In this document: positions 1-64,000 of the stretch, one piece after another | Position numbering within the stretch: the first letter of the stretch is position 1 | Layout of the letters: each line of letters opens with the position of its first letter | The notes under the pieces: model-generated | What the model saw: only the letters and a program-made list of their open reading frames with translations | Told to the model about the DNA's origin: nothing | The model's database searches: none | Assembly (NCBI GenBank): GCA_019057795.1 | Contig: JAHLWS010000065.1 | Coordinates: 64,001-128,000, forward strand | From: Promethearchaeota archaeon | GTDB lineage: Archaea; Asgardarchaeota; Lokiarchaeia; Sigyniarchaeales; SOKP01 | Direction of reading: 5' to 3' | DNA length: 64,000 bases | Translations under genes and position numbers: made by a program

Positions 1-1
1 G

Positions 2-454
2 GTTGACTTAAATAATGTTTTAAAGGATGCTATTGATAATCTAAAAAAAATAATTAATGAAACTAATGCTGAAGTTATTTACGATTCTTTACCTAGTTTA
101 TTTGTTGATAAATATCAATTACTCCAAGTATTTCAAAATTTAATTTCTAACGCTATAAAATTCCACGGAGAAAGTCCTCCTCTTATTCATGTTTCAGCAA
201 GACCTGATAATAAACATTGGGTTTTTTCTGTTCGCGATAATGGGATAGGGATTGATTCAAAAGACTATGAGCGAATTTTCATAATTTTTAAGCGTTTACA
301 TACGAAAGATGAGTATGGTGGAACTGGAATAGGATTAGCTATATGTAAGAAAATTGTTGAACAATACGGGGGTAAAATATGGGTGGAATCTGAAGTTGGG
401 AATGGTTCAACTTTTTACTTCTCAATCCCAAAAGAGATTGATATAAAAAGCTAA
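2..454 (+). CDS. Sensor histidine kinase, C-terminal HATPase_c domain (5'-partial, missing from ORF track)
   Basis: Frame 2 translates to ...QLLQVFQNLISNAIKF...FSVRDNGIGI...IFKRLHT...GTGIGLAICKKIVEQYGGKIWVESEVGNGSTFYF..., i.e. N, G1, F and G2 boxes; TAA at 452-454. Confidence 0.93.
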   Translation, partial: VDLNNVLKDAIDNLKKIINETNAEVIYDSLPSLFVDKYQLLQVFQNLISNAIKFHGESPPLIHVSARPDNKHWVFSVRDNGIGIDSKDYERIFIIFKRLHTKDEYGGTGIGLAICKKIVEQYGGKIWVESEVGNGSTFYFSIPKEIDIKS

Positions 455-705
455 TGATGCCCCTAATTTAAATCTTAAATCACTAGTAGTCGCTACAGAA
501 ACGTTCGAAGAAGGAGTATTGTATAAACTCATGAAAAAAATTTTAGAAAATTTAAAAATTAATTAATATAGGACTTACTTATATTCTGAGTCTGATGGAA
601 TGTTTACTTCTTCTTTTGGAAGTTTAACCTTTTGATATTTAGTCATTTAAAATAGTATTTTTTTTCTCCATTTCTTACTTAATCAATAAATATTTTAATA
701 GATGA

Positions 706-1194
706 TTATTTTTCAGAGTTAGTAGGATTTAATCCATTATAGTTATAATTATTGATTCCTAATATTATGCCAAAGAAGCCAACGCCAAATAATAAATAAA
801 AGAATGGTCCACCAGTTTCCACATCGAGATAAGTTATATTTCCTGTTTGATTAATAATTTGATGGAATCTTTCAATTAATGTTTGTGTTATTGGATAAAA
901 AATACTTCCCAAAAAGCCAGTTGCTATTATTATAATTCCAGACAGAATAACTATTATATCCGTGCTCAAATTTATGTGCTTTTGAATTTGAGATCGGAAA
1001 ATAACTAAGATTCCTATTATAAATATAAGATATGTTGATGCATTGAGGAATCCCCAAAAAGTGCCCACATGACCAGATGGTGGTTCAATCTTATAATATC
1101 CTAAGGGAAGTAGTAGCGTAAGACAGAAATATACACCAATTAGAGTTAATATTCTTTCTTTTGTTTTTTGAGATTTTATTATTTTTCCTAACAA
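706..1194 (-). CDS. Hypothetical membrane protein (about 4 TM segments)
   Basis: 162 aa ORF with four hydrophobic stretches. Confidence 0.65.
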   Translation of the reverse strand: MLGKIIKSQKTKERILTLIGVYFCLTLLLPLGYYKIEPPSGHVGTFWGFLNASTYLIFIIGILVIFRSQIQKHINLSTDIIVILSGIIIIATGFLGSIFYPITQTLIERFHQIINQTGNITYLDVETGGPFFYLLFGVGFFGIILGINNYNYNGLNPTNSEK

Positions 1195-1241
1195 CTCTAT
1201 AATTTTGTTGCTTATAATTAGCTCTTCAGACTTATTAAAAC

Positions 1242-2342
1242 TTAGTCCTCGGTCTGCAAAAAATATCCTAAAATACGCAGCTTATTATTGAAGCGATTTA
1301 ATTCTGTAATAATTCCTTTAAGTCCCTCGTCGTCGTGAACTACTGTTTTATCAAAAAGAATTTTAACGATTCCACTCTTACCGGGAGTTAATTCTTGACC
1401 TTCAATAAATTTGAGAGGAGATAATTTTAAGCCTACTAAACCATAATACTGAACTCCGTCGCCGGGTTTTATTATTCCCCCTTTGGGCGCATAGTATTGA
1501 TTAATAAAAACCTTAGCTTTTATTTCAAGTTCTTGTTTAAAAACTCCAGGACTCACTAAAAGGTTATCTCGACTAACATCATGAGGTGAAATATTCCCTT
1601 TTAAAGCAAGACCGACTCTATCGCCCTCATAGGCAACCTTAAAGGTTCTATCGTGTTTTTGTATGCTTCGAATTATTACTTTTTTTACTGCTGCTTCATA
1701 ACCTACTATTTCGAGCATTTGACCGCTTTGAACCTTTCCTTGCTTTACAATTCCAAGTATCACAGTTCCAATTCCCTTGACTGGAAATACATGATCAATT
1801 AGTATCTTAGTATTTTCTTCGGAATTTGGCTCTTTTTCCAGAAGTTCAATGCCTAGATCTATAATTTTCTTCTTTAACTTTTCGTAATCCTCTTTGATTT
1901 TTAACTCGAATATTTCTGTATTGTTCAAACTGGTGCTCTTTAAAATTGTTTCGAGCTTCTTTCTTATCTCAGGCAGTTTCCACTCCGTTTTCGAATTTAT
2001 CCCAGCTATCACTATTAAAGCTTTAGTTTTAAAGAGTTGGTAAAATAAATCCATCCCAACTAATATTTCTCCAATAGAGGCATTTAACCCCGCATTTAAG
2101 TCTATAACAAGAATATGAATATTAGATATAGTTAGAGTTTGTAAAAGCGGTTTAATTTTTTCTGGATAGTCGATTGGAGTTAACCCACAAAACACTTGAT
2201 TTAGGCTTACATCCAAGCGATTGTAAAATAGAATATCTGACTTTGTCCCAGGGGAACCTAACGCTTGTCCTATTAGATTATTAATATCAAAATTATCCCC
2301 TAAGATTCCCACAATAAAATTTCTTTCAATTGCTTCACTCAT
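1242..2342 (-). CDS. SelB/EF-Tu-like translation factor homologue with degenerate GTPase domain
   Basis: Domain II motif IDHVFPVKGIGTVILG...IRSIQKH...GDRVGLAL; no GxxxxGK[ST] P-loop in the N-terminal domain. Confidence 0.8.
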   Translation of the reverse strand: MSEAIERNFIVGILGDNFDINNLIGQALGSPGTKSDILFYNRLDVSLNQVFCGLTPIDYPEKIKPLLQTLTISNIHILVIDLNAGLNASIGEILVGMDLFYQLFKTKALIVIAGINSKTEWKLPEIRKKLETILKSTSLNNTEIFELKIKEDYEKLKKKIIDLGIELLEKEPNSEENTKILIDHVFPVKGIGTVILGIVKQGKVQSGQMLEIVGYEAAVKKVIIRSIQKHDRTFKVAYEGDRVGLALKGNISPHDVSRDNLLVSPGVFKQELEIKAKVFINQYYAPKGGIIKPGDGVQYYGLVGLKLSPLKFIEGQELTPGKSGIVKILFDKTVVHDDEGLKGIITELNRFNNKLRILGYFLQTED

Positions 2343-2481
2343 TTGTCTTATTAAATATTTTAGCCATCAAAAACTTTTTGGAATCACGCTTGAATAAAAG
2401 TAACAATAATCACATTCCATTAAAAATAATTTATTAATATATTGCACATTTATTCACTAAAATAATATTTTTAAATTTATT

Positions 2482-4002
2482 ATGCCTCGAAATAGTTTAG
2501 TTAATCAAGTTATTTTAATTATTATCGATGATGTTCGAGCATCCCATCTTTTTGATTTAATTAAGCAAAAAAAGCTACCTAATATAGCTCAGCTTGCTGA
2601 GAGTGGAATCTCGTGCCAAAATTGTATTACTTCTTTTCCGAGTATTACATTTCCTTGTTATAGTAATATAGTTATTGGATCATATTCAGGATACTTCTCT
2701 ATAGAAGGAAGTGGTATTCCGATGTATCATTGGGTTGGAAGAACCGACCCACCATCGGAAGGGAAAAGATTTCCTATTATTCGAAATTGTGGGAAGGGAA
2801 GTCATATTAGAAAGTTTAATAGTGATTTCGGACCAAATTGTCAAACTATTTTTGAACAGGCAGGAGAAGGAAATTTTTTAAGCTCACTAAATCTTCTTAA
2901 TCGAGGATCTGTAATGATTCCCCCAATCGAATACACCACTCAATCGATATTAAAGGGAGTTGAAGAAATATATAAAGATCCTAAAAAAATCTTTTCAAAC
3001 AAAGAAGTGCCAAAAGTAACAGTTGCTTATATACCTAAAACAGACGACCTTATGCATAAAAAAGGGTTCTCTCATCCAAAATACATTAATGAAATTATTA
3101 AATGCGATGAATCTATTGGCTTAATAATTAAAATGTTAAAGGAAAAGGGGTATTTTGACTCGACTGCTATTGGAATTATTTCGGATCATGGAAATTATAA
3201 AACAGAAAAATTGTATGACATTGAACCTTATTTTAAAGAAAAAGGTCTAATGCAGTACTTACCTAGAAAAGGAATTGGTGATTTCGATGCTAGTTTTGGT
3301 TCAGTTGGATTTTTTAACTTTCCAGGGAAAGATTGGCATCATCATCCAACTACTAAACAATTAAAAGAATTTATTCCAAGCGGTTCAGGAAAGTCGAAAT
3401 TGAATTTATTTGAGACTTTATGGAAGATTCCAGGCGTGAAATTGATGTACTACCGGGACGACAATAACACGCCTGACAAAGGGATAATATATCTGGAACA
3501 GCGGAACGAGAAATCAGGAAAAATTTCAAAAAACATTATTGAATATGAGGGTCATGGAAAAAATCAACGAACGAAATATATCATTGATGAAAAAGATTTA
3601 TACAAATACGAAGACTACGAAGAATCCGCTGTGCTTTTAGATAATAAGGCTCATAATATTGATGAGTGGTTAGAAGGAACGAATAAAATAGATTTTCCAA
3701 TGATAGTAGACCAAATTCCTCGATATTTTAAAAATCCCCGTTCTTGCGATATTATGATATCCACGATTGGCGAATATGGATTTGGTTATGAACATGGGAT
3801 GTCAATGCCTCATTCTCCATACTCTCACGATATAGGACTTAAAAAGTCGATGACTGTGCCATTCATCATTGGAGGGTCTCTAAACATTCCTTCTACGGAG
3901 CTATCGTATTGTAAAACGACGGATATGGTTCCAACGCTCTTAGATTTATTAGGAGAAAAACCACATTTCAGCGTTGTTGGAAAATCTGTATTTAAGTATT
4001 AA
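2482..4002 (+). CDS. Alkaline phosphatase superfamily (nucleotide pyrophosphatase/phosphodiesterase-like) protein
   Basis: IIIDD, FPSITFP (Thr nucleophile), DDLMH, SDHG and C-terminal SH metal ligands. Confidence 0.85.
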   Translation: MPRNSLVNQVILIIIDDVRASHLFDLIKQKKLPNIAQLAESGISCQNCITSFPSITFPCYSNIVIGSYSGYFSIEGSGIPMYHWVGRTDPPSEGKRFPIIRNCGKGSHIRKFNSDFGPNCQTIFEQAGEGNFLSSLNLLNRGSVMIPPIEYTTQSILKGVEEIYKDPKKIFSNKEVPKVTVAYIPKTDDLMHKKGFSHPKYINEIIKCDESIGLIIKMLKEKGYFDSTAIGIISDHGNYKTEKLYDIEPYFKEKGLMQYLPRKGIGDFDASFGSVGFFNFPGKDWHHHPTTKQLKEFIPSGSGKSKLNLFETLWKIPGVKLMYYRDDNNTPDKGIIYLEQRNEKSGKISKNIIEYEGHGKNQRTKYIIDEKDLYKYEDYEESAVLLDNKAHNIDEWLEGTNKIDFPMIVDQIPRYFKNPRSCDIMISTIGEYGFGYEHGMSMPHSPYSHDIGLKKSMTVPFIIGGSLNIPSTELSYCKTTDMVPTLLDLLGEKPHFSVVGKSVFKY

Positions 4003-4151
4003 CCTTATTAATATTTAATTCCATGAAGACCTGAGCCATTTAAACTAAAGAAATTTACCAAATATATTTTGAAATATAATTTCAAAAAGAAATTAAATAT
4101 TAAGTAAAAATTATTTCAATTAATATTAAATTATAAAACCAAGTAATTAAA

Positions 4152-4205
4152 GTGAAAGCTAATAACATAATTATAGTCCCTGAAACTCATTGGGATCGCG
4201 AATAG
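4152..4205 (+). pseudogene. Orphaned diverged copy of alpha-mannosidase exon 1
   Basis: GTG AAA GCT AAT AAC ATA ATT ATA GTC CCT GAA ACT CAT TGG GAT CGC GAA TAG = VKANNIIIVPETHWDRE*, paralogous to MVRANHIIIVPETHWDRE at 5639-5692 with many synonymous differences. Confidence 0.85.
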
Positions 4206-4207
4206 AA

Positions 4208-5467
4208 CTATTTTTGTTGAGATCGAGAGGTTTTTATATCCCATTCCTCACAGAGTTTATAAAAGGAACCAATGGATACTTTAAATTTTTTAATTAAATG
4301 GGAAATTGGATACTTATCAATTAAACATTGTAGATTCTCCTTATTTACTACTGCTTCTTTTAGGCATGGAATCACATTCATATCTCTCTCATTAAATGTT
4401 CTCCTCTTTCTGGGCATACTGTTTTTATAGTTCCTCATCATTTCATTAAATAATAATGCCCCTAATGATAATCTCCAATGTGATTTAGTGGCAATAATAT
4501 TATCAAAATTACTTATTTTACCTTTCTCATATTGAATTTTAACTTCATATTGAATATTTAATTTCAACCTTATTTGTTCGAGAAATTCTTTAGAGCCACT
4601 TGTTATTCTAGTACTGTTAGCATTGCCATCCCCATCATAATAACCAAGAACCCAGGCCAAAAATAACTTATGATTAATAGGAGTTTTTTTATTAAAAATT
4701 ATAGGAATCGATTTTCTTAAAGACTTTGAACTTGAGAACCCAATATTCATTAAATCTTCAACCATTGGTTTACATCTAAAACGCAAATAAGCCAATTGAT
4801 ATGTTCTCCATTCTTCTTTATTTTTCTTTGTTCTATCTCGTTCTTTAATAAGTATAGGATCAAGATTTAGGGCTTTACAAAATCTTATTATTTGATCTTT
4901 ATCCTTAATTGAAAGCTCCATAGATATCAAATACCAAGGTTTTCCCCGATAATCCATTACTACAGAACCGTCTGCGTATAAAAAACCTAACCAATAAGCT
5001 TTTTCAAGTGTATCTACTTTCCTAAAAAAATCAGCTCTAAGATCATCGCTATATTGCTGATTTGAGTATTCTTTCAAGTTTTTATTTAACTCTTGATATC
5101 TTTTAATAAATAATAAACAATTAATTACTTTATTTCCTAAGCTTTTCTTTAGGTTATTTTGGAATTTTTCTAAATTTTGCTCTGAAAATTTGTAATTTGG
5201 ATTATATCCACGAACTTTCGAGTTGGTGATTCTTTGTTTTAGATCTGATAAATAAGTCGATCCATGTCCTAAAAGTATACTAGCTTTGGGTAAAGGTCCT
5301 AACTCATTTACCAAATCGTCTATTAAATTCAAAGTGCTATAAACACTTTCTTTTTTAACAGTCATAATTTGAATATGGAATTGATCTTTATAAACTGAAT
5401 AACATCCATAATTTTTTCTAATATCGTTTCTAATATTCATTCCAATAAGAATTAGGGCTCCAATCAC
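4208..5467 (-). CDS. Double-motif LAGLIDADG homing endonuclease (free-standing; likely start ATG at 5365)
   Basis: Motifs AYWLGFLYADG and LAWVLGYYDGDG; basic composition. Confidence 0.88.
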   Translation of the reverse strand: MIGALILIGMNIRNDIRKNYGCYSVYKDQFHIQIMTVKKESVYSTLNLIDDLVNELGPLPKASILLGHGSTYLSDLKQRITNSKVRGYNPNYKFSEQNLEKFQNNLKKSLGNKVINCLLFIKRYQELNKNLKEYSNQQYSDDLRADFFRKVDTLEKAYWLGFLYADGSVVMDYRGKPWYLISMELSIKDKDQIIRFCKALNLDPILIKERDRTKKNKEEWRTYQLAYLRFRCKPMVEDLMNIGFSSSKSLRKSIPIIFNKKTPINHKLFLAWVLGYYDGDGNANSTRITSGSKEFLEQIRLKLNIQYEVKIQYEKGKISNFDNIIATKSHWRLSLGALLFNEMMRNYKNSMPRKRRTFNERDMNVIPCLKEAVVNKENLQCLIDKYPISHLIKKFKVSIGSFYKLCEEWDIKTSRSQQK

Positions 5468-5638
5468 GCATTCAAGGTCTTTTATACATAGAAATTAGAA
5501 AACTTATTTAGTTGATATTCACCCTCTTGGGCAGCTTAAATATTGTATTATTCCTCTCTTTTCAGCAAGTAAGCAATATAAAACATCAAAAATTATGAGT
5601 ATTAAACTATGAAAAAGAAAAAAAGATGATAAAAGACT

Positions 5639-8464
5639 ATGGTGAGAGCAAATCATATAATAATTGTTCCTGAGACCCACTGGGACCGTGAAACTTTGTA
5701 TAATTAATATACAAAGCACGATTGGTATCTCCCGTTTCAAGAGTATAGAGCAAAACTAGTTCTCATGATGGATAAGCTCTTGGATATCCTAAGAAGCGAT
5801 CCAGATTATAAAAATTTCACTCTTGATGGACAAACTATTCCGATAGAGGACTATCTTGAAGTCCGACCTGAATTTGAAGATGAGATTAAAAAGTATGTAA
5901 AAGAAAGGCGGCTTTCGATTGGGCCTATGTATATTTTACCAGATGAATTTTTGGTAAGCGGCGAATCTTTGATTAGGAACTTAATAATTGGACACCAAAT
6001 TGCTAAGAGATTTGGAAGGGTTATGAAAGCAGGTTACATCCCTGATCCTTTTGGCCACATTGCTCAATTACCTCAAATACTTCAAGGATTTGAAATCCCT
6101 TCGATTTTATTCTGGCGAGGGTTTGGTAACGAATTCGTAGAAAATAACCTAAACATTGAATTTATTTGGAATTCCCCCGGAGATTCTAATTCTATTTTGG
6201 GAATATTTTTGAAGCAGAGCTACGGTTCGGTTGCTGATCTTAATTTATCAAAAAGAAGCGGAAAATATAAACTGGCGCTTCATAAGATAAAAAGGGTTGT
6301 TTCTGAGTTCGAAAAATTCACAGCTACATCCTATGTTCTTTTGAATAGCGGTTCAGATCATCACGAAGCTCGATCGGAGATTCCTGAAATAGTTAGACAA
6401 TGGAACGAAATGTATCCCGAGAAACTTTTAGAACAAAACGATTTTGAATATTATGTCGATAAAGTATTACATAGTAATCCACAGTTAAAACAGTTTAAAG
6501 GCGAATTAAGAGGTGGAAAGTACGCACATCTACTTTCAGGGGTATTTTCAGCTCGTATGTGGATCAAGCAGAGAAACACGGCAATCGAATATCTGTACGA
6601 AAAATATACGGAACCCTTATCAACAATTATATGGTCTCTCGATAAATATAAGGAATTTAATTACCCTCAAGCTTATATGCTCACAGGTTTGAAATGGCTT
6701 ATCAAAAACCACCCTCACGATAGCATATGTGGCTGTTCTATTGATCAGGTTCACAAAGAAATGGAGACTAGGTTTGATTGGGCGGAGCAAATCGGTAATG
6801 AAGTGTTTAAAAATTCAATATTGTATCTATACAATCTGATTACAGTTGAGGAAGACGAGAAAAAAATTCCGATCGTAGTATTTAATCCTCTTCCTTGGAA
6901 ACGTAAAGATATCGCAAATTTCCACATAATATCCAACACTAAAAAAGCTGGTTTTAAAAATCCAGACGCTTTCAAAATTCTCGACTCCGAAGGAAACGAG
7001 ATCGCATACCAATACGTTCAAATCAGCGAAGAGCCAAGATATAGATTAATTGGATCGGTTAGTTATTATTGCTCGTTTTTAGCCGAGGTTCCTGCTTGTG
7101 GATATAAGTGTTATTATATCGTACCAGGAGAAAAACCCGAAGAACCTGTAGTAAAGAGTAAAAAATTGAAGTTAGGTATAAATAGCTTAGAAAATCAGTT
7201 CTACAAAATCAACATAAGTTTTAAGGGACAAATCGACGTTTTAGATAAGGAAAGTAAAGTTTTGTACGAAAATATTTGTTATTTTGAGGATATAGGAGAT
7301 TGGGGGGATGAATATGACTTTTCGGGGCCATATGAAAATCAAACTGATTTAAAATTCACCTCAGAAGATCTGAATATTCTAGAAATAGCACCGTTTTTAG
7401 ACGGGGTCACCCAAAAAACGATTAGAATAAGAGCAAATCTCAATTTACCTACTTCTTTAACCGAGGATAGATATAGTAGAGACGAATATCTGATTTCAAA
7501 CTTAATCGATATCTATATAACGGTATATAAGGACATTAAACGAGTTGATTTTAAGATTGAATTAGAAAACAATAGTAAAGACCACCGAATACGAGTACTT
7601 TTTCCTTCAAAAATTAAATCTAAAAATGTAGATTCCGATGGTCATTTTTATGTCATTTCGCGAGATGTTGAGATGCCAAAATCTGAGAAATGGGCTCAAC
7701 AACCCGTACCTACTAACCATCAGAAAGATTTTGTCTCTGTTAACGATACATCAAGAACTTTTTCGGTTATAAACAAAGGATTACCCGAATATGAGGCAGT
7801 TATAAATAAAGATGGAACGATTTCGCTAGCTATTACCTTACTGCGGTGTATTGAATGGCTTTCAAGACACGATTTTACCTCGAGAAGAAGTAACGCAGGT
7901 CCGGACCTAAATACTCCCGAAGCTCAATGTCTTGGAAAGCATACTTTCGAACTTTCTCTCGTTATCGAAGGAAACAAACCTAATTGGTTAGATTCGAACG
8001 CTCACATAAAAGGTAAAGAATTTAACAATCCTTTTGAGGTTGTGGTTCCCTCGATAGTTAGAACCTCAATAAGAGCTTCGAATAAAGTCGTTTTAGCCCC
8101 TTTTGGACTAATTTCATATTTTAAACCATCAACTCGTCAACCTTTAAAACCTTATTTACCTACCAAATTAAGCTTCCTTGAAATCGATAACACAAAAATA
8201 ATGCTTAGTGCTTTGAAAAAATCGGAAAAGGGAGAATCTTTAATCGTTAGAGTTTATAACATCTCTTCAACCACTCAAAAAGCAAGGTTAACGTTACACG
8301 AGAAAACTTCCATCAAAAGTGCGGATATTGTAAACTTTTTGGAAGAAAAGCCAGAAAACGAAATTAAGGCGAAAATTGTTTCAAGTAAAGGGAATCATCT
8401 TGATCTAACTCTGGAACCGCACATAATAGTAACGATAAAACTTGAGCTTGATAATAATTATTAA
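5639..8464 (+). CDS. GH38 alpha-mannosidase / mannosylglycerate hydrolase-like, spliced: join(5639..5692,5723..8464), 931 aa
   Basis: Spliced N-terminus PETHWDREWYLPF (Zn-binding HxD motif), FTLDGQ, GYIPDPFGH nucleophile motif, HPHDSICGCS. The ORF-track version (5765 start) lacks the essential HWD motif. Confidence 0.9.
5693..5722 (+). other. 30-nt BHB-type intron in the alpha-mannosidase gene
   Basis: CGTG-AA^A-CTTTGTATA-ATTAA-TATACAAAG-CACG-AT^T: 4-bp central helix, two 3-nt bulges, perfect 9-bp inner stem; contains in-frame TAA; removal gives CGT GAA TGG TAT (REWY). Confidence 0.85.
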
Positions 8465-8613
8465 ATAAAAAAAATTTTCTTTTATTTTTTAAAAATCCTA
8501 AAATCCAGTTTAAAATATATCTATTTTTAATAATTTTAAATATGTGATACTCTTTTTAAAGTATCATCAACTTTTTAGCTAACTTCTTAATAAAATAAAA
8601 GGTCGAAAAACTT

Positions 8614-9747
8614 GTGAAAAATTTTGATATTATTGTTATAGGCGCAGGACCAGGAGGTTCTGTTGCAGCTAAAGTAGCCTCTGAAAACGGATATTCGACT
8701 TGTATCATTGAAAAAGAAATGCTTGGTGAGAAAGGAAGATATAAGGCATGTGGAGGAGCTACTGCGTGGGAACTAATAGAAGAAATTGATTACCCAGAAG
8801 AAAAAATTGGTAGGGTAATTGAATCTTTAGAATTGCACCATGTTGATGGAGAAACTTATTCTAAAAAAGGTAAAGGCGCTGTCGTTTGGCGAAGCACTTT
8901 TGATAAGTTTTTAACTGACATGGCTGTCGATAGTGGAGCCTTATTAAAAGAGAAAGAGCTTATGATTAACATTGAAAAAGTTGATGATTTTTACAAAATC
9001 AGTACTAATAAAGATAAATATACTGCAAAATATATAATTGCCGCTGATGGCGTTACTTCACCTACTTTAAAATTGCTAAATTGGCCTTTTTTCAAAAGTG
9101 AAGACTTAATTTTAACTATTACTAAAGAGATGAAAACTACTAAGTCCAATATAGATAAAGTTCTTGGACATGATACAGTTCATTTGTTTTTTGGTATTGA
9201 AAGCCTTATTCGTGTTGGTTATGCTTGGTTGTTTCCAAAAACTGAGAGGATTACAGTAGGATGGGGTAATCAAATTAATTTAGTAAAAAATTCAAGAGAA
9301 GAATTTAAAAAATTTCTAAAGCTCCCACTTGTTAAACTAGCGTTAAACAATTCAACGATGGAAACCTTTAAACCTCATCTAATCCCAGTAGGACTTAGAT
9401 CGAAGCTTTATGAGGAGAATCTGTTTGCTGTGGGTGATTCAGGGGGAATCGTTGATCCTATAAGCGGAAAGGGAATTCCCTATGCCATGATGTCTGGTCA
9501 GTTTGCTATTGAAACTATTAAAATGTGCGAAGAAAAAGATAGAATGGATAGGTTAGGAAGTTATTATGAAAGATCTTTAGATAGAAAGTTTTTAAAAATA
9601 TTAAAGGCAAAACGGATTTTAAGAGACACCATTTTTCAAAGTGATGAAAATTTGAAGAAATTCTTATCGTTGTGGGAAAACCATCGTAGTTCAGAAATTG
9701 CCATGAAAAATTTAATGGATCAAGTGAGTCTATATGAAATTTACTGA
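8614..9747 (+). CDS. Geranylgeranyl reductase family FAD-dependent oxidoreductase
   Basis: GAGPGG Rossmann motif, ACGG, AADG, YAWLFPK, VGDSGG...PISGKGIPYAM. Confidence 0.88.
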   Translation: MKNFDIIVIGAGPGGSVAAKVASENGYSTCIIEKEMLGEKGRYKACGGATAWELIEEIDYPEEKIGRVIESLELHHVDGETYSKKGKGAVVWRSTFDKFLTDMAVDSGALLKEKELMINIEKVDDFYKISTNKDKYTAKYIIAADGVTSPTLKLLNWPFFKSEDLILTITKEMKTTKSNIDKVLGHDTVHLFFGIESLIRVGYAWLFPKTERITVGWGNQINLVKNSREEFKKFLKLPLVKLALNNSTMETFKPHLIPVGLRSKLYEENLFAVGDSGGIVDPISGKGIPYAMMSGQFAIETIKMCEEKDRMDRLGSYYERSLDRKFLKILKAKRILRDTIFQSDENLKKFLSLWENHRSSEIAMKNLMDQVSLYEIY

Positions 9748-10801
9748 ATATTTGAGTTTTTATAAACCTAAGATAAACGATGCAATAGCATTAATCTATA
9801 ATAGACAATTAAAAGAAGTAAAAAATTCGTTCTTAAAAGTCTATTATTCAGAATTACGCGACTATTTTTTAACGGGAGGAAAGAGAATCCGTCCTTTGCT
9901 TTGTATCGCTACTTATAACGCTTTTAGTGGAAAACAAAATGACGACATTATCTTTCCAAGCGTTGGTGTCGAATTTCTACATAACGCTACTTTAGTCCAC
10001 GATGACATTATTGATAAGGATAATTTTAGACGAGGAAAACCCGCGTTTCATTATAGATTTAGGCAATTTCACATAGAAAATAGCCTTAAAAAAATATCAG
10101 CTGAAGATTATGGTAATTCGATAGGCATTATTGGGGGAGATTCCGCATTTTTTCTAGGTCTTGAAGCTTTTTTTTTTAACAATTTTGATAATAACTTTAA
10201 TCTCAGAGCAATTCAATATTACGAACATGCTTTTAGAGAAATAGTAAATGGAGTTTTGATTGAAATTGATATGGTAAACAAGAAAAATCTAAAAATGGAA
10301 GATTATATTCATATGGTTTCTCTTAAAACGGGAGCTTTACTAGAAAAATCAATATTAATCGGTGCTAATTACGCTAAAGTGGAAGAAAAATATAAGTCAT
10401 ATTTATCGATTTATGGAAAAAACTTAGGAATTATATTCCAGATAATAGACGATATTTTAGGGACCTTTGGTGACGAAACAACAACGGGAAAACCAATAGA
10501 CGGAGATATTAGAGAATCTAAAAAGACATGTTTATTGATAGAAGCCAATAATATGTTAAAAGGAAACGAAAAAATCAGACTCAATGAATTAATCGAAAGC
10601 ATTAATATGACTCAAGATGAAGTTCAAGAAGTAAGAGAATTGTTTCTTAAAGCAGAAGTCATTAATCATAGTAAAAAGCTAGCAGAGACTTATTATAAAG
10701 AAGCTCAAATTGCCCTTGAAAAATTAAAGCCAGTAATTCACAATTCAGAGTTAGAGTTTTACGAAAACCTATTAAAATTTGTATTAGAAAGAAAATTTTA
10801 A
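9734..10801 (+). CDS. Geranylgeranyl diphosphate synthase (trans-polyprenyl synthase)
   Basis: GGKRIRP, LVHDDIID...RRGKP, KTG, FQIIDDILG, DIRESKKT. Confidence 0.92.
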   Translation: MKFTEYLSFYKPKINDAIALIYNRQLKEVKNSFLKVYYSELRDYFLTGGKRIRPLLCIATYNAFSGKQNDDIIFPSVGVEFLHNATLVHDDIIDKDNFRRGKPAFHYRFRQFHIENSLKKISAEDYGNSIGIIGGDSAFFLGLEAFFFNNFDNNFNLRAIQYYEHAFREIVNGVLIEIDMVNKKNLKMEDYIHMVSLKTGALLEKSILIGANYAKVEEKYKSYLSIYGKNLGIIFQIIDDILGTFGDETTTGKPIDGDIRESKKTCLLIEANNMLKGNEKIRLNELIESINMTQDEVQEVRELFLKAEVINHSKKLAETYYKEAQIALEKLKPVIHNSELEFYENLLKFVLERKF

Positions 10802-10937
10802 GTTTTTAATCTTATTTGAGGTGTTTAAAAATTTTATTTTTTTTTTAAAAAGAGTAACCTCCACTCTTCTATTTGGTCAAGAAGGCGTTCTCTTCTTATT
10901 TTATTAAAGATTTATTTTTAAAATATCGAATCTTATA

Positions 10938-11864
10938 TTGATTATGGGACTATTTACCGCGAAAAACATAATAAGTTTTGTTTCCATGGGCCCATCATTA
11001 TTACAGTCAATTGTAAGAAATGTTCCGTTATATGTAAATTATGATTTAACTTGGCAATGTAACTTAAAATGTAAGCATTGTTATTTTTTCTCATCAACAG
11101 CGAAATTAAAAAATAAAAGAACGGAATTATCGGACGAAGAATGGATTAGGGTTTTTAAATACCATAGAAATTTAGGCACAAAAATAGCTGTTTTAACCGG
11201 TGGAGAACCTACTTTAAGAATGGATGTTATAAAAGAAGCGATTAAAATTTTTCCCTCAGTTCAGGTTGTATCAAATGGAGTTATAAAAATACCTCGATTT
11301 AATGAATATAAACAACCGAAATACTGGGTAAGTATAGATGGTACCAAGGAAACTCATGACAAGATAAGAGGAGCAAGGGTTTTTGATAAAGTCATACAAA
11401 ATATTCGGGAGAACAATCCGGTCGTTGTATCAACCATCATGACATTAAATTATAAGGAAATTGAAGATATTGTTAAGATTGCTCACGATAATGGTGCTTC
11501 TGGATTAGTTTTTCTATTTTATACCGACTATCCTGACAGCCCACTTTTAATAAAAGGTAATATATTAAAAAAGACAATAAAAGACATTTTAAAAGTAATG
11601 CGTGAATACGGAAATTTTATTTGTTATTCCAAAAAAATGTTAGAAGTATACCTGTCAAAAGAATTTGTGCCGCATTGTATATTTAAAACTGGTCAAATAA
11701 AAAGTTTCTATCCTGATGGAAAACAAAAGTTTTGTGTCATGGGAAATTCACCACTTTTATGTGACAATTGTGGATGTATCGTGCCAATTGCTGCTTATGC
11801 CTTATTTAAGAAATTTGATTCCAGTACAGTTAATAAAACGAGAAAATTGTTTAATTTCATGTAA
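10938..11864 (+). CDS. Radical SAM protein with C-terminal Cys cluster
   Basis: CNLKCKHC, LTGGEP, SIDG; C-terminal C...CVMG...CDNCGC. Confidence 0.88.
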   Translation: MIMGLFTAKNIISFVSMGPSLLQSIVRNVPLYVNYDLTWQCNLKCKHCYFFSSTAKLKNKRTELSDEEWIRVFKYHRNLGTKIAVLTGGEPTLRMDVIKEAIKIFPSVQVVSNGVIKIPRFNEYKQPKYWVSIDGTKETHDKIRGARVFDKVIQNIRENNPVVVSTIMTLNYKEIEDIVKIAHDNGASGLVFLFYTDYPDSPLLIKGNILKKTIKDILKVMREYGNFICYSKKMLEVYLSKEFVPHCIFKTGQIKSFYPDGKQKFCVMGNSPLLCDNCGCIVPIAAYALFKKFDSSTVNKTRKLFNFM

Positions 11865-12122
11865 TTTTTGTTATTTTGCAAAATTGATTTTTTCTACGAT
11901 GCCATCTACAGCAATAACATGGAGCCCTATGAGATTTATAGAAATAAAAAGATGGATATTGAGGTTCCGGCGAAGATTTGCAAGAATATCAAAGAGAGAT
12001 ACAAAAACCACTAATTCTGTCGTTCTAAATGAGATAGATTTAATATTTAGTTAACATTTTAGATTCATACTCTTTAATAATAAAAAAATAAATAAATGAA
12101 ATAAAAAAGAATTGAGCTTAGA

Positions 12123-13385
12123 ATGAAAAAAATAACTGGAGTAGATATTTTAGACGAAGAGGTAAAGGAAAAATTGACAACTAAAAATATCTATAAAATT
12201 TTTAATAATTTTATCATGCCCCTCATTACCGAAGAAGAGAGAGATTTTTTGGAAGAATTAGAACTTTTTTTGCTCAAAAATATTGAACCTAATATAGACC
12301 TCAATACTGAAGTATACGAACTTTTTCCTATTCTTGGAAAAAAAAATTATATTCAAAGATTAAATAATTTTGGTGATTGTAAAAGGTGCAATATGCGATA
12401 CGAGATGCTACTAGCTATGGCTACATCGATTGTCGATCCTGAACTAGACTTGGCTAGAGTAGTAACTGGCGTAATATTTGCAAATCCTTTATTCCAATTT
12501 GGTAAAAGCGATCGTATCACTGAAGTTTTACATCAAATCGTAACGGGTAAAAAGATCGGATGTATATGTATAACGGAAAAGTACCAAGGGTCTGATGCAG
12601 TTAACATGAAAACTAAAATTCAGGACAAGGGAGATCATCTAATTATGGATGGGGAAAAACTATACACCACAAATGGACCTAACGCGGACTATTTTATAGT
12701 TTATGGCGTATCAGACACATCAGATCCTCGAGGCACAATGTACCAAGTCATTGTTGAGCGAGATTTTGAAGGTTTAGAAACTAACAGACTCGGTATTCAA
12801 TCCGTTCCCCGGGTAGAAATTGGACAAACAATTTTTAATTCCGTTAAAATTCCCAAAGAAAATGTACTTGGAGCCAAAGGTCAAGGATATAAAAACCTTT
12901 TTTCTGGGCTAGTTGCCGAAAGGTGCGCCATCATAGGTTCTAGCCTTGGTATCGCTTGGCTTACGGCAATTACAGCTCTTATATATACAAACATTAGGTC
13001 TCAATTTAATCGCCTAATATACGACTTTCAAGGTGTTTCCTTTCCCATTACCCAGTTAATTATTGAATTAATGGCCGCTACGGAGTTAGGTTTCACAAGC
13101 GCGACAGAATACGATAAAACTATAAAACGTCAACAATTTGAACAACAGAAATACATTAAGTACAACGCATCGTTTAGTTCAGGAGCAAAATTCCTTGCTT
13201 CGAGCTTGGCTCACAAAATCTCGTATGAAACTCAGCAATTATGCGGAGGAATTGCTTTCACAGATAACCTGCGAATCGATAAAGCCTTAGAGGTTGCAAA
13301 AGTGCAAGAGATTATTGGTGGGGCTAGAAATATACAACTCTATTTAGTGAGTCGAGCAATAAAAGATATGATTTCTTTTTTGTAA
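12123..13385 (+). CDS. Acyl-CoA dehydrogenase family protein
   Basis: CITEKYQGSD, GEKLYTTNG, RSQFNRLIYDFQGV, QLCGGIAF, GGARNIQ. Confidence 0.88.
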   Translation: MKKITGVDILDEEVKEKLTTKNIYKIFNNFIMPLITEEERDFLEELELFLLKNIEPNIDLNTEVYELFPILGKKNYIQRLNNFGDCKRCNMRYEMLLAMATSIVDPELDLARVVTGVIFANPLFQFGKSDRITEVLHQIVTGKKIGCICITEKYQGSDAVNMKTKIQDKGDHLIMDGEKLYTTNGPNADYFIVYGVSDTSDPRGTMYQVIVERDFEGLETNRLGIQSVPRVEIGQTIFNSVKIPKENVLGAKGQGYKNLFSGLVAERCAIIGSSLGIAWLTAITALIYTNIRSQFNRLIYDFQGVSFPITQLIIELMAATELGFTSATEYDKTIKRQQFEQQKYIKYNASFSSGAKFLASSLAHKISYETQQLCGGIAFTDNLRIDKALEVAKVQEIIGGARNIQLYLVSRAIKDMISFL

Positions 13386-13407
13386 TAGCTCTAATGTTCT
13401 TTTAAAA

Positions 13408-14025
13408 TTAATCAGTAACCTCAGATTCACTAAGTTGTTTAATTAATATCGGTATAGCTTCATCAATCGTTTCTTTAACTTTAGCACCTAAACATACTAT
13501 TTTTCCTGAAGAAAAAATTAAAAAAACTACCTTTGGCTCCTGCATTTTGTAAATTGCTGCGGGAAATACTTCAGGTTCGTACATAACATTGTCCATCATA
13601 ATAGTTAACATATTCAAATCAACATTCATATTCAAACTACTAGTTGCTACAATATTTTGAATGATAATTTTTGGATTTTTTATTTTGAATCCAATGTTTT
13701 GTATCTTTTCAATCGCTTGTTGAGCTGCTAAGTTAGCATCTGTGGTTTTTTTAAGACCAGTAATTACCATTTTACCCGAAGAAAAAATTAATAAAGTAGC
13801 ATGTGGATTTTCAAGTCTCATAATAAGCCCTGGAAAACGATCAGGATTATATTCCACATTGGAGGTCCCTTGAATTATTTGATTTAAATCAAGCGCACAT
13901 TCAATTTCGGTAATAACTGTAGCTACAACATTTACAACTTTATATGAGATTTCAAGCTTATCACCGCGATGATTACTCCCCAAATCTCCAATTGTAAGCT
14001 TATCCTCAAGGTTTTCTTCGCTAAT
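13408..14025 (-). CDS. tbp: TATA-box binding protein (probable ATT start at 14025; ORF track starts at TTG 13983)
   Basis: Two repeats NVVAT...YNPDRFPG...LIFSSGKMVITG and NIVAT...YEPEVFP...LIFSSGKIVCLGAK; GAGGAG 7 nt upstream of in-frame ATT. Confidence 0.93.
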   Translation of the reverse strand: MSEENLEDKLTIGDLGSNHRGDKLEISYKVVNVVATVITEIECALDLNQIIQGTSNVEYNPDRFPGLIMRLENPHATLLIFSSGKMVITGLKKTTDANLAAQQAIEKIQNIGFKIKNPKIIIQNIVATSSLNMNVDLNMLTIMMDNVMYEPEVFPAAIYKMQEPKVVFLIFSSGKIVCLGAKVKETIDEAIPILIKQLSESEVTD

Positions 14026-14256
14026 ATTTTATCTCCTCTATATATTTGTATTAAACTGATGTATTATGACTCAAAAAAAATTTAATAAGATGAATTATAT
14101 TTAAAATAATTAATATTTTATAAATTAAATGAACCATCCCAATTTAACTTTTTCATCATTTTTTTTTTAACATAATTTAGAGAAAAATAGATAATATCTA
14201 AAAATAATTAAAGAATTATATTATAACTCTAATTAATTAAAATAACTTAAACTCCA

Positions 14257-14823
14257 TTGGTGAAAAATTTGGTTTTATTGGTTGCTATTACGGGCGCTAG
14301 TGGTGCTAACCTAGCGATTATCTTGCTACAACAACTGAAGAAAAAAGAAGTTGAAACTGAATTAATAATATCAAAAGTAGCTGAGAAAATCATTGACATT
14401 GAAACTGATTATAAACTAACTGAAATAATTGATTTATCAACAAAGTATTATGATGTTGATGATTTAACGGCAAACCCCGCCAGTGGTTCTTATAAAATTG
14501 ATGCAATGGTAATTATTCCGTGCTCGATGAAATCCTTGGCTTCTATTGCTAATGGTTATGCAGATAACTTAATAACCAGAGCCGCAGATGTAACAATTAA
14601 AGAACGAAGAAAACTCATCTTAGTAGTTCGAGAAACTCCTTTCAGTGCGATTCACCTTGAAAATATGCTTAAATTAGCAAGAATTGGAGTTATAATCGCG
14701 CCTCCAATTCCTTCTTATTATATCAAACCTGAGAGTATTAATCAACTTAACGAATATTTCGTAGGAAGAATACTTGATCATATAGGTATTGAAAGCGGGA
14801 TAAAGAGATGGGGGAGCTATTGA
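14257..14823 (+). CDS. ubiX: Flavin prenyltransferase UbiX
   Basis: AITGASG, PASGS, PCSMKSLASIANG, RAADVTIKERRKLILVVRETP. Confidence 0.93.
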   Translation: MVKNLVLLVAITGASGANLAIILLQQLKKKEVETELIISKVAEKIIDIETDYKLTEIIDLSTKYYDVDDLTANPASGSYKIDAMVIIPCSMKSLASIANGYADNLITRAADVTIKERRKLILVVRETPFSAIHLENMLKLARIGVIIAPPIPSYYIKPESINQLNEYFVGRILDHIGIESGIKRWGSY

Positions 14824-16721
14824 TTTACCCATTGATATAGTTCTCCAAGCAGAACTCGCTTGTCCTTATTGTCCTTAAGATTTTCTACGTTTGTTATATT
14901 CGTTAACCATAAGGAAGAACGCAACTCGTCTTTCAATGTTTTTATTTCTTTAATTGTGTGAATAGAAGTACTGTTGTTGTAATCTTTCCAAGCGGATAAT
15001 AGAAATTTATAAGCAAATCCTCCGATATCAGCGCCTAATGCGATGCTTTTAGCGATATCTACTCCATTCCTTAGACCACCAGTTGCTATAATCAATTTTT
15101 TAGTAACTTCTCTTACATAAATAATGGTTAGAGGTGTGGGGATACCCCATTCTCTAAAAGAATCTGCGAGTCTTCTCGTATATTTTTCAAAACTAAAATT
15201 ATCTCGGTGAGATTCAATTGCAGCAAAACTAGTACCTCCAGTGCCTCCGACATCAAATCCATCGAAACCTATTGAATCAAGACTCAAAGCTAATTCCTTA
15301 TTGAAGCCAGTTCCCACTTCTTTGGCGATTATTGGAATGTTAATTTCTTTTCGAATTTTTTGAAATTTTTCAAAGAAATTTTTATAAGATATGTTTCCGT
15401 TGCTTTGGACTAATTCGTGTAAAGCATTAAAATGAATGGCCATTACATCTGCTTTTACCATTTCAATACATTCAATAAAGTCTTCTTTTTTAAAAGTGGA
15501 AGAATTGATTTGGCCGATTCCTATATTTCCAATTATTGGAATGTTAGGCGCAACTTCACGAACAATCTCAAAAGACTCAAGGGTAGAGGGATCTTCCAAG
15601 CCTATGCGTTGACTTCCTACGCTCATTATAATGTTTTCTTCTTCTGCAGCTTTAGCTAAAATTCTGTTTATTGCTTTAGAGATTGGATGCCCACCGGTTA
15701 TAGCGGAAATACAAATTGGAGCGGAAATCTTTTTATTAAAAAACATTGTTGCGATGTCAATATCATCTAATTCGACTTCCGGAAGCGAATGATGAATTAA
15801 TTTTATGTCATCAAAATAGTTTTTTACGTGTTGGACATTAGATATGATTGGAATCTTGAGGTGTTCTAACTTTCTCATATAAATCTCTGATAACCTTTTT
15901 TCGTCATGAATTCCACTAATGTTCGTACAGATTAATTTTTGATTGCTTAAGGCCTTAAAGATGTTACCGTCAGTCAGACCGTTTATAACCTGAACTGGAA
16001 TATTTAATCTACAAATTTCTTTAATCGCATGAATTTTTCCTCTAATACTTCCAGTAACATCAATCTTATTTCCTAAATCGGCTAATTTAATTTTATCTAA
16101 CTCTTCAAGACTAATTTCTGAGGCTAATTTTATATTTTTTTTATCATTTTTAATATCTTCAACAAAAATTCCATCTTTGTCAACAGCAAAAATAACTTTA
16201 GAAATACAATATTTTTTCAAGTTTTTACACAATTCTAAAATTATGCGATCTCCAGAAATTATTGAAAAATTGCCTTCTTTATCAAGAATAATATCCCCAT
16301 ATAAAACGGGTAGAATTCCAAGATCAAGCGAAGTTTCAATTGGCTCAATAGATTCAAAAAAAATCTCGTTTAAATGTTTGATAAAAATACTTGAAGGTTG
16401 AATGGAAAGAGCGGGATACTTATTTTCTAAAAACTCTTCAATTATTTGCGAATTGAATTTAATCATCGCTTCGTGCGTTTTAGTTAGCCCAAATATCTGA
16501 TTCTTAATAGAAATATTGAGTCCTTGAGAAATGTTATATTTTTTAGCAATCGGGTGTCCAAAGGAACCTCCTCCATGGATTAAGATTAACTTTTTATTAG
16601 CATCTATTATTTGTTGAATTGCGCTTTTTACAACTTCTTTTCTGATAGAAAAAGGAATATTTTTATCAGTTAATAAACTTCCACCCAATTTTAACAGAAA
16701 TATTTCGTTACTATTTTTCAA
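14817..16721 (-). CDS. fni: Fused isopentenyl phosphate kinase / type 2 IPP isomerase
   Basis: N-term LKLGGSLLTDK, HGGGSFGH, SGD, DVTG (IPK); C-term RKLEH, AITGG, GSQR, KEVGTG, GGTSFAAIE, WGIPT, ATGGLRNG (IDI-2). Confidence 0.9.
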   Translation of the reverse strand: MKNSNEIFLLKLGGSLLTDKNIPFSIRKEVVKSAIQQIIDANKKLILIHGGGSFGHPIAKKYNISQGLNISIKNQIFGLTKTHEAMIKFNSQIIEEFLENKYPALSIQPSSIFIKHLNEIFFESIEPIETSLDLGILPVLYGDIILDKEGNFSIISGDRIILELCKNLKKYCISKVIFAVDKDGIFVEDIKNDKKNIKLASEISLEELDKIKLADLGNKIDVTGSIRGKIHAIKEICRLNIPVQVINGLTDGNIFKALSNQKLICTNISGIHDEKRLSEIYMRKLEHLKIPIISNVQHVKNYFDDIKLIHHSLPEVELDDIDIATMFFNKKISAPICISAITGGHPISKAINRILAKAAEEENIIMSVGSQRIGLEDPSTLESFEIVREVAPNIPIIGNIGIGQINSSTFKKEDFIECIEMVKADVMAIHFNALHELVQSNGNISYKNFFEKFQKIRKEINIPIIAKEVGTGFNKELALSLDSIGFDGFDVGGTGGTSFAAIESHRDNFSFEKYTRRLADSFREWGIPTPLTIIYVREVTKKLIIATGGLRNGVDIAKSIALGADIGGFAYKFLLSAWKDYNNSTSIHTIKEIKTLKDELRSSLWLTNITNVENLKDNKDKRVLLGELYQWVNQ

Positions 16722-16734
16722 TTTTAATTAACAC

Positions 16735-17701
16735 TCATCCTATCATTGTTCTCCAGGCGTCATAGCCTTCTTTTTCGATAGCCTTGGCGATAGATTCTTG
16801 TATTTCTTCATTTTCTGCTAAAGCGATTACTAAACCACCCCGACCCGTCCCCGTCATTTTAGCTCCAACCGCTCCATTTTTTAGTGCTATTTCTACCAAT
16901 TTATCGTTTATTTCTCCTGAAACTGTGATTCTTTGAAGTAATTTGTGGTTTTGATTCATTAATTTGCCTATAGTGGTAATATCACCTTCAAGCAATGCTT
17001 TTTTTGCTTTTTCTGATAAATCCTTATATTCGTTTAGTATCTTCTCAAATTCTTCTGAATTAGTTTCCTTTAAACGCCGAACATCAGCAACTACTTCCGT
17101 TGTTGAAGCTGTTATTCCTGAATTTGCGATTGTCAAGAGCATCTTTCTTGGCGATTGAAGGAAGTCCATCGTATTTTTTCCACCACTTAAATTTTTCACA
17201 AACCAAATCAAACCACCATAAGTCGAAGCCGTGTTATCAATACCAGAAGGGGTTCCGTGATAAGCCTTCTCTCCTTCGTAAGCGGCTTCGTTTATCTTTT
17301 CATCGTCTAACTTTAGATTAAAGCTATCGTTGATTGCACGAGCGAGAGAAGTACATTGAGCGGCAGAAGCACCAACTCCACTCGTAGCGATTAAATCTCC
17401 TGTGAAAGTGATTTCAAGTTTTTGACTCTCTGTATCTATTTTTAAATAATGGACTACATTGCGAATAGATTGCATTGCCTCATCGTATTTCTTTTTTTTA
17501 TAACCCGGTGTAGCGGGTCTCTGATCGTCGACAGTCCAGTTTTGTCCATTAACAACTTTAACATCTGCGGTTGTATAGGAACCTAATGCCGAAGCAATAG
17601 CGGGAAGACCATAAACTACAAAATGATTGCGTCTACTTCCGAAGTTGGAAGTAAATTTCGCCAAAAAGAATGGTCTTACCATATCCTTTTCCAGTTCCCG
17701 T
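16735..17701 (-). CDS. mvk: Mevalonate kinase, spliced: complement(join(16735..17625,17657..17701)), 311 aa, ACG at the start position
   Basis: Spliced N-terminus GTGKGYGKTILFGEHFVVYGLPAIA; GVGASAA, HGTPSGIDN, GAKMTGTGRGG GHMP motifs. Confidence 0.9.
17626..17656 (-). other. 31-nt BHB-type intron in mvk
   Basis: Minus strand GGCG-AA^A-TTTACTTCC-AACTTC-GGAAGTAGA-CGCA-AT^C: 9-bp inner stem (one G-U), central helix of 3 bp plus G.A, two 3-nt bulges; removal gives GGC GAA CAT TTT (GEHF). Confidence 0.83.
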
Positions 17702-18091
17702 TTATTTCACCTCCACAGTACCTTTTGAACCATTTACAATTATTTTTTGTCCAGTTTTAATACAATTAATATCAATTTTATCTACGCATGGAATTTCACT
17801 AATTATGCAACCCACCGCTATTATAGTATCGATCTCTTCGTTTACGATTGCTACTGGAGCCATGTTGTTTTTTTTCATCCGGTACATCGTATACGACCCT
17901 ACAGTCGAGCCTTTACCAGTAGGAAAGACTAGAACTTTTCCTGTAATGGATTGTCCCTCAAGATCGTGCCCAACCTCAACAACCATACCGGTGTCCGGAT
18001 CTATGCCACCATAAAATGAAATCCCATCTTTAGTTACTATCGCTTCTGCCTCAGCAATTCCTTTATAGATTTTTCTTCCTTTTAGCTTCAT
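17702..18091 (-). CDS. Phosphomevalonate dehydratase small subunit (AcnX swivel domain, DUF126)
   Basis: ISFYGGIDPDTG, GKVLVFPTGKGSTVGSY; operon context. Confidence 0.9.
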   Translation of the reverse strand: MKLKGRKIYKGIAEAEAIVTKDGISFYGGIDPDTGMVVEVGHDLEGQSITGKVLVFPTGKGSTVGSYTMYRMKKNNMAPVAIVNEEIDTIIAVGCIISEIPCVDKIDINCIKTGQKIIVNGSKGTVEVK

Positions 18092-19296
18092 TTAATCGCC
18101 TCCTCAACGCATTGTTCCATTGAGCCAATTTTTACTTTGAATTTATTCTTTGCGCGTCCGTAATAACACGCCTTTGCTGAATCTACCATGATTCCCTTGA
18201 AGCGCCCCTTAATTGGAGCAACAACGCAACAGGTATCTGCAGCAAATTTTGCTCCAGCATCTTCAATAATTTTAGAATAACCAGCTTCGTCTGCGATTTT
18301 CTTTGTAGGTCGAGCAGTAGTAATCCAAAATTCTTTCTTTACTTTTTTTCCTTCTAACAATTTTGCAATTTTAGCGATTTCGTGAATTGAAGCGTGAGGA
18401 CAACCTAGACTTACAAAATCTATCTCAAGATCATCGTCAATAAGCTCAGCACGAGTCTTATCTAAATCGTCCTGATTAATTTCAATAACAATTTCACTTG
18501 GTTTAGTGTATTTATTATACTCGGGAGTAATTCCTTCCATATGGAATAATGCTGTTCCACCATAGGTAGCGACGGAAGCGCAAAAAGACTTAAGCTCTTC
18601 AACGGTAGCAGAAGGGATTCCCGCAATATAAGGGACTTTTTTTCCTAGTTTTACTAGTTTATCGCCAATCAATTTTCCCAGCACGCCAAATTCGTCAGTA
18701 TTTTTAATCGAAGCGTTTATCTTAAACAAGACTTGGGCGTGACGATTTTCGTCCAAATGATAACCGTATTTAGGCGTTTTACCGGTTAAAGCCGCTGCCA
18801 ATGCGCTTGGTCCCCCCTCTCGATTCGTTCGAGCCCCAATAACGGAGTTGGAATAACAAACAGCGCTACTTTCGGCCCAAGCAATGTGTTGGCCATAATG
18901 AGGCGCGTTTCCAATTAAATAAGGTGTACAAGAACACGTCGTAATTATTCCCATTTTTGCAAAAACATCTATAGCACGATTCTGATTTTTAGCAAATTCT
19001 TCGTCAATTCCTAACGCTCTCCAATTTTCCCGATCCATTCCAGCGGGATTTAAAGTAGTTAAAACTCTGACCTTCCCATCTTCTGCCATTTCGTTTAAGA
19101 ATTCCAACCCTGCTTCGCCAAGATTAGCGTAGGAAACTCCTGCTATTTGAACTCCATGAACATCAACCATACATTCAGCACCAAATATTTCGCCTAATGT
19201 GGTTAATATTTCCATGGATTTCTGGACGGACTTTCCATGCTTTCCATCAAGCATATCTTTTTCTATTTGTTCTAATCTCATAATCCTCAATTGCAT
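18088..19296 (-). CDS. Phosphomevalonate dehydratase large subunit (aconitase X catalytic, DUF521)
   Basis: TTLNP, CSCTPY, WAESSAV, GARTNRE, GCPH, DTCCVV, DSAKA. Confidence 0.9.
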   Translation of the reverse strand: MQLRIMRLEQIEKDMLDGKHGKSVQKSMEILTTLGEIFGAECMVDVHGVQIAGVSYANLGEAGLEFLNEMAEDGKVRVLTTLNPAGMDRENWRALGIDEEFAKNQNRAIDVFAKMGIITTCSCTPYLIGNAPHYGQHIAWAESSAVCYSNSVIGARTNREGGPSALAAALTGKTPKYGYHLDENRHAQVLFKINASIKNTDEFGVLGKLIGDKLVKLGKKVPYIAGIPSATVEELKSFCASVATYGGTALFHMEGITPEYNKYTKPSEIVIEINQDDLDKTRAELIDDDLEIDFVSLGCPHASIHEIAKIAKLLEGKKVKKEFWITTARPTKKIADEAGYSKIIEDAGAKFAADTCCVVAPIKGRFKGIMVDSAKACYYGRAKNKFKVKIGSMEQCVEEAIK

Positions 19297-19300
19297 TTTA

Positions 19301-20602
19301 TTAAAAATATTTGTTCAAATCTACTCTTGGGAAATCAGCTCTATCAAAACTCTTTCCTTTAGTTATAAGTGGTTTTGTTAAATCAAATCCCATTTTAGTT
19401 GTCATTTTCGTTCCCGGTTCTGCGCTAGGATCTAAACTACTTCCGGGTTCCTTATCTTTAATTATCATATTAACATTCCCTTGAAAGCGAGTTGCCATTG
19501 CCCATTCCACAGATAACGGGTCGTAAATATCAATATCTTTATCTACAATAAATATGTGTTTGCAACTACTATGGCCAATAAATGCACCATGAATAGCTTT
19601 TTTACCATCTTCTTCTGAATTTTTATCAATTTGTACAATTGCATGTAGCCATGAACATCCTCCAGGATTTATATTAACATCTAAGCACTTAACTCCAGAT
19701 TCGTTCACTTTATTGAAAATAGTGGGTTCTCTTGGCATACCCATCAATATTTTATGCTCAAGCGCACCAGGTAATAAAGCTTGCCAAATCGCGTCCTTTC
19801 TATGAGTTATTTTTTTAACTTCAAAAACTGGTTCTTCTCTTACAACATCATAAGTTTCTGTTAAGTCGACAAAAGGCCCTTCAGCGTGTTTTTCTTCTAA
19901 ATAGACTCGCCCTTCTAATACAAATTCTGCTTCTGCAGGGATTAAAAGATCAACTGAATTTGCTTTAACAACTTTTATTGGCTCTAATGCATTTGCAATA
20001 TGTAATTCATCAACTCCAATATCCACAGAAGTAGCACCGGCAATTAAAATGTTAGGAGTGTTACCTATACAAAAAGCAACATCTAATTCGCTATTTTTTT
20101 CTAAAAACGTATGAAAATGTCGACCTCTAACTATTCGAGTAGAAAATTTGTCTTTGGAAAATTGCATAGCCCGATGGAAATCCATGTTTTGTCCATAATC
20201 GGGGTCTCTTGTGATTACGACAGCAGAACTTACGTAATTCCCGCCGTCCTTTTCGCAATGAAATAAAATTGGTAATTTATCTAAATCTACGCTTGATTCT
20301 ATAACTTCTTGACAAAGAGCGTTTGATACGATTTCTGGTTCTGAGCGTTCATTTATTGCTTTTGAAAGCATTGGTATGATGTCTGCGGGAGTTACATTGA
20401 AATACGAAGCAATTACATTCTTAGTACAGAACATGTTGCCAACCAACCTGAATTCAGATTCTTTTACATTATTAAACATTAAGGGGGTTGGTTCTTTCTC
20501 TTTTAATATACCAGAAATCTCTAATTTCTTCGAAGTCTCGACATCTACCTTTTGAAGGAGTCCTTTCTCATCAATTTTATTTATATAATCTCTAAATCCC
20601 AT
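19301..20602 (-). CDS. UbiD-family decarboxylase (probable anhydromevalonate phosphate decarboxylase)
   Basis: DGGNY, HR, PAEAEFVLEG, EGPFVD, VDKDIDI, WAMATR, SSLDPS; in operon with AcnX and mvk. Confidence 0.88.
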   Translation of the reverse strand: MGFRDYINKIDEKGLLQKVDVETSKKLEISGILKEKEPTPLMFNNVKESEFRLVGNMFCTKNVIASYFNVTPADIIPMLSKAINERSEPEIVSNALCQEVIESSVDLDKLPILFHCEKDGGNYVSSAVVITRDPDYGQNMDFHRAMQFSKDKFSTRIVRGRHFHTFLEKNSELDVAFCIGNTPNILIAGATSVDIGVDELHIANALEPIKVVKANSVDLLIPAEAEFVLEGRVYLEEKHAEGPFVDLTETYDVVREEPVFEVKKITHRKDAIWQALLPGALEHKILMGMPREPTIFNKVNESGVKCLDVNINPGGCSWLHAIVQIDKNSEEDGKKAIHGAFIGHSSCKHIFIVDKDIDIYDPLSVEWAMATRFQGNVNMIIKDKEPGSSLDPSAEPGTKMTTKMGFDLTKPLITKGKSFDRADFPRVDLNKYF

Positions 20603-20692
20603 AAATATCGTCTCAAAATTTTATTTATCGTGATGCAGTTATCAATTATATTACTTTTTATTAGAGGAGTTTATGAAACACTTTTTATAAAA

Positions 20693-21985
20693 CTAAAGGT
20701 TTTTACTTTTAACTATTTCCTTTAAAACTTCCTTTGCGTAATCTACTCTTATTTTTTTATCTTCTACTATTTTATTTGCAACCTCTTCAATCAAATTATC
20801 AGGTACACCTGCTAATTTCGCAATATTACGAGAGTGAAGTGTCATATGACCTTTTTGGATACCTTCTGATGCTAAGGCTCTTAAGGCGGCTACATTCTGG
20901 GCTAAACCTAACGCTGCAGCAATTTGAGATAACTCTTCTGCACTCTTAACACCTAAAATTTTCAATGCTAGACGTGCCATTGGATGGATTTTTGTCATTC
21001 CTCCAACAATTCCAAGAGCTAGAGGGACTTCTATCTCGCCAACTAAATTACCGTCTGAGTCAGATTTAAATTTCGTAAGAGGTTTGTATTTGCCACTCAA
21101 AGAAGCATAAGCGTGAGCTCCTGCTTCAATAGCACGAGTGTCGTTTCCTGTTGCTAAAGTTAACGCTATTATTCCATTCATTATCCCTTTATTATGGGTC
21201 GTTGCCCTATAGGGATCGGCAAGCGCAAATTCATAAGCGTTTAAAATGCCCTCAACTACTTCTTCTCCACCCAACAAGTTCTTATCAAATACTGCTTTAC
21301 ATTTCGCAATTCGATGTGTAGCCAAGTTGGATACGATTCGCAAATATATCTTCCCTTCACTAATTTCTTCTATATAAGGACTTACGGCTTCAGCCATCGT
21401 ATTTACTACATTAGCACCCATAGCGTCTAATACATTAACCAGAAGGTGAAGGATTACCATTTTGCCTTTTTTGGTTTCTATTTCTCGAACCTCTATATCT
21501 AGAGCACCGCCACCTAACTTATTTAGTAAGGGGTCTTGCTCATTTGCAATTTTTAAGATTTTTTCCTTATTTCTCACTAAAATTTCCTTAGCAGCAACAA
21601 TATCTTTTAATTGAGTTATTTGTATTTGAGAAATCATGATTGATTTAACTTCTTCAGACTGAAAACCCCCGTTTTTTCTTGCTATCTTAGCTGCGTTAGA
21701 AGCAGCGGCCACAACTGAAGGTTCTTCAATCACCATGGGCAAAATATAATCTTTTCCATTGATCCTAAAGTTTAAAGCAATACCCAAGGGCAATTGGTAA
21801 CTCCCAATTACATTTTCTATTAGCGTGTCAATTTGACTGGGCGTAAAATACCCCAAAGCTTGCAATAGTTTAACTTCTTCCTGTTTTAAGTTAATTAATT
21901 TAGCTAATTGATGTTGGCGTTCTTCTAAGGATAGCTTATAAAAACCCGAAATATCTGAACGAATTTCTTGCATCTTTTTATTCAC
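20693..21985 (-). CDS. mvaA: HMG-CoA reductase, class II
   Basis: ENVIG, EEPSVVAA, DAMGANVVN, THNKGIMNG, GNDTRA, GIQKGHMTLH. Confidence 0.92.
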   Translation of the reverse strand: MNKKMQEIRSDISGFYKLSLEERQHQLAKLINLKQEEVKLLQALGYFTPSQIDTLIENVIGSYQLPLGIALNFRINGKDYILPMVIEEPSVVAAASNAAKIARKNGGFQSEEVKSIMISQIQITQLKDIVAAKEILVRNKEKILKIANEQDPLLNKLGGGALDIEVREIETKKGKMVILHLLVNVLDAMGANVVNTMAEAVSPYIEEISEGKIYLRIVSNLATHRIAKCKAVFDKNLLGGEEVVEGILNAYEFALADPYRATTHNKGIMNGIIALTLATGNDTRAIEAGAHAYASLSGKYKPLTKFKSDSDGNLVGEIEVPLALGIVGGMTKIHPMARLALKILGVKSAEELSQIAAALGLAQNVAALRALASEGIQKGHMTLHSRNIAKLAGVPDNLIEEVANKIVEDKKIRVDYAKEVLKEIVKSKNL

Positions 21986-22119
21986 ATTAATCTTAATTTG
22001 AAATTATTTATATCATCTTCTAATTGTTTTGCCTTAGATAATTTTGAACTTTTAGTTGATAGGATAGGAAGGTGAAAAATAGAAGATGTCATTATTAACT
22101 ATAATTCTAAAACATAAAT

Positions 22120-23748
22120 TTAATAAATTTTTTGAACGGGATAATACAAAGGACTCCAATTTAACAACCCGATTGCGTTGAAGTTTGTTTCTTCTTTATT
22201 TTCAAGGCGTCTTATCTCGTACTCTAAACTAGCTCCCTGTTTAACGTTACCAGCAATCCTTACTAAACCGTTATAAAGGTAATTAAGATTGTTTTCGTTA
22301 GGATTTACTATAGGTTCTGACTTTAACACCGCATATAGAGGAAAAAACTTCTCGTGTAAGCCAGAGTGACCTTTCGGACAATGGTTTAAACCTTCTATAT
22401 TAGGAAGAATGCATCCTTCGTCGCAAAAATGAAGAGTAAAACCTCTCTTATTATTCTTTTCGTGTTCGACTATTTCTCCTAAAACTGTTTTCGGTAAGAA
22501 TTTACCTGCCTTTATCTTCTCGTACTCTTGTATAGTCTTACGTTCTTTATTTTCTATGAAATCATTAATCTTGGGATGTTTGCTTACAATTTCTTTAAAT
22601 CTTTTCTGTACTTTTAGTAATCCAGAAATGCAAGTAGCTCCTGAGCCGTAAGAGCCGAAATAGATGACGTCGTTAACGTGACTATATTCTTCCATTATGA
22701 AGACTATTTGACTCCAGATGCTCGCGTTGTAGCTGTTCCCAAAATGCGAAGGCACTCTTAATTGTGGAAGTACTTTACTTTTAACATTTGCTATAAGTTT
22801 GTTTGATATGGTTTCTAATGTTTCGGAGGAATAACCCCTCTCTTTCAGTTTCAAATATAACCACTCTGGTAAAACAGTAATATCGTGCATAAGATAATCA
22901 AGCTTCTTAAGGATGGACGATTTTATTTGATTTTTTTTAACCTTTGGAAGGTTCTGAATATGTTTTATCCAGCGTTTTTGGATTATCTGTTGCATAATTT
23001 TTATTGGTAGTTTAGAAAATGGTGCGTGAAATGTGTAGTAATCAGCGTGAAAATCCCCTATATTATTAATTAAATCGTCGTATGCTTTTAATTGAAAATT
23101 GAGATAAGTATTTACTGAATAATGACCAAAAACTTTAGCATTTTTTTCATTAGCGGGGCGGAAAAAATCGTCTACATTTCCCGAAACCTTTCCAAATTTT
23201 TCACCAAAGGTCGCAACCCTAGGATTTTTTGAAATAACTAAAGCAATTGCTCCTGAACCTTGAGTAGCCTCACTTGGACTGCCTACTTGATACGAAGAAA
23301 TATCAACACTTATAACAAGAGCTTTTTTTATAATATCTTTTTCTACTAAAGCAATCGCGTTGAGAAGGGCTAAAGTCCCACCAGCACACGCATTATAAAC
23401 ATCTTGACAAACAGAATTTGTTGAAATCCCTAACAATTCGGCGAAGATGTTCGAAACAGACTTCACAGCATAGGTAATCGTTTCTGTTCCTACGAATAAC
23501 GCGTCAATGCTTTTAGGAGATATGCCTCCCTTTACTAACGCTTGATATCCTGCCTTTATTCCTAGAGAAATGATATCCTCGTTAACCTCTGGTATTCTCA
23601 TTTCGTGAACCATCAATCCTTTCTTAAATTTCCCAGGATCAACATTCCGCTCAACAGCGAGGTCCTTTAATTTGATGTAATATTTTGGGGCATAAAACCC
23701 TACACTATCGATACCGATGTCACAAAACAAATAATCGTTGTTTATCAT
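22120..23748 (-). CDS. HMG-CoA synthase with internal insertion and Cys/His-rich C-terminal extension
   Basis: EDIISL, VGTET, NACAGG (catalytic Cys), EATQGSGA, FHAPFSK, GNSYNAS, SYGSGA. Confidence 0.88.
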   Translation of the reverse strand: MINNDYLFCDIGIDSVGFYAPKYYIKLKDLAVERNVDPGKFKKGLMVHEMRIPEVNEDIISLGIKAGYQALVKGGISPKSIDALFVGTETITYAVKSVSNIFAELLGISTNSVCQDVYNACAGGTLALLNAIALVEKDIIKKALVISVDISSYQVGSPSEATQGSGAIALVISKNPRVATFGEKFGKVSGNVDDFFRPANEKNAKVFGHYSVNTYLNFQLKAYDDLINNIGDFHADYYTFHAPFSKLPIKIMQQIIQKRWIKHIQNLPKVKKNQIKSSILKKLDYLMHDITVLPEWLYLKLKERGYSSETLETISNKLIANVKSKVLPQLRVPSHFGNSYNASIWSQIVFIMEEYSHVNDVIYFGSYGSGATCISGLLKVQKRFKEIVSKHPKINDFIENKERKTIQEYEKIKAGKFLPKTVLGEIVEHEKNNKRGFTLHFCDEGCILPNIEGLNHCPKGHSGLHEKFFPLYAVLKSEPIVNPNENNLNYLYNGLVRIAGNVKQGASLEYEIRRLENKEETNFNAIGLLNWSPLYYPVQKIY

Positions 23749-24040
23749 TAGGGATCTCTCTTTTATCGCTGGTTCTAATTAGTTCGATTATTAAATTGAA
23801 TTTATAAATGTAATGTTTATTTATTCAAAAACTTATCTAGTTAAACATTTCTTAATATATGAGGTTCTTATATAAATTAAATGAGGGAATTAATATTAGC
23901 AACAGTTCAAATTCTTAAATGTGGTAATGATCCAAGAATTTGAATTGTAATTCAAATAATAAAAATTTATAATAAATAAATCTCATATTCCTATTAATAG
24001 TAGTATCAATTGTAGTAATTTCTCTAAGGGTTAAATTTTC

Positions 24041-24766
24041 TTGGAAGAATTAAAGGACATACCCGCAAATAAATTGCCTAAACACATTGGTTTAATTCTA
24101 GATGGTAATCGTAGATGGGCAAAAAAAAATTTGCTTGAAGCAAATGTGGGCCATTTAATAGGGTACGAGAATTTAAAAGAGAGGTTATTTGACTTTTTTG
24201 ACGCAGGAATTCATTATTTGAGCATTTACGCCTTGTCGCTTGAAAACGCACGGAAAAGAAGTGTTAACGAACTTAGATATATTTTTAAGATAATTTTAAA
24301 AGCAGTGGACACGGTAATAAATGAATCAACTGTAAGAGAAGAGAAAGTCAAATTTAACGTAATTGGCCGAATACATTTGCTACCTGAAGATGTCCAGGAG
24401 AAAATCAAAGAATTAATTGAATTTACAAAGGACCATAACCAAAATTTCATTAACTTGTGCATTATGTATGACGGCCAAGAAGAAATCGTAGACGCTATGA
24501 AAAAGATAACGGAGGATAATATAAAATCCGAAGATATTACGCGAGATTTAATCAAGAGTTATTTATATACGAAAAGTTTTCCTGAGGTAGATTACATAAT
24601 TCGCACTGGCATGAGCGATGGCGCTAGAATCTCGGGATTTCTGTTATGGGACGCATCTTATGCAGAGTTCAAATTTAGAACTGACCTATGGCCTGATTAT
24701 AATAAAGAAATGATAATTGAAGATATTAAAGATTATTTGAAGAGAAATCGAAGAAAAGGTAAATGA
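24041..24766 (+). CDS. uppS: cis-prenyltransferase (undecaprenyl diphosphate synthase family)
   Basis: PKHIGLILDGNRRWA, YALSLEN, YDGQEEI, IRTG...RISGFLLW. Confidence 0.92.
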   Translation: MEELKDIPANKLPKHIGLILDGNRRWAKKNLLEANVGHLIGYENLKERLFDFFDAGIHYLSIYALSLENARKRSVNELRYIFKIILKAVDTVINESTVREEKVKFNVIGRIHLLPEDVQEKIKELIEFTKDHNQNFINLCIMYDGQEEIVDAMKKITEDNIKSEDITRDLIKSYLYTKSFPEVDYIIRTGMSDGARISGFLLWDASYAEFKFRTDLWPDYNKEMIIEDIKDYLKRNRRKGK

Positions 24767-24928
24767 AAAAGAAATAAAGTTTTATTTTTGTAAAAATTTA
24801 AAATCAATTAATTTTATATTGTTGATATTAAGGTAAAATAGCACTTTTACGCATACATTATTAATTCGTAATAAATATCTGTTATGCGCAACTAATAGAA
24901 ATATTAAATTTAAATAATATACAGTAAT

Positions 24929-26815
24929 ATGGCGATCTCAGACCCTAATCAAGTAATCTCCATAACTATAAAAAAATTTCCTCAAAATCTTCTAATTCCT
25001 AATTTAAAAAATTCTGTTTCCTTAGAAGTTATGAACTATTCTAAAAAGGAGGAACATTTTAAATTTGTTTTTGAGGGAGAAAATCTAGATATTGAGGTTA
25101 AACCAGACGAGTTCAACAAAGAAATTCTATTTAAACCGGGAGAAACTAAGAAAATTGATTTAGCGTTGAAACCAACCGCTGATGGGTACGGAAAATTAAC
25201 AATTAATGCCTATTGGATGAAATTGGTCGAATATATGGTAGATGTACAAAAAGTTAGAGAGACTATTTCCGCGAGTAAAATAAATAAAATTTTAAAAAAT
25301 ATACAAGTTCTCGAATTCGATGATGGCGATGGTTTTAACTCAAAAGACTTTTTTATAACCTCTAGTAAGAGTGAAGTTAAAAAAATTGAGAAGGAAATTA
25401 AAGAGTTAATAAAAAATTATAGCGAGATACAAAAAAACTCACAAACTTCCGACACACCTTTATTAAAGGGAGATACTGGGGTTAGGCTTATTGAAATTGA
25501 TAGCCAATTAAGGGTTCTAGCAAAATCATATCTCTCGATAGGTGATTTTTTTAAGGCGTTAGAAAGCTCGTTAAAACTATCCGATGAAGGAGAAAAAATA
25601 AGGTTTTATTATAGTTTAATTAGAGCTAATGCAACAGCTAATTTAGACGCCACATTAGAAGTTATTAAAAAATTAAACGATAGAAATAAAAAAAATCAAG
25701 TAATAGAAAAAATAGCGCTTGACTTACTAAATACTAATCAAGATCAAGTTCTGACGGTTCTTTCTTTTATCGACGACGCTTCATTAAAAGAAAAAGTGCT
25801 CATTAATGTCATTAGCAGGACTCTGGATAAAGGATTTAATTTAGCTCTTAAATTTTCCGAGTCTATTGAAGATGAGATCGTTAAAATCAAAGTTTTATTT
25901 AATGTTATAAAAAAATTACATGAAAAAAATAATAATGCAATAATTCTTAAAATTATTAATCAAATCAATCAAATTATACTCAATTCCAATAAAATTGTTT
26001 TATCAGATAAAGATTATCAAAATCCTGCTTACGGATTTTTTAGAGAAACCATATGCATTTTAGCGGAATTAGATTGTCCAGAGGCTGCCGATACGGTCAT
26101 AGGGGGAATAGGTTCGGTAGAGCTAAGAGAAAGAGTTGCTAAAGACTTATTTAATGAAATTTACGAGATGGTTAAAGAGAAAAAAACTAAAGTTGAACCT
26201 ATAGGAACCTTTTCTCAATTCTTTCTATTAAATACTTACGCTTCAAAAATCTCTAACGAAATACAAAATTTTTCCCTCGTTGGAGGAAATGCAAGCAGTA
26301 ATATTCTAATGGGCGATTATAACTTCAACATCGCTCTCATATCGCTATTTAGTTTTAATTTTAGCATATTTCCAATCATTGATAGAGTTTATTCAGAGTT
26401 AAAGTACAGTTCGGACAAATTATTTGCGTATTACATCTATCCCTCAATCAACAATCACGATCAAGAAGAATTAATAGTAATACAATCCACATTAAAAAAG
26501 TTCTTTCAACCAGAAAAAATTTCAAAACAAGTTGTAGTTTTTAATTTTGACTTTATTCCCTATTTAGGAAAACCTACAGTTATTCTCTCTTCTGAATTAG
26601 ATGAGACGAATTCAATTAAAACCAAAATTATAAAGCACCTTGGAGATCGCGTTAATTTAATAATAGATGACTCGTTATTTAAGGGGGGCGAAACTGTGGA
26701 CAACCTAAATCGCATATTCTATGGTAGTAATTTTAAAATAGTCAATTTAGTTTTATCGTATGAATTCATTAACAATTACGATATGTTTAAAGCGTTTATC
26801 CAATCAATAATGTAA
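24929..26815 (+). CDS. Hypothetical protein (beta-rich N-terminus, helical-repeat middle)
   Basis: 628 aa ORF, no motif recognised. Confidence 0.65.
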   Translation: MAISDPNQVISITIKKFPQNLLIPNLKNSVSLEVMNYSKKEEHFKFVFEGENLDIEVKPDEFNKEILFKPGETKKIDLALKPTADGYGKLTINAYWMKLVEYMVDVQKVRETISASKINKILKNIQVLEFDDGDGFNSKDFFITSSKSEVKKIEKEIKELIKNYSEIQKNSQTSDTPLLKGDTGVRLIEIDSQLRVLAKSYLSIGDFFKALESSLKLSDEGEKIRFYYSLIRANATANLDATLEVIKKLNDRNKKNQVIEKIALDLLNTNQDQVLTVLSFIDDASLKEKVLINVISRTLDKGFNLALKFSESIEDEIVKIKVLFNVIKKLHEKNNNAIILKIINQINQIILNSNKIVLSDKDYQNPAYGFFRETICILAELDCPEAADTVIGGIGSVELRERVAKDLFNEIYEMVKEKKTKVEPIGTFSQFFLLNTYASKISNEIQNFSLVGGNASSNILMGDYNFNIALISLFSFNFSIFPIIDRVYSELKYSSDKLFAYYIYPSINNHDQEELIVIQSTLKKFFQPEKISKQVVVFNFDFIPYLGKPTVILSSELDETNSIKTKIIKHLGDRVNLIIDDSLFKGGETVDNLNRIFYGSNFKIVNLVLSYEFINNYDMFKAFIQSIM

Positions 26816-26845
26816 TTTAATAAGTTTTCAAACTAAAATTCAAAA

Positions 26846-28510
26846 GTGAATAAATTTATGGCTAAGGATAAAAAAAAGAAAAAGAAGAAAAGATCAGGTG
26901 GAGATGATTATGGCACATTCTCACAATTAATAGGGAAAGATACGGGACTTCCTTCAGGCGTTTATATTGGAGAACCCGTAGATAGATCTTCGGATCAATT
27001 GTTTCTTGGAACGGAATACAGAGAAGTTCTTATTCCCGAAAGACCTTGGGGTGAAATCTTAGCCGATATCGAGCATTGGACCCCATTGCCCTTCACGCAT
27101 GGAATTGAAATGGAATTAATTATCGCAGATGATAACGGTAACTACCCCCCTGGTGATGAAATGGTTTATCGGATGAAAGAGATCGTAAAAGATGCTATAA
27201 AAATCATGGACCAGATTTTATACGAAGGGAGAAGCGATTTCTTACCTGTTCCCGATTATATTCGGAAAAAAGTATTGTCAAGGCCTTATGGGAAGGATGA
27301 CATTGAGAAGGGTTTTGCTATGGTTATTCGATATTCTCTTCCAGATGGAAATGTCGTTGACATAGATACTTTTGCTCGTGACGGTAATGTTACAGCAGTT
27401 ACTTACATATTAGAACTCGTAACTCCTCCATGTGAATACGCTGAAGAACTAGCTTATTGGGCAAGCACCTTATTTCTTCTCGCAAAAATAACCTTACCAA
27501 GAGATTTACACATCATAGCTTCGGCCATAAATCCAGCTGCTAAAGAATACATGCGTGGATTGAGTCAAGCAGATCATTCGCATATCGGGTCCTTCAAATC
27601 TGATTTAGAAAAAGCACAAGCATATTGTATGATTCGCAACTTTATTCCGCATATAATTGCTCTTACATGTAATTCTCCAATTATAAATAACAAACCTACA
27701 GATGTAGTAAAAATCGTTAACAACCGAATTACAGCACCAAATTGCGTGCGTTCTTTAAGGTTGAAATATAACACTACAATGTTAAGTAATAACGACCCTA
27801 AGCATTTTCCCCCTTATTTAAATTCGGGAGACCAAGATACTATCAATTATTTTCTTCAGGTTGTCCAAAAGGCGAGTTTAGAGGATGGACGCTTCCAAGA
27901 CGTGTTTCCTTTCACAGATTGGGGAACGATTGAAATAAGGGTTAGCGACGCTCAAATTTCAATATGCCGTAGAATAGGAATCGCCTTATTACTACAAGCG
28001 ATGTGTTATAAAACTCGAAAGTTATTAGAACAGGGACTATGGGTGCCAGACGCGGGTAGCGAGACGATCGCATATAACCGAAAGACTACCATCGAAAGAG
28101 GGTTAATATCGTTATTCCGCCCTCAAAATCTTACTCGAGAACATCTCGCTCAATATGACCCAAATTTTGCAGAACAATATTTGGGACCTGAGAATCAACC
28201 TATAAGGTATATGACTCAGGCAGTTCAGAGGATGTTCTTCTACTTTAAGGATGAATTAAAAGAGCTTGGTTTTCTTTACTCGCCCTTTTTGAAACCTATA
28301 CTTCAATCGGTTTTTGGAAATGTAAGCTATGCAGAGCCTCCAATAACTGAAGCGGAGTACCAATTAAGCCTATATCAATATAAATTAGATAACAATGAAG
28401 ATCCGAATATTCTCTATGATTTAATTTATTTCACAATAGAATATTGTCAAGATCCGTTAAATAATCCGCTTACAGGCGTATTATCTCTTCCAAAAGAAAT
28501 GAGAGAATAA
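26846..28510 (+). CDS. Glutamate-cysteine ligase family (GCS2/YbdK-like) protein
   Basis: THGIEMEL, LELVTPP, HSHIG, ALTCNSP, GTIEIRVSD. Confidence 0.8.
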   Translation: MNKFMAKDKKKKKKKRSGGDDYGTFSQLIGKDTGLPSGVYIGEPVDRSSDQLFLGTEYREVLIPERPWGEILADIEHWTPLPFTHGIEMELIIADDNGNYPPGDEMVYRMKEIVKDAIKIMDQILYEGRSDFLPVPDYIRKKVLSRPYGKDDIEKGFAMVIRYSLPDGNVVDIDTFARDGNVTAVTYILELVTPPCEYAEELAYWASTLFLLAKITLPRDLHIIASAINPAAKEYMRGLSQADHSHIGSFKSDLEKAQAYCMIRNFIPHIIALTCNSPIINNKPTDVVKIVNNRITAPNCVRSLRLKYNTTMLSNNDPKHFPPYLNSGDQDTINYFLQVVQKASLEDGRFQDVFPFTDWGTIEIRVSDAQISICRRIGIALLLQAMCYKTRKLLEQGLWVPDAGSETIAYNRKTTIERGLISLFRPQNLTREHLAQYDPNFAEQYLGPENQPIRYMTQAVQRMFFYFKDELKELGFLYSPFLKPILQSVFGNVSYAEPPITEAEYQLSLYQYKLDNNEDPNILYDLIYFTIEYCQDPLNNPLTGVLSLPKEMRE

Positions 28511-28512
28511 AA

Positions 28513-28616
28513 AAAAAGTTAAAAACATTAAGACTGAAGAAAATGTTAACAGCAACTATTGAACAAGAAGGAAAAACGCGAATAGAAAATATATTTGTAA
28601 TCGATGCCCACTCGCA
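28513..28616 (+). repeat. 104-bp direct repeat copy 1 (truncated 5' end of amidohydrolase gene)
   Basis: Matches 29715-29818 with one mismatch; includes ATG at 28543 and stops within the DAHSH codons. Confidence 0.95.
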
Positions 28617-28778
28617 AACTCGATATGGAACGATCAAGAATAATAAATTAATTATCGCTGAAGAAATTTATGAATTTAAATCATACTGAAATTTATTACT
28701 AAATTAATTAAGCTGCCAATCATTATTACTAAACACGAATTTCGATATATTTTTATAACTAGAGAATTACTATCATTA

Positions 28779-29486
28779 ATGAAAATGACTATAGACCCTG
28801 AACTACTTAAAGAAATTGAAAAAACGATAGAGAAAAAAGTTGTAGAATCTTTAGAAACGATTCAATTAGCTCAACTCAGGAAAGAATTTTTAACACGTCA
28901 GGATTTTTTGGACTCTATGGATAGAATGGACAAAAGATTTGAAGAATTAATTAAGCACATGAATCTACGATTTGAAGCAATGCAAAAACAAATTGATAAA
29001 CGATTTGAAGCATCCCAAAGAGAAATGAATCAACGGTTTGAAGCATTGCAAAAACAAATTGATAAAAGATTTGATAAAGTATATGAGCGTCTTGATAGTA
29101 TAGATCTAGGATATGGATATGTTGTTGAGGGAATGGCATACTCTATTATAAAACGAGAATTTAAACAGAGAGATCTTGATTTAGATCTCAAAATAAGGCA
29201 ACACTTTACCGACGAAAATTATACTGTTCACCCTGATACTCAAGATGTAGAAGTCGATATCTTTCATATTAAACCAAACATTATAGGAGAAGCCTCACTA
29301 AAGATATTTAATTTGGATAAAGTTCGCACTTTCATAAAAAAAATTGAGTTCCTTGAGAAGACATACAAAGATAATTTTAAAAGATTTTTATTTTGCTTTA
29401 AAATAGATGATAGGATAAAAGGCGAGCTTATTAATTTACTTCAAAAATATAATATCGAATTAATAATTCCTAAAATAGATAGTTAG
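28779..29486 (+). CDS. 11-residue-repeat coiled coil plus PD-(D/E)XK-like C-terminal domain
   Basis: Repeats MDKRFEEL/MNLRFEAM/IDKRFEAS/MNQRFEAL/IDKRFDKV; C-terminal E...EVD...IGEAS. Confidence 0.7.
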   Translation: MKMTIDPELLKEIEKTIEKKVVESLETIQLAQLRKEFLTRQDFLDSMDRMDKRFEELIKHMNLRFEAMQKQIDKRFEASQREMNQRFEALQKQIDKRFDKVYERLDSIDLGYGYVVEGMAYSIIKREFKQRDLDLDLKIRQHFTDENYTVHPDTQDVEVDIFHIKPNIIGEASLKIFNLDKVRTFIKKIEFLEKTYKDNFKRFLFCFKIDDRIKGELINLLQKYNIELIIPKIDS

Positions 29487-29714
29487 ATTTTATTTTAACA
29501 TAATTTATTCTGATTTTAAGGATATAGTTAAATTTCGTGAAACAAAGGTATTTAAAGTTGTAATTTTTTAATTTCCCTTATTTTTAAATAATCCTCTAAA
29601 ACAATCTAAACGCCATAATATTTAAGGAATAACTATTACATAAGAATATATAAGGAAACAACTTGATTTAATCTAAAGTAATCAAAATTTCTTCTAAAGA
29701 AATAAGATAGAAAT

Positions 29715-29818
29715 AAAAAGTTAAAAACATTAAGACTGAAGAAAATGTTAACAGCAACTATCGAACAAGAAGGAAAAACGCGAATAGAAAATATATTTGT
29801 AATCGATGCCCACTCGCA
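29715..29818 (+). repeat. 104-bp direct repeat copy 2 (functional 5' end of amidohydrolase gene)
   Basis: See copy 1 at 28513-28616. Confidence 0.95.
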
Positions 29819-31286
29819 TTTAGGAGAAGATGTGGATGGAGCAAAAATGATGAATCCGCTAGCACCAGGTACAGGAACCTTTGATTTTTGGGGTAATGTT
29901 CAAGGAAGATTAAAATCAGAATGGATAAAAACGGGAGAACAATCCTTTAGAACTTCAATGGACGGGAAATCGACTAAAATTACTTGGTCCTTCAATCCTT
30001 ATCCTTTTACAGATAAATTGTATGTTGCATTAGAAGCGTTGGGAAAAAGGTATTCTGATTTAAAAGAGAAGTCAAAATTTTATTCTTTCATCGATCAAGG
30101 CGTTGTTTTTCCTTTTCAAGATGTTTTTAGAGATAAGCATCCAGAAGCTTTATATCGAGCTAGTAATATTAATGTTTCCAGATTTACTACGCGCTTCCCA
30201 TTTTCTATGAAACTAATTGGATACGCTCGCTGCGATCCTATGGAAGGAGAAAAGGCAATTAAGGAGGTAACATACGCTCGACAAGTATTAGGACTCCGGG
30301 GTTTAAAGTTGCATCCTCGATCAGAAAGATGGATCGATGATATTAAAACGGGCAAACCACTTAATGTTTTAATTGAAGCCGCAAGTCATTCCATGCCCGT
30401 ATTATTCGACACTCGGGGAAGAGGCTCAATATTAGACATCGCCGAATTAATTAAATCAACTAGAACAATGATAGCTCAACATTATCCAGAGTTATTACCT
30501 CATTTCAAGGTTATAATCGCACATTTTGCTCAAGGAAATATTGGCGATTACGAAGTCTATAATGCGATTGTCCAACCGAATACTTATGGCGATTTATCAA
30601 TGCTTCATGGAGAGGGGGCTGGGAACTTTTTAGAAGATTTTCGAAAATGGTTTAGGGCACAAAATAAAATAAGAGTTGATAATCGAGATTGGTCGGAATA
30701 CCTTCTTTACGCCTCAGATTACCCTTACTTTGGAGATATTCACGCTCAAAAGCTTCTGATATACATTATAAATAAACGGTTTTTTGACACAGGTGGAACT
30801 ATTAAAGACGTCAGAAATATCATGGGGTTAAACCAGATAAAAATTCTTCCTGAGTATAACTTACCTCAAAATAAAAACAATGGAAGTAGTTTACCATCTA
30901 CTTTAATATCAACCCCATTAAATAGTAATCCTACTTCTTATGAAATTGCTATAAAAGCTTTAGCAAAATTAATCGTAGAAAACAAGGTCGATATTAAAAG
31001 ATTCTGTATACAATTCAAAGATACCTGGGATAACTTTAACGACGATATTTTATTGAACGCTTTCACACCAACTACCAAAGAAGAAGTTCCAATCATGCTA
31101 ACTCAATTGGTAACAGATCAAATCGCTTTGTTTGCGCCCTTAAACAAAAAGGCAGGGTGGAATAAGTTTGGATATAAATATTTCAACCCAAAAGATCGCG
31201 CGTTTTTCGCATCTATTTTCAAGCAAAACTACTTGGCTACAGACGAAATGCAAACGGTTGATTGTTTAGCTCAGATTTTTAATTAA
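29745..31286 (+). CDS. Amidohydrolase_2 family metal-dependent hydrolase
   Basis: IDAHSH, GLRGLKLHP, IIAHF, LYASDYPY. Confidence 0.85.
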   Translation: MLTATIEQEGKTRIENIFVIDAHSHLGEDVDGAKMMNPLAPGTGTFDFWGNVQGRLKSEWIKTGEQSFRTSMDGKSTKITWSFNPYPFTDKLYVALEALGKRYSDLKEKSKFYSFIDQGVVFPFQDVFRDKHPEALYRASNINVSRFTTRFPFSMKLIGYARCDPMEGEKAIKEVTYARQVLGLRGLKLHPRSERWIDDIKTGKPLNVLIEAASHSMPVLFDTRGRGSILDIAELIKSTRTMIAQHYPELLPHFKVIIAHFAQGNIGDYEVYNAIVQPNTYGDLSMLHGEGAGNFLEDFRKWFRAQNKIRVDNRDWSEYLLYASDYPYFGDIHAQKLLIYIINKRFFDTGGTIKDVRNIMGLNQIKILPEYNLPQNKNNGSSLPSTLISTPLNSNPTSYEIAIKALAKLIVENKVDIKRFCIQFKDTWDNFNDDILLNAFTPTTKEEVPIMLTQLVTDQIALFAPLNKKAGWNKFGYKYFNPKDRAFFASIFKQNYLATDEMQTVDCLAQIFN

Positions 31287-31353
31287 ATCCAATTTTTCTT
31301 AATATTGGTTTAAGATAAGATCTTTTTTCCAATCATACTAATAATAATCTTAC

Positions 31354-32304
31354 TCAAAGCTTTTGTTCAAGCTCTTGTTCAAGATATTGAAATCTACCAA
31401 GAGCGGAGGTTCCTATAAAGATTATAAATATAGCTAGAAAGAAAAGAAAATAATTATTAAATGTTTGTTGGAAAACAAATATTCCTGCTATGAGGGGAAC
31501 CATTAACCCTATTGAATTAAATACTGGAAAAACCACCGCTACTCTACTTTTTTGAAAAGCACTTTGATAGAAGGCAAAACTACTCATATTACATATAGCT
31601 AACCCCCACCATCCTATAAACACCCATAAATGATTATAATCAAACCAAAAGATTCCAAAAAAAATTTCAGCCCATATATACCAAGTTAGTTGGATATTTG
31701 CTTGAATTACCGCTTGGGCTAAAATATTTGTAAAAACATTACCAAGAGCAAGTAAAAAGGAGCCCGTGAGCATTATAAAAAATCCTTCTGAATTAGTACC
31801 TCTCTTTTTTAAAGATAGTATTAAGCAAAAAATAGTGATGGAAAACGTTATTGCTAAGAAAATTATTAAAGGGAAGACAAAAAGATGCAAATCTATTACA
31901 ATATTTGAAATTCCAGCTAAAACAATCAAAACTGGTGAGATTGCTAATACAATTATTGCCAGAAATTCGTACCATTTTATTTTTTCACCTAAAAGACGGT
32001 TTGCTGCAAGAACCATAATGATTATTCCCAGACTGTTTATGGGTAATGAAACCATTACTCCAACTAACCCTATTGACATTATGTAAGGAAACCAAGCTAT
32101 AACCCCTAAGACGGCTCCTAATGCCCACCATTTGTTTTTAATTATTTCCTTAAAGGATTTTAATATCCCCTTTATACCTTTATCAAATGTAATTTCAGGA
32201 CCTTCTTTTAATCCAATTTTTTGAAAAATAATTGCAAAATTAAAACATAGGAGTGCTATTAAAACTAAAACAATTCCAGTTATAGCGGTTATGATATCAA
32301 CCAT
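31354..32304 (-). CDS. DMT superfamily membrane transporter (NIPA-like)
   Basis: About 9 TM segments; FQKIGL, WWALG, LLGEKI, FYQSAFQK. Confidence 0.7.
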   Translation of the reverse strand: MVDIITAITGIVLVLIALLCFNFAIIFQKIGLKEGPEITFDKGIKGILKSFKEIIKNKWWALGAVLGVIAWFPYIMSIGLVGVMVSLPINSLGIIIMVLAANRLLGEKIKWYEFLAIIVLAISPVLIVLAGISNIVIDLHLFVFPLIIFLAITFSITIFCLILSLKKRGTNSEGFFIMLTGSFLLALGNVFTNILAQAVIQANIQLTWYIWAEIFFGIFWFDYNHLWVFIGWWGLAICNMSSFAFYQSAFQKSRVAVVFPVFNSIGLMVPLIAGIFVFQQTFNNYFLFFLAIFIIFIGTSALGRFQYLEQELEQKL

Positions 32305-32564
32305 AATTATTTTATATTATATTTATTTTAAAATTCATTTATTTTATTATTAACCTATTAAAAACATGGAAAGCTTACTTAATTACTATAAAAAATTCGG
32401 TATATAACTGAATTTATCGAATCAATTTTAAATACTTATCTTTTCCTAAATTTCTTAAATTATGAAATCAAAAATAAATAAAAATAATAGCAAAGTAGTT
32501 TTATATTAATCGTTTTCCTTATCATATATTTAATACCAGAATAGCGAGTTACAAATAAAAAAAT

Positions 32565-33551
32565 ATGTTTGTTCTATCATTTTTATTTATTTTATTAATT
32601 TTTTTCGTTCTATTTCTTGCCTCTATTTCAATTATTCTTAGTTTTGTTTTTATTCTTATTTTTATTAATATAAATTTTAATTTCTTTTATTATAATCATA
32701 AAGCAAAGTTATCAGATATAACTTATATCAAAAATACTCTGAAATTTATAGTTAAAATGGCAAGTTTAACTTTAGGTTCTAAATATGAACTAAAAATAAC
32801 AACAAGAGATAATCTTAAATATTGCGGAGATGTATTTGACAGCACGCTTTGTAAATGTCTGTACTTGAATAATAATTATGAGCCCTCTGTTACTGAATAT
32901 TTAAAAAAAACATTAAAAAAAGGTGATATATTTATAGATGTTGGAGCTAATGAAGGAATGTTTGGTGTCCTTGCAGGAAAACTTGTTGGTCAAACTGGTA
33001 AGGTTTATTGTATCGAACCTTTACCAAGGAATATCTCTATTTTAAAAAAAAATATACGAATTAATAATTTGAATAATGTTATAATCTATGATGTAGCCGC
33101 TGGAGACGAAAATAAAGATGTATCATTTTTTGATATAAAAATAAACAATATGTTAGGCGGTGCTGAAAATATTATGACGACTCTATTGTCTAAAATACCA
33201 GGTATGGTTCAATTAATCAAAGTAAAACAAAGAAGATTAGATACGTTAATAAATGAACCTTTAGATAAAATCAAATTAATAAAGATAGATACAGAAGGAT
33301 ATGAAGAATATGTGTTAAAGGGATTGGATACATGGTTAATTGGAAAATGTTCCATTGATTTTATTATAGAAATGAACCCTAGTAAGTCAAAATATATTAC
33401 TGATTTACTTTTAAATAAACATAAATATACAGGATATATGCATTGGATGGATTCCGTAGCATATAATGATAATGTTAATTGGGAGAGACTCGATATAAAT
33501 TGTAACACTCAAAAAAATGTCTTGTTTACTAAAAATCGTTGGGAAAATTAG
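32565..33551 (+). CDS. FkbM family methyltransferase
   Basis: YEP, FIDVGANEG, IEP, IKIDTEGYEEYVLKG. Confidence 0.88.
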   Translation: MFVLSFLFILLIFFVLFLASISIILSFVFILIFININFNFFYYNHKAKLSDITYIKNTLKFIVKMASLTLGSKYELKITTRDNLKYCGDVFDSTLCKCLYLNNNYEPSVTEYLKKTLKKGDIFIDVGANEGMFGVLAGKLVGQTGKVYCIEPLPRNISILKKNIRINNLNNVIIYDVAAGDENKDVSFFDIKINNMLGGAENIMTTLLSKIPGMVQLIKVKQRRLDTLINEPLDKIKLIKIDTEGYEEYVLKGLDTWLIGKCSIDFIIEMNPSKSKYITDLLLNKHKYTGYMHWMDSVAYNDNVNWERLDINCNTQKNVLFTKNRWEN

Positions 33552-33630
33552 ATATTAAAAGAAAATAAATTATTTCTTATTGTTTAAATTAAATTTAGAT
33601 TGAAATATAGATAAAGTGCAAAACATTATT
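33550..33630 (+). repeat. ~80-bp direct repeat copy 1
   Basis: AGATATTAAAAGA...ATAAATTATTTCTTATTGTTTAAATTAAATTTAGATTGAAATATAGATAAAGTGCAAAACATTATT, matches 37079-37158 with about 3 differences. Confidence 0.9.
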
Positions 33631-33802
33631 TATTTCATTGCTGAACTAAAATTTGCTTAGTTTTTCATACTATTCGTACAACTCTTTACTAAGTGGAGAT
33701 CAAGATTTAAAAAAAGGAAATCATAATTATTTGAGATAAATATTTTAAAATTAAAAGTCATATAAATTGTATAGAGTGAATGATTAAAAATAGAAGATAT
33801 CT

Positions 33803-34309
33803 TTGTCAACCAATTATAAAAGGTCTAAAGAATGGTTAAGTTTGGCATTTAATAATTTAGATAAGGTAATTAAATTCTATGAAATTAATGAATTCGCAGC
33901 GTGTGTTTTTAGAATTCAATTATCTACGGAACAATTACAAAAAGCATTAATTGTTCTATTAGGATTACAATTTCGAAAAACTCATGAACCATCAAAAATA
34001 TTAGAATCAATTGAATCGAACGAGCATATTGAAATCGAAGAAAAATTTCTTGAAATGATAAAAAAAATAGCAGATTTATCAAAAAACATTGAAGATGAGG
34101 GAACTGTAACGCGATATGGGATAATTATAGATGGTGAATTAATCTCTCCTGAGGAAAAATATGATAAAGCCAAAACAGACGAAAGGCTAGATGATCTAGA
34201 GAAGATTTTAATAATTTTTAAAGATTTATTTGAAGAAAATCCTGATTTTGAGTTAGAATTAACAACCTTATCAGAATTCATTGTAAAAATAGAAGAGTTA
34301 GAGGAATAA
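33803..34309 (+). CDS. HEPN domain protein (HEPN-MNT toxin-antitoxin)
   Basis: ACVFRIQLSTEQLQKA, RKTHE, TRY; overlaps the MNT start. Confidence 0.82.
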   Translation: MSTNYKRSKEWLSLAFNNLDKVIKFYEINEFAACVFRIQLSTEQLQKALIVLLGLQFRKTHEPSKILESIESNEHIEIEEKFLEMIKKIADLSKNIEDEGTVTRYGIIIDGELISPEEKYDKAKTDERLDDLEKILIIFKDLFEENPDFELELTTLSEFIVKIEELEE

Positions 34310-34803
34310 TGGGTGAAAATAAGGATATTGATTTATCATTTATTAAATTAGAATACTTCAAAAATGAACTTAAAGAATATCTCCAATTCATTTTTAAATT
34401 AAAGCTAAATATAAGAGCAATCTTGCTCTTTGGGTCGGTCGCAACGAGTAAAGCCCGAGATGATGATGAGTATTTAAGCGATATCGATTTATTTATAATC
34501 TGTGACGATTTACCCGAGGATTATTGGGAAAGAAGAAAATTAGTGTTTAATTTAACTAAATCCGTATGTACGGGTAAACAAGTACTTTGGCGGACTTCAA
34601 AAGAAATGGAAGGTCATGTAAAATCGAAATATTATCTGATTTTAGACGCTTTTGACGAAGGGAAGATTCTTTACGACCCTGAAAATTTTCTTTCCGAGTT
34701 AAAGAAAAAGCTCTTTAAAGACTTAGAAGAAAAAGGCGTGATAAAGACGGAACTTTACTGGCAGTGGCCAATTAAAAAGTTTGGAGATAAAATTGAATTT
34801 TAA
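34309..34803 (+). CDS. Minimal nucleotidyltransferase (MNT)
   Basis: LFGSVA...SDIDL motif. Confidence 0.88.
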   Translation: MGENKDIDLSFIKLEYFKNELKEYLQFIFKLKLNIRAILLFGSVATSKARDDDEYLSDIDLFIICDDLPEDYWERRKLVFNLTKSVCTGKQVLWRTSKEMEGHVKSKYYLILDAFDEGKILYDPENFLSELKKKLFKDLEEKGVIKTELYWQWPIKKFGDKIEF

Positions 34804-35012
34804 CTCCCTTAGATCTTCTTAAAGCATTATTTTCTTGCTTGAATTTTCTATACATACCCCTTATCTATAACCGCGAGTATTACATGATATGCTTTAAAAC
34901 TTTGAGTCAAAAAAAAAAAGAATTTGACTTCAATAAAAATATATAAGCTAGGAATTATAGGACTCATAAGCGTTTATAATCACATTTAATAATTGTTTAA
35001 TTGTAAAAGGTT

Positions 35013-35082
35013 GTTGGGAAAAAGGTATCCTAATTTAAAAGAAAAGTCAAAATTTTATTCTTTCATCGATCAAGGGGTTGTT
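35013..35082 (+). repeat. 70-bp displaced copy of an internal amidohydrolase segment (30038-30107)
   Basis: GTTGGGAAAAAGGTAT...AAGTCAAAATTTTATTCTTTCATCGATCAAGG.GTTGTT, 4 mismatches in 70. Confidence 0.9.
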
Positions 35083-35443
35083 ATAAAATTTGCTTAATCA
35101 TAGTTAGAAAACTCTATTTTTATGTCCTACAAATCTTAGTTTTTATGTCAAACCTTTTTATCTAAATTAGGAATAGTGTATACTAATTTAATCTCAAATA
35201 AAGAATTTTTGATGTTTCCTATTAAATCTAAATTAGAATGCCCTAAACTTAATAACATAATAAAAATCATCTAAATAACATTATCACTATTTAATTAAAT
35301 CTAAGGATTTAATAATAGAAAGTCTTTTTCTTAATTTCGAATAATGCAAACATTTAAATATATCTTATTTGTACAAAATATTGTACATAATAGTGTATTA
35401 TATAAAATCTATGTTAATATTTATTAAATAATAGGGTAAAAAA

Positions 35444-35860
35444 ATGATTGTTCAAAGCGAATTTTATAAAGATTTAGAACCTTCCGGTAAAACTGCGGAG
35501 ATGCTAGGTCTAGAAATAATACAGGTATCTAAATCTGGGGAAAGATTAGACATTATTTTTCATAAAGGAATAGCACTCTCTCTTACTCAAAAAGTTTTAA
35601 CATTACACATGGACAAAATTTATAATAAAAAACAAGGAAATTTAATTGCTACAATCGACGATTTTGGCATATAGATTCATTTTTTCACTTTAAACTTAGA
35701 TAATATTTTGATAATAATTTATGTGGAAAAAAAGAACAATATTATAAACAGTTGCACTCAGATGTATGTTCTTTATAAAAAAATATATGAAATAATTAAC
35801 ACAAATAATCCTATATCAAAGATTTTAAACATTTGTAAACAGACCATAAAGATTAAATAA
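35444..35860 (+). pseudogene. Hypothetical gene interrupted by in-frame TAG at 35672-35674
   Basis: Frame stays open for about 61 more codons after the TAG (IHFFTLNLDNILIIIYVEK...) to TAA at 35858-35860. Confidence 0.55.
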
Positions 35861-36048
35861 TTTAGAAAATAAAGTGGTTCTGTTTCAAAGACATATAGCT
35901 ATTTATCAAATAGTAGTAGATTGAAATAAATTCTTTTTTTAAATTTATATATCTGAAGAACTTAAATTGTAAATACAGATATCCTTTTCTTAAGAAAAAC
36001 TAAAAAAAGAATAAAGTAGGAAAGCATTAAATTGCGATAGAAAGAGAA

Positions 36049-36801
36049 TTATAAATATTTAAACACAAACTCAAAATCCGATAGATCAAAAGGTTTTAAT
36101 ATGTATCCATCAGCTCTTGTTTCTTGGATTTTTTCTTTTACTTCATGATCTGTAACAGCTGTTAAATAAATAACTGGTATCTTTCTGAGTTTTTCATGAG
36201 ATTTTACTCTTTTACAAATTTCAAACCCACTTATATCAGGCAAAAGTATATCTAACAAAATTAATTTTGGAAGGTTATAATTTAATTCTTCGATTCCTTT
36301 TAAACCTGTTATTACTCCTTTGCAAGTATAGCCTTTAGCATCAAAATAATTAGTAACCAATTCTATTGTAGATAAATCATCTTCAATCAATAGAATGTCG
36401 TATTGAGCAAGTTTTGCATCTGGGTGTTCTAATCTTAATATAAATCTATTTTCAAATTGTTTAATCTCATCTAATAAGTTTTTAATAATGGATAAAATAT
36501 CGTTGTTTAAATCCTTTTGATATTTTTCTACGATTAATTGGAGATTTCCTTTGATCGTTGTGAGTCTTTCTTTTAAGGCATGTGTGAAAACAGTTAAATC
36601 TTGAGCAAGTAAACTGGATTTCTCGTCGATATAATATTTAATTCCTTCTCTAACTAATTTGGAGAGCGATGAAATATCACTTTTTTTAATGAATTCTAGC
36701 CATTCTTTTTCTGTTTCTTCCGTAATGTAAACAGAGATTCGTTTTTTCCCAGAATAATAATCCTTTTTAACTTTAGTCTCTTTCTCGTCTTTAGTAATAA
36801 T
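36049..36801 (-). CDS. RHH-like + HisKA-like + receiver (REC) domain regulator; probable ATT start
   Basis: Open frame upstream of the ORF-track start encodes KRISVYITEETEKEW...LSKLVREGI and FTHALKERLTTIKGNLQLI; REC: LIEDD, LLDILLP, LTA, KPF; AGGTGA upstream. Confidence 0.8.
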   Translation of the reverse strand: MITKDEKETKVKKDYYSGKKRISVYITEETEKEWLEFIKKSDISSLSKLVREGIKYYIDEKSSLLAQDLTVFTHALKERLTTIKGNLQLIVEKYQKDLNNDILSIIKNLLDEIKQFENRFILRLEHPDAKLAQYDILLIEDDLSTIELVTNYFDAKGYTCKGVITGLKGIEELNYNLPKLILLDILLPDISGFEICKRVKSHEKLRKIPVIYLTAVTDHEVKEKIQETRADGYILKPFDLSDFEFVFKYL

Positions 36802-37078
36802 TCTTCACCTTATATTAATCTAAAAAATTAATAATTAACAAAATTATCCATATTTTACTGAATTCGTTAAGATATTAAAGTGTAAATATATTATTTTTTA
36901 ATTAGTTTTTTACTATTCCTAATTATATTTACCTAAACCAGTAAATAAATTTGTTGTTTTAAAAATAAAGCATGAATCTTGCATATTTAAAACAATCCAA
37001 TTTTTATCAGTTAACCATATACTTTTATTAAAAAAGATAATCTAATTTTTGCCCTATTTTTTACATAATCGGACAAAA

Positions 37079-37158
37079 AGATATTAAAAGATATAAATTA
37101 TTTCTTATTGTTTAAATTAAATTTAGATTGAAATATAGATAAAGTGTAAAACATTATT
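37079..37158 (+). repeat. ~80-bp direct repeat copy 2 (upstream region of 37229 gene)
   Basis: See copy 1 at 33550-33630. Confidence 0.9.
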
Positions 37159-37228
37159 CTTTAATGAAACATGTGATTTGTTTTAGAGAGATAAATTTCT
37201 TAAATCTAATTTGTGAAGTTGTGGAAAA

Positions 37229-38449
37229 TTGAAAGGTATTATAATTGTAGGGTTTGAAGAAAATTCTGAAACATATATAGATACGCAGTTTCCAAGTAAT
37301 ATCTGTGAATTCTTAGGAGTGACCCCAAATCTCTTAAAAGATTTAGTCGAACAGCATTTGAACAAAAAGATGGAACCTAATTACGTTGAAATGAAACTAA
37401 ACGACGAGATTAGCGTAGCAAGTTTCTATTCGGGATTTTCATTTAGACACTATGTGGGAAAACCTAATTTCGCGATAATTATTTTCTTATCCCAAGATGA
37501 TTTTCTTTCTAACGAGTTTGAAGGAATGATGCGACGGATTGCCCACGAATTATTACCGAAAAGGGAAGCGCTTAATTTCGACGATATTTTAGGTCAATAT
37601 TATGAAATGTTAAAGAAGGAAGAATTAACATCCTATTGGGAAGAAATCATAGAGGGGGAAACAAGCGTAATTGTTGTTAAAAAAAAGGAAGAAGAAAAAC
37701 AAGATACTGAAGGAATTGAAGATGCCAAGAGAGAAATGGTTGAAGAACAGGTGAACCAGGCTAGTAGTGCAGATGTTTTGCAAGAAAATGAAGATTTAAA
37801 AGCTGAAATTCCAGAACTTCAAAATCTTATAGAGGAAAAAAAGAGTAAAATTAGGGAATTAACGAGAAAATTTACCGAACTTATGTCGGAGAATACAACA
37901 AAAACCGAAGAAATTCAAGCTCTCAAAGAGGAAATAAGCGAGCAATACATAAAACTAGAGAAATGGAGCCAACAAATGGCTGATCTTAACGAAAACAACG
38001 CGAAATTAATGAACGATGTAAAAAAATTAAATCAGAAAATAATTGAAAGAGATAACTTCTTAAAAGAAAAAGAGAGGAAAATCGAAGAACTTACGGGAAA
38101 ATTGACAAGTGAAGAAGAATTTGAAGAAAAAGCCGAAATTATGCTTCAAGAAAAAAAAGGCTTAATAACTATTAACTTTAGTTTAAATTCTGAAATAGAA
38201 AGCCTAGAAAAAGAATTTAAAAATTTGAAAAACGAAGTTGAGAAATCTCAAAACCAGATTACAATCCATATTGATACGATAACAAATTTAAAAATTGATG
38301 CCAAAAAGCTTAAATCTAAAATCTCAAGTATAGATGAAGAGAAAGAGAAGTTAAAAGATCAATCGTTAGATCTTAAAAAGGAAATCAAAATATTAAGGCG
38401 GGAAAGAGATCATTATAAAAAAATTGTAAAAGAAAATAATCTCCTATAA
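37229..38449 (+). CDS. Longin/uDENN-like N-terminal domain plus long coiled coil
   Basis: N-term GIIIVGFEE...IDTQFP pattern; E/K-rich heptad C-terminal 250 aa. Confidence 0.65.
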   Translation: MKGIIIVGFEENSETYIDTQFPSNICEFLGVTPNLLKDLVEQHLNKKMEPNYVEMKLNDEISVASFYSGFSFRHYVGKPNFAIIIFLSQDDFLSNEFEGMMRRIAHELLPKREALNFDDILGQYYEMLKKEELTSYWEEIIEGETSVIVVKKKEEEKQDTEGIEDAKREMVEEQVNQASSADVLQENEDLKAEIPELQNLIEEKKSKIRELTRKFTELMSENTTKTEEIQALKEEISEQYIKLEKWSQQMADLNENNAKLMNDVKKLNQKIIERDNFLKEKERKIEELTGKLTSEEEFEEKAEIMLQEKKGLITINFSLNSEIESLEKEFKNLKNEVEKSQNQITIHIDTITNLKIDAKKLKSKISSIDEEKEKLKDQSLDLKKEIKILRRERDHYKKIVKENNLL

Positions 38450-38620
38450 TTATTTTCTATGCTAAATTACTTTTCTTACTTTTCCCTCGCCTAACTTGAA
38501 AACGATAAGTAAAAGCATATTTTTATAAACATATACTTTTTTAATAATAATAACAAATTTAAATCTAAAAATCTAATATAATTATAACTATAAGTTATTA
38601 AAATAAGAGTGGAGTATTAA

Positions 38621-39076
38621 TTGTCAATTGATACAAAAAGTTTTGATAATATTCTTTCGAAGATTATAAAATCCGAGAGTGGAATCAAGAAAGTAATTTT
38701 GGTTGATAGAACTGGCTTAACAATCGCGAGTGTTTCAAAATTTTCCTATTTTCCAGCTGATGTCGACGGGATCGGTGCTATTGCCTCAGCGGTTTTTTGT
38801 GCATCCGAAGAACAAGGAAAGAATCTAGAATTAGGTGGCTTAGAAATCGTTACGAGTGAATTTATGGGAGGGAAGATTTTTGCGTCAAGTTGTGGACCAA
38901 AAGGCGTGCTAACTCTTATCTCTGATCCGGACATAAATATTGGGTTAATTAGATTAATACTTAAACGTTCAGGAGACGAATTAAAGGAAATCTTAGACGA
39001 GTTCTTATCAGATATTCCTGAATCATTCGACTCTGGACTGGATTTAAGCGATTTGGACGAACTAACTCCAGATTAA
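38621..39076 (+). CDS. Roadblock/LC7 (MglB-like) domain protein
   Basis: VILVDRTGLTIAS, IGAIASA, GKNLELG, NIGLIRL. Confidence 0.88.
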   Translation: MSIDTKSFDNILSKIIKSESGIKKVILVDRTGLTIASVSKFSYFPADVDGIGAIASAVFCASEEQGKNLELGGLEIVTSEFMGGKIFASSCGPKGVLTLISDPDINIGLIRLILKRSGDELKEILDEFLSDIPESFDSGLDLSDLDELTPD

Positions 39077-39197
39077 TTTTAACATTTTTTCAACTCCTTA
39101 TTTTCACATTATTTGTGCCGAAGTAAATTTTACTTAAACTTATTTATTACTTAATTAACTTATTTAATCTTGAAGTTGCATTAATGACAAAAAAATT

Positions 39198-39359
39198 ATG
39201 AGATTCGAAATTGAAAAAAGATTACACAGAGTGAAAATAGCTTTTGAACAAAAAGAAATTATATGCCCCCTCTCTAAAAATTGCAGCCAAGCAGAAAATT
39301 GCAAGAGATGCGATGATTTTTATAAAAAATGTCGCATTTACATAAACGATTCTTATTAA
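39198..39359 (+). CDS. Small Cys-rich protein, 53 aa (not in ORF track)
   Basis: MRFEIEKRLHRVKIAFEQKEIICPLSKNCSQAENCKRCDDFYKKCRIYINDSY*, co-oriented between Roadblock and SDR genes. Confidence 0.55.
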   Translation: MRFEIEKRLHRVKIAFEQKEIICPLSKNCSQAENCKRCDDFYKKCRIYINDSY

Positions 39360-39385
39360 ATAGGTTATAAAACGAGGAATTTTAG

Positions 39386-40201
39386 GTGTTAAAAAATATG
39401 AACTTAGGTTTAAAAGACAAAGTTGCATTAATCTTAGCCTCAAGTAAAGGATTGGGGCTAGCATGTGCTAAAACTTTCTATTGCGAAGGAGCAAATGTAA
39501 TAATTAGTAGTCGCTCTATGGAAAATTTAGAGCGAGCTAAAGAAGAAATTGGCAAGCATAAGCCTAAAAATTCCAATAATAAAATTATTTCTTTGGTTTC
39601 TGATCTAAATGATGAGGCTCAAATTAAATCCTTAGTAGACGAGACCGTAAAAATTTTTGGAAGAATCGATATACTGGTTCATAACGCCGGTGGACCACCC
39701 TCGGCACCAATTAATAAGATCAGTAAAGACGATTGGCAAAATTCGATTAATTTAAATCTACTTTCCTTCGTAAGAGTTTCTGAATTGGTTGTGCCAATCA
39801 TGCAACAGCAGAAGTTTGGAAGGATAATTGCGATTACTTCAGTTTCGGTGAAGCAACCTCTAAATAATCTTGTTCTATCAAATACGACACGTCTAGGAGT
39901 TGTGGGTTTTGCAAAAACGCTAGCCAACGAGTACGCTAAAGATAATATTTTGGTGAATGTTGTATGTCCAGGACCAACTCTCACTGATCGCATGAAAGAA
40001 TTAATCAATACAACAGTAAAAAAAACGGGAAAAACGTATGAAGAGGTTGAAAAAACTTGGGTAGATTCCATCCCATTAGGGCGATTAGGAGAACCAGAAG
40101 AACTATCTAATTTAGTCGTATTTTTAGCCTCAAGTAAAGCTAGTTATATTACGGGCACGGTTATTCAGGTTGATGGAGGCTTTGTAAAAAGTACTTTATA
40201 A
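39386..40201 (+). CDS. Short-chain dehydrogenase/reductase
   Basis: ASSKGLG, NAGGPP, SNTTR, VCPG, IPLGRLGEPEE, TGTVIQVDGG. Confidence 0.92.
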   Translation: MLKNMNLGLKDKVALILASSKGLGLACAKTFYCEGANVIISSRSMENLERAKEEIGKHKPKNSNNKIISLVSDLNDEAQIKSLVDETVKIFGRIDILVHNAGGPPSAPINKISKDDWQNSINLNLLSFVRVSELVVPIMQQQKFGRIIAITSVSVKQPLNNLVLSNTTRLGVVGFAKTLANEYAKDNILVNVVCPGPTLTDRMKELINTTVKKTGKTYEEVEKTWVDSIPLGRLGEPEELSNLVVFLASSKASYITGTVIQVDGGFVKSTL

Positions 40202-40373
40202 TATAATCTAAACGGATATCACACTCATATTTTAGAAATTTATATTATAAAAACTAATTTCTATAAGATAAATAAAATAGATTTTAATATTTTTGATATT
40301 ATTATTCTAGATATTAGTTTAATAATAAATTGAACTTTGACTAATTAATATATAATTAATAAGAGAAGAGTGT

Positions 40374-43300
40374 TTGAAATTGTCTGGTAGAAATTTTGGG
40401 TATTTAAAGGTGAATAGGAGACGTAAAGAGAAGATTTTTATTTTATCCGTTTTACTTATTAATTTTCTTTTAACTCCTTTTTTAAATAATTTCAATATTT
40501 ATAACAATTTAAATGAGGACAACCATAAAAATGAAGAGTTGCCGATTAATTATATCAAAACTCAGGATTTAGTTTCTGATAATACTTTCACTGGGGTAGG
40601 TGCTCCTTGGAACGTGACTCACTATGCTAATGGAACAAAAACTAATTTGGAAGTAAGTTTTAATAATAATTCTTATGATAACTCTCAATATGTAGAATTA
40701 TACGGATGGATAGGATATCAATTAAATTCTACAATAACAAATTTATATGATACAAGAAATTGGATTAATGGAACTTTCCACGCTGGAACAGATAATGGTA
40801 TTGTTTCGAATCATGATGATACTAATGATGTTTATAATTGGACCTTTATAAAAAAGGATTTACCAGGAGGATCATACTCTAATCCTATGAGTGGAAATTA
40901 TTATGATGACTCACATTCGGAATCTGACTATCAAGATTCCTTGGAATTAATGATTGAAGATGAGGGAGTTTCCGGTTCTTATGACGTTGGTGATAAATGT
41001 TGGTGGGAAACTACTTTTGAAATTGATAGAGGGGCTGTAGATGAAGCTTGGTTAAGTTTTGCGGCATTTCCAAAATATGGTGATGGTTATAATAATCATA
41101 TGGTACTACAGGTTATAGTAAATAATAAAACTTTATGGGGTAATGGTCTTGCATCAATGCTAGAAGCATGTGGTAATTCTACTGATGGGCAATGGTATAA
41201 TCCACCATCTATTTACTTAGATGGTAATGATCAACAATTATTTCCTAATGGAGTTAAAAATATGAATATTACTTTAGAATTTAAAAGAGTTAGTGGAGAT
41301 GCTCCCGGTGCTTATGCGTCTTCCTATTCTGTACTTGTTGATAATGTATCGTTAATCGTAAAATCTAAAGCAAAACCATCTCAACTTGAGTTGCAATTAA
41401 ACAATAAAGATGTTATTGATAATGTTAATTATGGTGAAGGTTATTGTGGAATGATAGGTAATTGGAATGGGAGTGAACAATCATCGGTAAATGCAAATTT
41501 CAGTAGTAATCTGAATTGGCCTTTAACATTTGAAGAAGACGGGAGTTGGATAAGTTATAAAGTTGAACTTGATACAGATTTGAAATTATATATGAATAAA
41601 TCTACTCCTGAAAGCTATTATACTGCTGATCCTGATCTAAATTATCAAGGCTCAGCTTTTATTGTATCTAACAATAGTAATACTAATTGGACAACATATG
41701 CGCATATGGAGATTCCGACAGGATACGAAGAAACGAATATGACTATTGAATATCCTTCAGATTATAATTTAACAGGAGTATTTTTCTCTCTAAATCCTGA
41801 TTCTCTTTCTCAAACTACTATAACGAAGTATGGAAACAAAAAATTAGTAAATATTCCAGTTAGTTCTATAACAAGTAATACCAATGGATTTTGGAAGTTA
41901 ACAGCAGTATCGCCTAATTACTGCACAGAAATGGGTATATATAATAATGCCACAGATAATTGGGAGCCTAGTAATGTATTTTTAAGTGGAGATTATATTA
42001 ACATTACCGCAAGAATTAATAATTCCCAACTGATTTCTGGATATATTCAACAAACAAACGCCCAGCTTCAAATAAGATTTCCGAATGGTACAATTTGGAC
42101 TGCGAAAAATCAACTAAAGCAAGTTAATGATATTGGAATGGTTTATTTTGATCCTTTCCAGATACCTAATTCCCCTCCCGGTTATGAAGTTGGAGAATAT
42201 CAGGCAATAATTACATGGAATAATTCATATTCTAACTTTGACTTGAATGAAACAGGTTTGATATACAAAACTTTTACTGTTAGTCACAATTCTTCATTGA
42301 TTCCTGATCAGGATTATTATTCGAATATATTTGTGGGGGATATAGTTAATATAAAGGTCTCCTTTAGCGATCTTGAGAATATCCAACCAATAGAAGGTGC
42401 CAATGTTTATGCAAAAAATTTTACTGGGGGTACTCAATACTTTAATGAGATAAATCCGGGTTATTATTTTCTTGAATTTAATACTACAGGAGGGAGTGGT
42501 GGAGATCGAAATCTAACTATTTATGCCACTCATCCTTTATATGAAGATGCTAAAGTTAATACTACTATTGGATTAATTGAATATACGACTCTTACTGCTG
42601 AAGAATATCCTAATATTGAAGTCCCTTGGAATAGCAATTTCACCATTCATCTTAATTATACAGAAACATCAACGGAGAATGGTATTGAGGCGGCTACTAC
42701 AACAGTTTACTGGAGTGGTGACACATTTATAGATTCAGCAAATGGAATTTATAATGTAACGTGTAATAATACAGCATATCAGGTAAATGTTGCTCATAAT
42801 TTAAAAATTGAGTTGAATAAAACAGGATATGAATCCCAAACTATAATAATATCAATTGAAGTAGTTGAACGAGAAACATATATCGATGAAATTTTTATAA
42901 ATAATGCTGATTGTACAGCTAACAAATCTTATAACATCCATTCCGGAGAATTGATGAACATTACTGTCAAATACAAAGATACTGAAAAAAGCGGGGCTTT
43001 TATCCCTAATGCAATGGTTACATTAAATGGGACAAGTATAGGAGAAATCTTTACAGATAATAATGTCTTTAATTTTTATAATCTTACTCTAAATTCAACA
43101 AAATTAACTGTTGGAATACATTTTTTAAATATAATTGCTCAAAAAGAAAATTATACGGCTTTGACTGAGTTATTAACTATAAATGTGTTTGAGAGAAACA
43201 CTAATTGGATGTTATTCTTAAATGGAACTGATAAAACAGCTGATCCATCTATACAACTATACGATAATCAACTTTTAAATATTACTATTTCGTATATTGA

Positions 43301-44702
43301 TTCTATTGATCTGGAACATATTCCTAATGCTATTGTGGATATAAATGGCTCAGGAATATCGGAGATTCTTGTAGAAAGTTTCAATAATTATTCAGTGATT
43401 ATAGATACAACGGATTTAAATCAAGGAGTAAACTTTTTAACAATTTTCGTCCGAAAAGATGGTTATGAAGCTCATTCGATTTTACTTATAATAGAAATAA
43501 TACAAATAGAAACCAATTTAAAGTTATTTTTAGATGGGGAGGACAAAACATCTAATCCATCAATTACTCTATATCCAACCCAGACTCTCAATATTACTAT
43601 TTCGTATTATGAATCTATAGCAGTGGCCCATGTTCCTAATGCTATTGTGGATATAAATGGCTCAGGAATATCGGAGATCCTTGTAGAAAGTTTCAATAAT
43701 TATTCAGTGATTATAGATACAACGGATTTAAATCAAGGAGTAAATTTCTTATCTATTTATGCTCGCAAGAATAATTATGAACCTCAGACTATTTTACTTA
43801 TAATAGAAATAATACAAATAGAAACCGATTTAATATTATTTTTGAATGGTGAGGATAAAACTCTTGATCCCGTATATAATCTTACAATTGGTGAGATATT
43901 AAATATAACAATAAAGTATACAGAACAAAGTGGAGCATATATTCCTGATGCTGTAGTACAACTAATAGGTGAGGGAATTTTAATAAATTTAACTAAAGAT
44001 GATTCTTTACAACAGCATTCCATAGAATTAGATACCGCAAATTTGACTATTAAAGTAAATCTGTTTTCAATTGTTGCGAAGGCTACGAATTATGAGATTC
44101 AAACTAAAAGCCCGATAATAACAATTAACAGGATAATCACTTTGATTAACATTTCCTCTCAAATAAATGTAGAACCTGGAGATGATGTCACATTGGAGGT
44201 AATTTTAATGGATATGTACTTTGGAGATACTATAAAAGGTGCTGTGGTTACTTACAGATGGGCTTATGGCCAAGGAGAACTCTTGGATCTTAATAATACT
44301 GGTACTTATGAGGGATTTTTGGAAAATGTCCCAGAAGGCACTTATACTATAACAATAAATGCTTTTAAAAGTGATAATTATGATTTTATTACAAAGGAAA
44401 TAACTTTAATTGTTACTCGTACTGAAACTGAAACTGGTCCTGATTTGAGTTGGTTAGTTTACGTGTTAATTGGTGCTATAATAGGTTTGGTCGGAATTTT
44501 TACACTCTATCAGAAAACCTTAAAATATCCTCCAACTGTAAGAAAATCGAGAAAAATTAGGAAGAAAATAAGAAAAGGTAAAAAGACAAAACCTGTAAAA
44601 GACATTGCATCTCGAGAAGATTTAATTAAAGGCCACCTCGAAAGTAATGTCGAAACTATTCAGTTAGAAAAAAAAACCGAAAAGGGATTAAAAGAAAAAT
44701 AA
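40374..44702 (+). CDS. Large membrane-anchored surface glycoprotein with tandem Ig-like repeats
   Basis: N-terminal signal/TM, many NxS/T sequons, ~104-aa beta repeats, C-terminal TM followed by basic tail. Confidence 0.8.
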   Translation: MKLSGRNFGYLKVNRRRKEKIFILSVLLINFLLTPFLNNFNIYNNLNEDNHKNEELPINYIKTQDLVSDNTFTGVGAPWNVTHYANGTKTNLEVSFNNNSYDNSQYVELYGWIGYQLNSTITNLYDTRNWINGTFHAGTDNGIVSNHDDTNDVYNWTFIKKDLPGGSYSNPMSGNYYDDSHSESDYQDSLELMIEDEGVSGSYDVGDKCWWETTFEIDRGAVDEAWLSFAAFPKYGDGYNNHMVLQVIVNNKTLWGNGLASMLEACGNSTDGQWYNPPSIYLDGNDQQLFPNGVKNMNITLEFKRVSGDAPGAYASSYSVLVDNVSLIVKSKAKPSQLELQLNNKDVIDNVNYGEGYCGMIGNWNGSEQSSVNANFSSNLNWPLTFEEDGSWISYKVELDTDLKLYMNKSTPESYYTADPDLNYQGSAFIVSNNSNTNWTTYAHMEIPTGYEETNMTIEYPSDYNLTGVFFSLNPDSLSQTTITKYGNKKLVNIPVSSITSNTNGFWKLTAVSPNYCTEMGIYNNATDNWEPSNVFLSGDYINITARINNSQLISGYIQQTNAQLQIRFPNGTIWTAKNQLKQVNDIGMVYFDPFQIPNSPPGYEVGEYQAIITWNNSYSNFDLNETGLIYKTFTVSHNSSLIPDQDYYSNIFVGDIVNIKVSFSDLENIQPIEGANVYAKNFTGGTQYFNEINPGYYFLEFNTTGGSGGDRNLTIYATHPLYEDAKVNTTIGLIEYTTLTAEEYPNIEVPWNSNFTIHLNYTETSTENGIEAATTTVYWSGDTFIDSANGIYNVTCNNTAYQVNVAHNLKIELNKTGYESQTIIISIEVVERETYIDEIFINNADCTANKSYNIHSGELMNITVKYKDTEKSGAFIPNAMVTLNGTSIGEIFTDNNVFNFYNLTLNSTKLTVGIHFLNIIAQKENYTALTELLTINVFERNTNWMLFLNGTDKTADPSIQLYDNQLLNITISYIDSIDLEHIPNAIVDINGSGISEILVESFNNYSVIIDTTDLNQGVNFLTIFVRKDGYEAHSILLIIEIIQIETNLKLFLDGEDKTSNPSITLYPTQTLNITISYYESIAVAHVPNAIVDINGSGISEILVESFNNYSVIIDTTDLNQGVNFLSIYARKNNYEPQTILLIIEIIQIETDLILFLNGEDKTLDPVYNLTIGEILNITIKYTEQSGAYIPDAVVQLIGEGILINLTKDDSLQQHSIELDTANLTIKVNLFSIVAKATNYEIQTKSPIITINRIITLINISSQINVEPGDDVTLEVILMDMYFGDTIKGAVVTYRWAYGQGELLDLNNTGTYEGFLENVPEGTYTITINAFKSDNYDFITKEITLIVTRTETETGPDLSWLVYVLIGAIIGLVGIFTLYQKTLKYPPTVRKSRKIRKKIRKGKKTKPVKDIASREDLIKGHLESNVETIQLEKKTEKGLKEK

Positions 44703-44729
44703 AAACTAGTAAAAATAAAAAAATTAAAT

Positions 44730-45866
44730 GTGAAAAATATGGCAAAAGGGTATATTATCAATAACTGGACAGAAGATCAAGGCCTTGGAGTTCAATTGAG
44801 TTATCCTGAGGATTTAGTTGTAGATCTCGATGATATGATGAGAATTTTTTACGCTCATATTACCGGTGCTGGAGAAGCTGGAAATGTGTTGGTACGATTA
44901 GAAAAAGCGCGTTCAAATGTTTCCAGCTATTTTACGGGAATGGAATCTGAAAATCAATTTATGATTAATTTCATTATGGAATTAGGTGAAGATCCCGAAA
45001 TTTTCGGAGAAGCCGTACTTTCAGAAATCAATAAAAATATTCTATTTTACCTTAAAAGAATTAACCAAAATCCAGCCAGTAGATTGGACATAACAATTGA
45101 ATTGACAGATTACATAAAAAACTCTCTAATGTACTTAGAGCGTTTAAAGAATTTAACGAAAGAGCAAGTGATGGCTCAAATATATTATAGTGAAAAAGGA
45201 AGAATGATATTAGAAATCTTACAAGAAAAACCTCATACTAAAAAAGAATTACATAGCCTATTAGAAGAGAAGACAGGGAAATTCATCCCTAATATTGATA
45301 CCTTGTTGAGTCATTTTGTTAAAACTGATCTCGTTAGACAAGATTGGATTGAAGGTGATTCAGACATTTCTTTATTTCTACTTTCAGATTTCATTATAAC
45401 TAGAAGTCCGGTAAGCAAACTATTAGAGGACGCAAAAAAAGGGCTCCCAAATCCTTACTTGGCTAGCAAGTACCTTGAATTAGCAACAGGTTATTTCTCA
45501 CACTATAAACCGTCAGAAGTAGACAATTTAAAAATAGCGTCTCACATGATAAATCCAGATTTATTCGATTATATTATTCTTTTTAGAGAAAGAGCTTATC
45601 CCATAAATAAAGTACCACGGGGACCTGGACAAATTTTTGATCAGATTAGGAGTTTTTTAGCTACACTGGAATCAGATAAGATTATTACTGTTTTAAAAAA
45701 CGAGAGTGACCTTGAATGGATATTTTTATTAACAGATATAACTGCTCAAAAATTTTATCCTGAGTATTTAATAGAAAATATTCGAAAAGCAGTATCAGAA
45801 AATACGTTGAAAAAAGAACCTGCAATTAGGCATTTAGAGCTTCTTGAGCAAATATACAAGAAATAA
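44730..45866 (+). CDS. Longin/uDENN-like plus winged-helix protein
   Basis: N-term WTEDQGLGVQLSYP; central RMILEILQEKPHTKKEL...FVKTDLV wHTH-like segment. Confidence 0.55.
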   Translation: MKNMAKGYIINNWTEDQGLGVQLSYPEDLVVDLDDMMRIFYAHITGAGEAGNVLVRLEKARSNVSSYFTGMESENQFMINFIMELGEDPEIFGEAVLSEINKNILFYLKRINQNPASRLDITIELTDYIKNSLMYLERLKNLTKEQVMAQIYYSEKGRMILEILQEKPHTKKELHSLLEEKTGKFIPNIDTLLSHFVKTDLVRQDWIEGDSDISLFLLSDFIITRSPVSKLLEDAKKGLPNPYLASKYLELATGYFSHYKPSEVDNLKIASHMINPDLFDYIILFRERAYPINKVPRGPGQIFDQIRSFLATLESDKIITVLKNESDLEWIFLLTDITAQKFYPEYLIENIRKAVSENTLKKEPAIRHLELLEQIYKK

Positions 45867-45889
45867 GGTAAAAAGGTGATAAATTAGAG

Positions 45890-47881
45890 TTGTCTGACGA
45901 TATTGATGAGTTTAAATCGACAAAACATGTATTAGAACTTATAGGATTAACTCAAGATGAGATTGAAGCTTATTTTCATTTGACAGGAAGAGGTCCCGTA
46001 ATGGCGGGAGAAATTGCGCTTTTAATTGATGTTCCTGAGGAGAGGGCATTTCAAATTGCTAATAGTCTACTCGAAAAAGGATTAGTTCGTGAAATTCCCG
46101 GAACGAATCCATTTTATATCGCTTTACCTCCCTATTCTGCCTTACTGAACCAAATACGAAATTTTAAGGAAATAGTAAGAAAAATTCAAAAATCAACTCC
46201 AAAAGCTTTACAGTTAAAATTTAAGGAAATTGAAGAACATTCAGCAAAATTAAGTAAGTTTGATGAGTATAGAAGCTATATAAACATCATGAAAACTAAT
46301 CTGCCAGCTCAAATAAAAGCACAATTCAGTAAAGTCGAAAAAGAACTTGATAATGTAAAAAAGTTTCAAGAAATAAGAAGGTATATCCTTAATCTGAGGG
46401 AAATCGTACCTGATGAAATTATAAAAGAATTTGGTGTAGTTGAAACACGCTTAGAAAAAATTAAATCAGAGATTTCTATCGCCTTTGAAAAGCAATTTAG
46501 AATTGGAGCTTTAAAAACCATGGCAGAAAAGATTGTTTCTAGAATAATATCAGAACAATTTGGTGACCTTACTGATTATTTTCGAGAAAAATTTGTTAAT
46601 GCTATTCGAAATACTCTTGATCAAGTCACCGACCAATTAGCTTCAATTTCTGATGTCGCTGGCGAAATGAGTACCGATTTAGGAAGTTTTTTATCAGATA
46701 TCGTATCAGGATTAGAAGATACTCTAGAAGATTTGGATGGTAGAATTTCATCTGTTTATGAGGATGTTGATAAAGGAATTGAAGAATTAAAAGGATTATT
46801 TCAAAATGAAATATATAAAACGCTCGAAGAAGACATTATGGGAAATATTTTAAAACAACTTGATTTGTCTGAAAAAACTATGACTGAGTTTTGGGAACGG
46901 TCAAAAAAAGCTTCAATGTTGAGTTTCAAGGATGTGTGGTTTGTAAGAAGTGTTGAGGGCATGAAAGCTCAAATCAACGAATCTCTTACTCGAGTTAAGG
47001 CCAGATTTCATATTATCGTACCTAGATTGGAGGAAATTGATTTAGTAGCACTTTCAAAAGTAAAAAAACATATCAATGTTAGAATTTCAACAAATTTCGA
47101 TTTGAATAATCCCAACGATCAATTAAAACTAGCTGAAATTGTAAAATACCCTAACATCAACATACGGCTTTATTCTCGAGAAAGTTTATATGCAATCAAT
47201 AGAGATTTTGAAGAAGTCGTAGTTTGTGCCGCATCAAAATCAAAATTGGGAGATATGGAGATAGCTGGTATGGGGTCTATTCTTGAAGAACATGTCAAAT
47301 TATTTGCAGGTCTATTAGAAGATATATGGATTCAAAGTCGGAAAGTTAAAACTGAAGAAATCATGTATGCTATTCAATCATCTCAAAGGATAGAAAAAGT
47401 ACAACAGCCGATTCAGCAAACTACTTTTCAAATGCCGCAAACACCTTCAGTACCAATAAAACCCGAAATCCAAATTAAACCCACTACAACTATTGTGGAA
47501 AATAATGTACTAAAACCATTTGAACAAAAACCTACAGTTCCAACTCAACCAACACTTCCTCAATTGCCAACCGCAGAACAACAAGAGGGTGTAAAAAAAC
47601 CAATAGCTACGCTTGATTCAACATTAAATAAAGAGGGAACTATTTCGCAATTATTTGATGATATAATTAATCTTCTTGATAAAAAAATAGGTTCTGAAAT
47701 TTCAAACGATTTAGAACACATTCGAAATAGAATAACTGAGGAGATTGGATATACGGCTGTTTTAAGACAAATAGGTCTTACAATAGCTTCCTTAAAAACA
47801 GTACCTAATTTACTATCTTCAATGGAAGTAGAAGATACTATAAAAAAGATAAATTTTTGGAGAAAAAAAATTAATGTATAG
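45890..47881 (+). CDS. TrmB-like wHTH regulator with long coiled-coil insert
   Basis: LIGLTQDEIEAYFHL...AGEIA...LLEKGLVREIPG...YIALPP; C-terminal effector-like domain and Pro/Gln linker. Confidence 0.7.
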   Translation: MSDDIDEFKSTKHVLELIGLTQDEIEAYFHLTGRGPVMAGEIALLIDVPEERAFQIANSLLEKGLVREIPGTNPFYIALPPYSALLNQIRNFKEIVRKIQKSTPKALQLKFKEIEEHSAKLSKFDEYRSYINIMKTNLPAQIKAQFSKVEKELDNVKKFQEIRRYILNLREIVPDEIIKEFGVVETRLEKIKSEISIAFEKQFRIGALKTMAEKIVSRIISEQFGDLTDYFREKFVNAIRNTLDQVTDQLASISDVAGEMSTDLGSFLSDIVSGLEDTLEDLDGRISSVYEDVDKGIEELKGLFQNEIYKTLEEDIMGNILKQLDLSEKTMTEFWERSKKASMLSFKDVWFVRSVEGMKAQINESLTRVKARFHIIVPRLEEIDLVALSKVKKHINVRISTNFDLNNPNDQLKLAEIVKYPNINIRLYSRESLYAINRDFEEVVVCAASKSKLGDMEIAGMGSILEEHVKLFAGLLEDIWIQSRKVKTEEIMYAIQSSQRIEKVQQPIQQTTFQMPQTPSVPIKPEIQIKPTTTIVENNVLKPFEQKPTVPTQPTLPQLPTAEQQEGVKKPIATLDSTLNKEGTISQLFDDIINLLDKKIGSEISNDLEHIRNRITEEIGYTAVLRQIGLTIASLKTVPNLLSSMEVEDTIKKINFWRKKINV

Positions 47882-48001
47882 AATAATAAGATCTGACCTC
47901 TTGTTTCTCTTAATATAAATAAAAAAAAAATTCGAGAGTTAAATTAGTATAGCTTATCTCACTGCCCTGACCTAAAAAATGAAAAGTACCTAAAAGTCGT
48001 C

Positions 48002-48697
48002 TTAGTTGGTATTACTTCCATCTTTTTCACCATTGATATTGTTAATTTTTTCAGTAATCTCATCAAGAGTAGTTTTATCGTCATAATTAATCTTTTTAAC
48101 TTTCATTACATGCCATGTGTAAAATGTAGCCACTATTCCTATTATCGAGCATAAAAGGAACACGATCCTAACTCCTAAGACTTCAGCTAAAGGTCCCGCA
48201 ATTAAAGCACCAAAAGGGGCGATCATTGATGAGATTGACTGATCTATAGAACTCACTCTACCCATTTTATCGTGTGGAACAATTGTTTGTATGATTGTCA
48301 TGTATATTGTGTTACCAATGGGTAATAAAAAGCCAACTACAAATGTTGCGACTCCCATCATTAGGAAAAAACCATTCGGTGCGAAAGCAAATACTGAAAG
48401 TATTCCTGTTATCACCACCAAAGAACCAAAGTAAGTAAAAAGCTTATGTTTCCACTCCTTTTTTACACTGGTGAGTAACGCTCCCAATACCATGCCAACC
48501 TGAAATAATACCATTATAAACGCAAAATCTGAAGCTGATCCTGCATGAATATGAGGCGCTTCTACTATATAAGGTAATAACACGTTGAAAGGCATCAGCA
48601 AAAAGTTAAGCAACATAAACAGCAATAATAACGTTAAAATCCCAGGTATAAGTCTTATCGTCTTTAATCCTGTTTTAAATTCAAAAAGAAAATTTCT
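48002..48697 (-). pseudogene. MFS transporter, C-terminal half only (5'-truncated)
   Basis: 6 TM, IQTIVPHDKMGRVSS, GPLAEVLG; frame begins in the central loop (NFLFEFKTGLKTIR) just after vapC. Confidence 0.75.
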
Positions 48698-48732
48698 TAT
48701 TTACAACCGACTAAGAAATAATCAGAATTAGT

Positions 48733-49161
48733 TTATTCCCATAATTCTAAGAAATCAAACTCAGATAATTCATTTATTCTTGGGAAATGTCTTCTGTCTT
48801 TTGTTATCAGAGTAACTTTGTTTGCTATGGCAATAGATGCATTTAAAAGATCAAATTGAGGCACTCGAAGCCCTTGATCATCCAATTCGGCGCAAATTTC
48901 GCCGTATATTTTACTTGAATTATTATCTAATGTTAGAATTTCCGGAAAATTTAATATAAACTTATTCAATTTTTTTACTTCGGCAATTTGTTTTTCTTTT
49001 GATTTTAGGCGATAGGCACCATACCATAGTTCACATGCGGTGATTTGAGTAATTCGTAGATCTGCTCCTTGAACTATCAATTCATTTATTTTTTTATTGG
49101 TTTCTTGATTTTTACCTCTCAAGAAATCAATAGCTACATCAGTCTCAATAATTTTAATCAT
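48733..49161 (-). CDS. vapC: VapC PIN-domain toxin
   Basis: IIETDVAID, ACELWYG, FDLLNASIA, LITKDRRHF. Confidence 0.88.
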   Translation of the reverse strand: MIKIIETDVAIDFLRGKNQETNKKINELIVQGADLRITQITACELWYGAYRLKSKEKQIAEVKKLNKFILNFPEILTLDNNSSKIYGEICAELDDQGLRVPQFDLLNASIAIANKVTLITKDRRHFPRINELSEFDFLELWE

Positions 49162-49381
49162 TGGTTTCGCGACCTGTTAAATTATTTTCTCTAATTCTTT
49201 TTACATTTTCTTCTAACCCATTCCATAATTCAGGATCAAACTTGTTTTGCAATAATAGCCATGGATTGTCTTTTTTAGAAATTAACCTTTCGATCAATCT
49301 TGAGAATGATTCACCTTCTCGTTTTTCGTTTTTTAGTAAATTATATGCTTGCTCTGATAATGAAATTGTTTTTTGTGTCAT
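49154..49381 (-). CDS. vapB: VapB-type antitoxin
   Basis: KTISLSEQAYNLLKNEKREGESFSRLIERL; overlaps vapC start. Confidence 0.85.
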   Translation of the reverse strand: MTQKTISLSEQAYNLLKNEKREGESFSRLIERLISKKDNPWLLLQNKFDPELWNGLEENVKRIRENNLTGRETND

Positions 49382-49507
49382 AATTAAGTAACATAAATAG
49401 ACCTATTTAAATAGATCTACTTTTTTCTCTTTATCATAATCAATTGTCTTTATAAAAGCATCCGCTTTTTACTCAAATTGATTTTAACTTGTTTATCAAT
49501 AAATACC

Positions 49508-50035
49508 TTAAAATAGGTTTAGATTCGCGATTCCTAGATATTTCTCTACAACCTCTAAAACTTCTTCTTTTGACCCAATATATCCAAAGATTTGATGTCT
49601 AGCTTTTCCATGGGACGCATTATCGATAGATTCAAACTGACTTAGTTGTAGCTCGATTTCCCCATATTTTAAAGATAATTTATTTGGAGATTCCGAATTA
49701 TACGATTGAACCACGCCAATTTCGCTCTCTGGATGATCTCGAGAAACATCAAAACAGTCATCTTGAGTTTTAGGGATATCGTTGGAAAGCTTAACTAGAA
49801 AACCATATTCTTCTGAATCGGGAATTTTAAGTACATAACCGATTTTTGCGTGCCGAGTAAAATCAATATCTTCAGGTCGAACTGCTAACTTGTAAACATC
49901 GTCAACATCTAATTTGAAGGCAATGTAATTGTCTCCTACTTTCAATCGATCTTCGGGGATAATGCGAAAGTAGGACTTTGAGTAATTAACAATATTTTTC
50001 CTGCTGTTATCATCATCTGTCAAAAAGGAAAACAT
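49508..50035 (-). CDS. Hypothetical protein (possibly 5'-truncated)
   Basis: 175 aa ORF, no motif recognised. Confidence 0.55.
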   Translation of the reverse strand: MFSFLTDDDNSRKNIVNYSKSYFRIIPEDRLKVGDNYIAFKLDVDDVYKLAVRPEDIDFTRHAKIGYVLKIPDSEEYGFLVKLSNDIPKTQDDCFDVSRDHPESEIGVVQSYNSESPNKLSLKYGEIELQLSQFESIDNASHGKARHQIFGYIGSKEEVLEVVEKYLGIANLNLF

Positions 50036-50099
50036 CTTATTATACGAAAGTAAACTTAGACAATTTTAATTGTATTTTTCTCAATCATTATTTTAATTA

Positions 50100-50539
50100 A
50101 AGTATAAAAAGTCTGTTTTTCAGTTCGTAAGGATAGTTACAAAAGACAGCGATGCTGAGGAACTTAAGTATCTTATTGTTATAGATGAAGTTCATGCTAT
50201 TTTAGAAAAAATTATCACTACAAACAGCGATACAGCTGATTTCATCGTTAAAGAACAAATGGCGAAAAGATTCTCAGAATTATTAAAGGAGGATCGAAGT
50301 CGCGGTGTCGGGTTCGCTATTACGGATCAATCTCCCGCTCGTTTGTTCGATGATGTGGTTTCTCAGCCAAATATAAAAGTGATTTTCAGGGAAGTCTATA
50401 TCCAAATAACCTTCTTTTTTCACAAGATGCTGTTGAACGACAAATTTTAACACAACTAGCCAATAGACTAGCATTATTAATTAATGGAGCGAAATGGGAA
50501 AAATATTTAATCCGATCTTTAAATTTTTCTTTGTTATAA
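50100..50539 (+). pseudogene. HerA/FtsK-like ATPase C-terminal fragment, frameshifted
   Basis: YLIVIDEVH (Walker B), EDRSRGVGFAITDQSP, then a frame change near 50398 to YPNNLLFSQD...; no Walker A. Confidence 0.75.
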
Positions 50540-50552
50540 AACAATAGGAAAC

Positions 50553-51323
50553 TTAAATGAGTTTTTTATCTTTAAGATGATTTACTATTCGGTTTACAAC
50601 AGCTATGCATTCAGAAAGCAGATCTTGAACATCGTCATTTGTATAAGTTAATTCGGGATGTGCAGTAGGATTTCTGTAATTTACGCGAATTGCATCTAAT
50701 TGATCTAAAATTTCCCTTGGTGGAGGGACTGATATACTTTTTAAGTTTATTACAATATTTCCCCAGTTATCTTTACAGCCAGATGAACTATTTAATTTAT
50801 CAAAGAACCACCTCACAATTCCCTCCATACCACGTAGTATATGAAACGCTCCTGCTGTCGATCTTTCAAAGGCAATGCATTTTCCACCTTCGCTGAAATC
50901 GAATCGTGGTAAATCAGGGAGTTCATTAAAAATATTTTGTGCAAATAAATCTTTTATTTCATCTAATAACTTTTCAACTTTTATCCTTTTTTCTGTTATT
51001 ACATAAACTATCCTCCCTTGTAATTCAGCATGAATAACCGTATTTATTTTATCCATCAGAAGAAATATCTCGTTTACATCTTTCTTTTCTAATGTATACT
51101 TGCTATCTGTTTCATCAAGTCTTTCTTTATATTCCTTTAACTCACTGAACCATTCTACATTAGATGTTACCTCTAAATTTAATTCATCTATGTTTTCTAT
51201 GAAACGTTCAAAGCTATCTTTAACAAAGTTTTCTTTATGATAAGGGAAACCAGGTTCTACTAATCTTAGATAATTAATATCTCGTCCAAATGCTACATAA
51301 TCCTTAATGTTTTTCGTCTTCAT
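50553..51323 (-). CDS. HEPN-like protein
   Basis: STAGAFHILRGMEG and C-terminal RNPTAH (RX4H). Confidence 0.65.
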   Translation of the reverse strand: MKTKNIKDYVAFGRDINYLRLVEPGFPYHKENFVKDSFERFIENIDELNLEVTSNVEWFSELKEYKERLDETDSKYTLEKKDVNEIFLLMDKINTVIHAELQGRIVYVITEKRIKVEKLLDEIKDLFAQNIFNELPDLPRFDFSEGGKCIAFERSTAGAFHILRGMEGIVRWFFDKLNSSSGCKDNWGNIVINLKSISVPPPREILDQLDAIRVNYRNPTAHPELTYTNDDVQDLLSECIAVVNRIVNHLKDKKLI

Positions 51324-51556
51324 ATTTAATCTTTTATCTTTCCCGTTATATATCTTTTACTATTTTCTTAAAAGATCTTATTATAATTATTAAATCAAGT
51401 TATAATGAGATGTGACTTTCGTAAAAATGATTAAAAATAAGAAAGATTGTCAAAATTTTTGTTCTATCTCATTAAACAGATTATTTCTTTGGCAATATAT
51501 CAAATTTCTATTTTTACTTACTTTGCGATTATTAAATTTAAATTAGTGAAAAAATT

Positions 51557-52384
51557 CTAATCTTTTATATTTATACCTTGCTCTTTCAAGCAATCCCTGA
51601 AATATTTGAGAAATTCTTCTAAAACATGTTGGTTATTAATTAATTCACCATATGAAAAGGTTTCATTTGATTTCTCGTTGTGAATTGAGGTTTCGTTAAA
51701 TCTAATCTCGATAGACCATTTAGAATTATGTAATTTTATATTTCTTCCTGAACCGTGATGATCAATAATTAAATCTTCCTTTAACCTCTGTATCATTGCA
51801 AAATCAAGCTTGATAATTAAATTAATATTAATATCATCTGATTGTGGGTTTTTTAAAATATTGTATAATTCTTGGTATTTTCTTTGCTTATGATTAATCT
51901 GATAATCTTGGTGGGTTAAATTTTTATTCATTAACCTAATATACGGCAATGATTCTCCACTCCCCAAAATCTTTGTCTTTCTCATAGTATCTATTACGAA
52001 TTCGACGTATTTTTCTGCCTCTGGTTGCCTGAACGTTTGCTTTAACGATTCAAATCTATGCTGGTAAACACTTCTTTCAATATGGAAATCTTTAACGATC
52101 TCATCATAACTTTTTAAATTCCAAGGGAAATTTTGTTGCATATTTTTATATAGTATTGGAAAGTCGTAAGTTCGACCATCTCTTTTATTCTTAAATATTA
52201 AATCTATACGATTGTTTTCTGCCATCACAACCATACATATCTTAGACAAAACATTATCAGCAAGGTAATGACCTAACTCATAAATTATCGGAATTTCGTT
52301 TTTCGCAAGGTTTTTTGCTATACTTATCATTTTTTTAAGAGTCGTATTATAGGAACGAATATTAGCTTTATCCATGATTAACAA
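51557..52384 (-). CDS. HEPN-like protein, paralogue of 59450-60325
   Basis: YELGHYLADN; RSVYQH (RX4H). Confidence 0.6.
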   Translation of the reverse strand: MLIMDKANIRSYNTTLKKMISIAKNLAKNEIPIIYELGHYLADNVLSKICMVVMAENNRIDLIFKNKRDGRTYDFPILYKNMQQNFPWNLKSYDEIVKDFHIERSVYQHRFESLKQTFRQPEAEKYVEFVIDTMRKTKILGSGESLPYIRLMNKNLTHQDYQINHKQRKYQELYNILKNPQSDDININLIIKLDFAMIQRLKEDLIIDHHGSGRNIKLHNSKWSIEIRFNETSIHNEKSNETFSYGELINNQHVLEEFLKYFRDCLKEQGINIKD

Positions 52385-52706
52385 AACTTAATTTTGATAT
52401 TTTAAAATTCTTATTAACTAGAACACATGTTATTTAGATTAATTAATTAAATTATCAAGCCTTTGATTTGTTTTATTCGAGGAGAGAGTAAGGATTTTCT
52501 CTATAATTGTTATTTAAAGAATCAATTCTTCTATTAACCTACACCTTTATTAAAAAGATTTAACGACGATTCATTTTAGTAATTCCATTATAATAGTGCC
52601 AAATAGCAAAATTTGATTGTTTTTTAAATTCAATTTGATAAACCAAGAAAGATTTTTTAATTTCTAAATACTTATCATTTTAAAATCTAAATATTAGCAT
52701 TTTATC

Positions 52707-53456
52707 ATGTTTGATATCACTTTAAAATCTGTTTATAATCTGGGTCCAGAAAATTCGTGGTTTATTATCGCTCCTATATCATTTGCCTTTAATAATGTGT
52801 ATTATTTAGAGCTCGAGATAATTCCACCATTGAGTGATAAAAGAAAACAAATTGAAGGAAAGTATAAAATAGCGTATATTTATGGTGATCAAAAAACTTT
52901 CATAGATGAAAGATTTCTAAATAGTATAAAAAAAAGAGTTGTAAAAAAAAAGGACCCCGAACAACCGCTCGATATTGATTATAAAGTATGCTTATTGTGT
53001 TTAGAAATAAGTGACCCGTTAGATGCCCAATACTTAATTCGAGCAAAAATGTCAGTAATTAATAAAGAACTAATTGATTCTCTTTTGACATCAAACGTAA
53101 AGAAAAAAGATTTAATTGCTCTAACTGAAAGATTTCTTAAACAAGATTATAAAACTGCTATAAAGGAAGCAGGTATATTTGGGGAATATATAGCAAAACA
53201 ATTTCTTAAAAAATTAAAAAAGAAGTATGTAAGTTATAGTTCCGCAGTTAATCATTTATCAAATCTAAAGAAAACTAACAGGATGAAAATCAATTACAAA
53301 TTAATTGGAAATTTCCTTCATCCAATTTATTTTATCAGAAACGAAGCAATGCATCCAAGTTCAGAAATTCCAATGGACGAGACTACTGCATCCTTAGTCT
53401 TAACAAATCTTTCCGGATTAATTACATATCTTTCTATCAATCAGATAAAATTTTAA
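52707..53456 (+). CDS. C-terminal HEPN-like protein
   Basis: DYKTAIKEAGIFGE; RNEAMH (RX4H). Confidence 0.62.
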   Translation: MFDITLKSVYNLGPENSWFIIAPISFAFNNVYYLELEIIPPLSDKRKQIEGKYKIAYIYGDQKTFIDERFLNSIKKRVVKKKDPEQPLDIDYKVCLLCLEISDPLDAQYLIRAKMSVINKELIDSLLTSNVKKKDLIALTERFLKQDYKTAIKEAGIFGEYIAKQFLKKLKKKYVSYSSAVNHLSNLKKTNRMKINYKLIGNFLHPIYFIRNEAMHPSSEIPMDETTASLVLTNLSGLITYLSINQIKF

Positions 53457-53511
53457 AGAAAAAGAAGCTATGGCTTAACTTTAAGTTCAATTAAAATTAA
53501 TATATGATTAA

Positions 53512-54231
53512 ATGTCGGATAATAACATAGAAAAAATTAGACAAATACTTCATTATAAGGAAAGGGATGATTTATCTGAATTACTTTCTCAATCCAAATC
53601 TAAAGTCCAAGCTTCGTCGTCTTATGGAAGTAAATTAAATTCCATTTTAAGCACATTTGAAATTTACTCATCAATTGAATATACTGAAAAGTTAAGGAAT
53701 TTAAATAAGGAGGAACACGACCTTATTTTTCTTGCAGTTAAAGAAGTTTACCCTATTAGAGATGCTTCTCCAGAAATCATGGATGTAAAATATTACATTA
53801 GTTCCAGTGAGGAAAATAATGATCTCGATTCAGCGGATTCATTATGGGCTAATATTCATCCAGATATTACAAAAGTCTCAAAACAATTATTTAGTGATAA
53901 ACATTATGCACAAGCTGTTTTTTCTGCATTTATAGAAGTGAATTTTCGCGTGAAAAACATAGTTAAGAATAAAATTGGAGAGGAATTAGACGGAAAAGAT
54001 TTAATGTTCAAAGCTTTTAATTTAGGAGATCCAATAATTCAATTAAGTAATTGTTCAACTAAAACAGAAAAAAATATTCAAGAGGGATACGGACATCTAT
54101 TTGCTGGGGCAATCCAAGGTATTCGAAATCCAAAAGCCCATGAAAACATAACAATTGATGAAAATAGGGCAATACACTTTATATATTTAGCAAGTCTTTT
54201 AATGTATAAAATAGATGAATCATATCAGTAA
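53512..54231 (+). CDS. TIGR02391-like (HEPN) protein
   Basis: IHPDI, HYAQAVFSAF, DGKDLM, QEGYGHLFAGAIQGIRNPKAH. Confidence 0.85.
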   Translation: MSDNNIEKIRQILHYKERDDLSELLSQSKSKVQASSSYGSKLNSILSTFEIYSSIEYTEKLRNLNKEEHDLIFLAVKEVYPIRDASPEIMDVKYYISSSEENNDLDSADSLWANIHPDITKVSKQLFSDKHYAQAVFSAFIEVNFRVKNIVKNKIGEELDGKDLMFKAFNLGDPIIQLSNCSTKTEKNIQEGYGHLFAGAIQGIRNPKAHENITIDENRAIHFIYLASLLMYKIDESYQ

Positions 54232-54233
54232 AA

Positions 54234-55358
54234 TTATCCATACCCGTTTCCCTCTTTATTGCCCTTTTTACTTTTCTGTTTTTTTCGCTTGTATTTTTCG
54301 TAGCGAATCCTGTTTATCTCGACTGTCTCCCTTAATTCTTCGATATTCTTAATTCTATAACTCATTACAAGCATTTTATACCGTACTTCGCGCCCCAGCT
54401 CTAATTCGTGGTCGATTAGCTGAACGTGGATGGTGTGCGGAAATTTCCCCCCCGTTCTTACGAGCCCTTTTTTTATTCTTCTGGTTGGTTTTTTGCAAAC
54501 TTTACATTTGTGGGGGATGTATTTCGTTACCGTGTGAATAGGTTCTAAATGCTTAGAATTTACGAACCCCGTTGTCTCGTAGGCGGGCTTTAGTTTTCCG
54601 TCGCCCTTTCTCCACAACGCACAATGGGTAAGGGTATAAAAAAGCGTATGGTAAGCGTCTTCCCTGCTTCCGAAATTAACGTACACCCAATCTTTAAATT
54701 TTTCCCTAAAATCATTCGCGTGTAGCACGTAACCGTACCCTATGTAGTGAAAGTGAGGGCTTAGAATCCGTTTTAAGTCTTGAGTTTCGCACGAACACCC
54801 GTAGTCTTTTTTTCCGCAAGTTCTACACTGCTTAACCCATAGATCGAGTATTAAAACGCCTCCAAATAGTCCAGATTCTTCTAAAATAGTATTTACTACG
54901 CGTTCCCTTCTAAATTTGAGAAATTTATCGTAATCCGTTAGTATTTCCTTCAGTAACTCTTTTGTCGGGCTTAAGGCGATGTGCTTTACCATACCAATTT
55001 TAACACCTTCTTTTAACGCTTTTTCTCTAAGTTCCTTCAATTTCCCGTTTAACTCTCTTGCTCTCGTTGACGAGGCTTGGATAAAACAAGATTCGCAATC
55101 CATTTTGTTGCAATGGTTGTAATGTAGCGTGAGGCTTTTGTATATGTGGTCTTTACACGCGCTAGCTCCTCGAAAAGTGTTGCAATTATCCCTGTACCTC
55201 CCGTCGTCGTGCGTTTTCTCGAAATTTCCGCTCCCCGCGATTATCCAGTTTGCTAATCTCTCGAATTCTAAAGCTTGGTTCTCTTTTATCTGGTCTATTA
55301 CGTTGTATTTGCTTTCAGTTAGGATTTCTACTTCTAAAGCCATTTTTTGTCGTTGCAA
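54234..55358 (-). CDS. Rolling-circle replication initiator (HUH endonuclease) with Zn-binding Cys motifs
   Basis: Motif I-like HIALSP, motif II PHFHYIGY, motif III-like YTLTH; several CxxC. Confidence 0.75.
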   Translation of the reverse strand: MQRQKMALEVEILTESKYNVIDQIKENQALEFERLANWIIAGSGNFEKTHDDGRYRDNCNTFRGASACKDHIYKSLTLHYNHCNKMDCESCFIQASSTRARELNGKLKELREKALKEGVKIGMVKHIALSPTKELLKEILTDYDKFLKFRRERVVNTILEESGLFGGVLILDLWVKQCRTCGKKDYGCSCETQDLKRILSPHFHYIGYGYVLHANDFREKFKDWVYVNFGSREDAYHTLFYTLTHCALWRKGDGKLKPAYETTGFVNSKHLEPIHTVTKYIPHKCKVCKKPTRRIKKGLVRTGGKFPHTIHVQLIDHELELGREVRYKMLVMSYRIKNIEELRETVEINRIRYEKYKRKKQKSKKGNKEGNGYG

Positions 55359-55707
55359 ATTTTTTTGATTTCGTTAGATTTTTGTACTTTAATTACTTCC
55401 AATCGACCTTTAAAAACTGCCCGACAAAATTTCGTGTCACGATATTCTAAATCCTTTATCTCCTAAGAATTCCCCCTTCAATCGTTTTAAATAATCCTTA
55501 GATTCTTAAAAATAATATTAAAGTAATAATAATTAAATTAAATTCAATTATTTATTTCTCAGAATAGATTTAATATCTCCTTAGTCTTATAATATTTTAA
55601 ATCTGTTTTTTTTTAGATTTACTTAATATCATTTTTAAATTTTATTCAAAAAATATTAAAGAAAGAAAGTGTTAATATAAAAATGCATTTCTGTAAATGA
55701 ACCTAAT

Positions 55708-56589
55708 ATGAAAGACTTTTGGAATAAAGAAACCGAAAAAAGATTTTTTAAACAGGCTTTAAAAAATTTCGCGACAGTAGAAAAGTTGTTCTATAAAACT
55801 AATAAGGGTGAATACTTTGCTTATTGGAAAAAAAAATATGAAGGTGAAAGATACACGCTTCAAAGCAGAAATTCATTAATCGGTAATTTTACCGAAAAAT
55901 ATTCGAAAGATTTATTACAGGAAACTGTCCAAGAGAGAAATTTATATGCCGTAAATAATGTTGTATGTAAAGAAATCGGTTTAACTAGAAGATCACCTGC
56001 TGATGTGGTAATTTCAAAAAGGAATCAGATTAATTTAAGACCAGAGGATATAGTTTTAATAGTAGAAGTTAAAATGTCTCTCGTTTGGAACTGGAGGTAT
56101 GAAATAAAAGGATCTGAAAATATTTTTAAATGTGTTGGAGATTACTTATCTCATGCAGGAACCCCCGGATTATTACGTTCAGATTCAATGTTAAAAGCAA
56201 TAGGAAAAAGCATTAATATAAGAGTTTCTGATTTTCAATCATCTAAAATTCCGATTATTATTTTAGGAAATACGCCAATTACAAATAATTATTATGATAA
56301 AGTTGACCATTTAAAAATTGCAGGTATTATTCAAGGTTTTTGCTCAATTAACCCATCCCCTATAAATGATACTACCCGAAATATAAAATCTACTCCTAAG
56401 CATGGATTTATTAGATTTGATAGATTTGACGAGTTTAAGAAGTATATTAATAAAATTATTTCATCTGATTATAACTTCTTTTCTAGCATGAAAAATCGGA
56501 AAGATTTGGGTATAATCATTGAAAAAGCAAATAAAAAACAAACTTATGAGGAAAAAGCTGAAGAATTTCTTAGATTAATACGAAATTAG
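55708..56589 (+). CDS. Putative type II restriction endonuclease
   Basis: PADVVI...IVEVK PD-(D/E)XK motif; directly upstream of an MTase. Confidence 0.72.
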   Translation: MKDFWNKETEKRFFKQALKNFATVEKLFYKTNKGEYFAYWKKKYEGERYTLQSRNSLIGNFTEKYSKDLLQETVQERNLYAVNNVVCKEIGLTRRSPADVVISKRNQINLRPEDIVLIVEVKMSLVWNWRYEIKGSENIFKCVGDYLSHAGTPGLLRSDSMLKAIGKSINIRVSDFQSSKIPIIILGNTPITNNYYDKVDHLKIAGIIQGFCSINPSPINDTTRNIKSTPKHGFIRFDRFDEFKKYINKIISSDYNFFSSMKNRKDLGIIIEKANKKQTYEEKAEEFLRLIRN

Positions 56590-56655
56590 AAAATTTATAA
56601 AATCTTAACCTCTTATTAGTGAATTTTTTATACATATTTTCTTATTATTATTATA

Positions 56656-57570
56656 ATGCCAGTTAATAATAGTAAGGGTACAAAAACAAGTTCATTTGGA
56701 GTCTCTAAACGAGAAGGTCATGACTCGTCCCATTTTTATAATTCTAAATTATATGAAAACATTACTAGACCTAAAATTGTTAAATATATTGATAATTCTA
56801 AATTAATTTCTCCTAAAGTATTGGATCATGTAATTTTAGGAGATAGTAGAGATATGCATTTAATCCCCGATAACTCTATTCATCTTATGGTTACATCCCC
56901 GCCGTATAATGTTAGAAAAGATTACGATGATGATTTATCATTATTAGAATATTTGCATCTACTTGAAGGGGTTTTTAAAGAAACTTGGCGTGTTTTAGTG
57001 CCTGGGGGAAGAGTTGCTATTAATGTTGCTAATGTAGGACGAAAGCCTTATATTCCTCTTCATGCATATTTTATCGAAATAATGTTTAATATAGGATTTC
57101 ATATGCGAGGAGAAATCATCTGGAATAAAGCTGCTTCTGCAGGCGTATCAACAGCGTGGGGATCATTCGCTTCTGCAAGTAATCCATGTCTAAGAGATGT
57201 GCATGAATATATTTTAATATTTTCAAAATTAACAAACAAACTTGAAAAGGAACAAAGGGAAAACTCAATAGAAAAAAAAGATTTTGTTGAGTGGTCAAAG
57301 TCAATTTGGTCGTTTTCAGCAGCTTCTGCTAGGAAAATTGGTCATCCTGCTCCTTTTCCAGAAGAATTACCTCGCCGATTAATAGAATTTTACACTTATA
57401 AGGGTGATGTTATATTAGATCCTTTTATTGGAAGTGGAACAACAGCTATTGCCTCATTAAAGTTAAATAGACATTATATTGGTTATGAAATATCGCCAGA
57501 ATTTGTTAATTTAGCAAAAAAAAGAATTTCAAATGTAAAAGACCAATTAAAAATTGATAATTTCATTTAA
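56656..57570 (+). CDS. N4-C/N6-A DNA methyltransferase, beta class
   Basis: VTSPPY precedes HPAPFP and LDPFIGSGTT. Confidence 0.93.
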   Translation: MPVNNSKGTKTSSFGVSKREGHDSSHFYNSKLYENITRPKIVKYIDNSKLISPKVLDHVILGDSRDMHLIPDNSIHLMVTSPPYNVRKDYDDDLSLLEYLHLLEGVFKETWRVLVPGGRVAINVANVGRKPYIPLHAYFIEIMFNIGFHMRGEIIWNKAASAGVSTAWGSFASASNPCLRDVHEYILIFSKLTNKLEKEQRENSIEKKDFVEWSKSIWSFSAASARKIGHPAPFPEELPRRLIEFYTYKGDVILDPFIGSGTTAIASLKLNRHYIGYEISPEFVNLAKKRISNVKDQLKIDNFI

Positions 57571-57582
57571 TCTTTTAAAGTT

Positions 57583-59307
57583 TTATTCTTTATCCTTTTC
57601 GATCTCTTCCAAAAATCCTTCGGTTAGCAATAAGTTATCTATAAACTTATCAAATTCCTCTACTTTTTTGTCTTCCTCTTCCAATTTAACTGAACATAGC
57701 ACGCAATAATCGGCGTTCGTCGCGATTTCTTTCCCGCAAAACTTACAAAAACTTTTCGCTTCAAGTTTTTTATCTCTTGATAACGTGCCTTCCTTTTGCG
57801 TTTCCTTTTGTTTTTCCGTCCGTTCTAAAATCTCCTCGTTTTTTTCCACGATTTCCTCGTCCGAGAGCCAACTCCTCTTAACGTGTTCCGTTGCCATCGC
57901 GAACGGTTTCTCGATCGAGTTAACTCTAATTAAACATTGCCCCCTTTTTAACATCGATAAGTATTCCTTCTGCCATTCCTTTAAATTTAGTAATTCTTGC
58001 ATTAAGTCTTTTTGCATGTGTACTTGAAACGTAACGAGCACCCCGCAATTTGCTAATATTTCCCTGCTAATGTTAGGGCGGGTCGCGAGCGAAATCAAAC
58101 ATTCCCCAGTCCCCCTCAACAATAACGCGATATCCTCGATGTAAGAAGTGAGTTTTGTTCTACTACTAAGTTCTTGGGGGGCGAAATACTGCGCGTCCTC
58201 TATTATTGTTACGTGCTTAATTCCCTCGTAATTTTTGCTCCCCGTTTCTATGTTCTTGTCCCACAAATATTTTAGCACCATGTTTAAGAAAAACAACGCG
58301 TCTTCTTTTTCTCCCCCTTTGCGGATGATCGAGCTCAAGTCTAATAAAACCCTGTGGTTAAACAGCTCTTTCACGTTAAGACCGCTTTTCTTGTCGAATA
58401 TGTTTTTTAACGTGCTTACAGAATAGCGACGGATTCTATTTCTGATCGCTTGAACGCTTTTTTTCATGGTAAAATCTTCTTGTTTCGCGTAATATTTATC
58501 AAATTCGCTAAAAAACTTGTCCCAGCTCCTATTTTCTTCTTTTGGACAAATTTCGTATAGAATGTCGATAAATACTTTTTCCATTTGAGGCGAATAATCG
58601 ACGTTCTCTAACAAACCCCCGCTTTCGAAGATTTTAAACACCCTTTCTGCGTGAATGTACGGGTCTCCCCCTTCGGGATCGAAAATGTTAATCGAAAAGT
58701 TCTCGCCCGGCTTTAGTATCAGCAAATTGTCGATTTTCTTCTGCAAAAATTGGTATTCCCCCTTAAATTCCGTTAAAAGAAAGGGGATGTCGTATTTTTT
58801 AGTAAAATTCAACAGAAAATGTTGCAAAAAATTGCTTTTTCCCGTGCCCGTCGTTCCGCACACAAACATGTGTTGCGCTAAATCGTCAACGTTGAGGCTA
58901 AATTTATGCTTGACCTTGTGCTTGTCGATAACCCTTCCTATGTTTATGTTACCGATCTTAGACTCGGATTTTGACGGGTATTCCATTATCAGTTCGAATA
59001 TTTTCGGAGATTTAAAAGTGTATAGGAACAAAATGGAAGAAATAACTAAACTTAATTGAGAACCCCCTATAAAAACTATTTCTATAATAGATGACGACGG
59101 CTCTGCCGTAAATATTTCTAAATTAACTATCAAAAAAACGAATAAAATCACAAATATGACTATAATAGCGCAACGCATCGCTATTATCATAATGCTGTGC
59201 TTTATACCTCGTCTTTTACGCTTCTCTTTTGAGTTTGAGTAAAATAAAAACAAAATAAGAGCGATAGGAATAAGCGATAAAATGAAATACGGTAGTAGCG
59301 TGTCCAT
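57583..59307 (-). CDS. Membrane-anchored HerA/VirB4/TraD-like ATPase with C-terminal Zn ribbon
   Basis: 3 N-terminal TM; QHMFVCGTTGTGKS; IIEDAQ; LRGTG...ATRP; CKFC...CVLC. Confidence 0.85.
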   Translation of the reverse strand: MDTLLPYFILSLIPIALILFLFYSNSKEKRKRRGIKHSIMIIAMRCAIIVIFVILFVFLIVNLEIFTAEPSSSIIEIVFIGGSQLSLVISSILFLYTFKSPKIFELIMEYPSKSESKIGNINIGRVIDKHKVKHKFSLNVDDLAQHMFVCGTTGTGKSNFLQHFLLNFTKKYDIPFLLTEFKGEYQFLQKKIDNLLILKPGENFSINIFDPEGGDPYIHAERVFKIFESGGLLENVDYSPQMEKVFIDILYEICPKEENRSWDKFFSEFDKYYAKQEDFTMKKSVQAIRNRIRRYSVSTLKNIFDKKSGLNVKELFNHRVLLDLSSIIRKGGEKEDALFFLNMVLKYLWDKNIETGSKNYEGIKHVTIIEDAQYFAPQELSSRTKLTSYIEDIALLLRGTGECLISLATRPNISREILANCGVLVTFQVHMQKDLMQELLNLKEWQKEYLSMLKRGQCLIRVNSIEKPFAMATEHVKRSWLSDEEIVEKNEEILERTEKQKETQKEGTLSRDKKLEAKSFCKFCGKEIATNADYCVLCSVKLEEEDKKVEEFDKFIDNLLLTEGFLEEIEKDKE

Positions 59308-59449
59308 TAAAACAATTATTTTGATAGAATGTTATAAACTCCTATTTTTTAAATACAATAGTAGAAAGATAGTATTTTTATAGACTAAATTTGATAAAAT
59401 TTTTTACTTGTATTATACCTTCATGATTGACATATAATAAAAAGAGAAT

Positions 59450-60325
59450 TTATTTAATTCTGGAACTAAGGCATTCTAGAATATTTGAAATTGTTTTGAA
59501 GTCTTGTATTGGATTATCATCAAATGCAAACTTCATTATCTTATCAATTCCAAAATTTTGAATATCTATAATAATTTCAAGATTTTGATTACAATTGACA
59601 TTAATTAAAATTCGTGTTACTTCCTTTTTGTTTTTGAAAAAAATAAAATCTGTAATTTTTATAATATTTCTTTCAAGATAGGAAACACCTAATGATTGTA
59701 ATAAAACTTTATGTGTTTTAATTAAATCTAATGCTGATATAATTGCCCCTGTGAATTTATTTCGAGGTCGAAAGGAAGAATTATAAATATGTGAACAAAT
59801 CTCTTGTAAAGCATTTATACATTGAATTTTTGTGTCTTTTTCTTTAACTAATTTTTGAGCTTCAAATTTATCTTTTCTTATAGGGTTTAAATAATTAGAA
59901 GGTGTGATATTCTCGTTTTTATTTATAAATTGAACTTCATTTAATATTTCTTCAGCAATTTCAATATATTGTTGCGCATATTCTTTATTAAAATGGTGGC
60001 TTATGGAAGATTGACCGTGCTGGTAAATATTTCTTTGGTTATGCAAAGCTTCTAATCTTTTAAAATCAGGGATATTAGGGGATTTAGATTTTAATACTTT
60101 ATTATACAGATCATAAAATGAATAAGTTATACTCCTACTACTTTTATTTTTTCTTGTAAAATTTAATCCATTTTCTATAGCGATAATGATACAAATTTTA
60201 GATATTAAATTATCAGTTAAGTAATGTCCAAGCTCATAAAATTGTGGATTATCGGAATTACATAATTCTTTAGCAAAACTAAACATTTTCTTAATTATAT
60301 TTCTCTCTATCTTTTTGTTCGGCAT
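59450..60325 (-). CDS. HEPN-like protein, paralogue of 51557-52384
   Basis: YELGHYLTDN; HNQRNIYQH (RX4H). Confidence 0.62.
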   Translation of the reverse strand: MPNKKIERNIIKKMFSFAKELCNSDNPQFYELGHYLTDNLISKICIIIAIENGLNFTRKNKSSRSITYSFYDLYNKVLKSKSPNIPDFKRLEALHNQRNIYQHGQSSISHHFNKEYAQQYIEIAEEILNEVQFINKNENITPSNYLNPIRKDKFEAQKLVKEKDTKIQCINALQEICSHIYNSSFRPRNKFTGAIISALDLIKTHKVLLQSLGVSYLERNIIKITDFIFFKNKKEVTRILINVNCNQNLEIIIDIQNFGIDKIMKFAFDDNPIQDFKTISNILECLSSRIK

Positions 60326-60409
60326 TTTAATTTTATTCAGACAATATAATTTTATAGGATTTTATTCAAATATTTTTATAATCCGATTATTGTTGAATTA
60401 TTATATTAT

Positions 60410-60745
60410 TTATTTAGTGACTTCAATTCCAAATTCTTCTAAATTAAACATTTTTTTATACCTTAAACCTCCCCCTTTAACAGAAATCGGTTCTACAATA
60501 TTAGATTTTGCCCAATCATTCCAATATTTAACTACTGTTGAATGACCTACAGAAACCTTCTCTGCTATTTTTCTGCTACTATTTTTACCATCACTATCAT
60601 GATATATTGATTGTTTTATATCATTATTTAATACACTAAGTAATACTTCTTTTGCTTTACTCCAAGCTTGAAATTTAGTCCATTTTACAAGTTCTTGTAA
60701 TAATTTTATAATTTGGTCATCTTGTCCTTTATTCATACTTTTCAC
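60410..60745 (-). CDS. Small HTH protein
   Basis: SSRKIAEKVSVGHSTVVKYWNDW. Confidence 0.72.
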   Translation of the reverse strand: MKSMNKGQDDQIIKLLQELVKWTKFQAWSKAKEVLLSVLNNDIKQSIYHDSDGKNSSRKIAEKVSVGHSTVVKYWNDWAKSNIVEPISVKGGGLRYKKMFNLEEFGIEVTK

Positions 60746-61250
60746 CTTTAATTATTTTTGCAATAGCATCGTTTTTGTTTAATTTGTTTTGTAATACTTC
60801 TTTAATTAAGTTAAATAGAAATTTAGTAGTAAAAAACGTAAACCCATAATAATTTAGAAATTTTTTAGCGTTAGGTGTTAATGGATCATCTCTTTCATCA
60901 GGATTTTTATTCCTATAATGATTTATTACAAAAATTCCTTTTAATTCATTAGCTTTAGATGTTATCACCAGTTCTTGTTGAATCCAACTATCTAATTGGA
61001 TTATATCTTCTTTTTTGCCTTGTTTTGTTAGTCCTTTAACTTCTAAAATATATTTTATTCCTTCATGAATAAAAGAAATATCATGATTATTACTATCGTT
61101 TACAAGAACAACATCTTCTAAATTTAATAATTTCAAGCAATATGTAACTGCTTCTTCAAGTGGTTTACCTGTTCCATATAATAGACTTTCAATAATTTCA
61201 AAATGATTTATATTTTCTTTCAATTTTTTAATTTTTTTTATCGTTTCCAT
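60729..61250 (-). CDS. PD-(D/E)XK nuclease-like protein (possibly a C-terminal fragment)
   Basis: GKPLEEAV...HDI...LEVKG...QL. Confidence 0.68.
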   Translation of the reverse strand: METIKKIKKLKENINHFEIIESLLYGTGKPLEEAVTYCLKLLNLEDVVLVNDSNNHDISFIHEGIKYILEVKGLTKQGKKEDIIQLDSWIQQELVITSKANELKGIFVINHYRNKNPDERDDPLTPNAKKFLNYYGFTFFTTKFLFNLIKEVLQNKLNKNDAIAKIIKGEKYE

Positions 61251-61372
61251 ATCTATTATTATAACTGTTATAGTTAATATAACACATAAGCGCAGTTAAA
61301 TAAACTAAGAGTCCTATAATTTTTCGTATAACAGAAAAAGATATATATACTATAATTGTTTCTATTACTATT

Positions 61373-61525
61373 ATGGAAAGTAAAAAAATTACGACTTTAA
61401 TAAAAAGTCCTACTAAGAAAGGAGATCAGTATTATTTCAGTATACCTATAGAATTTATTCGTTCAAAAAAAATTGACCCTGAGAAAAACTACGAAATTCA
61501 AATTTTCTCTTTATCTCAGGACTAA
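61373..61525 (+). CDS. Small AbrB-like DNA-binding protein, 50 aa (not in ORF track)
   Basis: MESKKITTLIKSPTKKGDQYYFSIPIEFIRSKKIDPEKNYEIQIFSLSQD*; G-x-x-Y-F-x-IP swapped-hairpin pattern. Confidence 0.65.
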   Translation: MESKKITTLIKSPTKKGDQYYFSIPIEFIRSKKIDPEKNYEIQIFSLSQD

Positions 61526-61640
61526 AGTTTTTAGTAATTTATTAAAGATATGTGTAGTAAAGAGTTAAAAATTTATAAACATAAATTTCAATATTTAGTA
61601 TAAGAATAAAAATCGAAAAGAATTTATTACTTTTAATAAA

Positions 61641-62792
61641 ATGAAACTGAATAAATTAAAATTGTATGGCAATATTGGTAAATTCTTCCCTTATTTAATG
61701 ATTCTTTATTTTACAGTTAGCTACTTATTCTTTTTTGAAAGCATAATCAATTTATTTCTTTTAATTTCATTCTTAGCTGTATTTATATTTTCTATTATTC
61801 AGTATGTAAAATTATATAAAAAAAACACTAAAGAAATTAAAACAGAACTTGAAAATGAAATTAAAAACATGAAAATAAATTCTACTTTATTCACACCTGA
61901 ATTTCTCATATCATATGCGAGAAAAATACCCTTTACATCTAAAAGGAGTATGGATAGGATTAAGATTCTTATCGCTCATTTATTTAAACAAAAAGAACTT
62001 GAAAGAGAAAAGTTGGTTAGTGCTTTCCAAGGTAAATTTTTTGAGAAAATAAAAGAATCTTTACAGATTTTACTCTATTTTATAAATATAGAAGAATATG
62101 AATTAAATAAATATTTATCTATTAAGAGAAAAAAGCACTTCTTATTCTGGTCAATTTCTCAAGTCATAGTATTAAGTTTAATATTAATTTTTGGATTTTT
62201 AATTGCATTTATTGAACTTCCTCAATTTTTTATTTTCTTTCTCTTTCTAATAATTCTCCTTCTTTTTGTGATTTTTAGAGATATTAAATTGGTTGTTAAT
62301 AAGAAGTTCCAAAATGGTCTTAATAGATACCACAAAAATAAGAAAATATTTAGTGAATATCAAATATCACTTAATTTGCTATGCAATAATCATTATTTTC
62401 TTTCTTTAGAACAATATAAGGATGTCAAATCATTATTGAATTTAACAAATTTAAAAATTAATTACTATAAGGAGATAATAAAACCATATTATTTTTATAT
62501 GTTGAAATATGAAATTATTGGTTTTTTTGGAATTCTCTGTGTAATCATTAGTGCTATTTTTCAAGAGATATCCCATCAAATTTCAATAACTTTATTTAAT
62601 TTTAATATTATAACTATAATCCTCTTTTTAGTCTTTATTTGCGGTTTTATCATAATCCCAATTATACTATTTAGAAAACCTCTCAAAATTAATATTTTAA
62701 TTGATGAAAGAGGTAAGAAGCTTAAAGAAAACTTAGAACTTCTTAAAGTATGCCAATATGCATTTATAATAATCAATAAAAATCAAAATTAG
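61641..62792 (+). CDS. Hypothetical membrane protein (three TM hairpins)
   Basis: 383 aa, very AT-rich, 6 TM segments. Confidence 0.6.
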   Translation: MKLNKLKLYGNIGKFFPYLMILYFTVSYLFFFESIINLFLLISFLAVFIFSIIQYVKLYKKNTKEIKTELENEIKNMKINSTLFTPEFLISYARKIPFTSKRSMDRIKILIAHLFKQKELEREKLVSAFQGKFFEKIKESLQILLYFINIEEYELNKYLSIKRKKHFLFWSISQVIVLSLILIFGFLIAFIELPQFFIFFLFLIILLLFVIFRDIKLVVNKKFQNGLNRYHKNKKIFSEYQISLNLLCNNHYFLSLEQYKDVKSLLNLTNLKINYYKEIIKPYYFYMLKYEIIGFFGILCVIISAIFQEISHQISITLFNFNIITIILFLVFICGFIIIPIILFRKPLKINILIDERGKKLKENLELLKVCQYAFIIINKNQN

Positions 62793-62963
62793 TAGAATAG
62801 TTTTTCTAAATTGCTTAGGTTTCATAAGATTAGTTCTTTTTAAATAAAGTAACAATGAAAAATATTTATAAATTTAATTCGGTTCTAATTACGTTAAATT
62901 ATTCAATCTTAAAAATCATGATTCTATACCATCTGATGTTTATAAAAATTAAAACAGGATACT

Positions 62964-63196
62964 GCTTCGCAACCATCCTTAGATGATCGGGGTTGATGGG
63001 GGGTTTATCCCCCCCTAAATTACGATACTTCCGCGTTCAAAAAAAATATGGCTTAAAAGCTTCGAGACCAAAAACATCCCGTTAAAAAGTAGATAGTAGA
63101 TACATGTAAGTTAAAAGATTCGGAGCGACCCGTTAGCCCTTGATGGTTGCGAAGCGAAGCGAAGCAAGGTCGCGACAGCGGAGCGTAAGCGACGCT
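62964..63196. other. Putative replication origin region of a rolling-circle element
   Basis: 14-bp IR GCTTCGCAACCATC (62964-62977)/GATGGTTGCGAAGC (63142-63155); G6-TTTAT-C7 hairpin (62998-63015); GCGAA repeats; AGCG...CGCT stem; GC-rich island in AT-rich DNA. Confidence 0.55.
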
Positions 63197-63478
63197 AAAT
63201 ACTATTTTTTTCGTGCGGAAAAAGGAAAGAAAAAAAAATACGCCCTTTATATTCTGAATTTCTAAAGGAACAACCGTTGATGAAAGCTGTTAAACAAAAA
63301 TGTAATTTGTATCGTTATTTTTAGTACTTTGTTTAACGCGTTTTAAATAAAGATCAATATTATTAAAACCATAATAAATTCTCTTATAAATATTATAGTC
63401 TATACATTATTTGTAAACATTGATGTTTAACACCAATATTATAATAAATATTTACTATAAGAGGAAAAAAAATTTATA

Positions 63479-63799
63479 ATGGATCAAAAGTACTATATAG
63501 ATTTAAAAGATAAGAATGGAAATTCATACATGTTAAGTATTTTAATCGAACGGGATTTAGGAAAAAACGGAATTTTTATTATGGAACACGCTAACGGTAC
63601 TCAAAAATCGTTTAAAAAAATTACAAGGGCGTTGAAATATCTAAAAAAAAAGAAATTTTCTCCCGATGAAATTAAAAGAGTAATAGATTTAAACCAGAAA
63701 ATCATGAGACTTAGAGATTCCGAAAAACGCAGGTTTATCTCACCTCCTTTTGGTTTTGAATATTCTAAAGAAATTAATAAAAAGTATTCAAAGAAATAA
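63479..63799 (+). CDS. Hypothetical basic protein
   Basis: 106 aa ORF with upstream GAGG. Confidence 0.6.
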   Translation: MDQKYYIDLKDKNGNSYMLSILIERDLGKNGIFIMEHANGTQKSFKKITRALKYLKKKKFSPDEIKRVIDLNQKIMRLRDSEKRRFISPPFGFEYSKEINKKYSKK

Positions 63800-63830
63800 A
63801 ACAATAAAAATTGGAAATATATGAATTATA

Positions 63831-64000
63831 ATGTCGCAAAAAAAAGACAAAATTATAGGGATAAGATTAACAAATACGGAAAAAGAAGAAATTGATAACT
63901 ACACCAAAAATAGAGGTTCTAACCTTACAGAATTTATTAGACAAGCGATAGCTTTTTATCTAAACAATTTAGAAGAAAATCCTGAATCAATTAATATAGA
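63831..64000 (+). CDS. Ribbon-helix-helix (CopG-like) protein, 3'-partial
   Basis: MSQKKDKIIGIRLTNTEKEEIDNYTKNRGSNLTEFIRQAIAFYL... Confidence 0.75.
   Translation, partial: MSQKKDKIIGIRLTNTEKEEIDNYTKNRGSNLTEFIRQAIAFYLNNLEENPESINI

Follow-up and report, generated by a model that had tools for sequence, protein, structure and literature searches.

A putative homing cassette with a free-standing LAGLIDADG endonuclease, a foreign exon 1 and a predicted BHB mini-intron in a GH38 gene of an Asgard archaeon

The locus described here lies in a window of 64,000 nt, the whole stretch of DNA analyzed, taken from a Promethearchaeota archaeon (Asgardarchaeota; Lokiarchaeia; Sigyniarchaeales; SOKP01; assembly GCA_019057795.1, contig JAHLWS010000065.1, positions 64,001-128,000 of the forward strand). 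All coordinates are positions in this window, and the source genome is labeled G000. An insertion of 1.52 kb (about 4203-5722) sits at the RE/W codons of the conserved HWDREWY motif in a gene for a GH38 alpha-mannosidase. Upstream on the plus strand are a type I phosphodiesterase/sulfatase-like host gene (2482-4002, PF01663), which lies outside the cassette, immediately precedes GH38 in most empty alleles and serves as a synteny marker, and the native intergenic and promoter region of GH38 (4003-4151), which is of the host type and aligns closely with the empty alleles G026 and G064. There follow, again on the plus strand, an orphan native exon 1 of 17 codons ending in HWDRE (4152-4202), termed here the stub, and a left junction of TAG plus 2 nt (4203-4207). 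A free-standing double-motif LAGLIDADG endonuclease gene (4208-5365, PF14528) occupies the minus strand, and a cassette-borne spacer (5366-5638) presumably holds promoters that drive the endonuclease and the host gene divergently. The plus strand then resumes with a replacement exon 1 (5639-5692), a 30-nt intron with an in-frame TAA (5693-5722) and exon 2 (5723-8464; PF01074, PF09261, PF07748, PF17677), the product of which is 95-97% identical in amino acids to that of close relatives. A preliminary description of this DNA had recognized the elements of the insertion at these positions, and re-reading the sequence agrees with it, also in that the old 5′ end stops exactly at the codon of the intron site and that the endonuclease stop codon (4208-4210, minus strand) lies 2 nt from the TAG at 4203-4205.

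The stub reads VKANNIIIVPETHWDRE before its TAG (4203-4205), while the working exon 1 reads MVRANHIIIVPETHWDRE. By alignment the stub is shown to be the recipient's native gene start, and empty alleles with a stub-like 5′ end joined straight to exon 2, as the preliminary description had anticipated, occur in G064 (51/51 nt identical) and G026 (50/51). The left junction is TAGAA in G000, L121 and L108, and TGGAA in L122 and L140. Because sister cassettes have TGG there, the TAG is probably a decayed Trp codon, and the left junction is therefore placed at 4202-4205. Exon 1 had been taken for a synonymous recoding of the stub, but the two differ at 12 of 51 nt and two of the changes are non-synonymous (K>R, N>H). 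Since the working exon matches its own stub at only 39/51 nt versus 96% for the working exon of the distant host L140, the unit appears, as had been proposed, to bring its own exon, which judging from these identities is better termed foreign and donor-derived than recoded. The duplication of exon 1 is not due to chance: it reaches a protein-diagonal score of 75, whereas 34 other LAGLIDADG loci stay at or below 43, and the only other high scores in that comparison (57 and 58) are gene-end duplications too. This diagonal scan replaced a repeat search, which missed the diverged exon pair, and a tblastx self-search, which missed the positive control. A sigma-70 promoter scan, with a model ill-suited to archaea, gave 10 matches versus 11.2 in shuffles and thus no excess.

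Fold geometry and the comparison of alleles point to 5693-5722 as a BHB-type pre-mRNA intron with predicted splicing. A central helix of 4 bp (5687-5690/5717-5720) is flanked by bulges of 3 nt each (5691-5693 and 5721-5723), and the intron itself forms a stem of 9 bp (5694-5702/5708-5716). Cuts after the second base of each bulge fall exactly at RE/W and restore HWDREWY, and excision of the 30 nt yields a stop-free GH38 protein of 931 aa. The central helix is paired in 15/15 distinct alleles, the stem shows compensatory changes, and an in-frame stop codon lies within the intron in 17/17. The outer exon helix of the motif is imperfect and interrupted, and the minimum-energy fold keeps the 9-bp stem while replacing the CGUG/CACG helix by another register. 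Two genes with an EndA domain (PF01974) are present in the G000 genome, at C69:74212-74436 and C74:72339-72587, and 19 empty alleles in the genus provide intron-free orthologues. One could also read the whole of 4203-5722, from stub to exon 2, as a single giant BHB intron similar to the archaeal rRNA introns that encode endonucleases, given that the end of the stub falls on the right codon and that 3 of 4 helix pairs are possible in G000. This is highly improbable, as the 10 stub alleles give only 2-3 of 4 helix pairs and 1-4 of 8 inner stem pairs, the stubs of other alleles are degenerate with three of them broken (W>R, and two stops, W>stop and R>stop), and the stretch includes an antisense ORF and a complete second exon under selection. 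The related suspicion that the duplication is an assembly artefact is excluded by the same layout in independent assemblies from many samples.

The longest ORF of the endonuclease starts at GTG 5467 (419 aa), but ATG 5365 (385 aa) is the probable start, judging from the starts of homologues. Both catalytic Asp residues are retained, D130 in LGFLYADG (4970-4972, minus strand) and D244 in LGYYDGDG (4628-4630, minus strand), each at least 90% conserved among 71 homologues, and dN/dS of 0.23-0.42 indicates purifying selection. The AlphaFold2 model (pLDDT 92.5) has two alpha-beta-beta-alpha-beta-beta-alpha domains like those of solved meganucleases, and bears additional N- and C-terminal helical domains. 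Its top Foldseek matches are all LAGLIDADG enzymes (I-AniI, bI3, I-SceI, I-DmoI, I-Tsp061I; lowest E 9.6e-07, highest TMt 0.64). Motifs, fold and allele pattern thus suggest a monomeric (double-motif) LAGLIDADG homing endonuclease with predicted cleavage activity. The GH38 cassettes occupy one fixed conserved site and have spread horizontally, leaving empty, full and decayed alleles; the broken endonucleases in L123, L140 and L142 agree with a homing life cycle. In viral contigs, the homologues among the 80 best matches are all distant, none exceeding 38% identity, and no viral vector for the cassette was seen there.

That a unit of about 1.5 kb invaded the HWDRE/W site, as first proposed, is upheld by reciprocal identity, by borders at the intron site and by horizontal transfer. 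Compared with the distant host L140, the G000 cassette is 87-96% identical and the flanks 59-75%, whereas against the close host L130 the stub and exon 2 are 93-100% identical and the cassette 63-77%; the spacer alone is 90% identical to the L140 cassette and 66% to that of L130. Synonymous divergence follows the same pattern, with dS of 1.05 for the endonuclease and 0.09 for the host gene between G000 and L130, versus 0.24 and 2.3, respectively, between L130 and L119. The host and endonuclease trees conflict, for host clades are rejected by AU tests when imposed on the endonuclease tree (p 3.8e-104, 2.7e-06), as are endonuclease clades when imposed on the host tree (p 1.1e-4, 1e-7, 3.8e-6). 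Because a distant host shares the cassette and not the flanks, and a near-identical host has a different cassette, endonuclease, spacer, new exon 1 and intron are shown, at the level of these comparisons, to move between species together. In L108, nt 31-60 of exon 2 are 73% identical, against 93-94% beyond, and carry foreign polymorphisms, so that this tract resembles a co-conversion tract.

Horizontal transfer might also be passive, by gene conversion or illegitimate recombination at the motif of highest homology, with the LAGLIDADG protein acting as a regulator or maturase or cutting elsewhere. HWDREWY is the most conserved DNA of the region and the upstream gene also shows interspecies recombination (in G030), but at least three different cassette lineages have entered one tight host clade (G000/L121, L108 and L130), each host would carry a dead stub and 1.5 kb of extra DNA with no evident benefit, and the protein has the catalytic residues and fold of meganucleases. 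We therefore regard passive transfer as very unlikely.

The expected co-occurrence of endonuclease and intron is borne out in all 13 endonuclease alleles whose site can be read, these alleles not being independent and those from metagenomes having been chosen via the endonuclease. The preliminary description had named an unlinked endonuclease elsewhere in relatives as evidence against its proposal; the subfamily lies head-to-head with GH38 wherever the flank is visible. A stub accompanies 10 of the 13. It is not obligatory, since G004, G001 and G010 have endonuclease and intron but neither stub nor C-terminal domain. Two further alleles, G005 and G009, hold an intron only, in which a native 5′ end is combined with a cassette-type intron. 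Introns cluster by cassette lineage, and that of G005 is 1 nt away from four introns of lineage B, while that of G009 differs by 2 nt from lineage-A introns and by 5 nt from the G005 intron. Close relatives thus preserve the states empty, endonuclease with intron and stub, endonuclease with intron, intron only, and dead endonuclease.

We consider it likely that 4203-5722 is a homing cassette, and its steps of cleavage, immunity, splicing and promoter supply can be envisaged as follows. The enzyme would cut the intron-free HWDRE/WY site no more than about 10 bp from the junction; stub ends range from -6 to +6 nt around RE/W, which is weak evidence for the cut position because one ancestral event may underlie them. 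In repair off a cassette-bearing copy, the right arm would then be joined to exon 2 and the left one to the donor stub, which probably doubles as the left homology arm. The cassette would thus act like a mobile intron, with a 3′ end that restores the start of the gene and its promoter. In the working copy the 30-nt intron would interrupt the recognition site and confer immunity, and the host tRNA splicing endonuclease would take it out of the mRNA. Intron-only alleles may have lost the endonuclease via recombination between the two copies of exon 1, or may stem from repair using the donor's working exon 1; either route would leave an endonuclease-free mRNA intron in a new lineage.

The part given to the intron can be questioned, as it might be a mere passenger already present in the donor exon, with homing that replaces the 5′ gene end and immunity that comes from the foreign bases of exon 1. 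Related enzymes indeed replace 3′ gene ends intron-free, in G026 at a YjbQ-like gene whose native tail is left stranded and apparently in G011 at a P-type ATPase gene. The intron is therefore not a general requirement of the enzyme family, and foreign sequence alone can plausibly confer immunity. The last 9 nt of exon 1 are also invariantly GAC CGT GAA in 15/15 intron alleles versus GAT CGC GAR in the recipient clade, but the empty alleles G035 and G016 share GAC CGT GAA, and LAGLIDADG enzymes often tolerate third-position changes. Moreover, the intron lies exactly at the junction, where a 30-bp insert would disrupt any site of 18-24 bp, and it is retained in all 13 cassettes across dS >1. We judge a passenger intron unlikely, and favor the cassette in which the intron itself protects the site.

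In the literature on archaeal and Asgard mRNA introns and LAGLIDADG genes, we found no description of this cassette arrangement, which combines phage collaborative homing with the gene-end replacement of fungal mitochondria. Collaborative homing is represented by F-CphI and the psbA group I intron, by T3/T7-like phages and by the ICP1 terminase HEG (PMC10448857, PMC2988022). Shared with it are an intron that lacks an ORF and has a free-standing endonuclease next to it, a predicted cut at the insertion site and joint acquisition; here, however, a 30-nt BHB intron with predicted splicing by the host takes the place of a self-splicing group I intron, and the cassette has a LAGLIDADG enzyme with predicted cleavage, resides in an archaeal chromosome and brings a new 5′ gene end while the old one is stranded. 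In fungal mitochondria, endonuclease ORFs come with duplicated C-terminal gene segments (Allomyces atp6; Glomus atp6, atp9, cox2, nad3; PMC3630166). There too a LAGLIDADG ORF separates a native gene end, near-identical to that of relatives, from a foreign, horizontally acquired working copy, but the archaeal cassette replaces the 5′ end, presumably along with the promoter, instead of the 3′ end, has its ORF antisense and carries an intron. The rRNA BHB introns of I-DmoI and I-Tsp061I likewise pair a double-motif LAGLIDADG fold with a BHB intron, whereas here a protein gene is targeted and the enzyme is encoded on the opposite strand, external to the intron. In Caldiarchaeum subterraneum, a 1.87-kb insertion in tRNA-Thr similarly brings a new 5′ gene part and an extra intron and leaves a 5′ fragment upstream, but it concerns a tRNA gene and not homing, its ORF having been read as a putative recombinase and its mechanism as plasmid integration (PMC3293823).

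Experimental knowledge of archaeal mRNA introns comes essentially from cbf5 of Crenarchaeota alone, with a BHB intron of 16-44 nt cut by EndA between bulge bases 2 and 3, too short for a nuclease ORF and of an origin called unclear (PMC2738675). The GH38 intron is equally tiny, of BHB type, in a protein gene and patchily distributed; unlike in cbf5, an endonuclease is adjacent and co-transferred, and splicing is predicted. It is possible, though we would not call it probable, that free-standing LAGLIDADG cassettes, each bringing a replacement gene end with an immunizing BHB intron and spreading between species, are a main seeding engine of tRNA-type mini-introns in Asgard protein-coding genes, the enzyme later being deleted between the duplicated exons to leave an apparently orphan intron. 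About 36 more distant LAGLIDADG loci were scanned without revealing a general association with a neighboring BHB intron, and this genome-wide claim is therefore not established. At the GH38 locus itself, the cassette accounts for the truncated gene calls that GH38 has in these genomes, and it draws attention to an uncharacterized and diverse meganuclease family. With one enzyme and one site of about 20 bp named, DNA-level spread of BHB introns in the Asgard archaea, the closest prokaryotic relatives of eukaryotes, becomes testable by a simple assay in vitro, and the locus suggests a testable way in which tiny mRNA introns of archaea may spread.

The cassette is found in a genome of Lokiarchaeia (Promethearchaeota), where it lies between a phosphodiesterase gene (2482-4002) and the body of a GH38 alpha-mannosidase gene at the downstream end of the array. 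A stub of 17 codons (4152-4202) ends in HWDRE and runs into TAG, and 2 nt past this TAG comes the stop codon of an antisense LAGLIDADG ORF (4208-5365, with the ATG at 5365 as probable start). A spacer then leads to the working exon 1 of 18 codons (5639-5692). Between this exon and exon 2 lies an insert of 30 nt (5693-5722) that contains an in-frame stop; without the insert the GH38 frame is open over 931 aa and HWDREWY is restored. The preliminary description had placed these elements in just this order, and all of them are present, but it also took the working exon 1 for a synonymous recoding, which is not purely the case since stub and working exon share 39/51 nt and 15/17 residues. Neighbouring genes encode a protein with an EF-Tu domain 2 match (1242-2342, minus strand), geranylgeranyl-reductase-like and prenyltransferase-like proteins (8614-10801, plus strand) and a TATA-binding-protein-like ORF (13408-13983, minus strand). 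A second, shorter homologue of the GH38 N-terminal domain lies elsewhere in the genome (G000:C2:11328-12191; 46% identity, 321-aa open frame).

The empty alleles that had been proposed as a check were found in G064 and G026, the nearest relatives that lack the intron (95-97% aa identity). Here the stub sequence joins exon 2 directly (51/51 and 50/51 identical, respectively) and the upstream region is the same, thus the stub is the native gene start and the segment from about 4203 to 5722 was inserted at RE/W, the insertion codons of HWDREWY. The site could be read in 27 genomes of the genus, whose relatedness makes the counts a pattern rather than a statistical test: 19 are empty, four carry endonuclease and intron (G000, G004, G001, G010), and four carry just the intron (G005, G009, G019, G023). 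No genome among the 27 has an endonuclease but no intron. In some relatives the slot between phosphodiesterase and GH38 that houses the endonuclease holds unrelated genes, namely a 287-290 aa membrane protein in G005 (L066) and G003 (L076) and an antisense membrane protein in G035 (L072).

The insert and its exon edges fold into a helix of 4 bp (CGUG/CACG), a pair of 3-nt bulges and a stem of 9 bp, and the EndA rule of cutting both bulges after the second base (PMC2738675) leads exactly to RE/W. Each of the 15 distinct intron alleles preserves all four pairs of the helix, the inner stem varies by compensatory changes (e.g., TA>CG in four alleles, AT>GC/TA in four), and an in-frame stop occurs in every one of these introns as well as in two later alleles. 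Intron alleles all share the same nine bases at the end of the exon, compared with 17 different 9-mers among 26 empty alleles. The BHB structure is conserved, with the caveat that the minimum-energy fold adopts a different outer register. Two tRNA-splicing-endonuclease genes are present in the genome.

A protein search delimited a distinct endonuclease group (56-97% identity, falling to ~40% outside it), and every member with a visible GH38-side flank is head-to-head with GH38, so that this subfamily is tied to the GH38 site. Nine further metagenome alleles carry the 30-nt intron in the working gene and a stub past the endonuclease stop, bringing the totals to an intron in 13/13 endonuclease alleles, the co-occurrence that was to be checked, and a stub in 10/13. 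Stubs resemble the 5′ end of their own host and end −6 to +6 nt from RE/W. Three of them are broken. The reading of 4203-5722 as one giant intron failed. The three stub-less alleles also lack the C-terminal domain, and in G004 the native start was replaced wholesale. Because both motif aspartates are kept, dN/dS is 0.23-0.42 (15 pairs) and a confident structure model (pLDDT 92.5) has only meganucleases as best matches, including I-AniI, I-SceI, I-DmoI and I-Tsp061I, the endonuclease looks active. The truncation of some copies (L123, L140, L142) is what one would expect after the available targets are exhausted. In the cassette-bearing L115 (GCA_048886345.1) the GH38 call covers no more than 118 aa of the C-terminal part; either breakage of the gene or a faulty call may be the cause.

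Between G000 and the distant host L140, identity is 87-96% from 4203 to 5722 and 87% in the first 30 nt of exon 2, but only 59-75% across the left flank and 67-73% further into exon 2. L130 displays the reverse pattern, with 93-100% in stub and exon 2 and 63-77% inside the cassette. Likewise, dS is 0.24 for the endonuclease versus 2.3 for the host gene between L130 and L119, and 1.05 versus 0.09 between G000 and L130. In the midpoint-rooted host tree, cassette and empty alleles are interspersed, at least three cassette lineages occur within one tight host clade, and in AU tests each tree rejects the clades of the other (p 1e-4 to 4e-104), where the host sequence is short in L130 and L140 and groups were picked after earlier trees were seen. 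The cassette parts were thus co-transferred, and exon 1 is foreign. Foreign bases at exon-2 nt 31-60 in L108 look like a co-conversion tract. Separately, the phosphodiesterase of G030 (L069) is 91% identical to that of G000 and its GH38 only 82%, which suggests another interspecies recombination at the locus.

We propose that the endonuclease would cut near RE/W and that exon 2 and the donor stub would act as homology arms in repair; the cassette would bring its promoter, and the intron would confer immunity and be removed from the RNA by EndA splicing. The intron-only G005 and G009 have the native upstream region and exon 1 start, with intron-type codons only near the junction; the G005 intron is 1 nt off four lineage-B cassette introns, and that of G009 is 2 nt off lineage-A introns and 5 nt off G005's. 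Both alleles are the remnant expected from endonuclease deletion between exon copies or from intron-only capture in repair. With only 30 nt to compare, the assignment is suggestive rather than proof.

The main rival holds the intron to be a mere passenger, and is somewhat strengthened by sister enzymes whose 3′ gene-end replacements involve no intron. In G026 a related LAGLIDADG gene lies behind a YjbQ-like gene (L057, G026:C384, about 1040-1104 and 2645-2710, reverse strand) whose working tail is foreign, while the stranded one corresponds to the native tail found in G000, G064 and G020. A similar picture is seen at a heavy-metal P-type ATPase gene in G011, probably another 3′ end replacement (L049, G011:C123, about 1200-1290 and 2765-2840, reverse strand), with a LAGLIDADG gene behind it and the last ATPase residues repeated beyond. 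Against a passenger, all cassettes retain the intron and it sits on the junction. A LAGLIDADG gene also adjoins the YjbQ-like gene in G010, and L049 is followed closely by a tRNA-like gene with an intron.

Other LAGLIDADG genes occur in the source genome. On G000:C78 a 566-aa ORF (128065-129762, minus strand) lies 2 kb downstream, with one gene between, of a 32-nt BHB-like insert (about 126078-126109) within the KRCG/ICGSD motif of a zinc-dependent alcohol-dehydrogenase-like gene. Two broken copies (G000:C43, 20329-20700 and 23499-24151) surround a glutaredoxin/flavoprotein/HTH/ferredoxin cluster, and a 724-aa ORF (G000:C54, 9200-11371) has a long N-terminal extension; many homologues in the genus show open frames of 450-1350 aa. 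A scan of more distant LAGLIDADG loci saw no general pairing with introns, hence this route of spread is documented for the GH38 site only.

The cassette would work in the manner of phage collaborative homing (PMC10448857, PMC2988022) together with fungal-mitochondrial gene-end replacement (PMC3630166), the scheme here applying to a cbf5-like BHB mRNA intron. An insertion in Caldiarchaeum tRNA-Thr (PMC3293823) has a similar layout, however it was read as plasmid integration, and a recent preprint left open how Asgard tRNA introns arrive. Our literature search, which reached few subscription journals, found no description of this arrangement for archaeal protein genes. The cassette is real, has good support from comparative genomics, combines known parts in a new way and lends itself to direct testing.

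What the first reader, a model, noticed from the sequence alone, without database searches (positions are those of the whole stretch)
5687..5725. tRNA-type (BHB) intron inside the GH38 alpha-mannosidase coding sequence
Seen: the conserved HWDREWY motif is split after GAA by 30 nt containing an in-frame TAA. The region folds as CGTG/CACG (4 bp) with 3-nt bulges AAA and ATT around a perfect 9-bp stem CTTTGTATA/TATACAAAG. The outer helix is imperfect (C-G, then GGGA/TCCC after a bulge). Established: archaeal splicing endonuclease EndA cuts after the second nucleotide of each bulge, and the well-characterised archaeal mRNA example is cbf5 in crenarchaea. Applying that rule gives exactly CGT GAA TGG TAT (R-E-W-Y). 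Inference: this is a spliced mRNA intron in a metabolic gene of a probable Asgard archaeon, which gene callers misannotate as an N-truncated protein.
Basis: partly seen in the sequence, partly recalled or inferred. Interest (0 to 1): 0.95.

Follow-up and report, generated by a model that had tools for sequence, protein, structure and literature searches.

The report
tRNA-type mini-intron in Asgard mannosidase gene
A 30-base insert shaped like an archaeal tRNA intron splits the catalytic motif of a sugar-cutting enzyme gene in a Loki-type Asgard archaeon; relatives show it must be cut out of the mRNA, and it travels with a selfish DNA-cutting-enzyme gene next door.

Summary
Observation confirmed. 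Window 5693-5722 (30 nt, in-frame TAA) splits HWDRE|WY of a GH38 alpha-mannosidase. It forms a textbook bulge-helix-bulge (BHB) motif. Cutting after the second base of each bulge rejoins the frame exactly.

No RNA read covers the junction, so splicing rests on comparison:
- 24 other Asgard orthologues carry a 29-30 nt insert at the same codon boundary.
- All nine inner-stem pairs and one central-helix pair show compensatory changes.
- Exon codons that pair with the intron are frozen: CGT-GAA in 24/25 with the insert, 4/49 without.
- Exon 1 stays under purifying selection and exon 2 stays full length, even with 29-nt (frameshifting) inserts.
- The genome encodes two EndA paralogues and RtcB.

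New here: the intron is the seam of a 1520-bp homing cassette. The native exon 1 survives as a stump (4152-4202). An antisense LAGLIDADG endonuclease gene follows (4208-5467), then a replacement exon 1 (5639-5692) and the intron. The endonuclease gene occurs in 11/25 intron-bearing loci and 0/49 intronless ones, and its tree disagrees with the host gene's.

In the papers I could search, only cbf5 is documented as an archaeal BHB-spliced coding gene. This scan has already noted similar mini-introns and nuclease cassettes elsewhere in this genome.

The parts
2482..4002 (+). Upstream neighbour (type I phosphodiesterase/sulfatase-like). In most relatives it lies directly next to GH38, which marks the ancestral gene order.
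   Evidence: Pfam PF01663. tblastn synteny in about 45 loci.
4152..4205 (+). Orphan native exon 1 (VKANNIIIVPETHWDRE, 4152-4202), ending at the same E codon as the working exon 1. It is followed by TAG (4203-4205).
   Evidence: Differs at 1 nt from the real 5' end of the intronless sister L001. L001 aligns to window 2657-4201 and then directly to 5719-8161.
4208..5467 (-). Free-standing double-motif LAGLIDADG homing-endonuclease gene (419 aa), antisense to GH38.
   Evidence: Pfam LAGLIDADG_3 in 7/7 orthologues, best E 5.4e-11. Two invariant motifs with acidic residues. AF2 model pLDDT 74.7. All top Foldseek hits are LAGLIDADG enzymes; I-DmoI TM 0.6.
5468..5638 (+). Cassette-borne upstream region of the working GH38 start. 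It presumably holds the promoter and 5' UTR (A/T-rich TATA-like boxes); this was not tested.
   Evidence: Absent from the intronless sister L001. Sequence read.
5639..5692 (+). Replacement exon 1 (MVRANHIIIVPETHWDRE). Its last codons GAC CGT GAA supply the outer pair and the 5' strand of the central helix.
   Evidence: 13 of 51 nt differ from the orphan copy. pN/pS 0.17 among intron-bearing loci.
5687..5690 (+). Central BHB helix, 5' strand (CGTG, exon).
   Evidence: Pairs with 5717-5720. 99% of cells paired in 24 distinct sequences, with one compensatory U-A to C-G change.
5691..5693 (+). Bulge 1 (AAA). The predicted 5' cut lies between 5692 and 5693.
   Evidence: Cut rule from PMC2738675.
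5693..5722 (+). The 30-nt BHB mini-intron, with in-frame TAA. Inner helix 5694-5702 pairs with 5708-5716; loop 5703-5707.
   Evidence: All 9 inner pairs show compensatory changes.
5717..5720 (+). Central BHB helix, 3' strand (CACG, intron).
5721..5723 (+). Bulge 2 (ATT). The predicted 3' cut lies between 5722 and 5723.
5723..8464 (+). Exon 2 of GH38 alpha-mannosidase (WYLPFQ... to stop, 913 codons). Gene callers instead start at the ATG at 5765.
   Evidence: PF01074, PF09261, PF07748, PF17677.

Best explanation
**The intron.** Window 5693-5722 is a 30-nt bulge-helix-bulge intron in the pre-mRNA of a GH38 alpha-mannosidase of a Promethearchaeota (Loki-type Asgard) archaeon.

**Inferred mechanism**
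1. The transcript starting upstream of 5639 folds so that exon CGTG pairs with intron CACG.
2. The two-subunit splicing endonuclease EndA cuts after the second base of each 3-nt bulge (after 5692 and after 5722).
3. RtcB ligates the exons.
4. The result is an mRNA for a 931-aa enzyme (18 + 913 codons) with the metal-binding HWDREWY motif restored.

**The cassette.** The intron is the downstream seam of a 1520-bp homing cassette (4203-5722). The cassette sits exactly at the E|W codon boundary of the ancestral gene and consists of an antisense free-standing LAGLIDADG endonuclease gene, a new upstream region, a replacement exon 1 and the intron. The genome's own exon 1 is left behind as a stump.

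**Inferred role of the intron.** The endonuclease cuts the uninterrupted HWDRE|WY coding site of cassette-free alleles. Repair copies the cassette, or only the intron if the short exon-1 copy is used for pairing. The intron splits the target at the DNA level and so gives immunity, while RNA splicing keeps the host gene working.

**Shown:** anatomy, conservation, covariation, cassette structure, presence/absence pattern, incongruent trees.
**Inferred:** excision in vivo, endonuclease target, direction of spread.
**Separate odds:** spliced BHB intron about 0.87; mobile cassette about 0.75; intron acting as the target-splitting immunity seam about 0.5.
For: **Anatomy and frame restoration:**

**Comparative evidence for the BHB**
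- 25 orthologous loci carry a 29-30 nt insert at the identical site.
- 95.4% of cells are paired, against 30-61% when partners are slid.
- 10 pairs show compensatory changes: all 9 inner-stem pairs plus one central-helix pair.
- 0 of 500 shuffles reach the observed values.

**Exon codons that pair are frozen**
- CGT-GAA: 24/25 with the insert, 4/49 without (Fisher 2.7e-14).
- GAC: 25/25 versus 17/49.
- Leu CTY in the outer helix: 23/23 versus 13/24 (p = 2e-4).

**The gene is alive**
- Every intron-bearing locus with enough contig has an exon-2 ORF of 907-920 aa and an intact exon 1 with a start codon.
- Exon-1 pN/pS is 0.17, against 0.22 in intronless genes.
- Two loci have 29-nt inserts that would shift the frame if not removed. 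L085 has a complete exon 2; L084 is cut by the contig end.

**Machinery**
- Two EndA paralogues of about 200 aa, each with N-terminal and catalytic domains, plus RtcB.
- Asgard EndA is reported as the broad-specificity (alpha-beta)2 type with the L1 loop (PMC5829648).

**Cassette**
- Orphan exon 1; also seen in L090, L094, L097 and L101.
- The endonuclease gene is in 11/25 intron-bearing loci and 0/49 intronless loci (Fisher 1e-6).
- Searching from the endonuclease instead, 3/3 orthologues in same-genus genomes lie beside an intron-bearing GH38.
- The fold is LAGLIDADG.

**Mobility**
- Intron presence needs at least 17 changes on the gene tree (13 forced by well-supported branches), no better than shuffled labels.
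- Window versus L094: GH38 96% identical, endonuclease 56%, intron 7/30 different. L094 versus L100: endonuclease 71%, GH38 60%.
- Intron divergence is nearly uncorrelated with host divergence (Spearman -0.13).
- The L090 endonuclease gene is frameshifted, as expected late in a homing cycle.
Against: - No RNA evidence. The only public runs holding this gene carry contigs of intronless relatives (GAT CGC exon type, 90-96% identical), so nothing crosses this junction.
- The outer helix is weak: one pair, a 5-nt internal loop, then four pairs. Minimum-free-energy folding prefers a slightly different pairing.
- The alignment used for pair counts was fitted to the model, and related sequences inflate shuffle tests.
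- L100 has a C-U mismatch in the central helix.
- A strict genome-wide BHB scan showed no excess of frame-rescuing candidates over offset controls. It therefore gives no independent support that mRNA splicing is common in this genome.
- The endonuclease's target and activity are untested.
- Four endonuclease-bearing loci lack a recognisable orphan exon.
- Synonymous sites flanking identical introns are only slightly more alike than distal ones: 0.64 versus 0.54, against 0.53 versus 0.48 in controls. Co-conversion tracts are therefore not demonstrated.
- A second, divergent GH38 paralogue exists at a contig edge (C2:11358-12191, 47% identical). This gene is therefore not the genome's only GH38.
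Confidence: 0.82

Rival explanations
1. The gene was killed by the cassette insertion. The 30 nt is merely the cassette end or a hairpin. If anything is made, it is an N-truncated protein from the ATG at 5765.
For: - Gene callers choose this reading.
- The unspliced frame has a stop codon.
- There is no RNA proof of splicing.
- A second GH38 paralogue exists.
Against: - Exon 2 is full length in every locus with enough contig.
- Exon 1 is kept under purifying selection, pN/pS 0.17.
- BHB pairs are maintained by compensatory changes, also in 14 loci that have lost the endonuclease gene.
- The truncated protein would lack the invariant HWDRE motif. From my own knowledge of GH38 structures, its His and Asp bind the catalytic metal. 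The motif is conserved in the solved homologue shown aligned, 3LVT.
Confidence: 0.05
2. The insert stays in the mRNA and is skipped by the ribosome (programmed translational bypassing, as in phage T4 gene 60) or by another recoding event.
For: A stable hairpin follows the take-off position. In two loci (L049, L084) the insert ends in GAA, matching the last exon-1 codon.
Against: - In 23 of 25 loci the would-be landing codon (GAT, GAG or GAC) does not match GAA.
- No stop codon follows the take-off codon.
- Covariation includes the exon-intron 4-bp helix and fixed 3-nt bulges. This is what EndA needs, not what bypassing needs.
Confidence: 0.03
3. The intron is spliced but is an old, vertically inherited feature lost many times. 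The LAGLIDADG gene next door is an unrelated insertion, or a domesticated regulator, that does not mobilise it.
For: - The intron sits at one site with recognisably similar sequence in 24 of 25 loci.
- 14 intron-bearing loci have no endonuclease gene.
- Flank co-conversion is not clearly shown.
- cbf5 shows lineage-specific intron loss (PMC2738675).
Against: - The endonuclease gene is never seen without the intron (0/49), and 3/3 orthologues found independently sit beside it.
- The orphan exon shows that endonuclease gene, exon 1 and intron arrived as one 1520-bp insertion at the intron site.
- Endonuclease and intron similarity are incongruent with the host gene.
- Both states occur inside one 90%-identity protein cluster.
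Confidence: 0.12
4. The working transcript starts at the native promoter. A giant 1520-nt BHB intron (4203-5722, holding the antisense endonuclease gene) is spliced from the orphan exon 1 to exon 2.
For: The orphan exon ends at the same codon, and its CGCG could pair with CACG in 3 of 4 positions.
Against: - The pairing has a C-A mismatch in the central helix.
- The replacement exon 1 is the copy with the matching CGTG, and it is the copy under codon constraint in all 25 loci.
- Four endonuclease-bearing loci have no orphan exon.
Confidence: 0.03

Closest known systems
BHB intron of the cbf5 pre-mRNA in Desulfurococcales and Sulfolobales (Watanabe 2002; Yoshinari 2006; Yokobori 2009, PMC2738675)
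   Same: - A protein-coding archaeal gene is interrupted by a short BHB intron.
- Cuts fall between the 2nd and 3rd bulge bases.
- The host has a heteromeric, relaxed-specificity EndA.
- Presence and absence are patchy among relatives.
   Different: - A different phylum (Asgard) and a metabolic gene.
- The intron is only 29-30 nt.
- Gain and loss are far more frequent: at least 13 changes among 71 orthologues.
- It is physically linked to a homing-endonuclease cassette.
- cbf5 splicing has cDNA and enzyme proof; this case has none.
Archaeal rRNA/tRNA BHB introns that encode LAGLIDADG homing endonucleases (for example I-DmoI, I-Tsp061I)
   Same: A BHB intron is combined with a double-motif LAGLIDADG enzyme, and the site lies in a highly conserved sequence. 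The model of the 419-aa protein matches I-DmoI (TM 0.6).
   Different: - Here the endonuclease gene is outside the intron, antisense, about 225 bp upstream.
- The intron is too small to encode anything.
- The host gene codes for a protein.
- The cassette carries a replacement gene start.
Collaborative or trans homing in phages: a free-standing endonuclease beside an endonuclease-less group I intron (F-CphI/psbA, PMC6083498; mobE/I-TevIII, PMC2790892)
   Same: A free-standing nuclease gene lies next to an intron that lacks its own nuclease. The proposed target is the intron-less insertion site, and intron and nuclease are found together or the intron alone.
   Different: - The intron is a protein-spliced BHB intron, not a self-splicing ribozyme.
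- The nuclease family is LAGLIDADG.
- The host is an archaeal chromosome.
- A duplicated gene end is part of the unit.
- Cleavage is untested here.
WHO elements of Torulaspora/Lachancea yeasts (Coughlan 2020, PMC7282813) and fungal mitochondrial endonuclease ORFs that bring a replacement gene end
   Same: A homing nuclease inserts into a conserved metabolic gene. It supplies a diverged replacement gene end so the host gene keeps working, and the old end is left as a stump.
   Different: - The 5' end is replaced, not the 3' end.
- The seam is an RNA-spliced mini-intron rather than a direct in-frame fusion.
- The organism is an archaeon.
HAC1/XBP1 unconventional mRNA splicing (IRE1 plus tRNA ligase/RtcB); from my own knowledge, not checked here
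   Same: A very short intron (26 nt in XBP1) is removed from an mRNA by a protein endonuclease and the tRNA ligase, independently of the spliceosome.
   Different: The endonuclease is different (IRE1, cutting twin stem-loops), and that splicing is regulatory. Nothing here indicates regulation.

Membership tests
Archaeal BHB (EndA-type) intron | [quoted passage not shown] | tested here: met
   CGTG/CACG with AAA and ATT. In 24 distinct orthologous sequences the central helix is 99% paired, with G-C/G-U alternation and one compensatory change. Bulge lengths are fixed.
Archaeal BHB (EndA-type) intron | Flanking helices h (exon side) and h' (intron side) | tested here: met
   h' has 9 bp, and all 9 pairs covary. 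h is relaxed: one C-G pair, a 5-nt internal loop, then GGGA/UCCC. It is still supported by codon constraint: GAC 25/25, CTY 23/23.
Archaeal BHB (EndA-type) intron | Cutting after the 2nd base of each bulge yields a functional joined product | tested here: met
   The cuts give GAA|TGG and restore HWDREWYLPF, identical to about 100 uninterrupted homologues. The same holds for the 29-nt variants.
Archaeal BHB (EndA-type) intron | The host encodes the splicing endonuclease and RNA ligase | tested here: met
   Two EndA paralogues (PF01974 + PF02778) and RtcB (PF01139) in the same assembly.
Archaeal BHB (EndA-type) intron | The intron is actually excised from the RNA | tested here: inconclusive
   The RNA runs found hold only contigs of intronless relatives. 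Nothing covers this junction.
GH38 alpha-mannosidase | Glyco_hydro_38N, middle and C-terminal domains, with the N-terminal H-x-D metal motif | tested here: met
   Four Pfam GH38 domains in exon 2. The first 13 profile positions, including HWD, are supplied by exon 1. The motif aligns to the solved GH38 structure 3LVT; 5KBP and 2WYH are also matched over the same N-terminal residues. Substrate not tested.
LAGLIDADG homing endonuclease (free-standing) | Two LAGLIDADG helices with acidic catalytic residues in an alpha-beta-beta-alpha-beta-beta-alpha double domain | tested here: met
   Invariant ..LGFLYADG.. and ..LGYYDGDG... Pfam LAGLIDADG_3 in 7/7. Foldseek top 50 hits are all LAGLIDADG enzymes or inteins.
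LAGLIDADG homing endonuclease (free-standing) | Presence/absence polymorphism at one site, and a phylogeny incongruent with the host | tested here: met
   Three states among 74 loci, never the endonuclease gene without the intron. Clean 1520-bp indel against sister L001. Identity of endonuclease versus host is incongruent.
LAGLIDADG homing endonuclease (free-standing) | Site-specific cleavage of the cassette-free allele | not testable with these tools
   Needs a cleavage assay.

The most novel reading that the evidence does not exclude
A previously undescribed composite mobile element: a free-standing LAGLIDADG endonuclease homes into the most conserved codons of a protein-coding gene. It brings a replacement gene start plus a 30-nt EndA-spliced mini-intron. 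The intron's role is to split the nuclease's target at the DNA level while the host's tRNA-splicing enzymes repair the message. [quoted passage not shown]
Probability: 0.5. Interest if true: 0.92.

Novelty: new variant of a known kind. Interest (0 to 1): 0.85.

Why it matters
- Protein-spliced (BHB) introns in archaeal coding genes are documented in the papers I could search only for cbf5. A 2026 preprint on Asgard introns treats tRNA genes only.
- This case shows the phenomenon in a metabolic gene of an Asgard archaeon, with unusually deep comparative support.
- It ties the intron to a homing cassette. That gives a testable route by which introns enter and leave coding genes in the lineage nearest to eukaryotes.
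- Practically, about a sixth of database orthologues are called N-truncated without their catalytic motif. Annotation pipelines for Asgard genomes need a BHB-aware step.

Tried and rejected
1. **RNA evidence.** The look-up of sequencing runs returned six runs with small shares. I laid four. All contigs were 90-96% identical relatives whose 5' ends read ...CATTGGGATCG + CGA.TGG, the intronless allele type. They say nothing about splicing here.
2. **Genome-wide BHB scan of my own** (56,543 loose candidates). The number of ORF-rescuing candidates equalled offset controls (2054 versus 2022-2132; strict set 41 versus 31-36). I rejected the method. It also missed the mevalonate-kinase intron because that central helix has a G-A mismatch.
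3. **Co-conversion test** on synonymous sites flanking near-identical introns. There is only a slight excess, not decisive.
4. **Endonuclease paralogues in the own genome** (C78, C54, C43). No strict BHB plus frame rescue lies beside them. They sit in long open frames and may be inteins.
5. **Search for a spliced-form protein** with the cassette-type N-terminus in the 90% cluster of P0002. None was found, only native full-length and N-truncated forms.
6. **Rfam and ARAGORN on the window.** Nothing found.
7. **Sequence-only PDB profile search with the endonuclease alignment.** Only weak I-CreI/I-DmoI hits (E 0.04-0.6). The fold search settled the question.
8. **Assembly artefact.** Rejected, because the insert recurs in 24 other independent assemblies.
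Full report
**1. Observation**

- An ATG at 5639 opens MVRANHIIIVPETHWDRE, ending with GAA at 5690-5692.
- The next 30 nt (5693-5722) contain an in-frame TAA.
- From 5723 the frame reads WYLPFQ... for 913 codons to the stop at 8464.
- Pfam places the long part in GH38: N-terminal, middle and two C-terminal domains. The N-domain match begins only at profile position 14, so the first 13 positions are missing. Exon 1 supplies them.
- The mechanical ORF list starts the gene at the ATG at 5765.

The insert has the canonical order of a bulge-helix-bulge motif.
- An outer helix comes first.
- The 4-bp helix is CGTG (5687-5690) paired with CACG (5717-5720).
- The bulges are AAA (5691-5693) and ATT (5721-5723).
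- The inner helix has nine perfect pairs, 5694-5702 with 5708-5716.
- Cutting between the second and third bulge residues is the rule stated for cbf5 (PMC2738675). It joins GAA to TGG.

The outer helix is weak, and free-energy folding alone is unremarkable (z = -2.45). However, in the whole 4.95-Mb assembly only 17 sites have a motif this strict, and this is the only one with a G+C-containing central helix.

**2. Comparative evidence that the insert is removed from the RNA**

Database homologues.
- The 120 best homologues are Promethearchaeota/Lokiarchaeota and other Asgard proteins.
- Most are 926-930 aa and begin MKANHIIIVPETHWDREWYLPFQ.
- About 21 begin at MMDKLL, as the mechanical ORF here does. 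One begins MKHDWYLPF, which is the reading out of the intron's 3' end.

Orthologous loci.
- Fetching loci from species-representative genomes gave six more with a 30-nt insert at exactly the same codon boundary.
- An unbiased-codon pattern scan of metagenome contigs gave 18 more, two of them with 29 nt.

Pair counts on a model-based alignment of the 25 (24 distinct).
- 95.4% of cells are paired, against 30-61% when partners are slid by 1-3 columns.
- Ten pairs have changes on both sides: all nine of the inner stem and one of the central helix.
- The central-helix case is L084, where exon CGCG faces intron CGTG.
- None of 500 shuffles reaches the observed values.

The exon side of the motif is frozen only where the insert is present.
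- CGT-GAA: 24/25 versus 4/49 (Fisher 2.7e-14).
- Asp GAC: 25/25 versus 17/49.
- Leu CTY in the outer helix: 23/23 versus 13/24.

The interrupted genes are alive.
- Every locus with enough contig has an exon-2 frame of 907-920 codons and an intact exon 1 with a start codon.
- Exon 1 evolves with pN/pS 0.17, as in uninterrupted genes (0.22).
- A 29-nt insert cannot be tolerated by read-through, yet L085 keeps a complete gene.

The assembly encodes the needed enzymes.
- It has two EndA paralogues of about 200 aa, each with N-terminal and catalytic domains, and RtcB.
- This fits the (alpha-beta)2 broad-specificity enzyme reported for Asgard archaea (PMC5829648).

**3. What I could not show**

There is no RNA proof. 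The runs that hold this gene contain only contigs of relatives with the uninterrupted allele.

**4. The surroundings change the picture**

The endonuclease gene.
- The ORF directly upstream and antisense (4208-5467, 419 aa) hits Pfam LAGLIDADG_3.
- Its orthologues keep two invariant LAGLIDADG motifs.
- All seven tested hit the family, best E 5.4e-11.
- A model (pLDDT 74.7) matches only LAGLIDADG homing enzymes. These include the archaeal intron-encoded I-DmoI, TM 0.6.

Its distribution.
- tblastn over all fetched loci found this gene beside GH38 in 11 of 25 intron-bearing loci and in none of 49 intronless Asgard loci (Fisher 1e-6).
- Starting from the endonuclease instead, its three orthologues in 18 same-genus genomes all lie beside an intron-bearing GH38.

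The insertion.
- The conserved gene order is phosphodiesterase then GH38.
- Against the closest intronless relative L001, the window aligns at 2657-4201 and then directly at 5719-8161.
- Window 4152-4202 is therefore a second, orphan copy of exon 1. It is one base different from L001's real 5' end, stops at the same Glu codon, and is followed by TAG.
- The inserted unit is 4203-5722 (1520 bp): endonuclease gene, new upstream region, replacement exon 1 (13 of 51 nt different from the orphan) and the intron.
- Orphan stumps are also present in L090, L094, L097 and L101. I did not find them in L011, L038, L092 or L100.

**5. Mobility**

- On a tree of 71 orthologues, intron presence needs at least 17 changes (13 forced by well-supported branches). 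This is no better than shuffled labels.
- The window's own 5-member clade holds four intron-bearing genes and one intronless gene.
- Both forms occur inside one 90%-identity protein cluster.
- Endonuclease and intron similarity disagree with host similarity:
  - window versus L094: GH38 96%, endonuclease 56%, intron 7/30 different;
  - L094 versus L100: endonuclease 71%, GH38 60%;
  - L026 and L039 share an identical intron at 74% protein identity.
- One endonuclease gene (L090) is frameshifted.
- The three observed states are empty, intron only, and intron plus endonuclease. The absence of endonuclease without intron is what a homing cycle predicts.
- Intron-only alleles can arise in two ways. 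Repair may pair on the short replacement exon 1, or recombination between the two exon-1 copies may delete the endonuclease gene. Both are inference.
- I could not demonstrate conversion tracts.

**6. Mechanism proposed**

- **Well supported by comparison, not observed:** the pre-mRNA is cut by EndA at the two bulges and sealed by RtcB.
- **Inferred:** the endonuclease recognises the uninterrupted HWDRE|WY coding site. That site has little synonymous freedom (two Trp codons). The intron splits the site in DNA and so protects cassette carriers, while the host keeps its enzyme.

**7. Comparison with what is known**

The closest published cases are listed under Closest known systems:
- the cbf5 intron;
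- archaeal rRNA introns with internal LAGLIDADG genes;
- collaborative homing in phages (PMC6083498, PMC2790892);
- gene-end-replacing WHO elements (PMC7282813).

The combination here was not found in four literature searches. It consists of a BHB mini-intron used as the seam of a 5'-end-replacing LAGLIDADG cassette, in a protein-coding gene of an Asgard archaeon.

Earlier notes of this scan report similar mini-introns and nuclease cassettes elsewhere in this genome. I verified one of them by reading: the mevalonate kinase intron at window 17621-17661 on the minus strand. It joins GKTILFGE to HFVVYG, and its 31-nt BHB has a relaxed central helix.

**8. Verdict**

- The finding extends to a composite mobile element.
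- Novelty: a new variant of known kinds.
- Interest is high.
- The missing piece is direct RNA and enzyme evidence.

Noticed in passing
window 17621-17661 (minus strand): A second mini-intron in this window: a 31-nt BHB-like insert in mevalonate kinase. Removing it joins ...GKTILFGE to HFVVYGLPAIA. The central helix is relaxed (GGCG/CGCA with a G-A mismatch), and the bulges are AA|A and AT|C.
   Followed up: partly
G000 contig C2:11358-12191 (+): A second GH38 paralogue, 47% identical, uninterrupted (..PHTHWDREWYQTF..). It is cut by the contig end and resembles the Chloroflexota-type sequences. The assembly has 7.5% estimated contamination.
   Followed up: partly
L084:783-852 (-): A 29-nt insert at the same site whose sequence is unrelated to the other 24. 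The exon has CGCG and the intron CGTG, which is compensatory in the central helix. This may be an independent origin. Its sister L010 has no insert.
   Followed up: partly
L026 / L039, introns at locus positions 1552-1581: The 30-nt introns are identical although the GH38 proteins are 74% identical, and flanking third codon positions are only about 56% alike. This is unexplained by vertical descent.
   Followed up: partly
L090:9709-10849: The LAGLIDADG gene beside GH38 is split by a frameshift (two tblastn pieces), so it is a decaying endonuclease copy. The orphan exon 1 in this locus runs two codons (WY) past the usual end.
   Followed up: partly
P0127 (member of the 90% cluster of P0002): A gene call starting MVKANQHDWYLPF. 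It appears to read out of the 3' end of yet another intron variant.
   Followed up: no
whole genome G000: ARAGORN finds only 28 tRNA genes, 15 of them with a predicted intron, in an assembly rated 100% complete. Many tRNA genes are probably too interrupted to be called. This fits the 2026 preprint on Asgard tRNA introns.
   Followed up: no
18 same-genus genomes: Many distant paralogues (32-42% identical) of the LAGLIDADG protein lie at other places in this genus, several inside open frames of 450-1150 aa (possible inteins). The family is expanded in this genus.
   Followed up: no
window 8614-10801 (+): Directly downstream of GH38 lie an FAD-dependent (geranylgeranyl-reductase-like) oxidoreductase and a polyprenyl synthetase. 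These are lipid-pathway genes, not a glycan-use cluster.
   Followed up: no

What the first reader, a model, noticed from the sequence alone, without database searches (positions are those of the whole stretch)
5639..17701. Shared design suggests a genome-wide family of mini mRNA introns
Seen: the two introns are unrelated in stem sequence but share architecture. Both are 30-31 nt, phase 0, inserted after a GAA codon, with 5' bulge AA^A, 3' bulge AT^Y, a 9-bp inner stem, a position within the first 20 codons, and a site in the most conserved N-terminal motif. Inference: two in 64 kb implies many per genome, i.e. protein-spliced mRNA introns may be common in this lineage. That would matter for Asgard annotation and for the origin of eukaryotic non-spliceosomal (tRNA-ligase-dependent) mRNA splicing, and it could couple gene expression to EndA/RtcB activity.
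Basis: inference. Interest (0 to 1): 0.9.

Follow-up and report, generated by a model that had tools for sequence, protein, structure and literature searches.

The report
Tiny tRNA-type introns in Asgard genes
Two protein genes in this window, and about 20 across the genome of this uncultured Loki-type Asgard archaeon, are broken by roughly 30-base hairpins shaped like tRNA introns, so their messenger RNAs very probably have to be cut and rejoined by the tRNA-splicing enzymes, which the papers I could search report for only two archaeal mRNAs.

Summary
Both inserts are real: 30 nt in a GH38 alpha-mannosidase gene (5693-5722, in-frame stop) and 31 nt in mevalonate kinase (17656-17626, frameshift). 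[quoted passage not shown] Relatives carry or precisely lack them. The kinase intron occurs in 52 of 151 genomes (5 genera), and an exon base co-varies with its intron partner (52/52 paired).

A motif-free comparison with part of a relative, plus paralogue and motif checks, gave 24 such introns (28-36 nt) in 20 genes: 15 supported by homologue alignment, 9 by restored motifs only. I estimate 25-40 per genome, under 1% of genes, not the ~155 that this window would extrapolate to. Length and BHB shape are general; phase 0, the GAA codon and the N-terminal position are not. A two-subunit crenarchaeal-type EndA and RtcB are present.

Published cases found: cbf5 and Haloferax HVO_1309. This scan noted the same phenomenon before, in this genome and many other Asgard genomes.

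The parts
5639..5692 (+). GH38 alpha-mannosidase exon 1 (18 codons; carries the His and Asp of the HWD motif, zinc ligands by own knowledge of GH38)
   Evidence: intronless orthologues contiguous
5693..5722 (+). BHB intron 1, 30 nt, phase 0, in-frame TAA at 5705-5707; inner stem 5694-5702/5708-5716; central helix 5687-5690 with 5717-5720; bulges 5691-5693 and 5721-5723
5723..8464 (+). GH38 exon 2 (913 codons, intact)
17657..17701 (-). Mevalonate kinase exon 1 (15 codons, ACG start at 17701-17699 directly after the stop of the AcnX small-subunit gene; GKTILFGE motif)
17626..17656 (-). BHB intron 2, 31 nt, phase 0, frameshifting; central helix 17662-17659 with 17631-17628; bulges 17658-17656 and 17627-17625; inner stem 17655-17647/17640-17632
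16735..17625 (-). Mevalonate kinase exon 2 (296 codons; GHMP_N and GHMP_C), inside the modified mevalonate operon (about 14817-23748)
16735..17682 (-). Mis-called 315-aa ORF read through the unspliced intron from an out-of-frame ATG; this is the form held in public databases

Best explanation
The two inserts belong to a set of roughly 25-40 short (28-36 nt) bulge-helix-bulge introns in protein-coding genes of this Lokiarchaeia (Promethearchaeota) genome. Shown: the insert and the last exon bases can form a 4-bp helix between two 3-nt bulges, closed by a hairpin; removal at the canonical position in each bulge restores frame and motif; the pairing is under selection; the enzymes are encoded. 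Inferred: the two-subunit EndA cuts both bulges of the pre-mRNA and RtcB joins the exons, as for tRNA introns and crenarchaeal cbf5; unspliced messages are non-productive (frameshift or stop). Inferred on evolution: the introns arise independently at sites whose local sequence allows a BHB, are tolerated because the broad-specificity EndA removes them, and are repeatedly lost precisely or swapped by recombination. They are probably near-neutral passengers rather than regulators.
For: Precise presence/absence: MVK 17 with and 12 without; GH38 8 with and 21 without. Exon-intron covariation in the MVK helix: 47 genomes GGC with intron G, 4 GGT with intron A, 1 GGT with G (wobble), no C-A mismatch, in two genera. 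GH38 stem: 92.9% of cells paired, 6 of 9 inner pairs with double changes, 0/500 shuffles as high for percent paired and covariation score, slid registers 25-48% paired; central helix 75/76 paired in 19 distinct introns. Synonymous exon sites are frozen only when the intron is present: GAC CGT GAA 8/8 against 2/21; TTT GGC GAA 16/17 against 0/12. Exon 2 is full length in the intron-bearing genomes that span it. All 19 distinct 30-nt GH38 introns and all four 30-nt MVK variants carry an in-frame stop, in five stop configurations for GH38 (chance 0.54 each, sequences related). Motif-free protein-to-DNA alignment against 2.29 Mb of relative G008: the well-anchored frame-breaking inserts outside repeats cluster at 29-36 nt, and 10 of the 12 retained inserts beat at least 95% of their shuffles for BHB energy. 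The single Pfam-detected uL11 and Elf1 genes are broken this way. Two EndA subunits and RtcB are present; the catalytic subunit's best solved match is Aeropyrum pernix EndA, including the loop lysine region linked to relaxed-BHB cleavage (PMC5829648).
Against: A few inserts have weak BHBs (second H+-PPase insert 58/100 shuffles, C32 insert 10/100). One insert (H+-PPase, C56:31747) is in frame without a stop. Nine of the 24 rest on restored motifs recognised by eye, and their registers were chosen with the BHB in mind. Relatives are not independent samples. The genome is listed at 7.5% contamination.
Confidence: 0.88

Rival explanations
1. The inserts stay in the mRNA and the ribosome hops over the hairpin (translational bypassing, like T4 gene 60 or yeast mitochondrial byps; own knowledge).
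For: Short hairpins, often with an in-frame stop, sitting in conserved motifs; no RNA evidence excludes it.
Against: Take-off and landing codons do not match (GAA against GAT; GAA against AAT); 17 of 24 sites fall inside a codon; the selected feature is an exon-intron 4-bp helix with 3-nt bulges, the EndA geometry.
Confidence: 0.04
2. The genes are dead or dying, broken by small mobile or duplicated elements, or they use an alternative N-terminus without splicing (the 315-aa MVK ORF).
For: Intronless alleles exist in close relatives, and the GH38 intron is scattered on the tree (7 changes for 8 carriers). An open 315-aa MVK frame exists and, in five genomes, the exon-1 start is ACG.
Against: The MVK intron persists in 52 genomes of 5 genera with intact exon 2 where examined. 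In G005 a change that is synonymous in the exon-1 frame destroys the alternative ATG. The alternative N-terminus lacks the conserved motif-I lysine (role from own knowledge). The only uL11 and Elf1 matches are affected. The inserts share no sequence family.
Confidence: 0.03
3. Removal happens, but by another route: a different nuclease/ligase pair, or precise excision at the DNA level in part of the population.
For: Some central helices are imperfect (3/4 pairs in 5 of 24, 2/4 in one); intronless DNA alleles occur within 90% protein clusters.
Against: Intronless alleles differ at synonymous sites and so are separate alleles, not excision products; the geometry matches EndA, and a relaxed-specificity EndA type is present.
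Confidence: 0.04
4. Assembly or sequencing artefact.
For: Metagenome-assembled genome, 7.5% contamination.
Against: Identical sequence in independent assemblies; homologous, diverged inserts at the same sites in dozens of genomes.
Confidence: 0.01

Closest known systems
BHB intron in the cbf5 pre-mRNA of Sulfolobales and Desulfurococcales (PMC2738675; PMC10485636)
   Same: Short intron (cbf5: 16-44 nt) inside a coding sequence at a conserved motif, BHB or relaxed BHB at the junctions, two-subunit EndA host, patchy gain and loss among relatives.
BHB intron in the 5' UTR of Haloferax volcanii HVO_1309 (PMC7714728; PMC10485636)
   Same: EndA-cut intron in an mRNA.
   Different: Untranslated region, single case, alpha2-type EndA; here the introns break reading frames.
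Asgard tRNA introns (bioRxiv 10.64898/2026.10.13.758758)
   Same: Repeated independent gains at BHB-compatible sites, no shared sequence source, two-subunit EndA; 30-nt tRNA introns of the same build occur in this genome.
   Different: That study covers tRNA genes only (0 occurrences of 'mRNA' or 'cbf5' in its text); median intron length 22-23 nt.
Eukaryotic HAC1/XBP1 non-spliceosomal mRNA splicing (own knowledge; tRNA ligase role in the abstract of PMC13586215)
   Same: Short intron removed by a protein endonuclease, exons joined by the tRNA ligase; removal restores the frame.
   Different: Cut by IRE1, not by the EndA homologue TSEN; yeast TSEN cuts mRNAs for decay without splicing (PMC10485636). 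The resemblance is analogy; descent is not shown.

Membership tests
Archaeal BHB (EndA-type) intron | 4-bp central helix formed by the 5' exon end and the intron 3' end | tested here: met
   GH38 4/4, 75/76 cells over 19 variants; MVK 3/4 here, inner three pairs 48/48 in 16 variants, exon-intron covariation in 52 genomes
Archaeal BHB (EndA-type) intron | Two 3-nt bulges on opposite strands, with cuts after the second bulge base giving the correct product | tested here: met
   Cuts AA^A/AT^T and AA^A/AT^C reproduce the intronless homologue junction exactly
Archaeal BHB (EndA-type) intron | Flanking helices (intron-side hairpin; exon-side helix in the canonical hBHBh' form) | tested here: inconclusive
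   Intron-side stem strong and covarying; exon-side helix only about one pair in the two window introns, i.e. relaxed form
Archaeal BHB (EndA-type) intron | Host encodes a splicing endonuclease able to cut relaxed motifs, and an RNA ligase | tested here: met
   Two PF01974 genes, one with the catalytic Tyr/His/Lys pattern and one without the His; best PDB match A. pernix EndA with the loop-lysine region aligned; RtcB E 1.7e-168
Archaeal BHB (EndA-type) intron | Excision from RNA and exon ligation in vivo or in vitro | not testable with these tools
   Phases 7/11/6; GAA before 3 of 24; most sites internal
Mobile element family (MITE-like) or group I/II intron | Shared sequence or termini among copies; ribozyme core | tested here: not met
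   No pairwise similarity above shuffles among 24 introns or to the tRNA-region hits compared; 28-36 nt is too short for a ribozyme core (own knowledge)
Translational bypass element (byp / gene 60 type) | Matched take-off and landing codons | tested here: not met
   GAA/GAT and GAA/AAT in the window; 17 of 24 sites split a codon

The most novel reading that the evidence does not exclude
Lokiarchaeia run a genome-wide, protein-only mRNA splicing system: dozens of genes per genome, including essential single-copy ones, need EndA and RtcB to be expressed, introns are gained and lost continually, and unspliced messages are guarded by frameshifts or selected stop codons. A further step, not excluded but unsupported, is that splicing efficiency is used to regulate these genes.
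Probability: 0.8. Interest if true: 0.85.

Novelty: new variant of a known kind. Interest (0 to 1): 0.8.

Why it matters
If spliced, this moves archaeal mRNA splicing from two isolated cases (cbf5, HVO_1309) to a routine step for tens of genes in a lineage close to eukaryotes. It shows that an intron-containing transcriptome can exist without a spliceosome, and makes questions about intron gain, loss and co-transcriptional translation in a nucleus-free cell testable with short natural substrates. It also matters practically: gene callers give wrong or truncated proteins for these genes (half of 180 close MVK homologues lacked the true N-terminus), which can distort metabolic reconstructions and phylogenomic markers such as uL11.

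Tried and rejected
Descriptor-only scans: the strict form gave a small excess at 28-31 nt but missed known cases; relaxed forms were swamped by chance hits. Several good-looking hairpins were rejected because the native frame is intact or a relative aligns without an insert: GluRS-like C52:71577, porB-like C70:176197, C79:47956 and C71:54258, C73:100716, C67:149, C45:1590 and a hairpin before a start codon at C80:1212. A search for cDNA-like contigs among intronless near-relatives found separate DNA alleles, not spliced copies. Six literature searches found no paper on Asgard mRNA BHB introns; the library lacks most subscription papers.
Full report
Setting. The window is G000:C65:64001-128000 of a 4.95-Mb, 31% GC genome. 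Named homologues of its mevalonate kinase (MVK) are mostly labelled Promethearchaeota or Lokiarchaeota, so it is a Loki-type Asgard archaeon.

Observation. Insert 1 (5693-5722, +, 30 nt) follows codon 18 of a GH38 alpha-mannosidase and holds an in-frame TAA. Insert 2 (17656-17626, -, 31 nt) follows codon 15 of MVK in the modified mevalonate operon and shifts the frame. Removing them gives THWDRE|WYLPF and ILFGE|HFVVYG; the latter is contiguous in solved MVK 2HFS. Both fit a bulge-helix-bulge: a 4-bp helix of exon end and intron end, two 3-nt bulges and a 9-bp hairpin. No shuffle out of 100 reaches their constrained energies. The MVK region is identical in two independent assemblies.

Comparative evidence at the two sites. 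MVK: 17 loci carry a 28-31-nt insert at the same point and 12 lack it precisely. A pattern search finds it in 52 of 151 genomes, in 5 genera of the same family and in none of the 24 genomes of other families, where the flanking codons may simply not match the pattern. The third base of the exon Gly codon pairs with an intron base: C with G in 47, T with A in 4, T with G in 1. GH38: 8 genus members carry it and 21 loci lack it; 13 more metagenome loci carry it. All 19 distinct versions are 30 nt and all contain an in-frame stop. The stem shows double changes at 6 of 9 pairs and beats shuffles and slid registers. Exon codons that form the helix are frozen only in carriers. On protein trees the MVK intron needs 5 changes and the GH38 intron 7, so loss or allele exchange is frequent. 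Relatives are not independent, so these counts are descriptive.

Genome-wide test. The descriptor alone is a poor test. I therefore aligned proteins of relative G008 (2.29 Mb fetched, about 46%) to this genome with a DP that allows a 14-75-nt jump and knows nothing of BHB; it recovered both window introns to the base. In 1.35 Mb of aligned coding sequence it gave 12 well-anchored inserts, all 29-36 nt: the two window genes, a CobA-like P-loop gene (C47:20809), a cold-shock gene (C79:71925), C49:81154, an H+-pyrophosphatase (C56:31747 and 31604), a membrane protein (C73:72126), a UDP-glucuronate decarboxylase-like gene (C31:7199), C32:7531, cdhD (C85:12215) and C69:3676. Ten of the 12 beat at least 95% of their shuffles. 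Paralogue alignments added an alcohol dehydrogenase (C78:126080) and two in a thiolase (C45:14394, 14305). Restored motifs added uL11 (C73:108910, 108851), Elf1 (C70:101393), phosphofructokinase (C70:27462, 27778), a second thiolase (C11:43775), ACR3 (C78:170202), acetyl-CoA synthetase (C75:67905) and a ferredoxin-like gene (C43:23332). The uL11 and Elf1 leads came from earlier notes; gene names here rest on motifs recognised from own knowledge unless a Pfam call is cited. Total: 24 introns in 20 genes. G008 has its own, for example in uppS, whose orthologue in this window (24041-24766) is intronless.

How many. Ten introns outside the window in a 46% sample give about 22 plus the two here; introns shared with G008 and genes without an orthologue are missed. 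Three of eight introns listed in earlier notes fell in my G008 set, which gives about 29. I estimate 25-40, under 1% of genes. This is inference from small numbers.

What is and is not shared. Lengths 28-36 nt (20 of 24 are 29-31); the first bulge begins with A in 24/24 and the second in 22/24 (partly favoured by register choice); central helix 4/4 in 18. Phases are 7/11/6, GAA precedes only 3, most sites are internal, and the introns share no sequence. They fall in conserved motifs, but detection favours that.

Machinery. Two EndA subunits and RtcB are encoded. The catalytic one is closest among solved structures to Aeropyrum pernix EndA and aligns through the loop whose lysine is tied to relaxed-BHB cleavage (PMC5829648, which also reports this type in Asgard archaea). 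tRNA introns of the same size occur in the genome.

Mechanism. Shown: structure potential, selection on it, exact frame restoration, enzymes present. Inferred: EndA cuts both bulges of the pre-mRNA and RtcB ligates (0.88). Ribosome bypassing, pseudogenes or an alternative N-terminus, another excision route and artefact are each unlikely for the reasons listed under rivals. No RNA evidence could be obtained. Regulation is untested; patchy presence among close relatives fits tolerated passengers better.

Literature. PMC7714728 and PMC10485636 list cbf5 and HVO_1309 as the archaeal mRNA cases; PMC2738675 describes cbf5 gain and loss; the 2026 preprint on Asgard tRNA introns does not mention mRNA. 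Earlier notes of this scan report the same phenomenon in this genome and in many others (135 findings in at least 55 genomes match the words); these are unchecked leads, and I tested those marked so.

Verdict. Observation confirmed; interpretation partly supported. A new variant of a known kind: known chemistry, unreported scale. Interest 0.8.

Noticed in passing
window 17701-17699 (-); L001-L006: MVK starts at ACG right after the upstream stop and behind a GGAGGTGA ribosome-binding site in five related genomes (CTG in a sixth; ATG, TTG or GTG in others). Candidate non-canonical start codon.
   Followed up: partly
L076, minus strand near 14120 (G008:C41); window 24041-24766: Relative G008 has a 30-nt BHB insert with a stop in uppS (ILD|GNRRW); the orthologue in this window is intronless. 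G008 has a second one in L179.
   Followed up: partly
G000:C56:31747 (-): The first H+-pyrophosphatase insert is 30 nt, in frame and stop-free, so unspliced mRNA would give a protein with ten extra residues in a conserved motif.
   Followed up: partly
G000:C73:108910-108824 (-); C45:14394-14275 (-); C70:27462-27807 (+); C56:31747-31571 (-): Four genes carry two introns each; uL11 has a 29-nt micro-exon and the C45 thiolase a 60-nt one. More clustering than 24 random insertions would suggest; not tested statistically.
   Followed up: no
L031-L060 tree: The GH38 intron is not clustered on the protein tree (7 changes, shuffled mean 7.1); G026 is 96% identical in protein yet lacks it and has different exon-1 codons, suggesting recombination of the 5' segment.
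   Followed up: partly
window 4208-5467 (-): 419-aa ORF with two LAGLIDADG-like motifs, divergent from the GH38 gene; possibly a free-standing homing endonuclease homologue.
   Followed up: no
window 14817-23748 (-): Modified mevalonate operon (HMGS, HMGR, UbiD, two AcnX subunits, MVK, fused IPK-IDI2); MVK splicing would gate this lipid pathway.
   Followed up: no
G000:C78:58080 (-): 55-nt frame-shifting insert relative to a paralogue, without a good BHB; unexplained.
   Followed up: partly
G000:C80:1212 (+): 31-nt BHB-like hairpin between a ribosome-binding site and a start codon; the G008 alignment does not show it as an insertion.
   Followed up: yes
G000:C78:135749 (+), C70:128028 (+), C36:26200 (-): 30-33-nt BHB introns in or next to tRNA T-loops, same build as the mRNA introns; ARAGORN found only 29 tRNA genes, consistent with heavily interrupted tRNAs.
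   Followed up: partly

What the first reader, a model, noticed from the sequence alone, without database searches (positions are those of the whole stretch)
17620..17662. Second BHB intron, in mevalonate kinase of an otherwise intact lipid operon
Seen (minus strand): ...TTT GGCG AA^A TTTACTTCC AACTTC GGAAGTAGA CGCA AT^C ATTTT... The 31 nt shift the frame and add a TAG in the exon-1 frame. Cutting by the BHB rule restores GKTILFGE|HFVVYG, the canonical MVK N-terminal motif including the conserved Lys. The central helix is 3 bp plus G.A and the outer helix is nearly absent (relaxed BHB). Inference: MVK is required for the pathway encoded around it and the rest of the gene is intact, so splicing is more plausible than pseudogenisation. 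The ORF-track N-terminus (MVRPFFLAK...) is an off-frame artefact.
Basis: partly seen in the sequence, partly recalled or inferred. Interest (0 to 1): 0.93.

Follow-up and report, generated by a model that had tools for sequence, protein, structure and literature searches.

The report
tRNA-type intron in Asgard mevalonate kinase
The only mevalonate kinase gene of this Loki-type (Promethearchaeota) Asgard archaeon is broken by a 31-base insert shaped like a tRNA intron; comparison with 75 relatives, and a metatranscriptome contig that lacks exactly these 31 bases, indicate it is cut out of the messenger RNA, which published work documents for only one archaeal coding sequence (cbf5).

Summary
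Observation confirmed and interpretation supported. On the minus strand, 31 nt (window 17656..17626) separate GKTILFGE from HFVVYG, shift the frame and bring a TAG into the exon-1 frame.

- **Structure:** the insert folds as a relaxed bulge-helix-bulge motif: a 4-position central helix, two 3-nt bulges and a 9-bp inner hairpin. The adjacent outer helix is missing.
- **Cut sites:** the BHB cleavage rule gives the same junction as intronless orthologues.
- **Relatives:** 36 distinct alleles carry the insert at this site (28, 30 or 31 nt). Each hits a stop if unspliced. 40 alleles lack it precisely.
- **Covariation:** a synonymous exon base covaries with its intron partner. An 8-bp exon1-exon2 helix is kept only in intron-bearing alleles.
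- **Selection:** exon 2 has dN/dS of 0.07-0.24, and no second mvk was found in the genome.
- **Machinery:** the genome has a catalytic EndA alpha with the K-P-R loop of broad-specificity enzymes, a His-less beta paralogue, and RtcB.
- **RNA:** one metatranscriptome contig from the intron-bearing clade joins 17657 to 17625 exactly.

This scan had already noted similar introns in other genes of this genome. I rate it a new member of a known kind (cbf5-type pre-mRNA intron) in a new lineage and gene.

The parts
17657..17701 (-). mvk exon 1 (15 codons, TGTGKGYGKTILFGE). It starts with ACG at 17701-17699, directly after the TAA stop (17704-17702) of the upstream AcnX small-subunit gene.
   Evidence: Orthologues have ATG, TTG or GTG at the same position.
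17626..17656 (-). 31-nt BHB (relaxed, HBh') intron
   Evidence: It is absent precisely in 40 intronless alleles. It is skipped exactly in RNA-library contig X3.
16735..17625 (-). mvk exon 2 (HFVVYG... to the stop codon, 296 codons)
   Evidence: TIGR00549 scores 209-214 bits against a cut-off of 163. dN/dS is 0.07-0.24.
17659..17662 (-). Central BHB helix, 5' strand (GGCG, in exon 1; includes the third base of the Gly codon)
   Evidence: GGC is used in 34 of 36 intron-bearing alleles. One GGU allele has a compensating CACU partner.
17628..17631 (-). Central BHB helix, 3' strand (CGCA, in the intron)
   Evidence: CGCA in 17 alleles, CGCU in 15, CGUU in 2, CACU in 1, CGUC in 1.
17632..17655 (-). 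Inner hairpin h' (9 bp, 6-nt loop)
   Evidence: A hairpin is kept in relatives although its sequence differs.
17670..17677 (-). Distal exon-exon helix, exon-1 strand (AAGACCAU)
17605..17612 (-). Distal exon-exon helix, exon-2 strand (AUGGUCUU)
   Evidence: In intron-bearing alleles 26 of 36 have 8/8 pairs and 9 have 7/8. In 39 of 40 intronless alleles only 4-6 of 8 pair.
17708..17714 (-). Shine-Dalgarno-like GGAGGUG, 6 nt upstream of the ACG/ATG start
   Evidence: read directly from the sequence.

Best explanation
The 31 nt at 17656..17626 are an archaeal bulge-helix-bulge intron in the mevalonate kinase pre-mRNA.

In the transcript, exon-1 GGCG pairs with intron CGCA, and two 3-nt bulges flank this helix. 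A 9-bp intron hairpin stacks on one side. An 8-bp helix between exon 1 (AAGACCAU) and exon 2 (AUGGUCUU) holds the exons together in place of the missing outer helix. The two-subunit splicing endonuclease cuts after the second base of each bulge. This enzyme consists of the catalytic alpha encoded on contig C69 and the His-less beta encoded on C74. RtcB (C70) joins the exons and releases a 31-nt intron. The spliced message reads ...GKTILFGE|HFVVYG... and gives an active MVK. Translation probably starts at the ACG that abuts the upstream stop codon.

Shown here: the anatomy, its conservation, the exact junction, the presence of the enzymes, and one RNA-library contig with the junction. Inferred: that EndA and RtcB are the enzymes that act, that the distal helix takes part, and that ACG is the start.
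For: 1. Junction. Intronless orthologues read GAA|CAT with nothing between. No base is shared at either end, so the boundary is unique, and it equals the BHB cleavage sites (after bulge base 2).

2. Conservation. 36 distinct alleles carry an insert at this site, of 31 nt (32 alleles), 30 nt (3) or 28 nt (1). Removing it restores the frame in every one, and every unspliced reading meets a stop within 9 codons.

3. Structure.
- The central helix is kept. GGCG/CGCU occurs in 14 alleles (4 pairs including G.U), and G010 has the compensatory pair GGUG/CACU.
- Hairpin arms differ in sequence but still pair.
- With the 3' partners slid by 1-3 columns, paired cells fall from 87% to 41-46%.
- For G000 the BHB conformer lies about 0.4 kcal/mol above the minimum free energy structure.

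4. Synonymous exon sites are constrained only where the intron is present. Intron-bearing alleles use Lys AAG 17/18, Gly GGC 17/18 and Leu CUU 17/18, while intronless alleles use mixed codons. Distal-helix pairs average 7.7 of 8 against 4.5 of 8 (wider set).

5. The gene is under purifying selection (dN/dS 0.07-0.24). It is the only TIGR00549-level MVK in a genome rated 100% complete. It sits in an intact cluster of HMG-CoA reductase, UbiD-like, AcnX large and small, MVK, IPK-IDI2 and UbiX genes.

6. Machinery.
- EndA alpha has the Tyr/His/Lys triad, matches the A. pernix alpha subunit best (3p1z_B, E 4e-34), and has K-P-R aligned to K44/R46 of the specificity loop (PMC3241643).
- The second paralogue has Ser in place of the catalytic His.
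- RtcB is present.

7. RNA.
- In metatranscriptome X3 a 1592-nt contig (depth 51.5) lies on 16735-17625 and 17657-18134 and skips exactly 31 nt with no shared letters.
- At the 23 listed variant positions it matches the G000 clade (21 of 23 like G051), and all six genomes of that clade carry the intron in DNA.
- Known intronless alleles are at most about 77% identical in nucleotides to G000 among those measured, below the 90% threshold used.
- A contig from X4, of the same study and with the same variants where both are listed, keeps the intron.
Against: - The RNA evidence is a single assembled contig, from a relative about 93% identical to G000 and not from G000 itself. RNA libraries can contain DNA, so an unsampled intronless strain is not excluded.
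- Contigs in two other RNA libraries (X2, X4) carry the intron.
- In G000 the central helix has a G.A mismatch and the adjacent outer helix is absent, so cleavage depends on a broad-specificity enzyme whose range has not been measured in Asgard archaea.
- RNAalifold on the MAFFT alignment did not return the BHB. Global covariation statistics were only modest: 14 of 500 shuffles reached the observed score.
- After splicing, the reading frame has no canonical start codon in G000 and its closest relatives.
Confidence: 0.9

Rival explanations
1. The insert is a small DNA-level insertion that is present or absent between strains and is not removed from RNA. Under this reading mvk is inactive, or N-terminally altered, in carriers, and the X3 contig is DNA or RNA of an intronless strain.
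For: Presence is patchy on the gene tree, needing 3 to 13 changes. RNA-library contigs X2 and X4 keep the insert. RNA libraries may hold DNA.
Against: - Carriers keep exon 2 under purifying selection, and no second MVK was found.
- The insert has persisted across lineages with dS above 1 while keeping a BHB fold, and its length changes (28, 30, 31 nt) only make sense if it is removed.
- The ATG of the alternative product is not conserved.
- The X3 contig carries the variants of a clade in which all six genomes have the insert.
- The insert has no other copy in the genome.
Confidence: 0.04
2. The 31 nt stay in the mRNA and are skipped by the ribosome, by programmed translational bypassing or frameshifting as in phage T4 gene 60.
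For: A stable hairpin follows the last exon-1 codon, and a stop codon lies soon after it.
Against: - Bypassing needs matching take-off and landing codons. Take-off is GAA, but the three bases before CAT are AAU, AAA, AAG or AAC.
- Insert lengths of 28, 30 and 31 nt would need different shifts.
- An RNA-library contig lacks the 31 nt.
- The structure and cut sites fit the BHB rule exactly.
Confidence: 0.02
3. The insert is removed from the RNA, but not by EndA and RtcB. Another nuclease and ligase pair, or self-cleavage, would do it.
For: No enzyme assay exists for any Asgard EndA. The motif is relaxed, with a G.A pair and no adjacent outer helix.
Against: The junction coincides with the EndA cleavage rule. 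The central helix and the 3-nt bulges are what is conserved. The genome encodes the broad-specificity type of EndA and RtcB. At 31 nt the insert is too small for a group I or group II intron.
Confidence: 0.03
4. The gene is a pseudogene, or the insert is an assembly artefact.
For: The frame is broken, and the assembly is a MAG with 7.5% estimated contamination.
Against: The same insert is found in 36 distinct alleles from independent assemblies. dN/dS is well below 1. The surrounding pathway genes are intact.
Confidence: 0.01

Closest known systems
BHB intron in the cbf5 (pseudouridine synthase) pre-mRNA of Desulfurococcales and Sulfolobales (Watanabe et al. 2002; Yokobori et al. 2009, PMC2738675)
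   Same: A short BHB intron lies inside a coding sequence, in a host with a two-subunit EndA. It shows lineage-specific presence with secondary precise losses, and it causes mis-annotation of the gene.
   Different: The lineage differs (Asgard, Promethearchaeota) and so does the gene (a lipid-pathway kinase). The motif is relaxed, with no adjacent outer helix, and has a conserved distal exon-exon helix. Splicing here rests on comparative data plus one RNA-library contig, not on RT-PCR or enzyme assay.
BHB intron in the 5' UTR of HVO_1309 mRNA in Haloferax volcanii (Schwarz et al. 2020, PMC7714728)
   Same: EndA acts on an mRNA, and this was confirmed in vivo and in vitro.
   Different: That intron is in the untranslated leader and does not interrupt a reading frame. 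The Haloferax enzyme is a homodimer type (my knowledge, not tested here).
Non-canonical tRNA introns of Asgard archaea (Valentin-Alvarado et al. 2024, PMC11291895; bioRxiv 10.64898/2026.10.13.758758)
   Same: The machinery and motif are the same, and the phylum has very many introns. The preprint reports two EndA paralogues in 44 of its 60 genomes, as found here.
   Different: [quoted passage not shown]
HAC1/XBP1 unconventional mRNA splicing in eukaryotes (Ire1 plus tRNA ligase or RtcB); my knowledge
   Same: The spliceosome is not involved. A short intron is removed from a coding mRNA, the exons are joined by the tRNA ligase system, and the reading frame changes on splicing.
   Different: The endonuclease (Ire1) and the RNA motif differ, and that system is regulated by stress. 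No regulation is shown here.

Membership tests
Archaeal BHB (tRNA-type) intron | [quoted passage not shown] | tested here: met
   In G000 the helix is GGCG/CGCA (3 bp plus G.A) with bulges AAA and AUC. 19 of the 36 alleles can form 4 pairs including G.U.
Archaeal BHB (tRNA-type) intron | The exon junction lies after the second base of each bulge | tested here: met
   The junction set by intronless orthologues and by the X3 contig is 17657|17625, which equals the rule. The rule itself was checked against the canonical 37/38 tRNA geometry from my own knowledge.
Archaeal BHB (tRNA-type) intron | Both flanking helices present (strict hBHBh') | tested here: not met
   The inner helix h' has 9 bp. 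The outer helix h has only 1 possible pair next to the bulge. The motif is therefore the relaxed HBh' form. An 8-bp exon-exon helix lies 7 and 12 nt away.
Archaeal BHB (tRNA-type) intron | The host encodes an EndA able to cut relaxed motifs (alpha-beta type or epsilon type, with the specificity loop) | tested here: met
   The alpha subunit has Tyr/His/Lys and K-P-R aligned to A. pernix K44/R46. The beta-like paralogue lacks the catalytic His. Assembly of the two subunits and their activity were not tested.
Archaeal BHB (tRNA-type) intron | RtcB-type ligase present | tested here: met
   PF01139 scores 561 bits on contig C70.
Archaeal BHB (tRNA-type) intron | The intron is absent from the mature RNA | tested here: inconclusive
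   One contig in metatranscriptome X3 lacks exactly the 31 nt and belongs to the intron-bearing clade. It is a single contig, from a relative, with no matched DNA run laid.
Archaeal BHB (tRNA-type) intron | Cleavage by EndA in vitro or in vivo | not testable with these tools
   This needs recombinant enzyme or a culture.
Mevalonate kinase (TIGR00549) | Score above the curated cut-off | tested here: met
   Exon 2 alone scores 209 bits, and 213.7 bits in the genome scan, against a cut-off of 163.05.
Mevalonate kinase (TIGR00549) | Contiguous N-terminal motif GKxILFGEHxVVYG with the conserved Lys | tested here: met
   The motif exists only after removal of the 31 nt. It is then identical to that of intronless orthologues.
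Programmed translational bypass (T4 gene 60 type) | Matching take-off and landing codons flank the gap | tested here: not met
   Take-off is GAA. The triplet before the resume codon is AAU, AAA, AAG or AAC.

The most novel reading that the evidence does not exclude
Splicing of mRNAs by the tRNA endonuclease may be a regular, required layer of gene expression in this Asgard genus rather than a curiosity. The mvk intron appears to have been kept since the base of the genus, together with a co-evolved exon-exon clamp helix. It could act as a gate on isoprenoid lipid synthesis, with unspliced and spliced forms coexisting as in X4 against X3, analogous to HAC1/XBP1 in eukaryotes.
Probability: 0.15. 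Interest if true: 0.92.

Novelty: new member of a known kind. Interest (0 to 1): 0.8.

Why it matters
- **Literature.** The papers I could search document BHB introns inside archaeal coding sequences only for cbf5 of Crenarchaeota, plus one 5' UTR case in Haloferax.
- **Testability.** The case comes with 36 natural variants, a predicted clamp helix, identified enzyme genes and a candidate spliced transcript, so it can be tested directly.
- **Annotation.** Gene callers mis-annotate such genes: here they give a false N-terminus that lacks the catalytic Lys. Pathway reconstructions for Asgard MAGs can therefore wrongly call genes broken.
- **Wider pattern.** Earlier notes of this scan report similar introns in many other genes of the same genome. 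If that holds, the phenomenon is genome-wide.

Tried and rejected
- RNAalifold on the MAFFT alignment returned the distal helix and a competing GCGAA/UUUGU pairing, not the BHB. Register shifts in the AU-rich hairpin arms spoil the column alignment.
- The whole-structure shuffle statistics were only modest (45 of 500 shuffles for paired cells, 14 of 500 for covariation). I therefore relied on per-sequence folds, the slid-partner control, and the contrast between intron-bearing and intronless alleles.
- blastn-short of the intron against the genome found no second copy, so I saw no sign of a recently spreading repeat.
- The unspliced ATG-17682 product was rejected because its ATG is not conserved.
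- L002 (C49) was considered as a second mvk and rejected. It scores below the TIGR00549 cut-off and has a sugar-kinase-type N-terminus, PGRICLMGD, without the Lys.
- The first related-loci run failed and was repeated.
- X1 contigs (probably DNA) do not bridge informatively. Parts of the stretch without cover in X1 and X2 say nothing.
- The energies for alleles with a forced G.A pair are unreliable and were not used beyond G000.

Full report
**What is in the sequence.** On the minus strand the AcnX small-subunit gene ends with TAA (17704-17702). It is followed in the same frame by ACG GGA ACT GGA AAA GGA TAT GGT AAG ACC ATT CTT TTT GGC GAA, which encodes TGTGKGYGKTILFGE. Then come 31 nt (17656..17626), and then CAT TTT GTA GTT TAT GGT (HFVVYG...), which continues for 296 codons to the stop at 16737-16735. 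Read straight on, the exon-1 frame ends at a TAG inside the insert. The ORF caller's product (ATG 17682, MVRPFFLAK...) is in the exon-2 frame and lacks the GK motif.

**Fold.**
- Exon-1 GGCG (17662-17659) can pair with intron CGCA (17631-17628), giving three Watson-Crick pairs plus G.A.
- Three unpaired bases follow each strand: AA|A and AU|C.
- The intron interior forms a 9-bp hairpin with a 6-nt loop.
- The helix that should adjoin the bulges on the exon side has a single possible pair, so this is the relaxed HBh' form.
- The minimum-energy fold of 91 nt (-24.6 kcal/mol, z -3.15) contains the hairpin and also an 8-bp helix between exon 1 (AAGACCAU, 17677-17670) and exon 2 (AUGGUCUU, 17612-17605).
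- Forcing the BHB conformer costs about 0.4 kcal/mol in G000.

**Relatives.** The window lies in a 4.95-Mb, 87-contig genome. Record titles of its closest mvk relatives name Promethearchaeota or Promethearchaeia (Loki-type Asgard) MAGs. From three searches I collected 76 distinct alleles of this region.
- Forty have no insert and read GAA|CAT directly, with the N-terminus M-G-x-G-K-G-[YF]-G-K-T-I-L-F-G-E-H-F-V-V-Y-G.
- Thirty-six have an insert at exactly this place: 31 nt in 32 alleles, 30 nt in 3 and 28 nt in 1.
- In G000 no base is shared between the insert ends and the exon ends, so the boundary is unique. It lies after the second base of each bulge, which is where the splicing endonuclease cuts a BHB. 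That geometry matches a canonical 37/38 tRNA intron (my knowledge).
- Whatever the insert length, removing it restores the frame, and leaving it in gives a stop within nine codons.

**Evidence that the RNA structure is selected.**
- The central helix is GGCG/CGCU in 14 alleles (four pairs including G.U) and GGCG/CGCA in 17. One allele has GGUG/CACU, a compensatory change between a synonymous exon base and the intron. Others have CGUC or CGUU, which still pair.
- The bulge bases vary freely.
- The hairpin arms differ in sequence between clades but still pair.
- Sliding the 3' partners by one to three columns drops paired cells from 87% to 41-46%.
- Exon sites are constrained only where the intron is present. 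Intron-bearing alleles use Lys AAG, Thr ACC/ACU, Gly GGC, Gly GGU and Leu CUU almost exclusively, while intronless alleles use mixed codons.
- The distal exon-exon helix has 8 of 8 pairs in 26 intron-bearing alleles and 7 of 8 in 9 of the 36. It has 4-6 of 8 pairs in 39 of the 40 intronless alleles. Intronless alleles are scattered over the tree, so this contrast is not one inherited event.
- I infer that this helix replaces the missing outer helix and holds the exon ends together.

**History.** On a 75-row tree of exon-2 proteins, the outgroups (titles name Thor-, Hermod-, Hod- and other archaea) lack the intron. A clade of 65 rows (support 99) holds all 34 intron-bearing rows, and its earliest branches are intron-bearing. 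The state needs between 3 changes (starred branches only) and 13 changes. The simplest reading is one gain near the base of the genus and several precise losses, as described for cbf5 (PMC2738675). The tree is midpoint-rooted and many forks are weak, so the order of events is not established.

**The gene is needed and functional.**
- Exon 2 alone passes the mevalonate kinase equivalog model (209 bits, cut-off 163).
- A genome-wide scan finds no other hit over the cut-off.
- The next best hit, on C49, has a sugar-kinase N-terminus without the Lys.
- Pairwise dN/dS of exon 2 between G000 and eleven relatives is 0.07-0.24.
- The neighbours are intact: HMG-CoA reductase, a UbiD-like decarboxylase, AcnX large and small subunits, an IPK-IDI2 fusion, and UbiX. 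That is the gene set of the archaeal mevalonate pathway (my knowledge).

**Machinery.**
- The genome has two EndA paralogues of 200 and 201 residues.
- The first matches the A. pernix alpha subunit best (E 4e-34). It keeps the Tyr, His and Lys positions, and it aligns without gaps through the Crenarchaea-specific loop, with K-P-R at A. pernix K44-P45-R46. That loop and K44 confer broad substrate specificity, including on motifs lacking a helix (PMC3241643).
- The second paralogue has Ser where the catalytic His stands, as expected of a structural beta subunit.
- RtcB is present.
- A 2026 preprint reports two EndA paralogues in 44 of 60 Asgard genomes and very many tRNA introns. In the passages returned by my term search, its only use of 'protein-coding' concerns genes neighbouring tRNA loci.

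**RNA.** Ten runs hold parts of the stretch, and four were laid.
- In metatranscriptome X3 a 1592-nt contig (depth 51.5) covers 16735-17625 and 17657-18134 and skips 31 nt. No letters are shared at the joint, so this is exactly the predicted splice.
- The contig differs from G000 at about 7% of positions. At the 23 listed variant positions it matches G051 at 21 and the other clade members at 17-19.
- All six genomes of that clade carry the intron.
- The intronless alleles I measured are at most about 77% identical in nucleotides.
- A contig of X4, from the same study and with the same variants where both are listed, keeps the intron, and so does a contig of X2.
- Contigs cannot give proportions, and RNA libraries may hold DNA. 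I therefore count this as good but not final evidence.

**Start codon.** After splicing, the frame has no ATG, GTG or TTG between the upstream stop and the GK motif. The codon at the conserved start position is ACG in G000 and in nine other distinct alleles, three of them intronless. Other alleles have ATG, TTG or GTG there. It is preceded by GGAGGUG, and it abuts the upstream stop codon. I infer initiation, or coupled re-initiation, at ACG. This is untested.

**Known cases and novelty.** The papers I could search document a BHB intron inside an archaeal coding sequence only for cbf5 of Crenarchaeota, and one in a 5' UTR in Haloferax. I found no paper on such introns in Asgard protein genes. 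Earlier notes of this same scan report similar inserts in many other genes of this genome, one of them in this window at 5687-5725. I did not test those. The mechanism is the known one, so I file this as a new member of a known kind. The lineage, the gene, the clamp helix and the transcript evidence are new.

Noticed in passing
window 17699-17701 (minus strand); also L077, L079, L085 and the G000-clade loci: The conserved start position of mvk is ACG in 10 distinct alleles (7 intron-bearing, 3 intronless), where other species have ATG, TTG or GTG. It directly follows the upstream TAA/TGA stop and lies 6 nt after GGAGGUG. This is a possible non-canonical start or coupled re-initiation.
   Followed up: partly
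window 14817-16721 (minus strand): A single 634-residue ORF joins an amino-acid-kinase-fold domain (isopentenyl phosphate kinase-like) to an FMN-dependent dehydrogenase-fold domain (type 2 IDI-like). It is an apparent IPK-IDI2 fusion next to mvk.
   Followed up: no
whole genome G000: ARAGORN finds only 18 tRNA genes, 10 of them with introns, in a 4.95-Mb genome rated 100% complete. This suggests that most tRNA genes are hidden by non-canonical or multiple introns.
   Followed up: no
L028 (G013) and L029 (G023), same genus: In these two congeners the search found only a different, classical MVK type (N-terminus PGK.IL.GEHAVVYG, 34-40% identical) and not the orthologue studied here. This could be gene displacement or incomplete assembly.
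   Followed up: no
L092, L093, L100, L102, L115, L124 (record titles): Several MAGs whose mvk is 69-82% identical to this one are titled Nanopelagicaceae bacterium, Bathyarchaeota, Nitrosopumilales or Odinarchaeota. These are probably mislabelled or mixed bins.
   Followed up: no
I did not examine it.
   Followed up: no
L091, L094, L116 (about 30 nt upstream of the mvk start): These intronless alleles have extra sequence (ATGGGGTAAAACTA) between the upstream gene and the mvk ATG, so the stop-start abutment seen elsewhere is lost.
   Followed up: no
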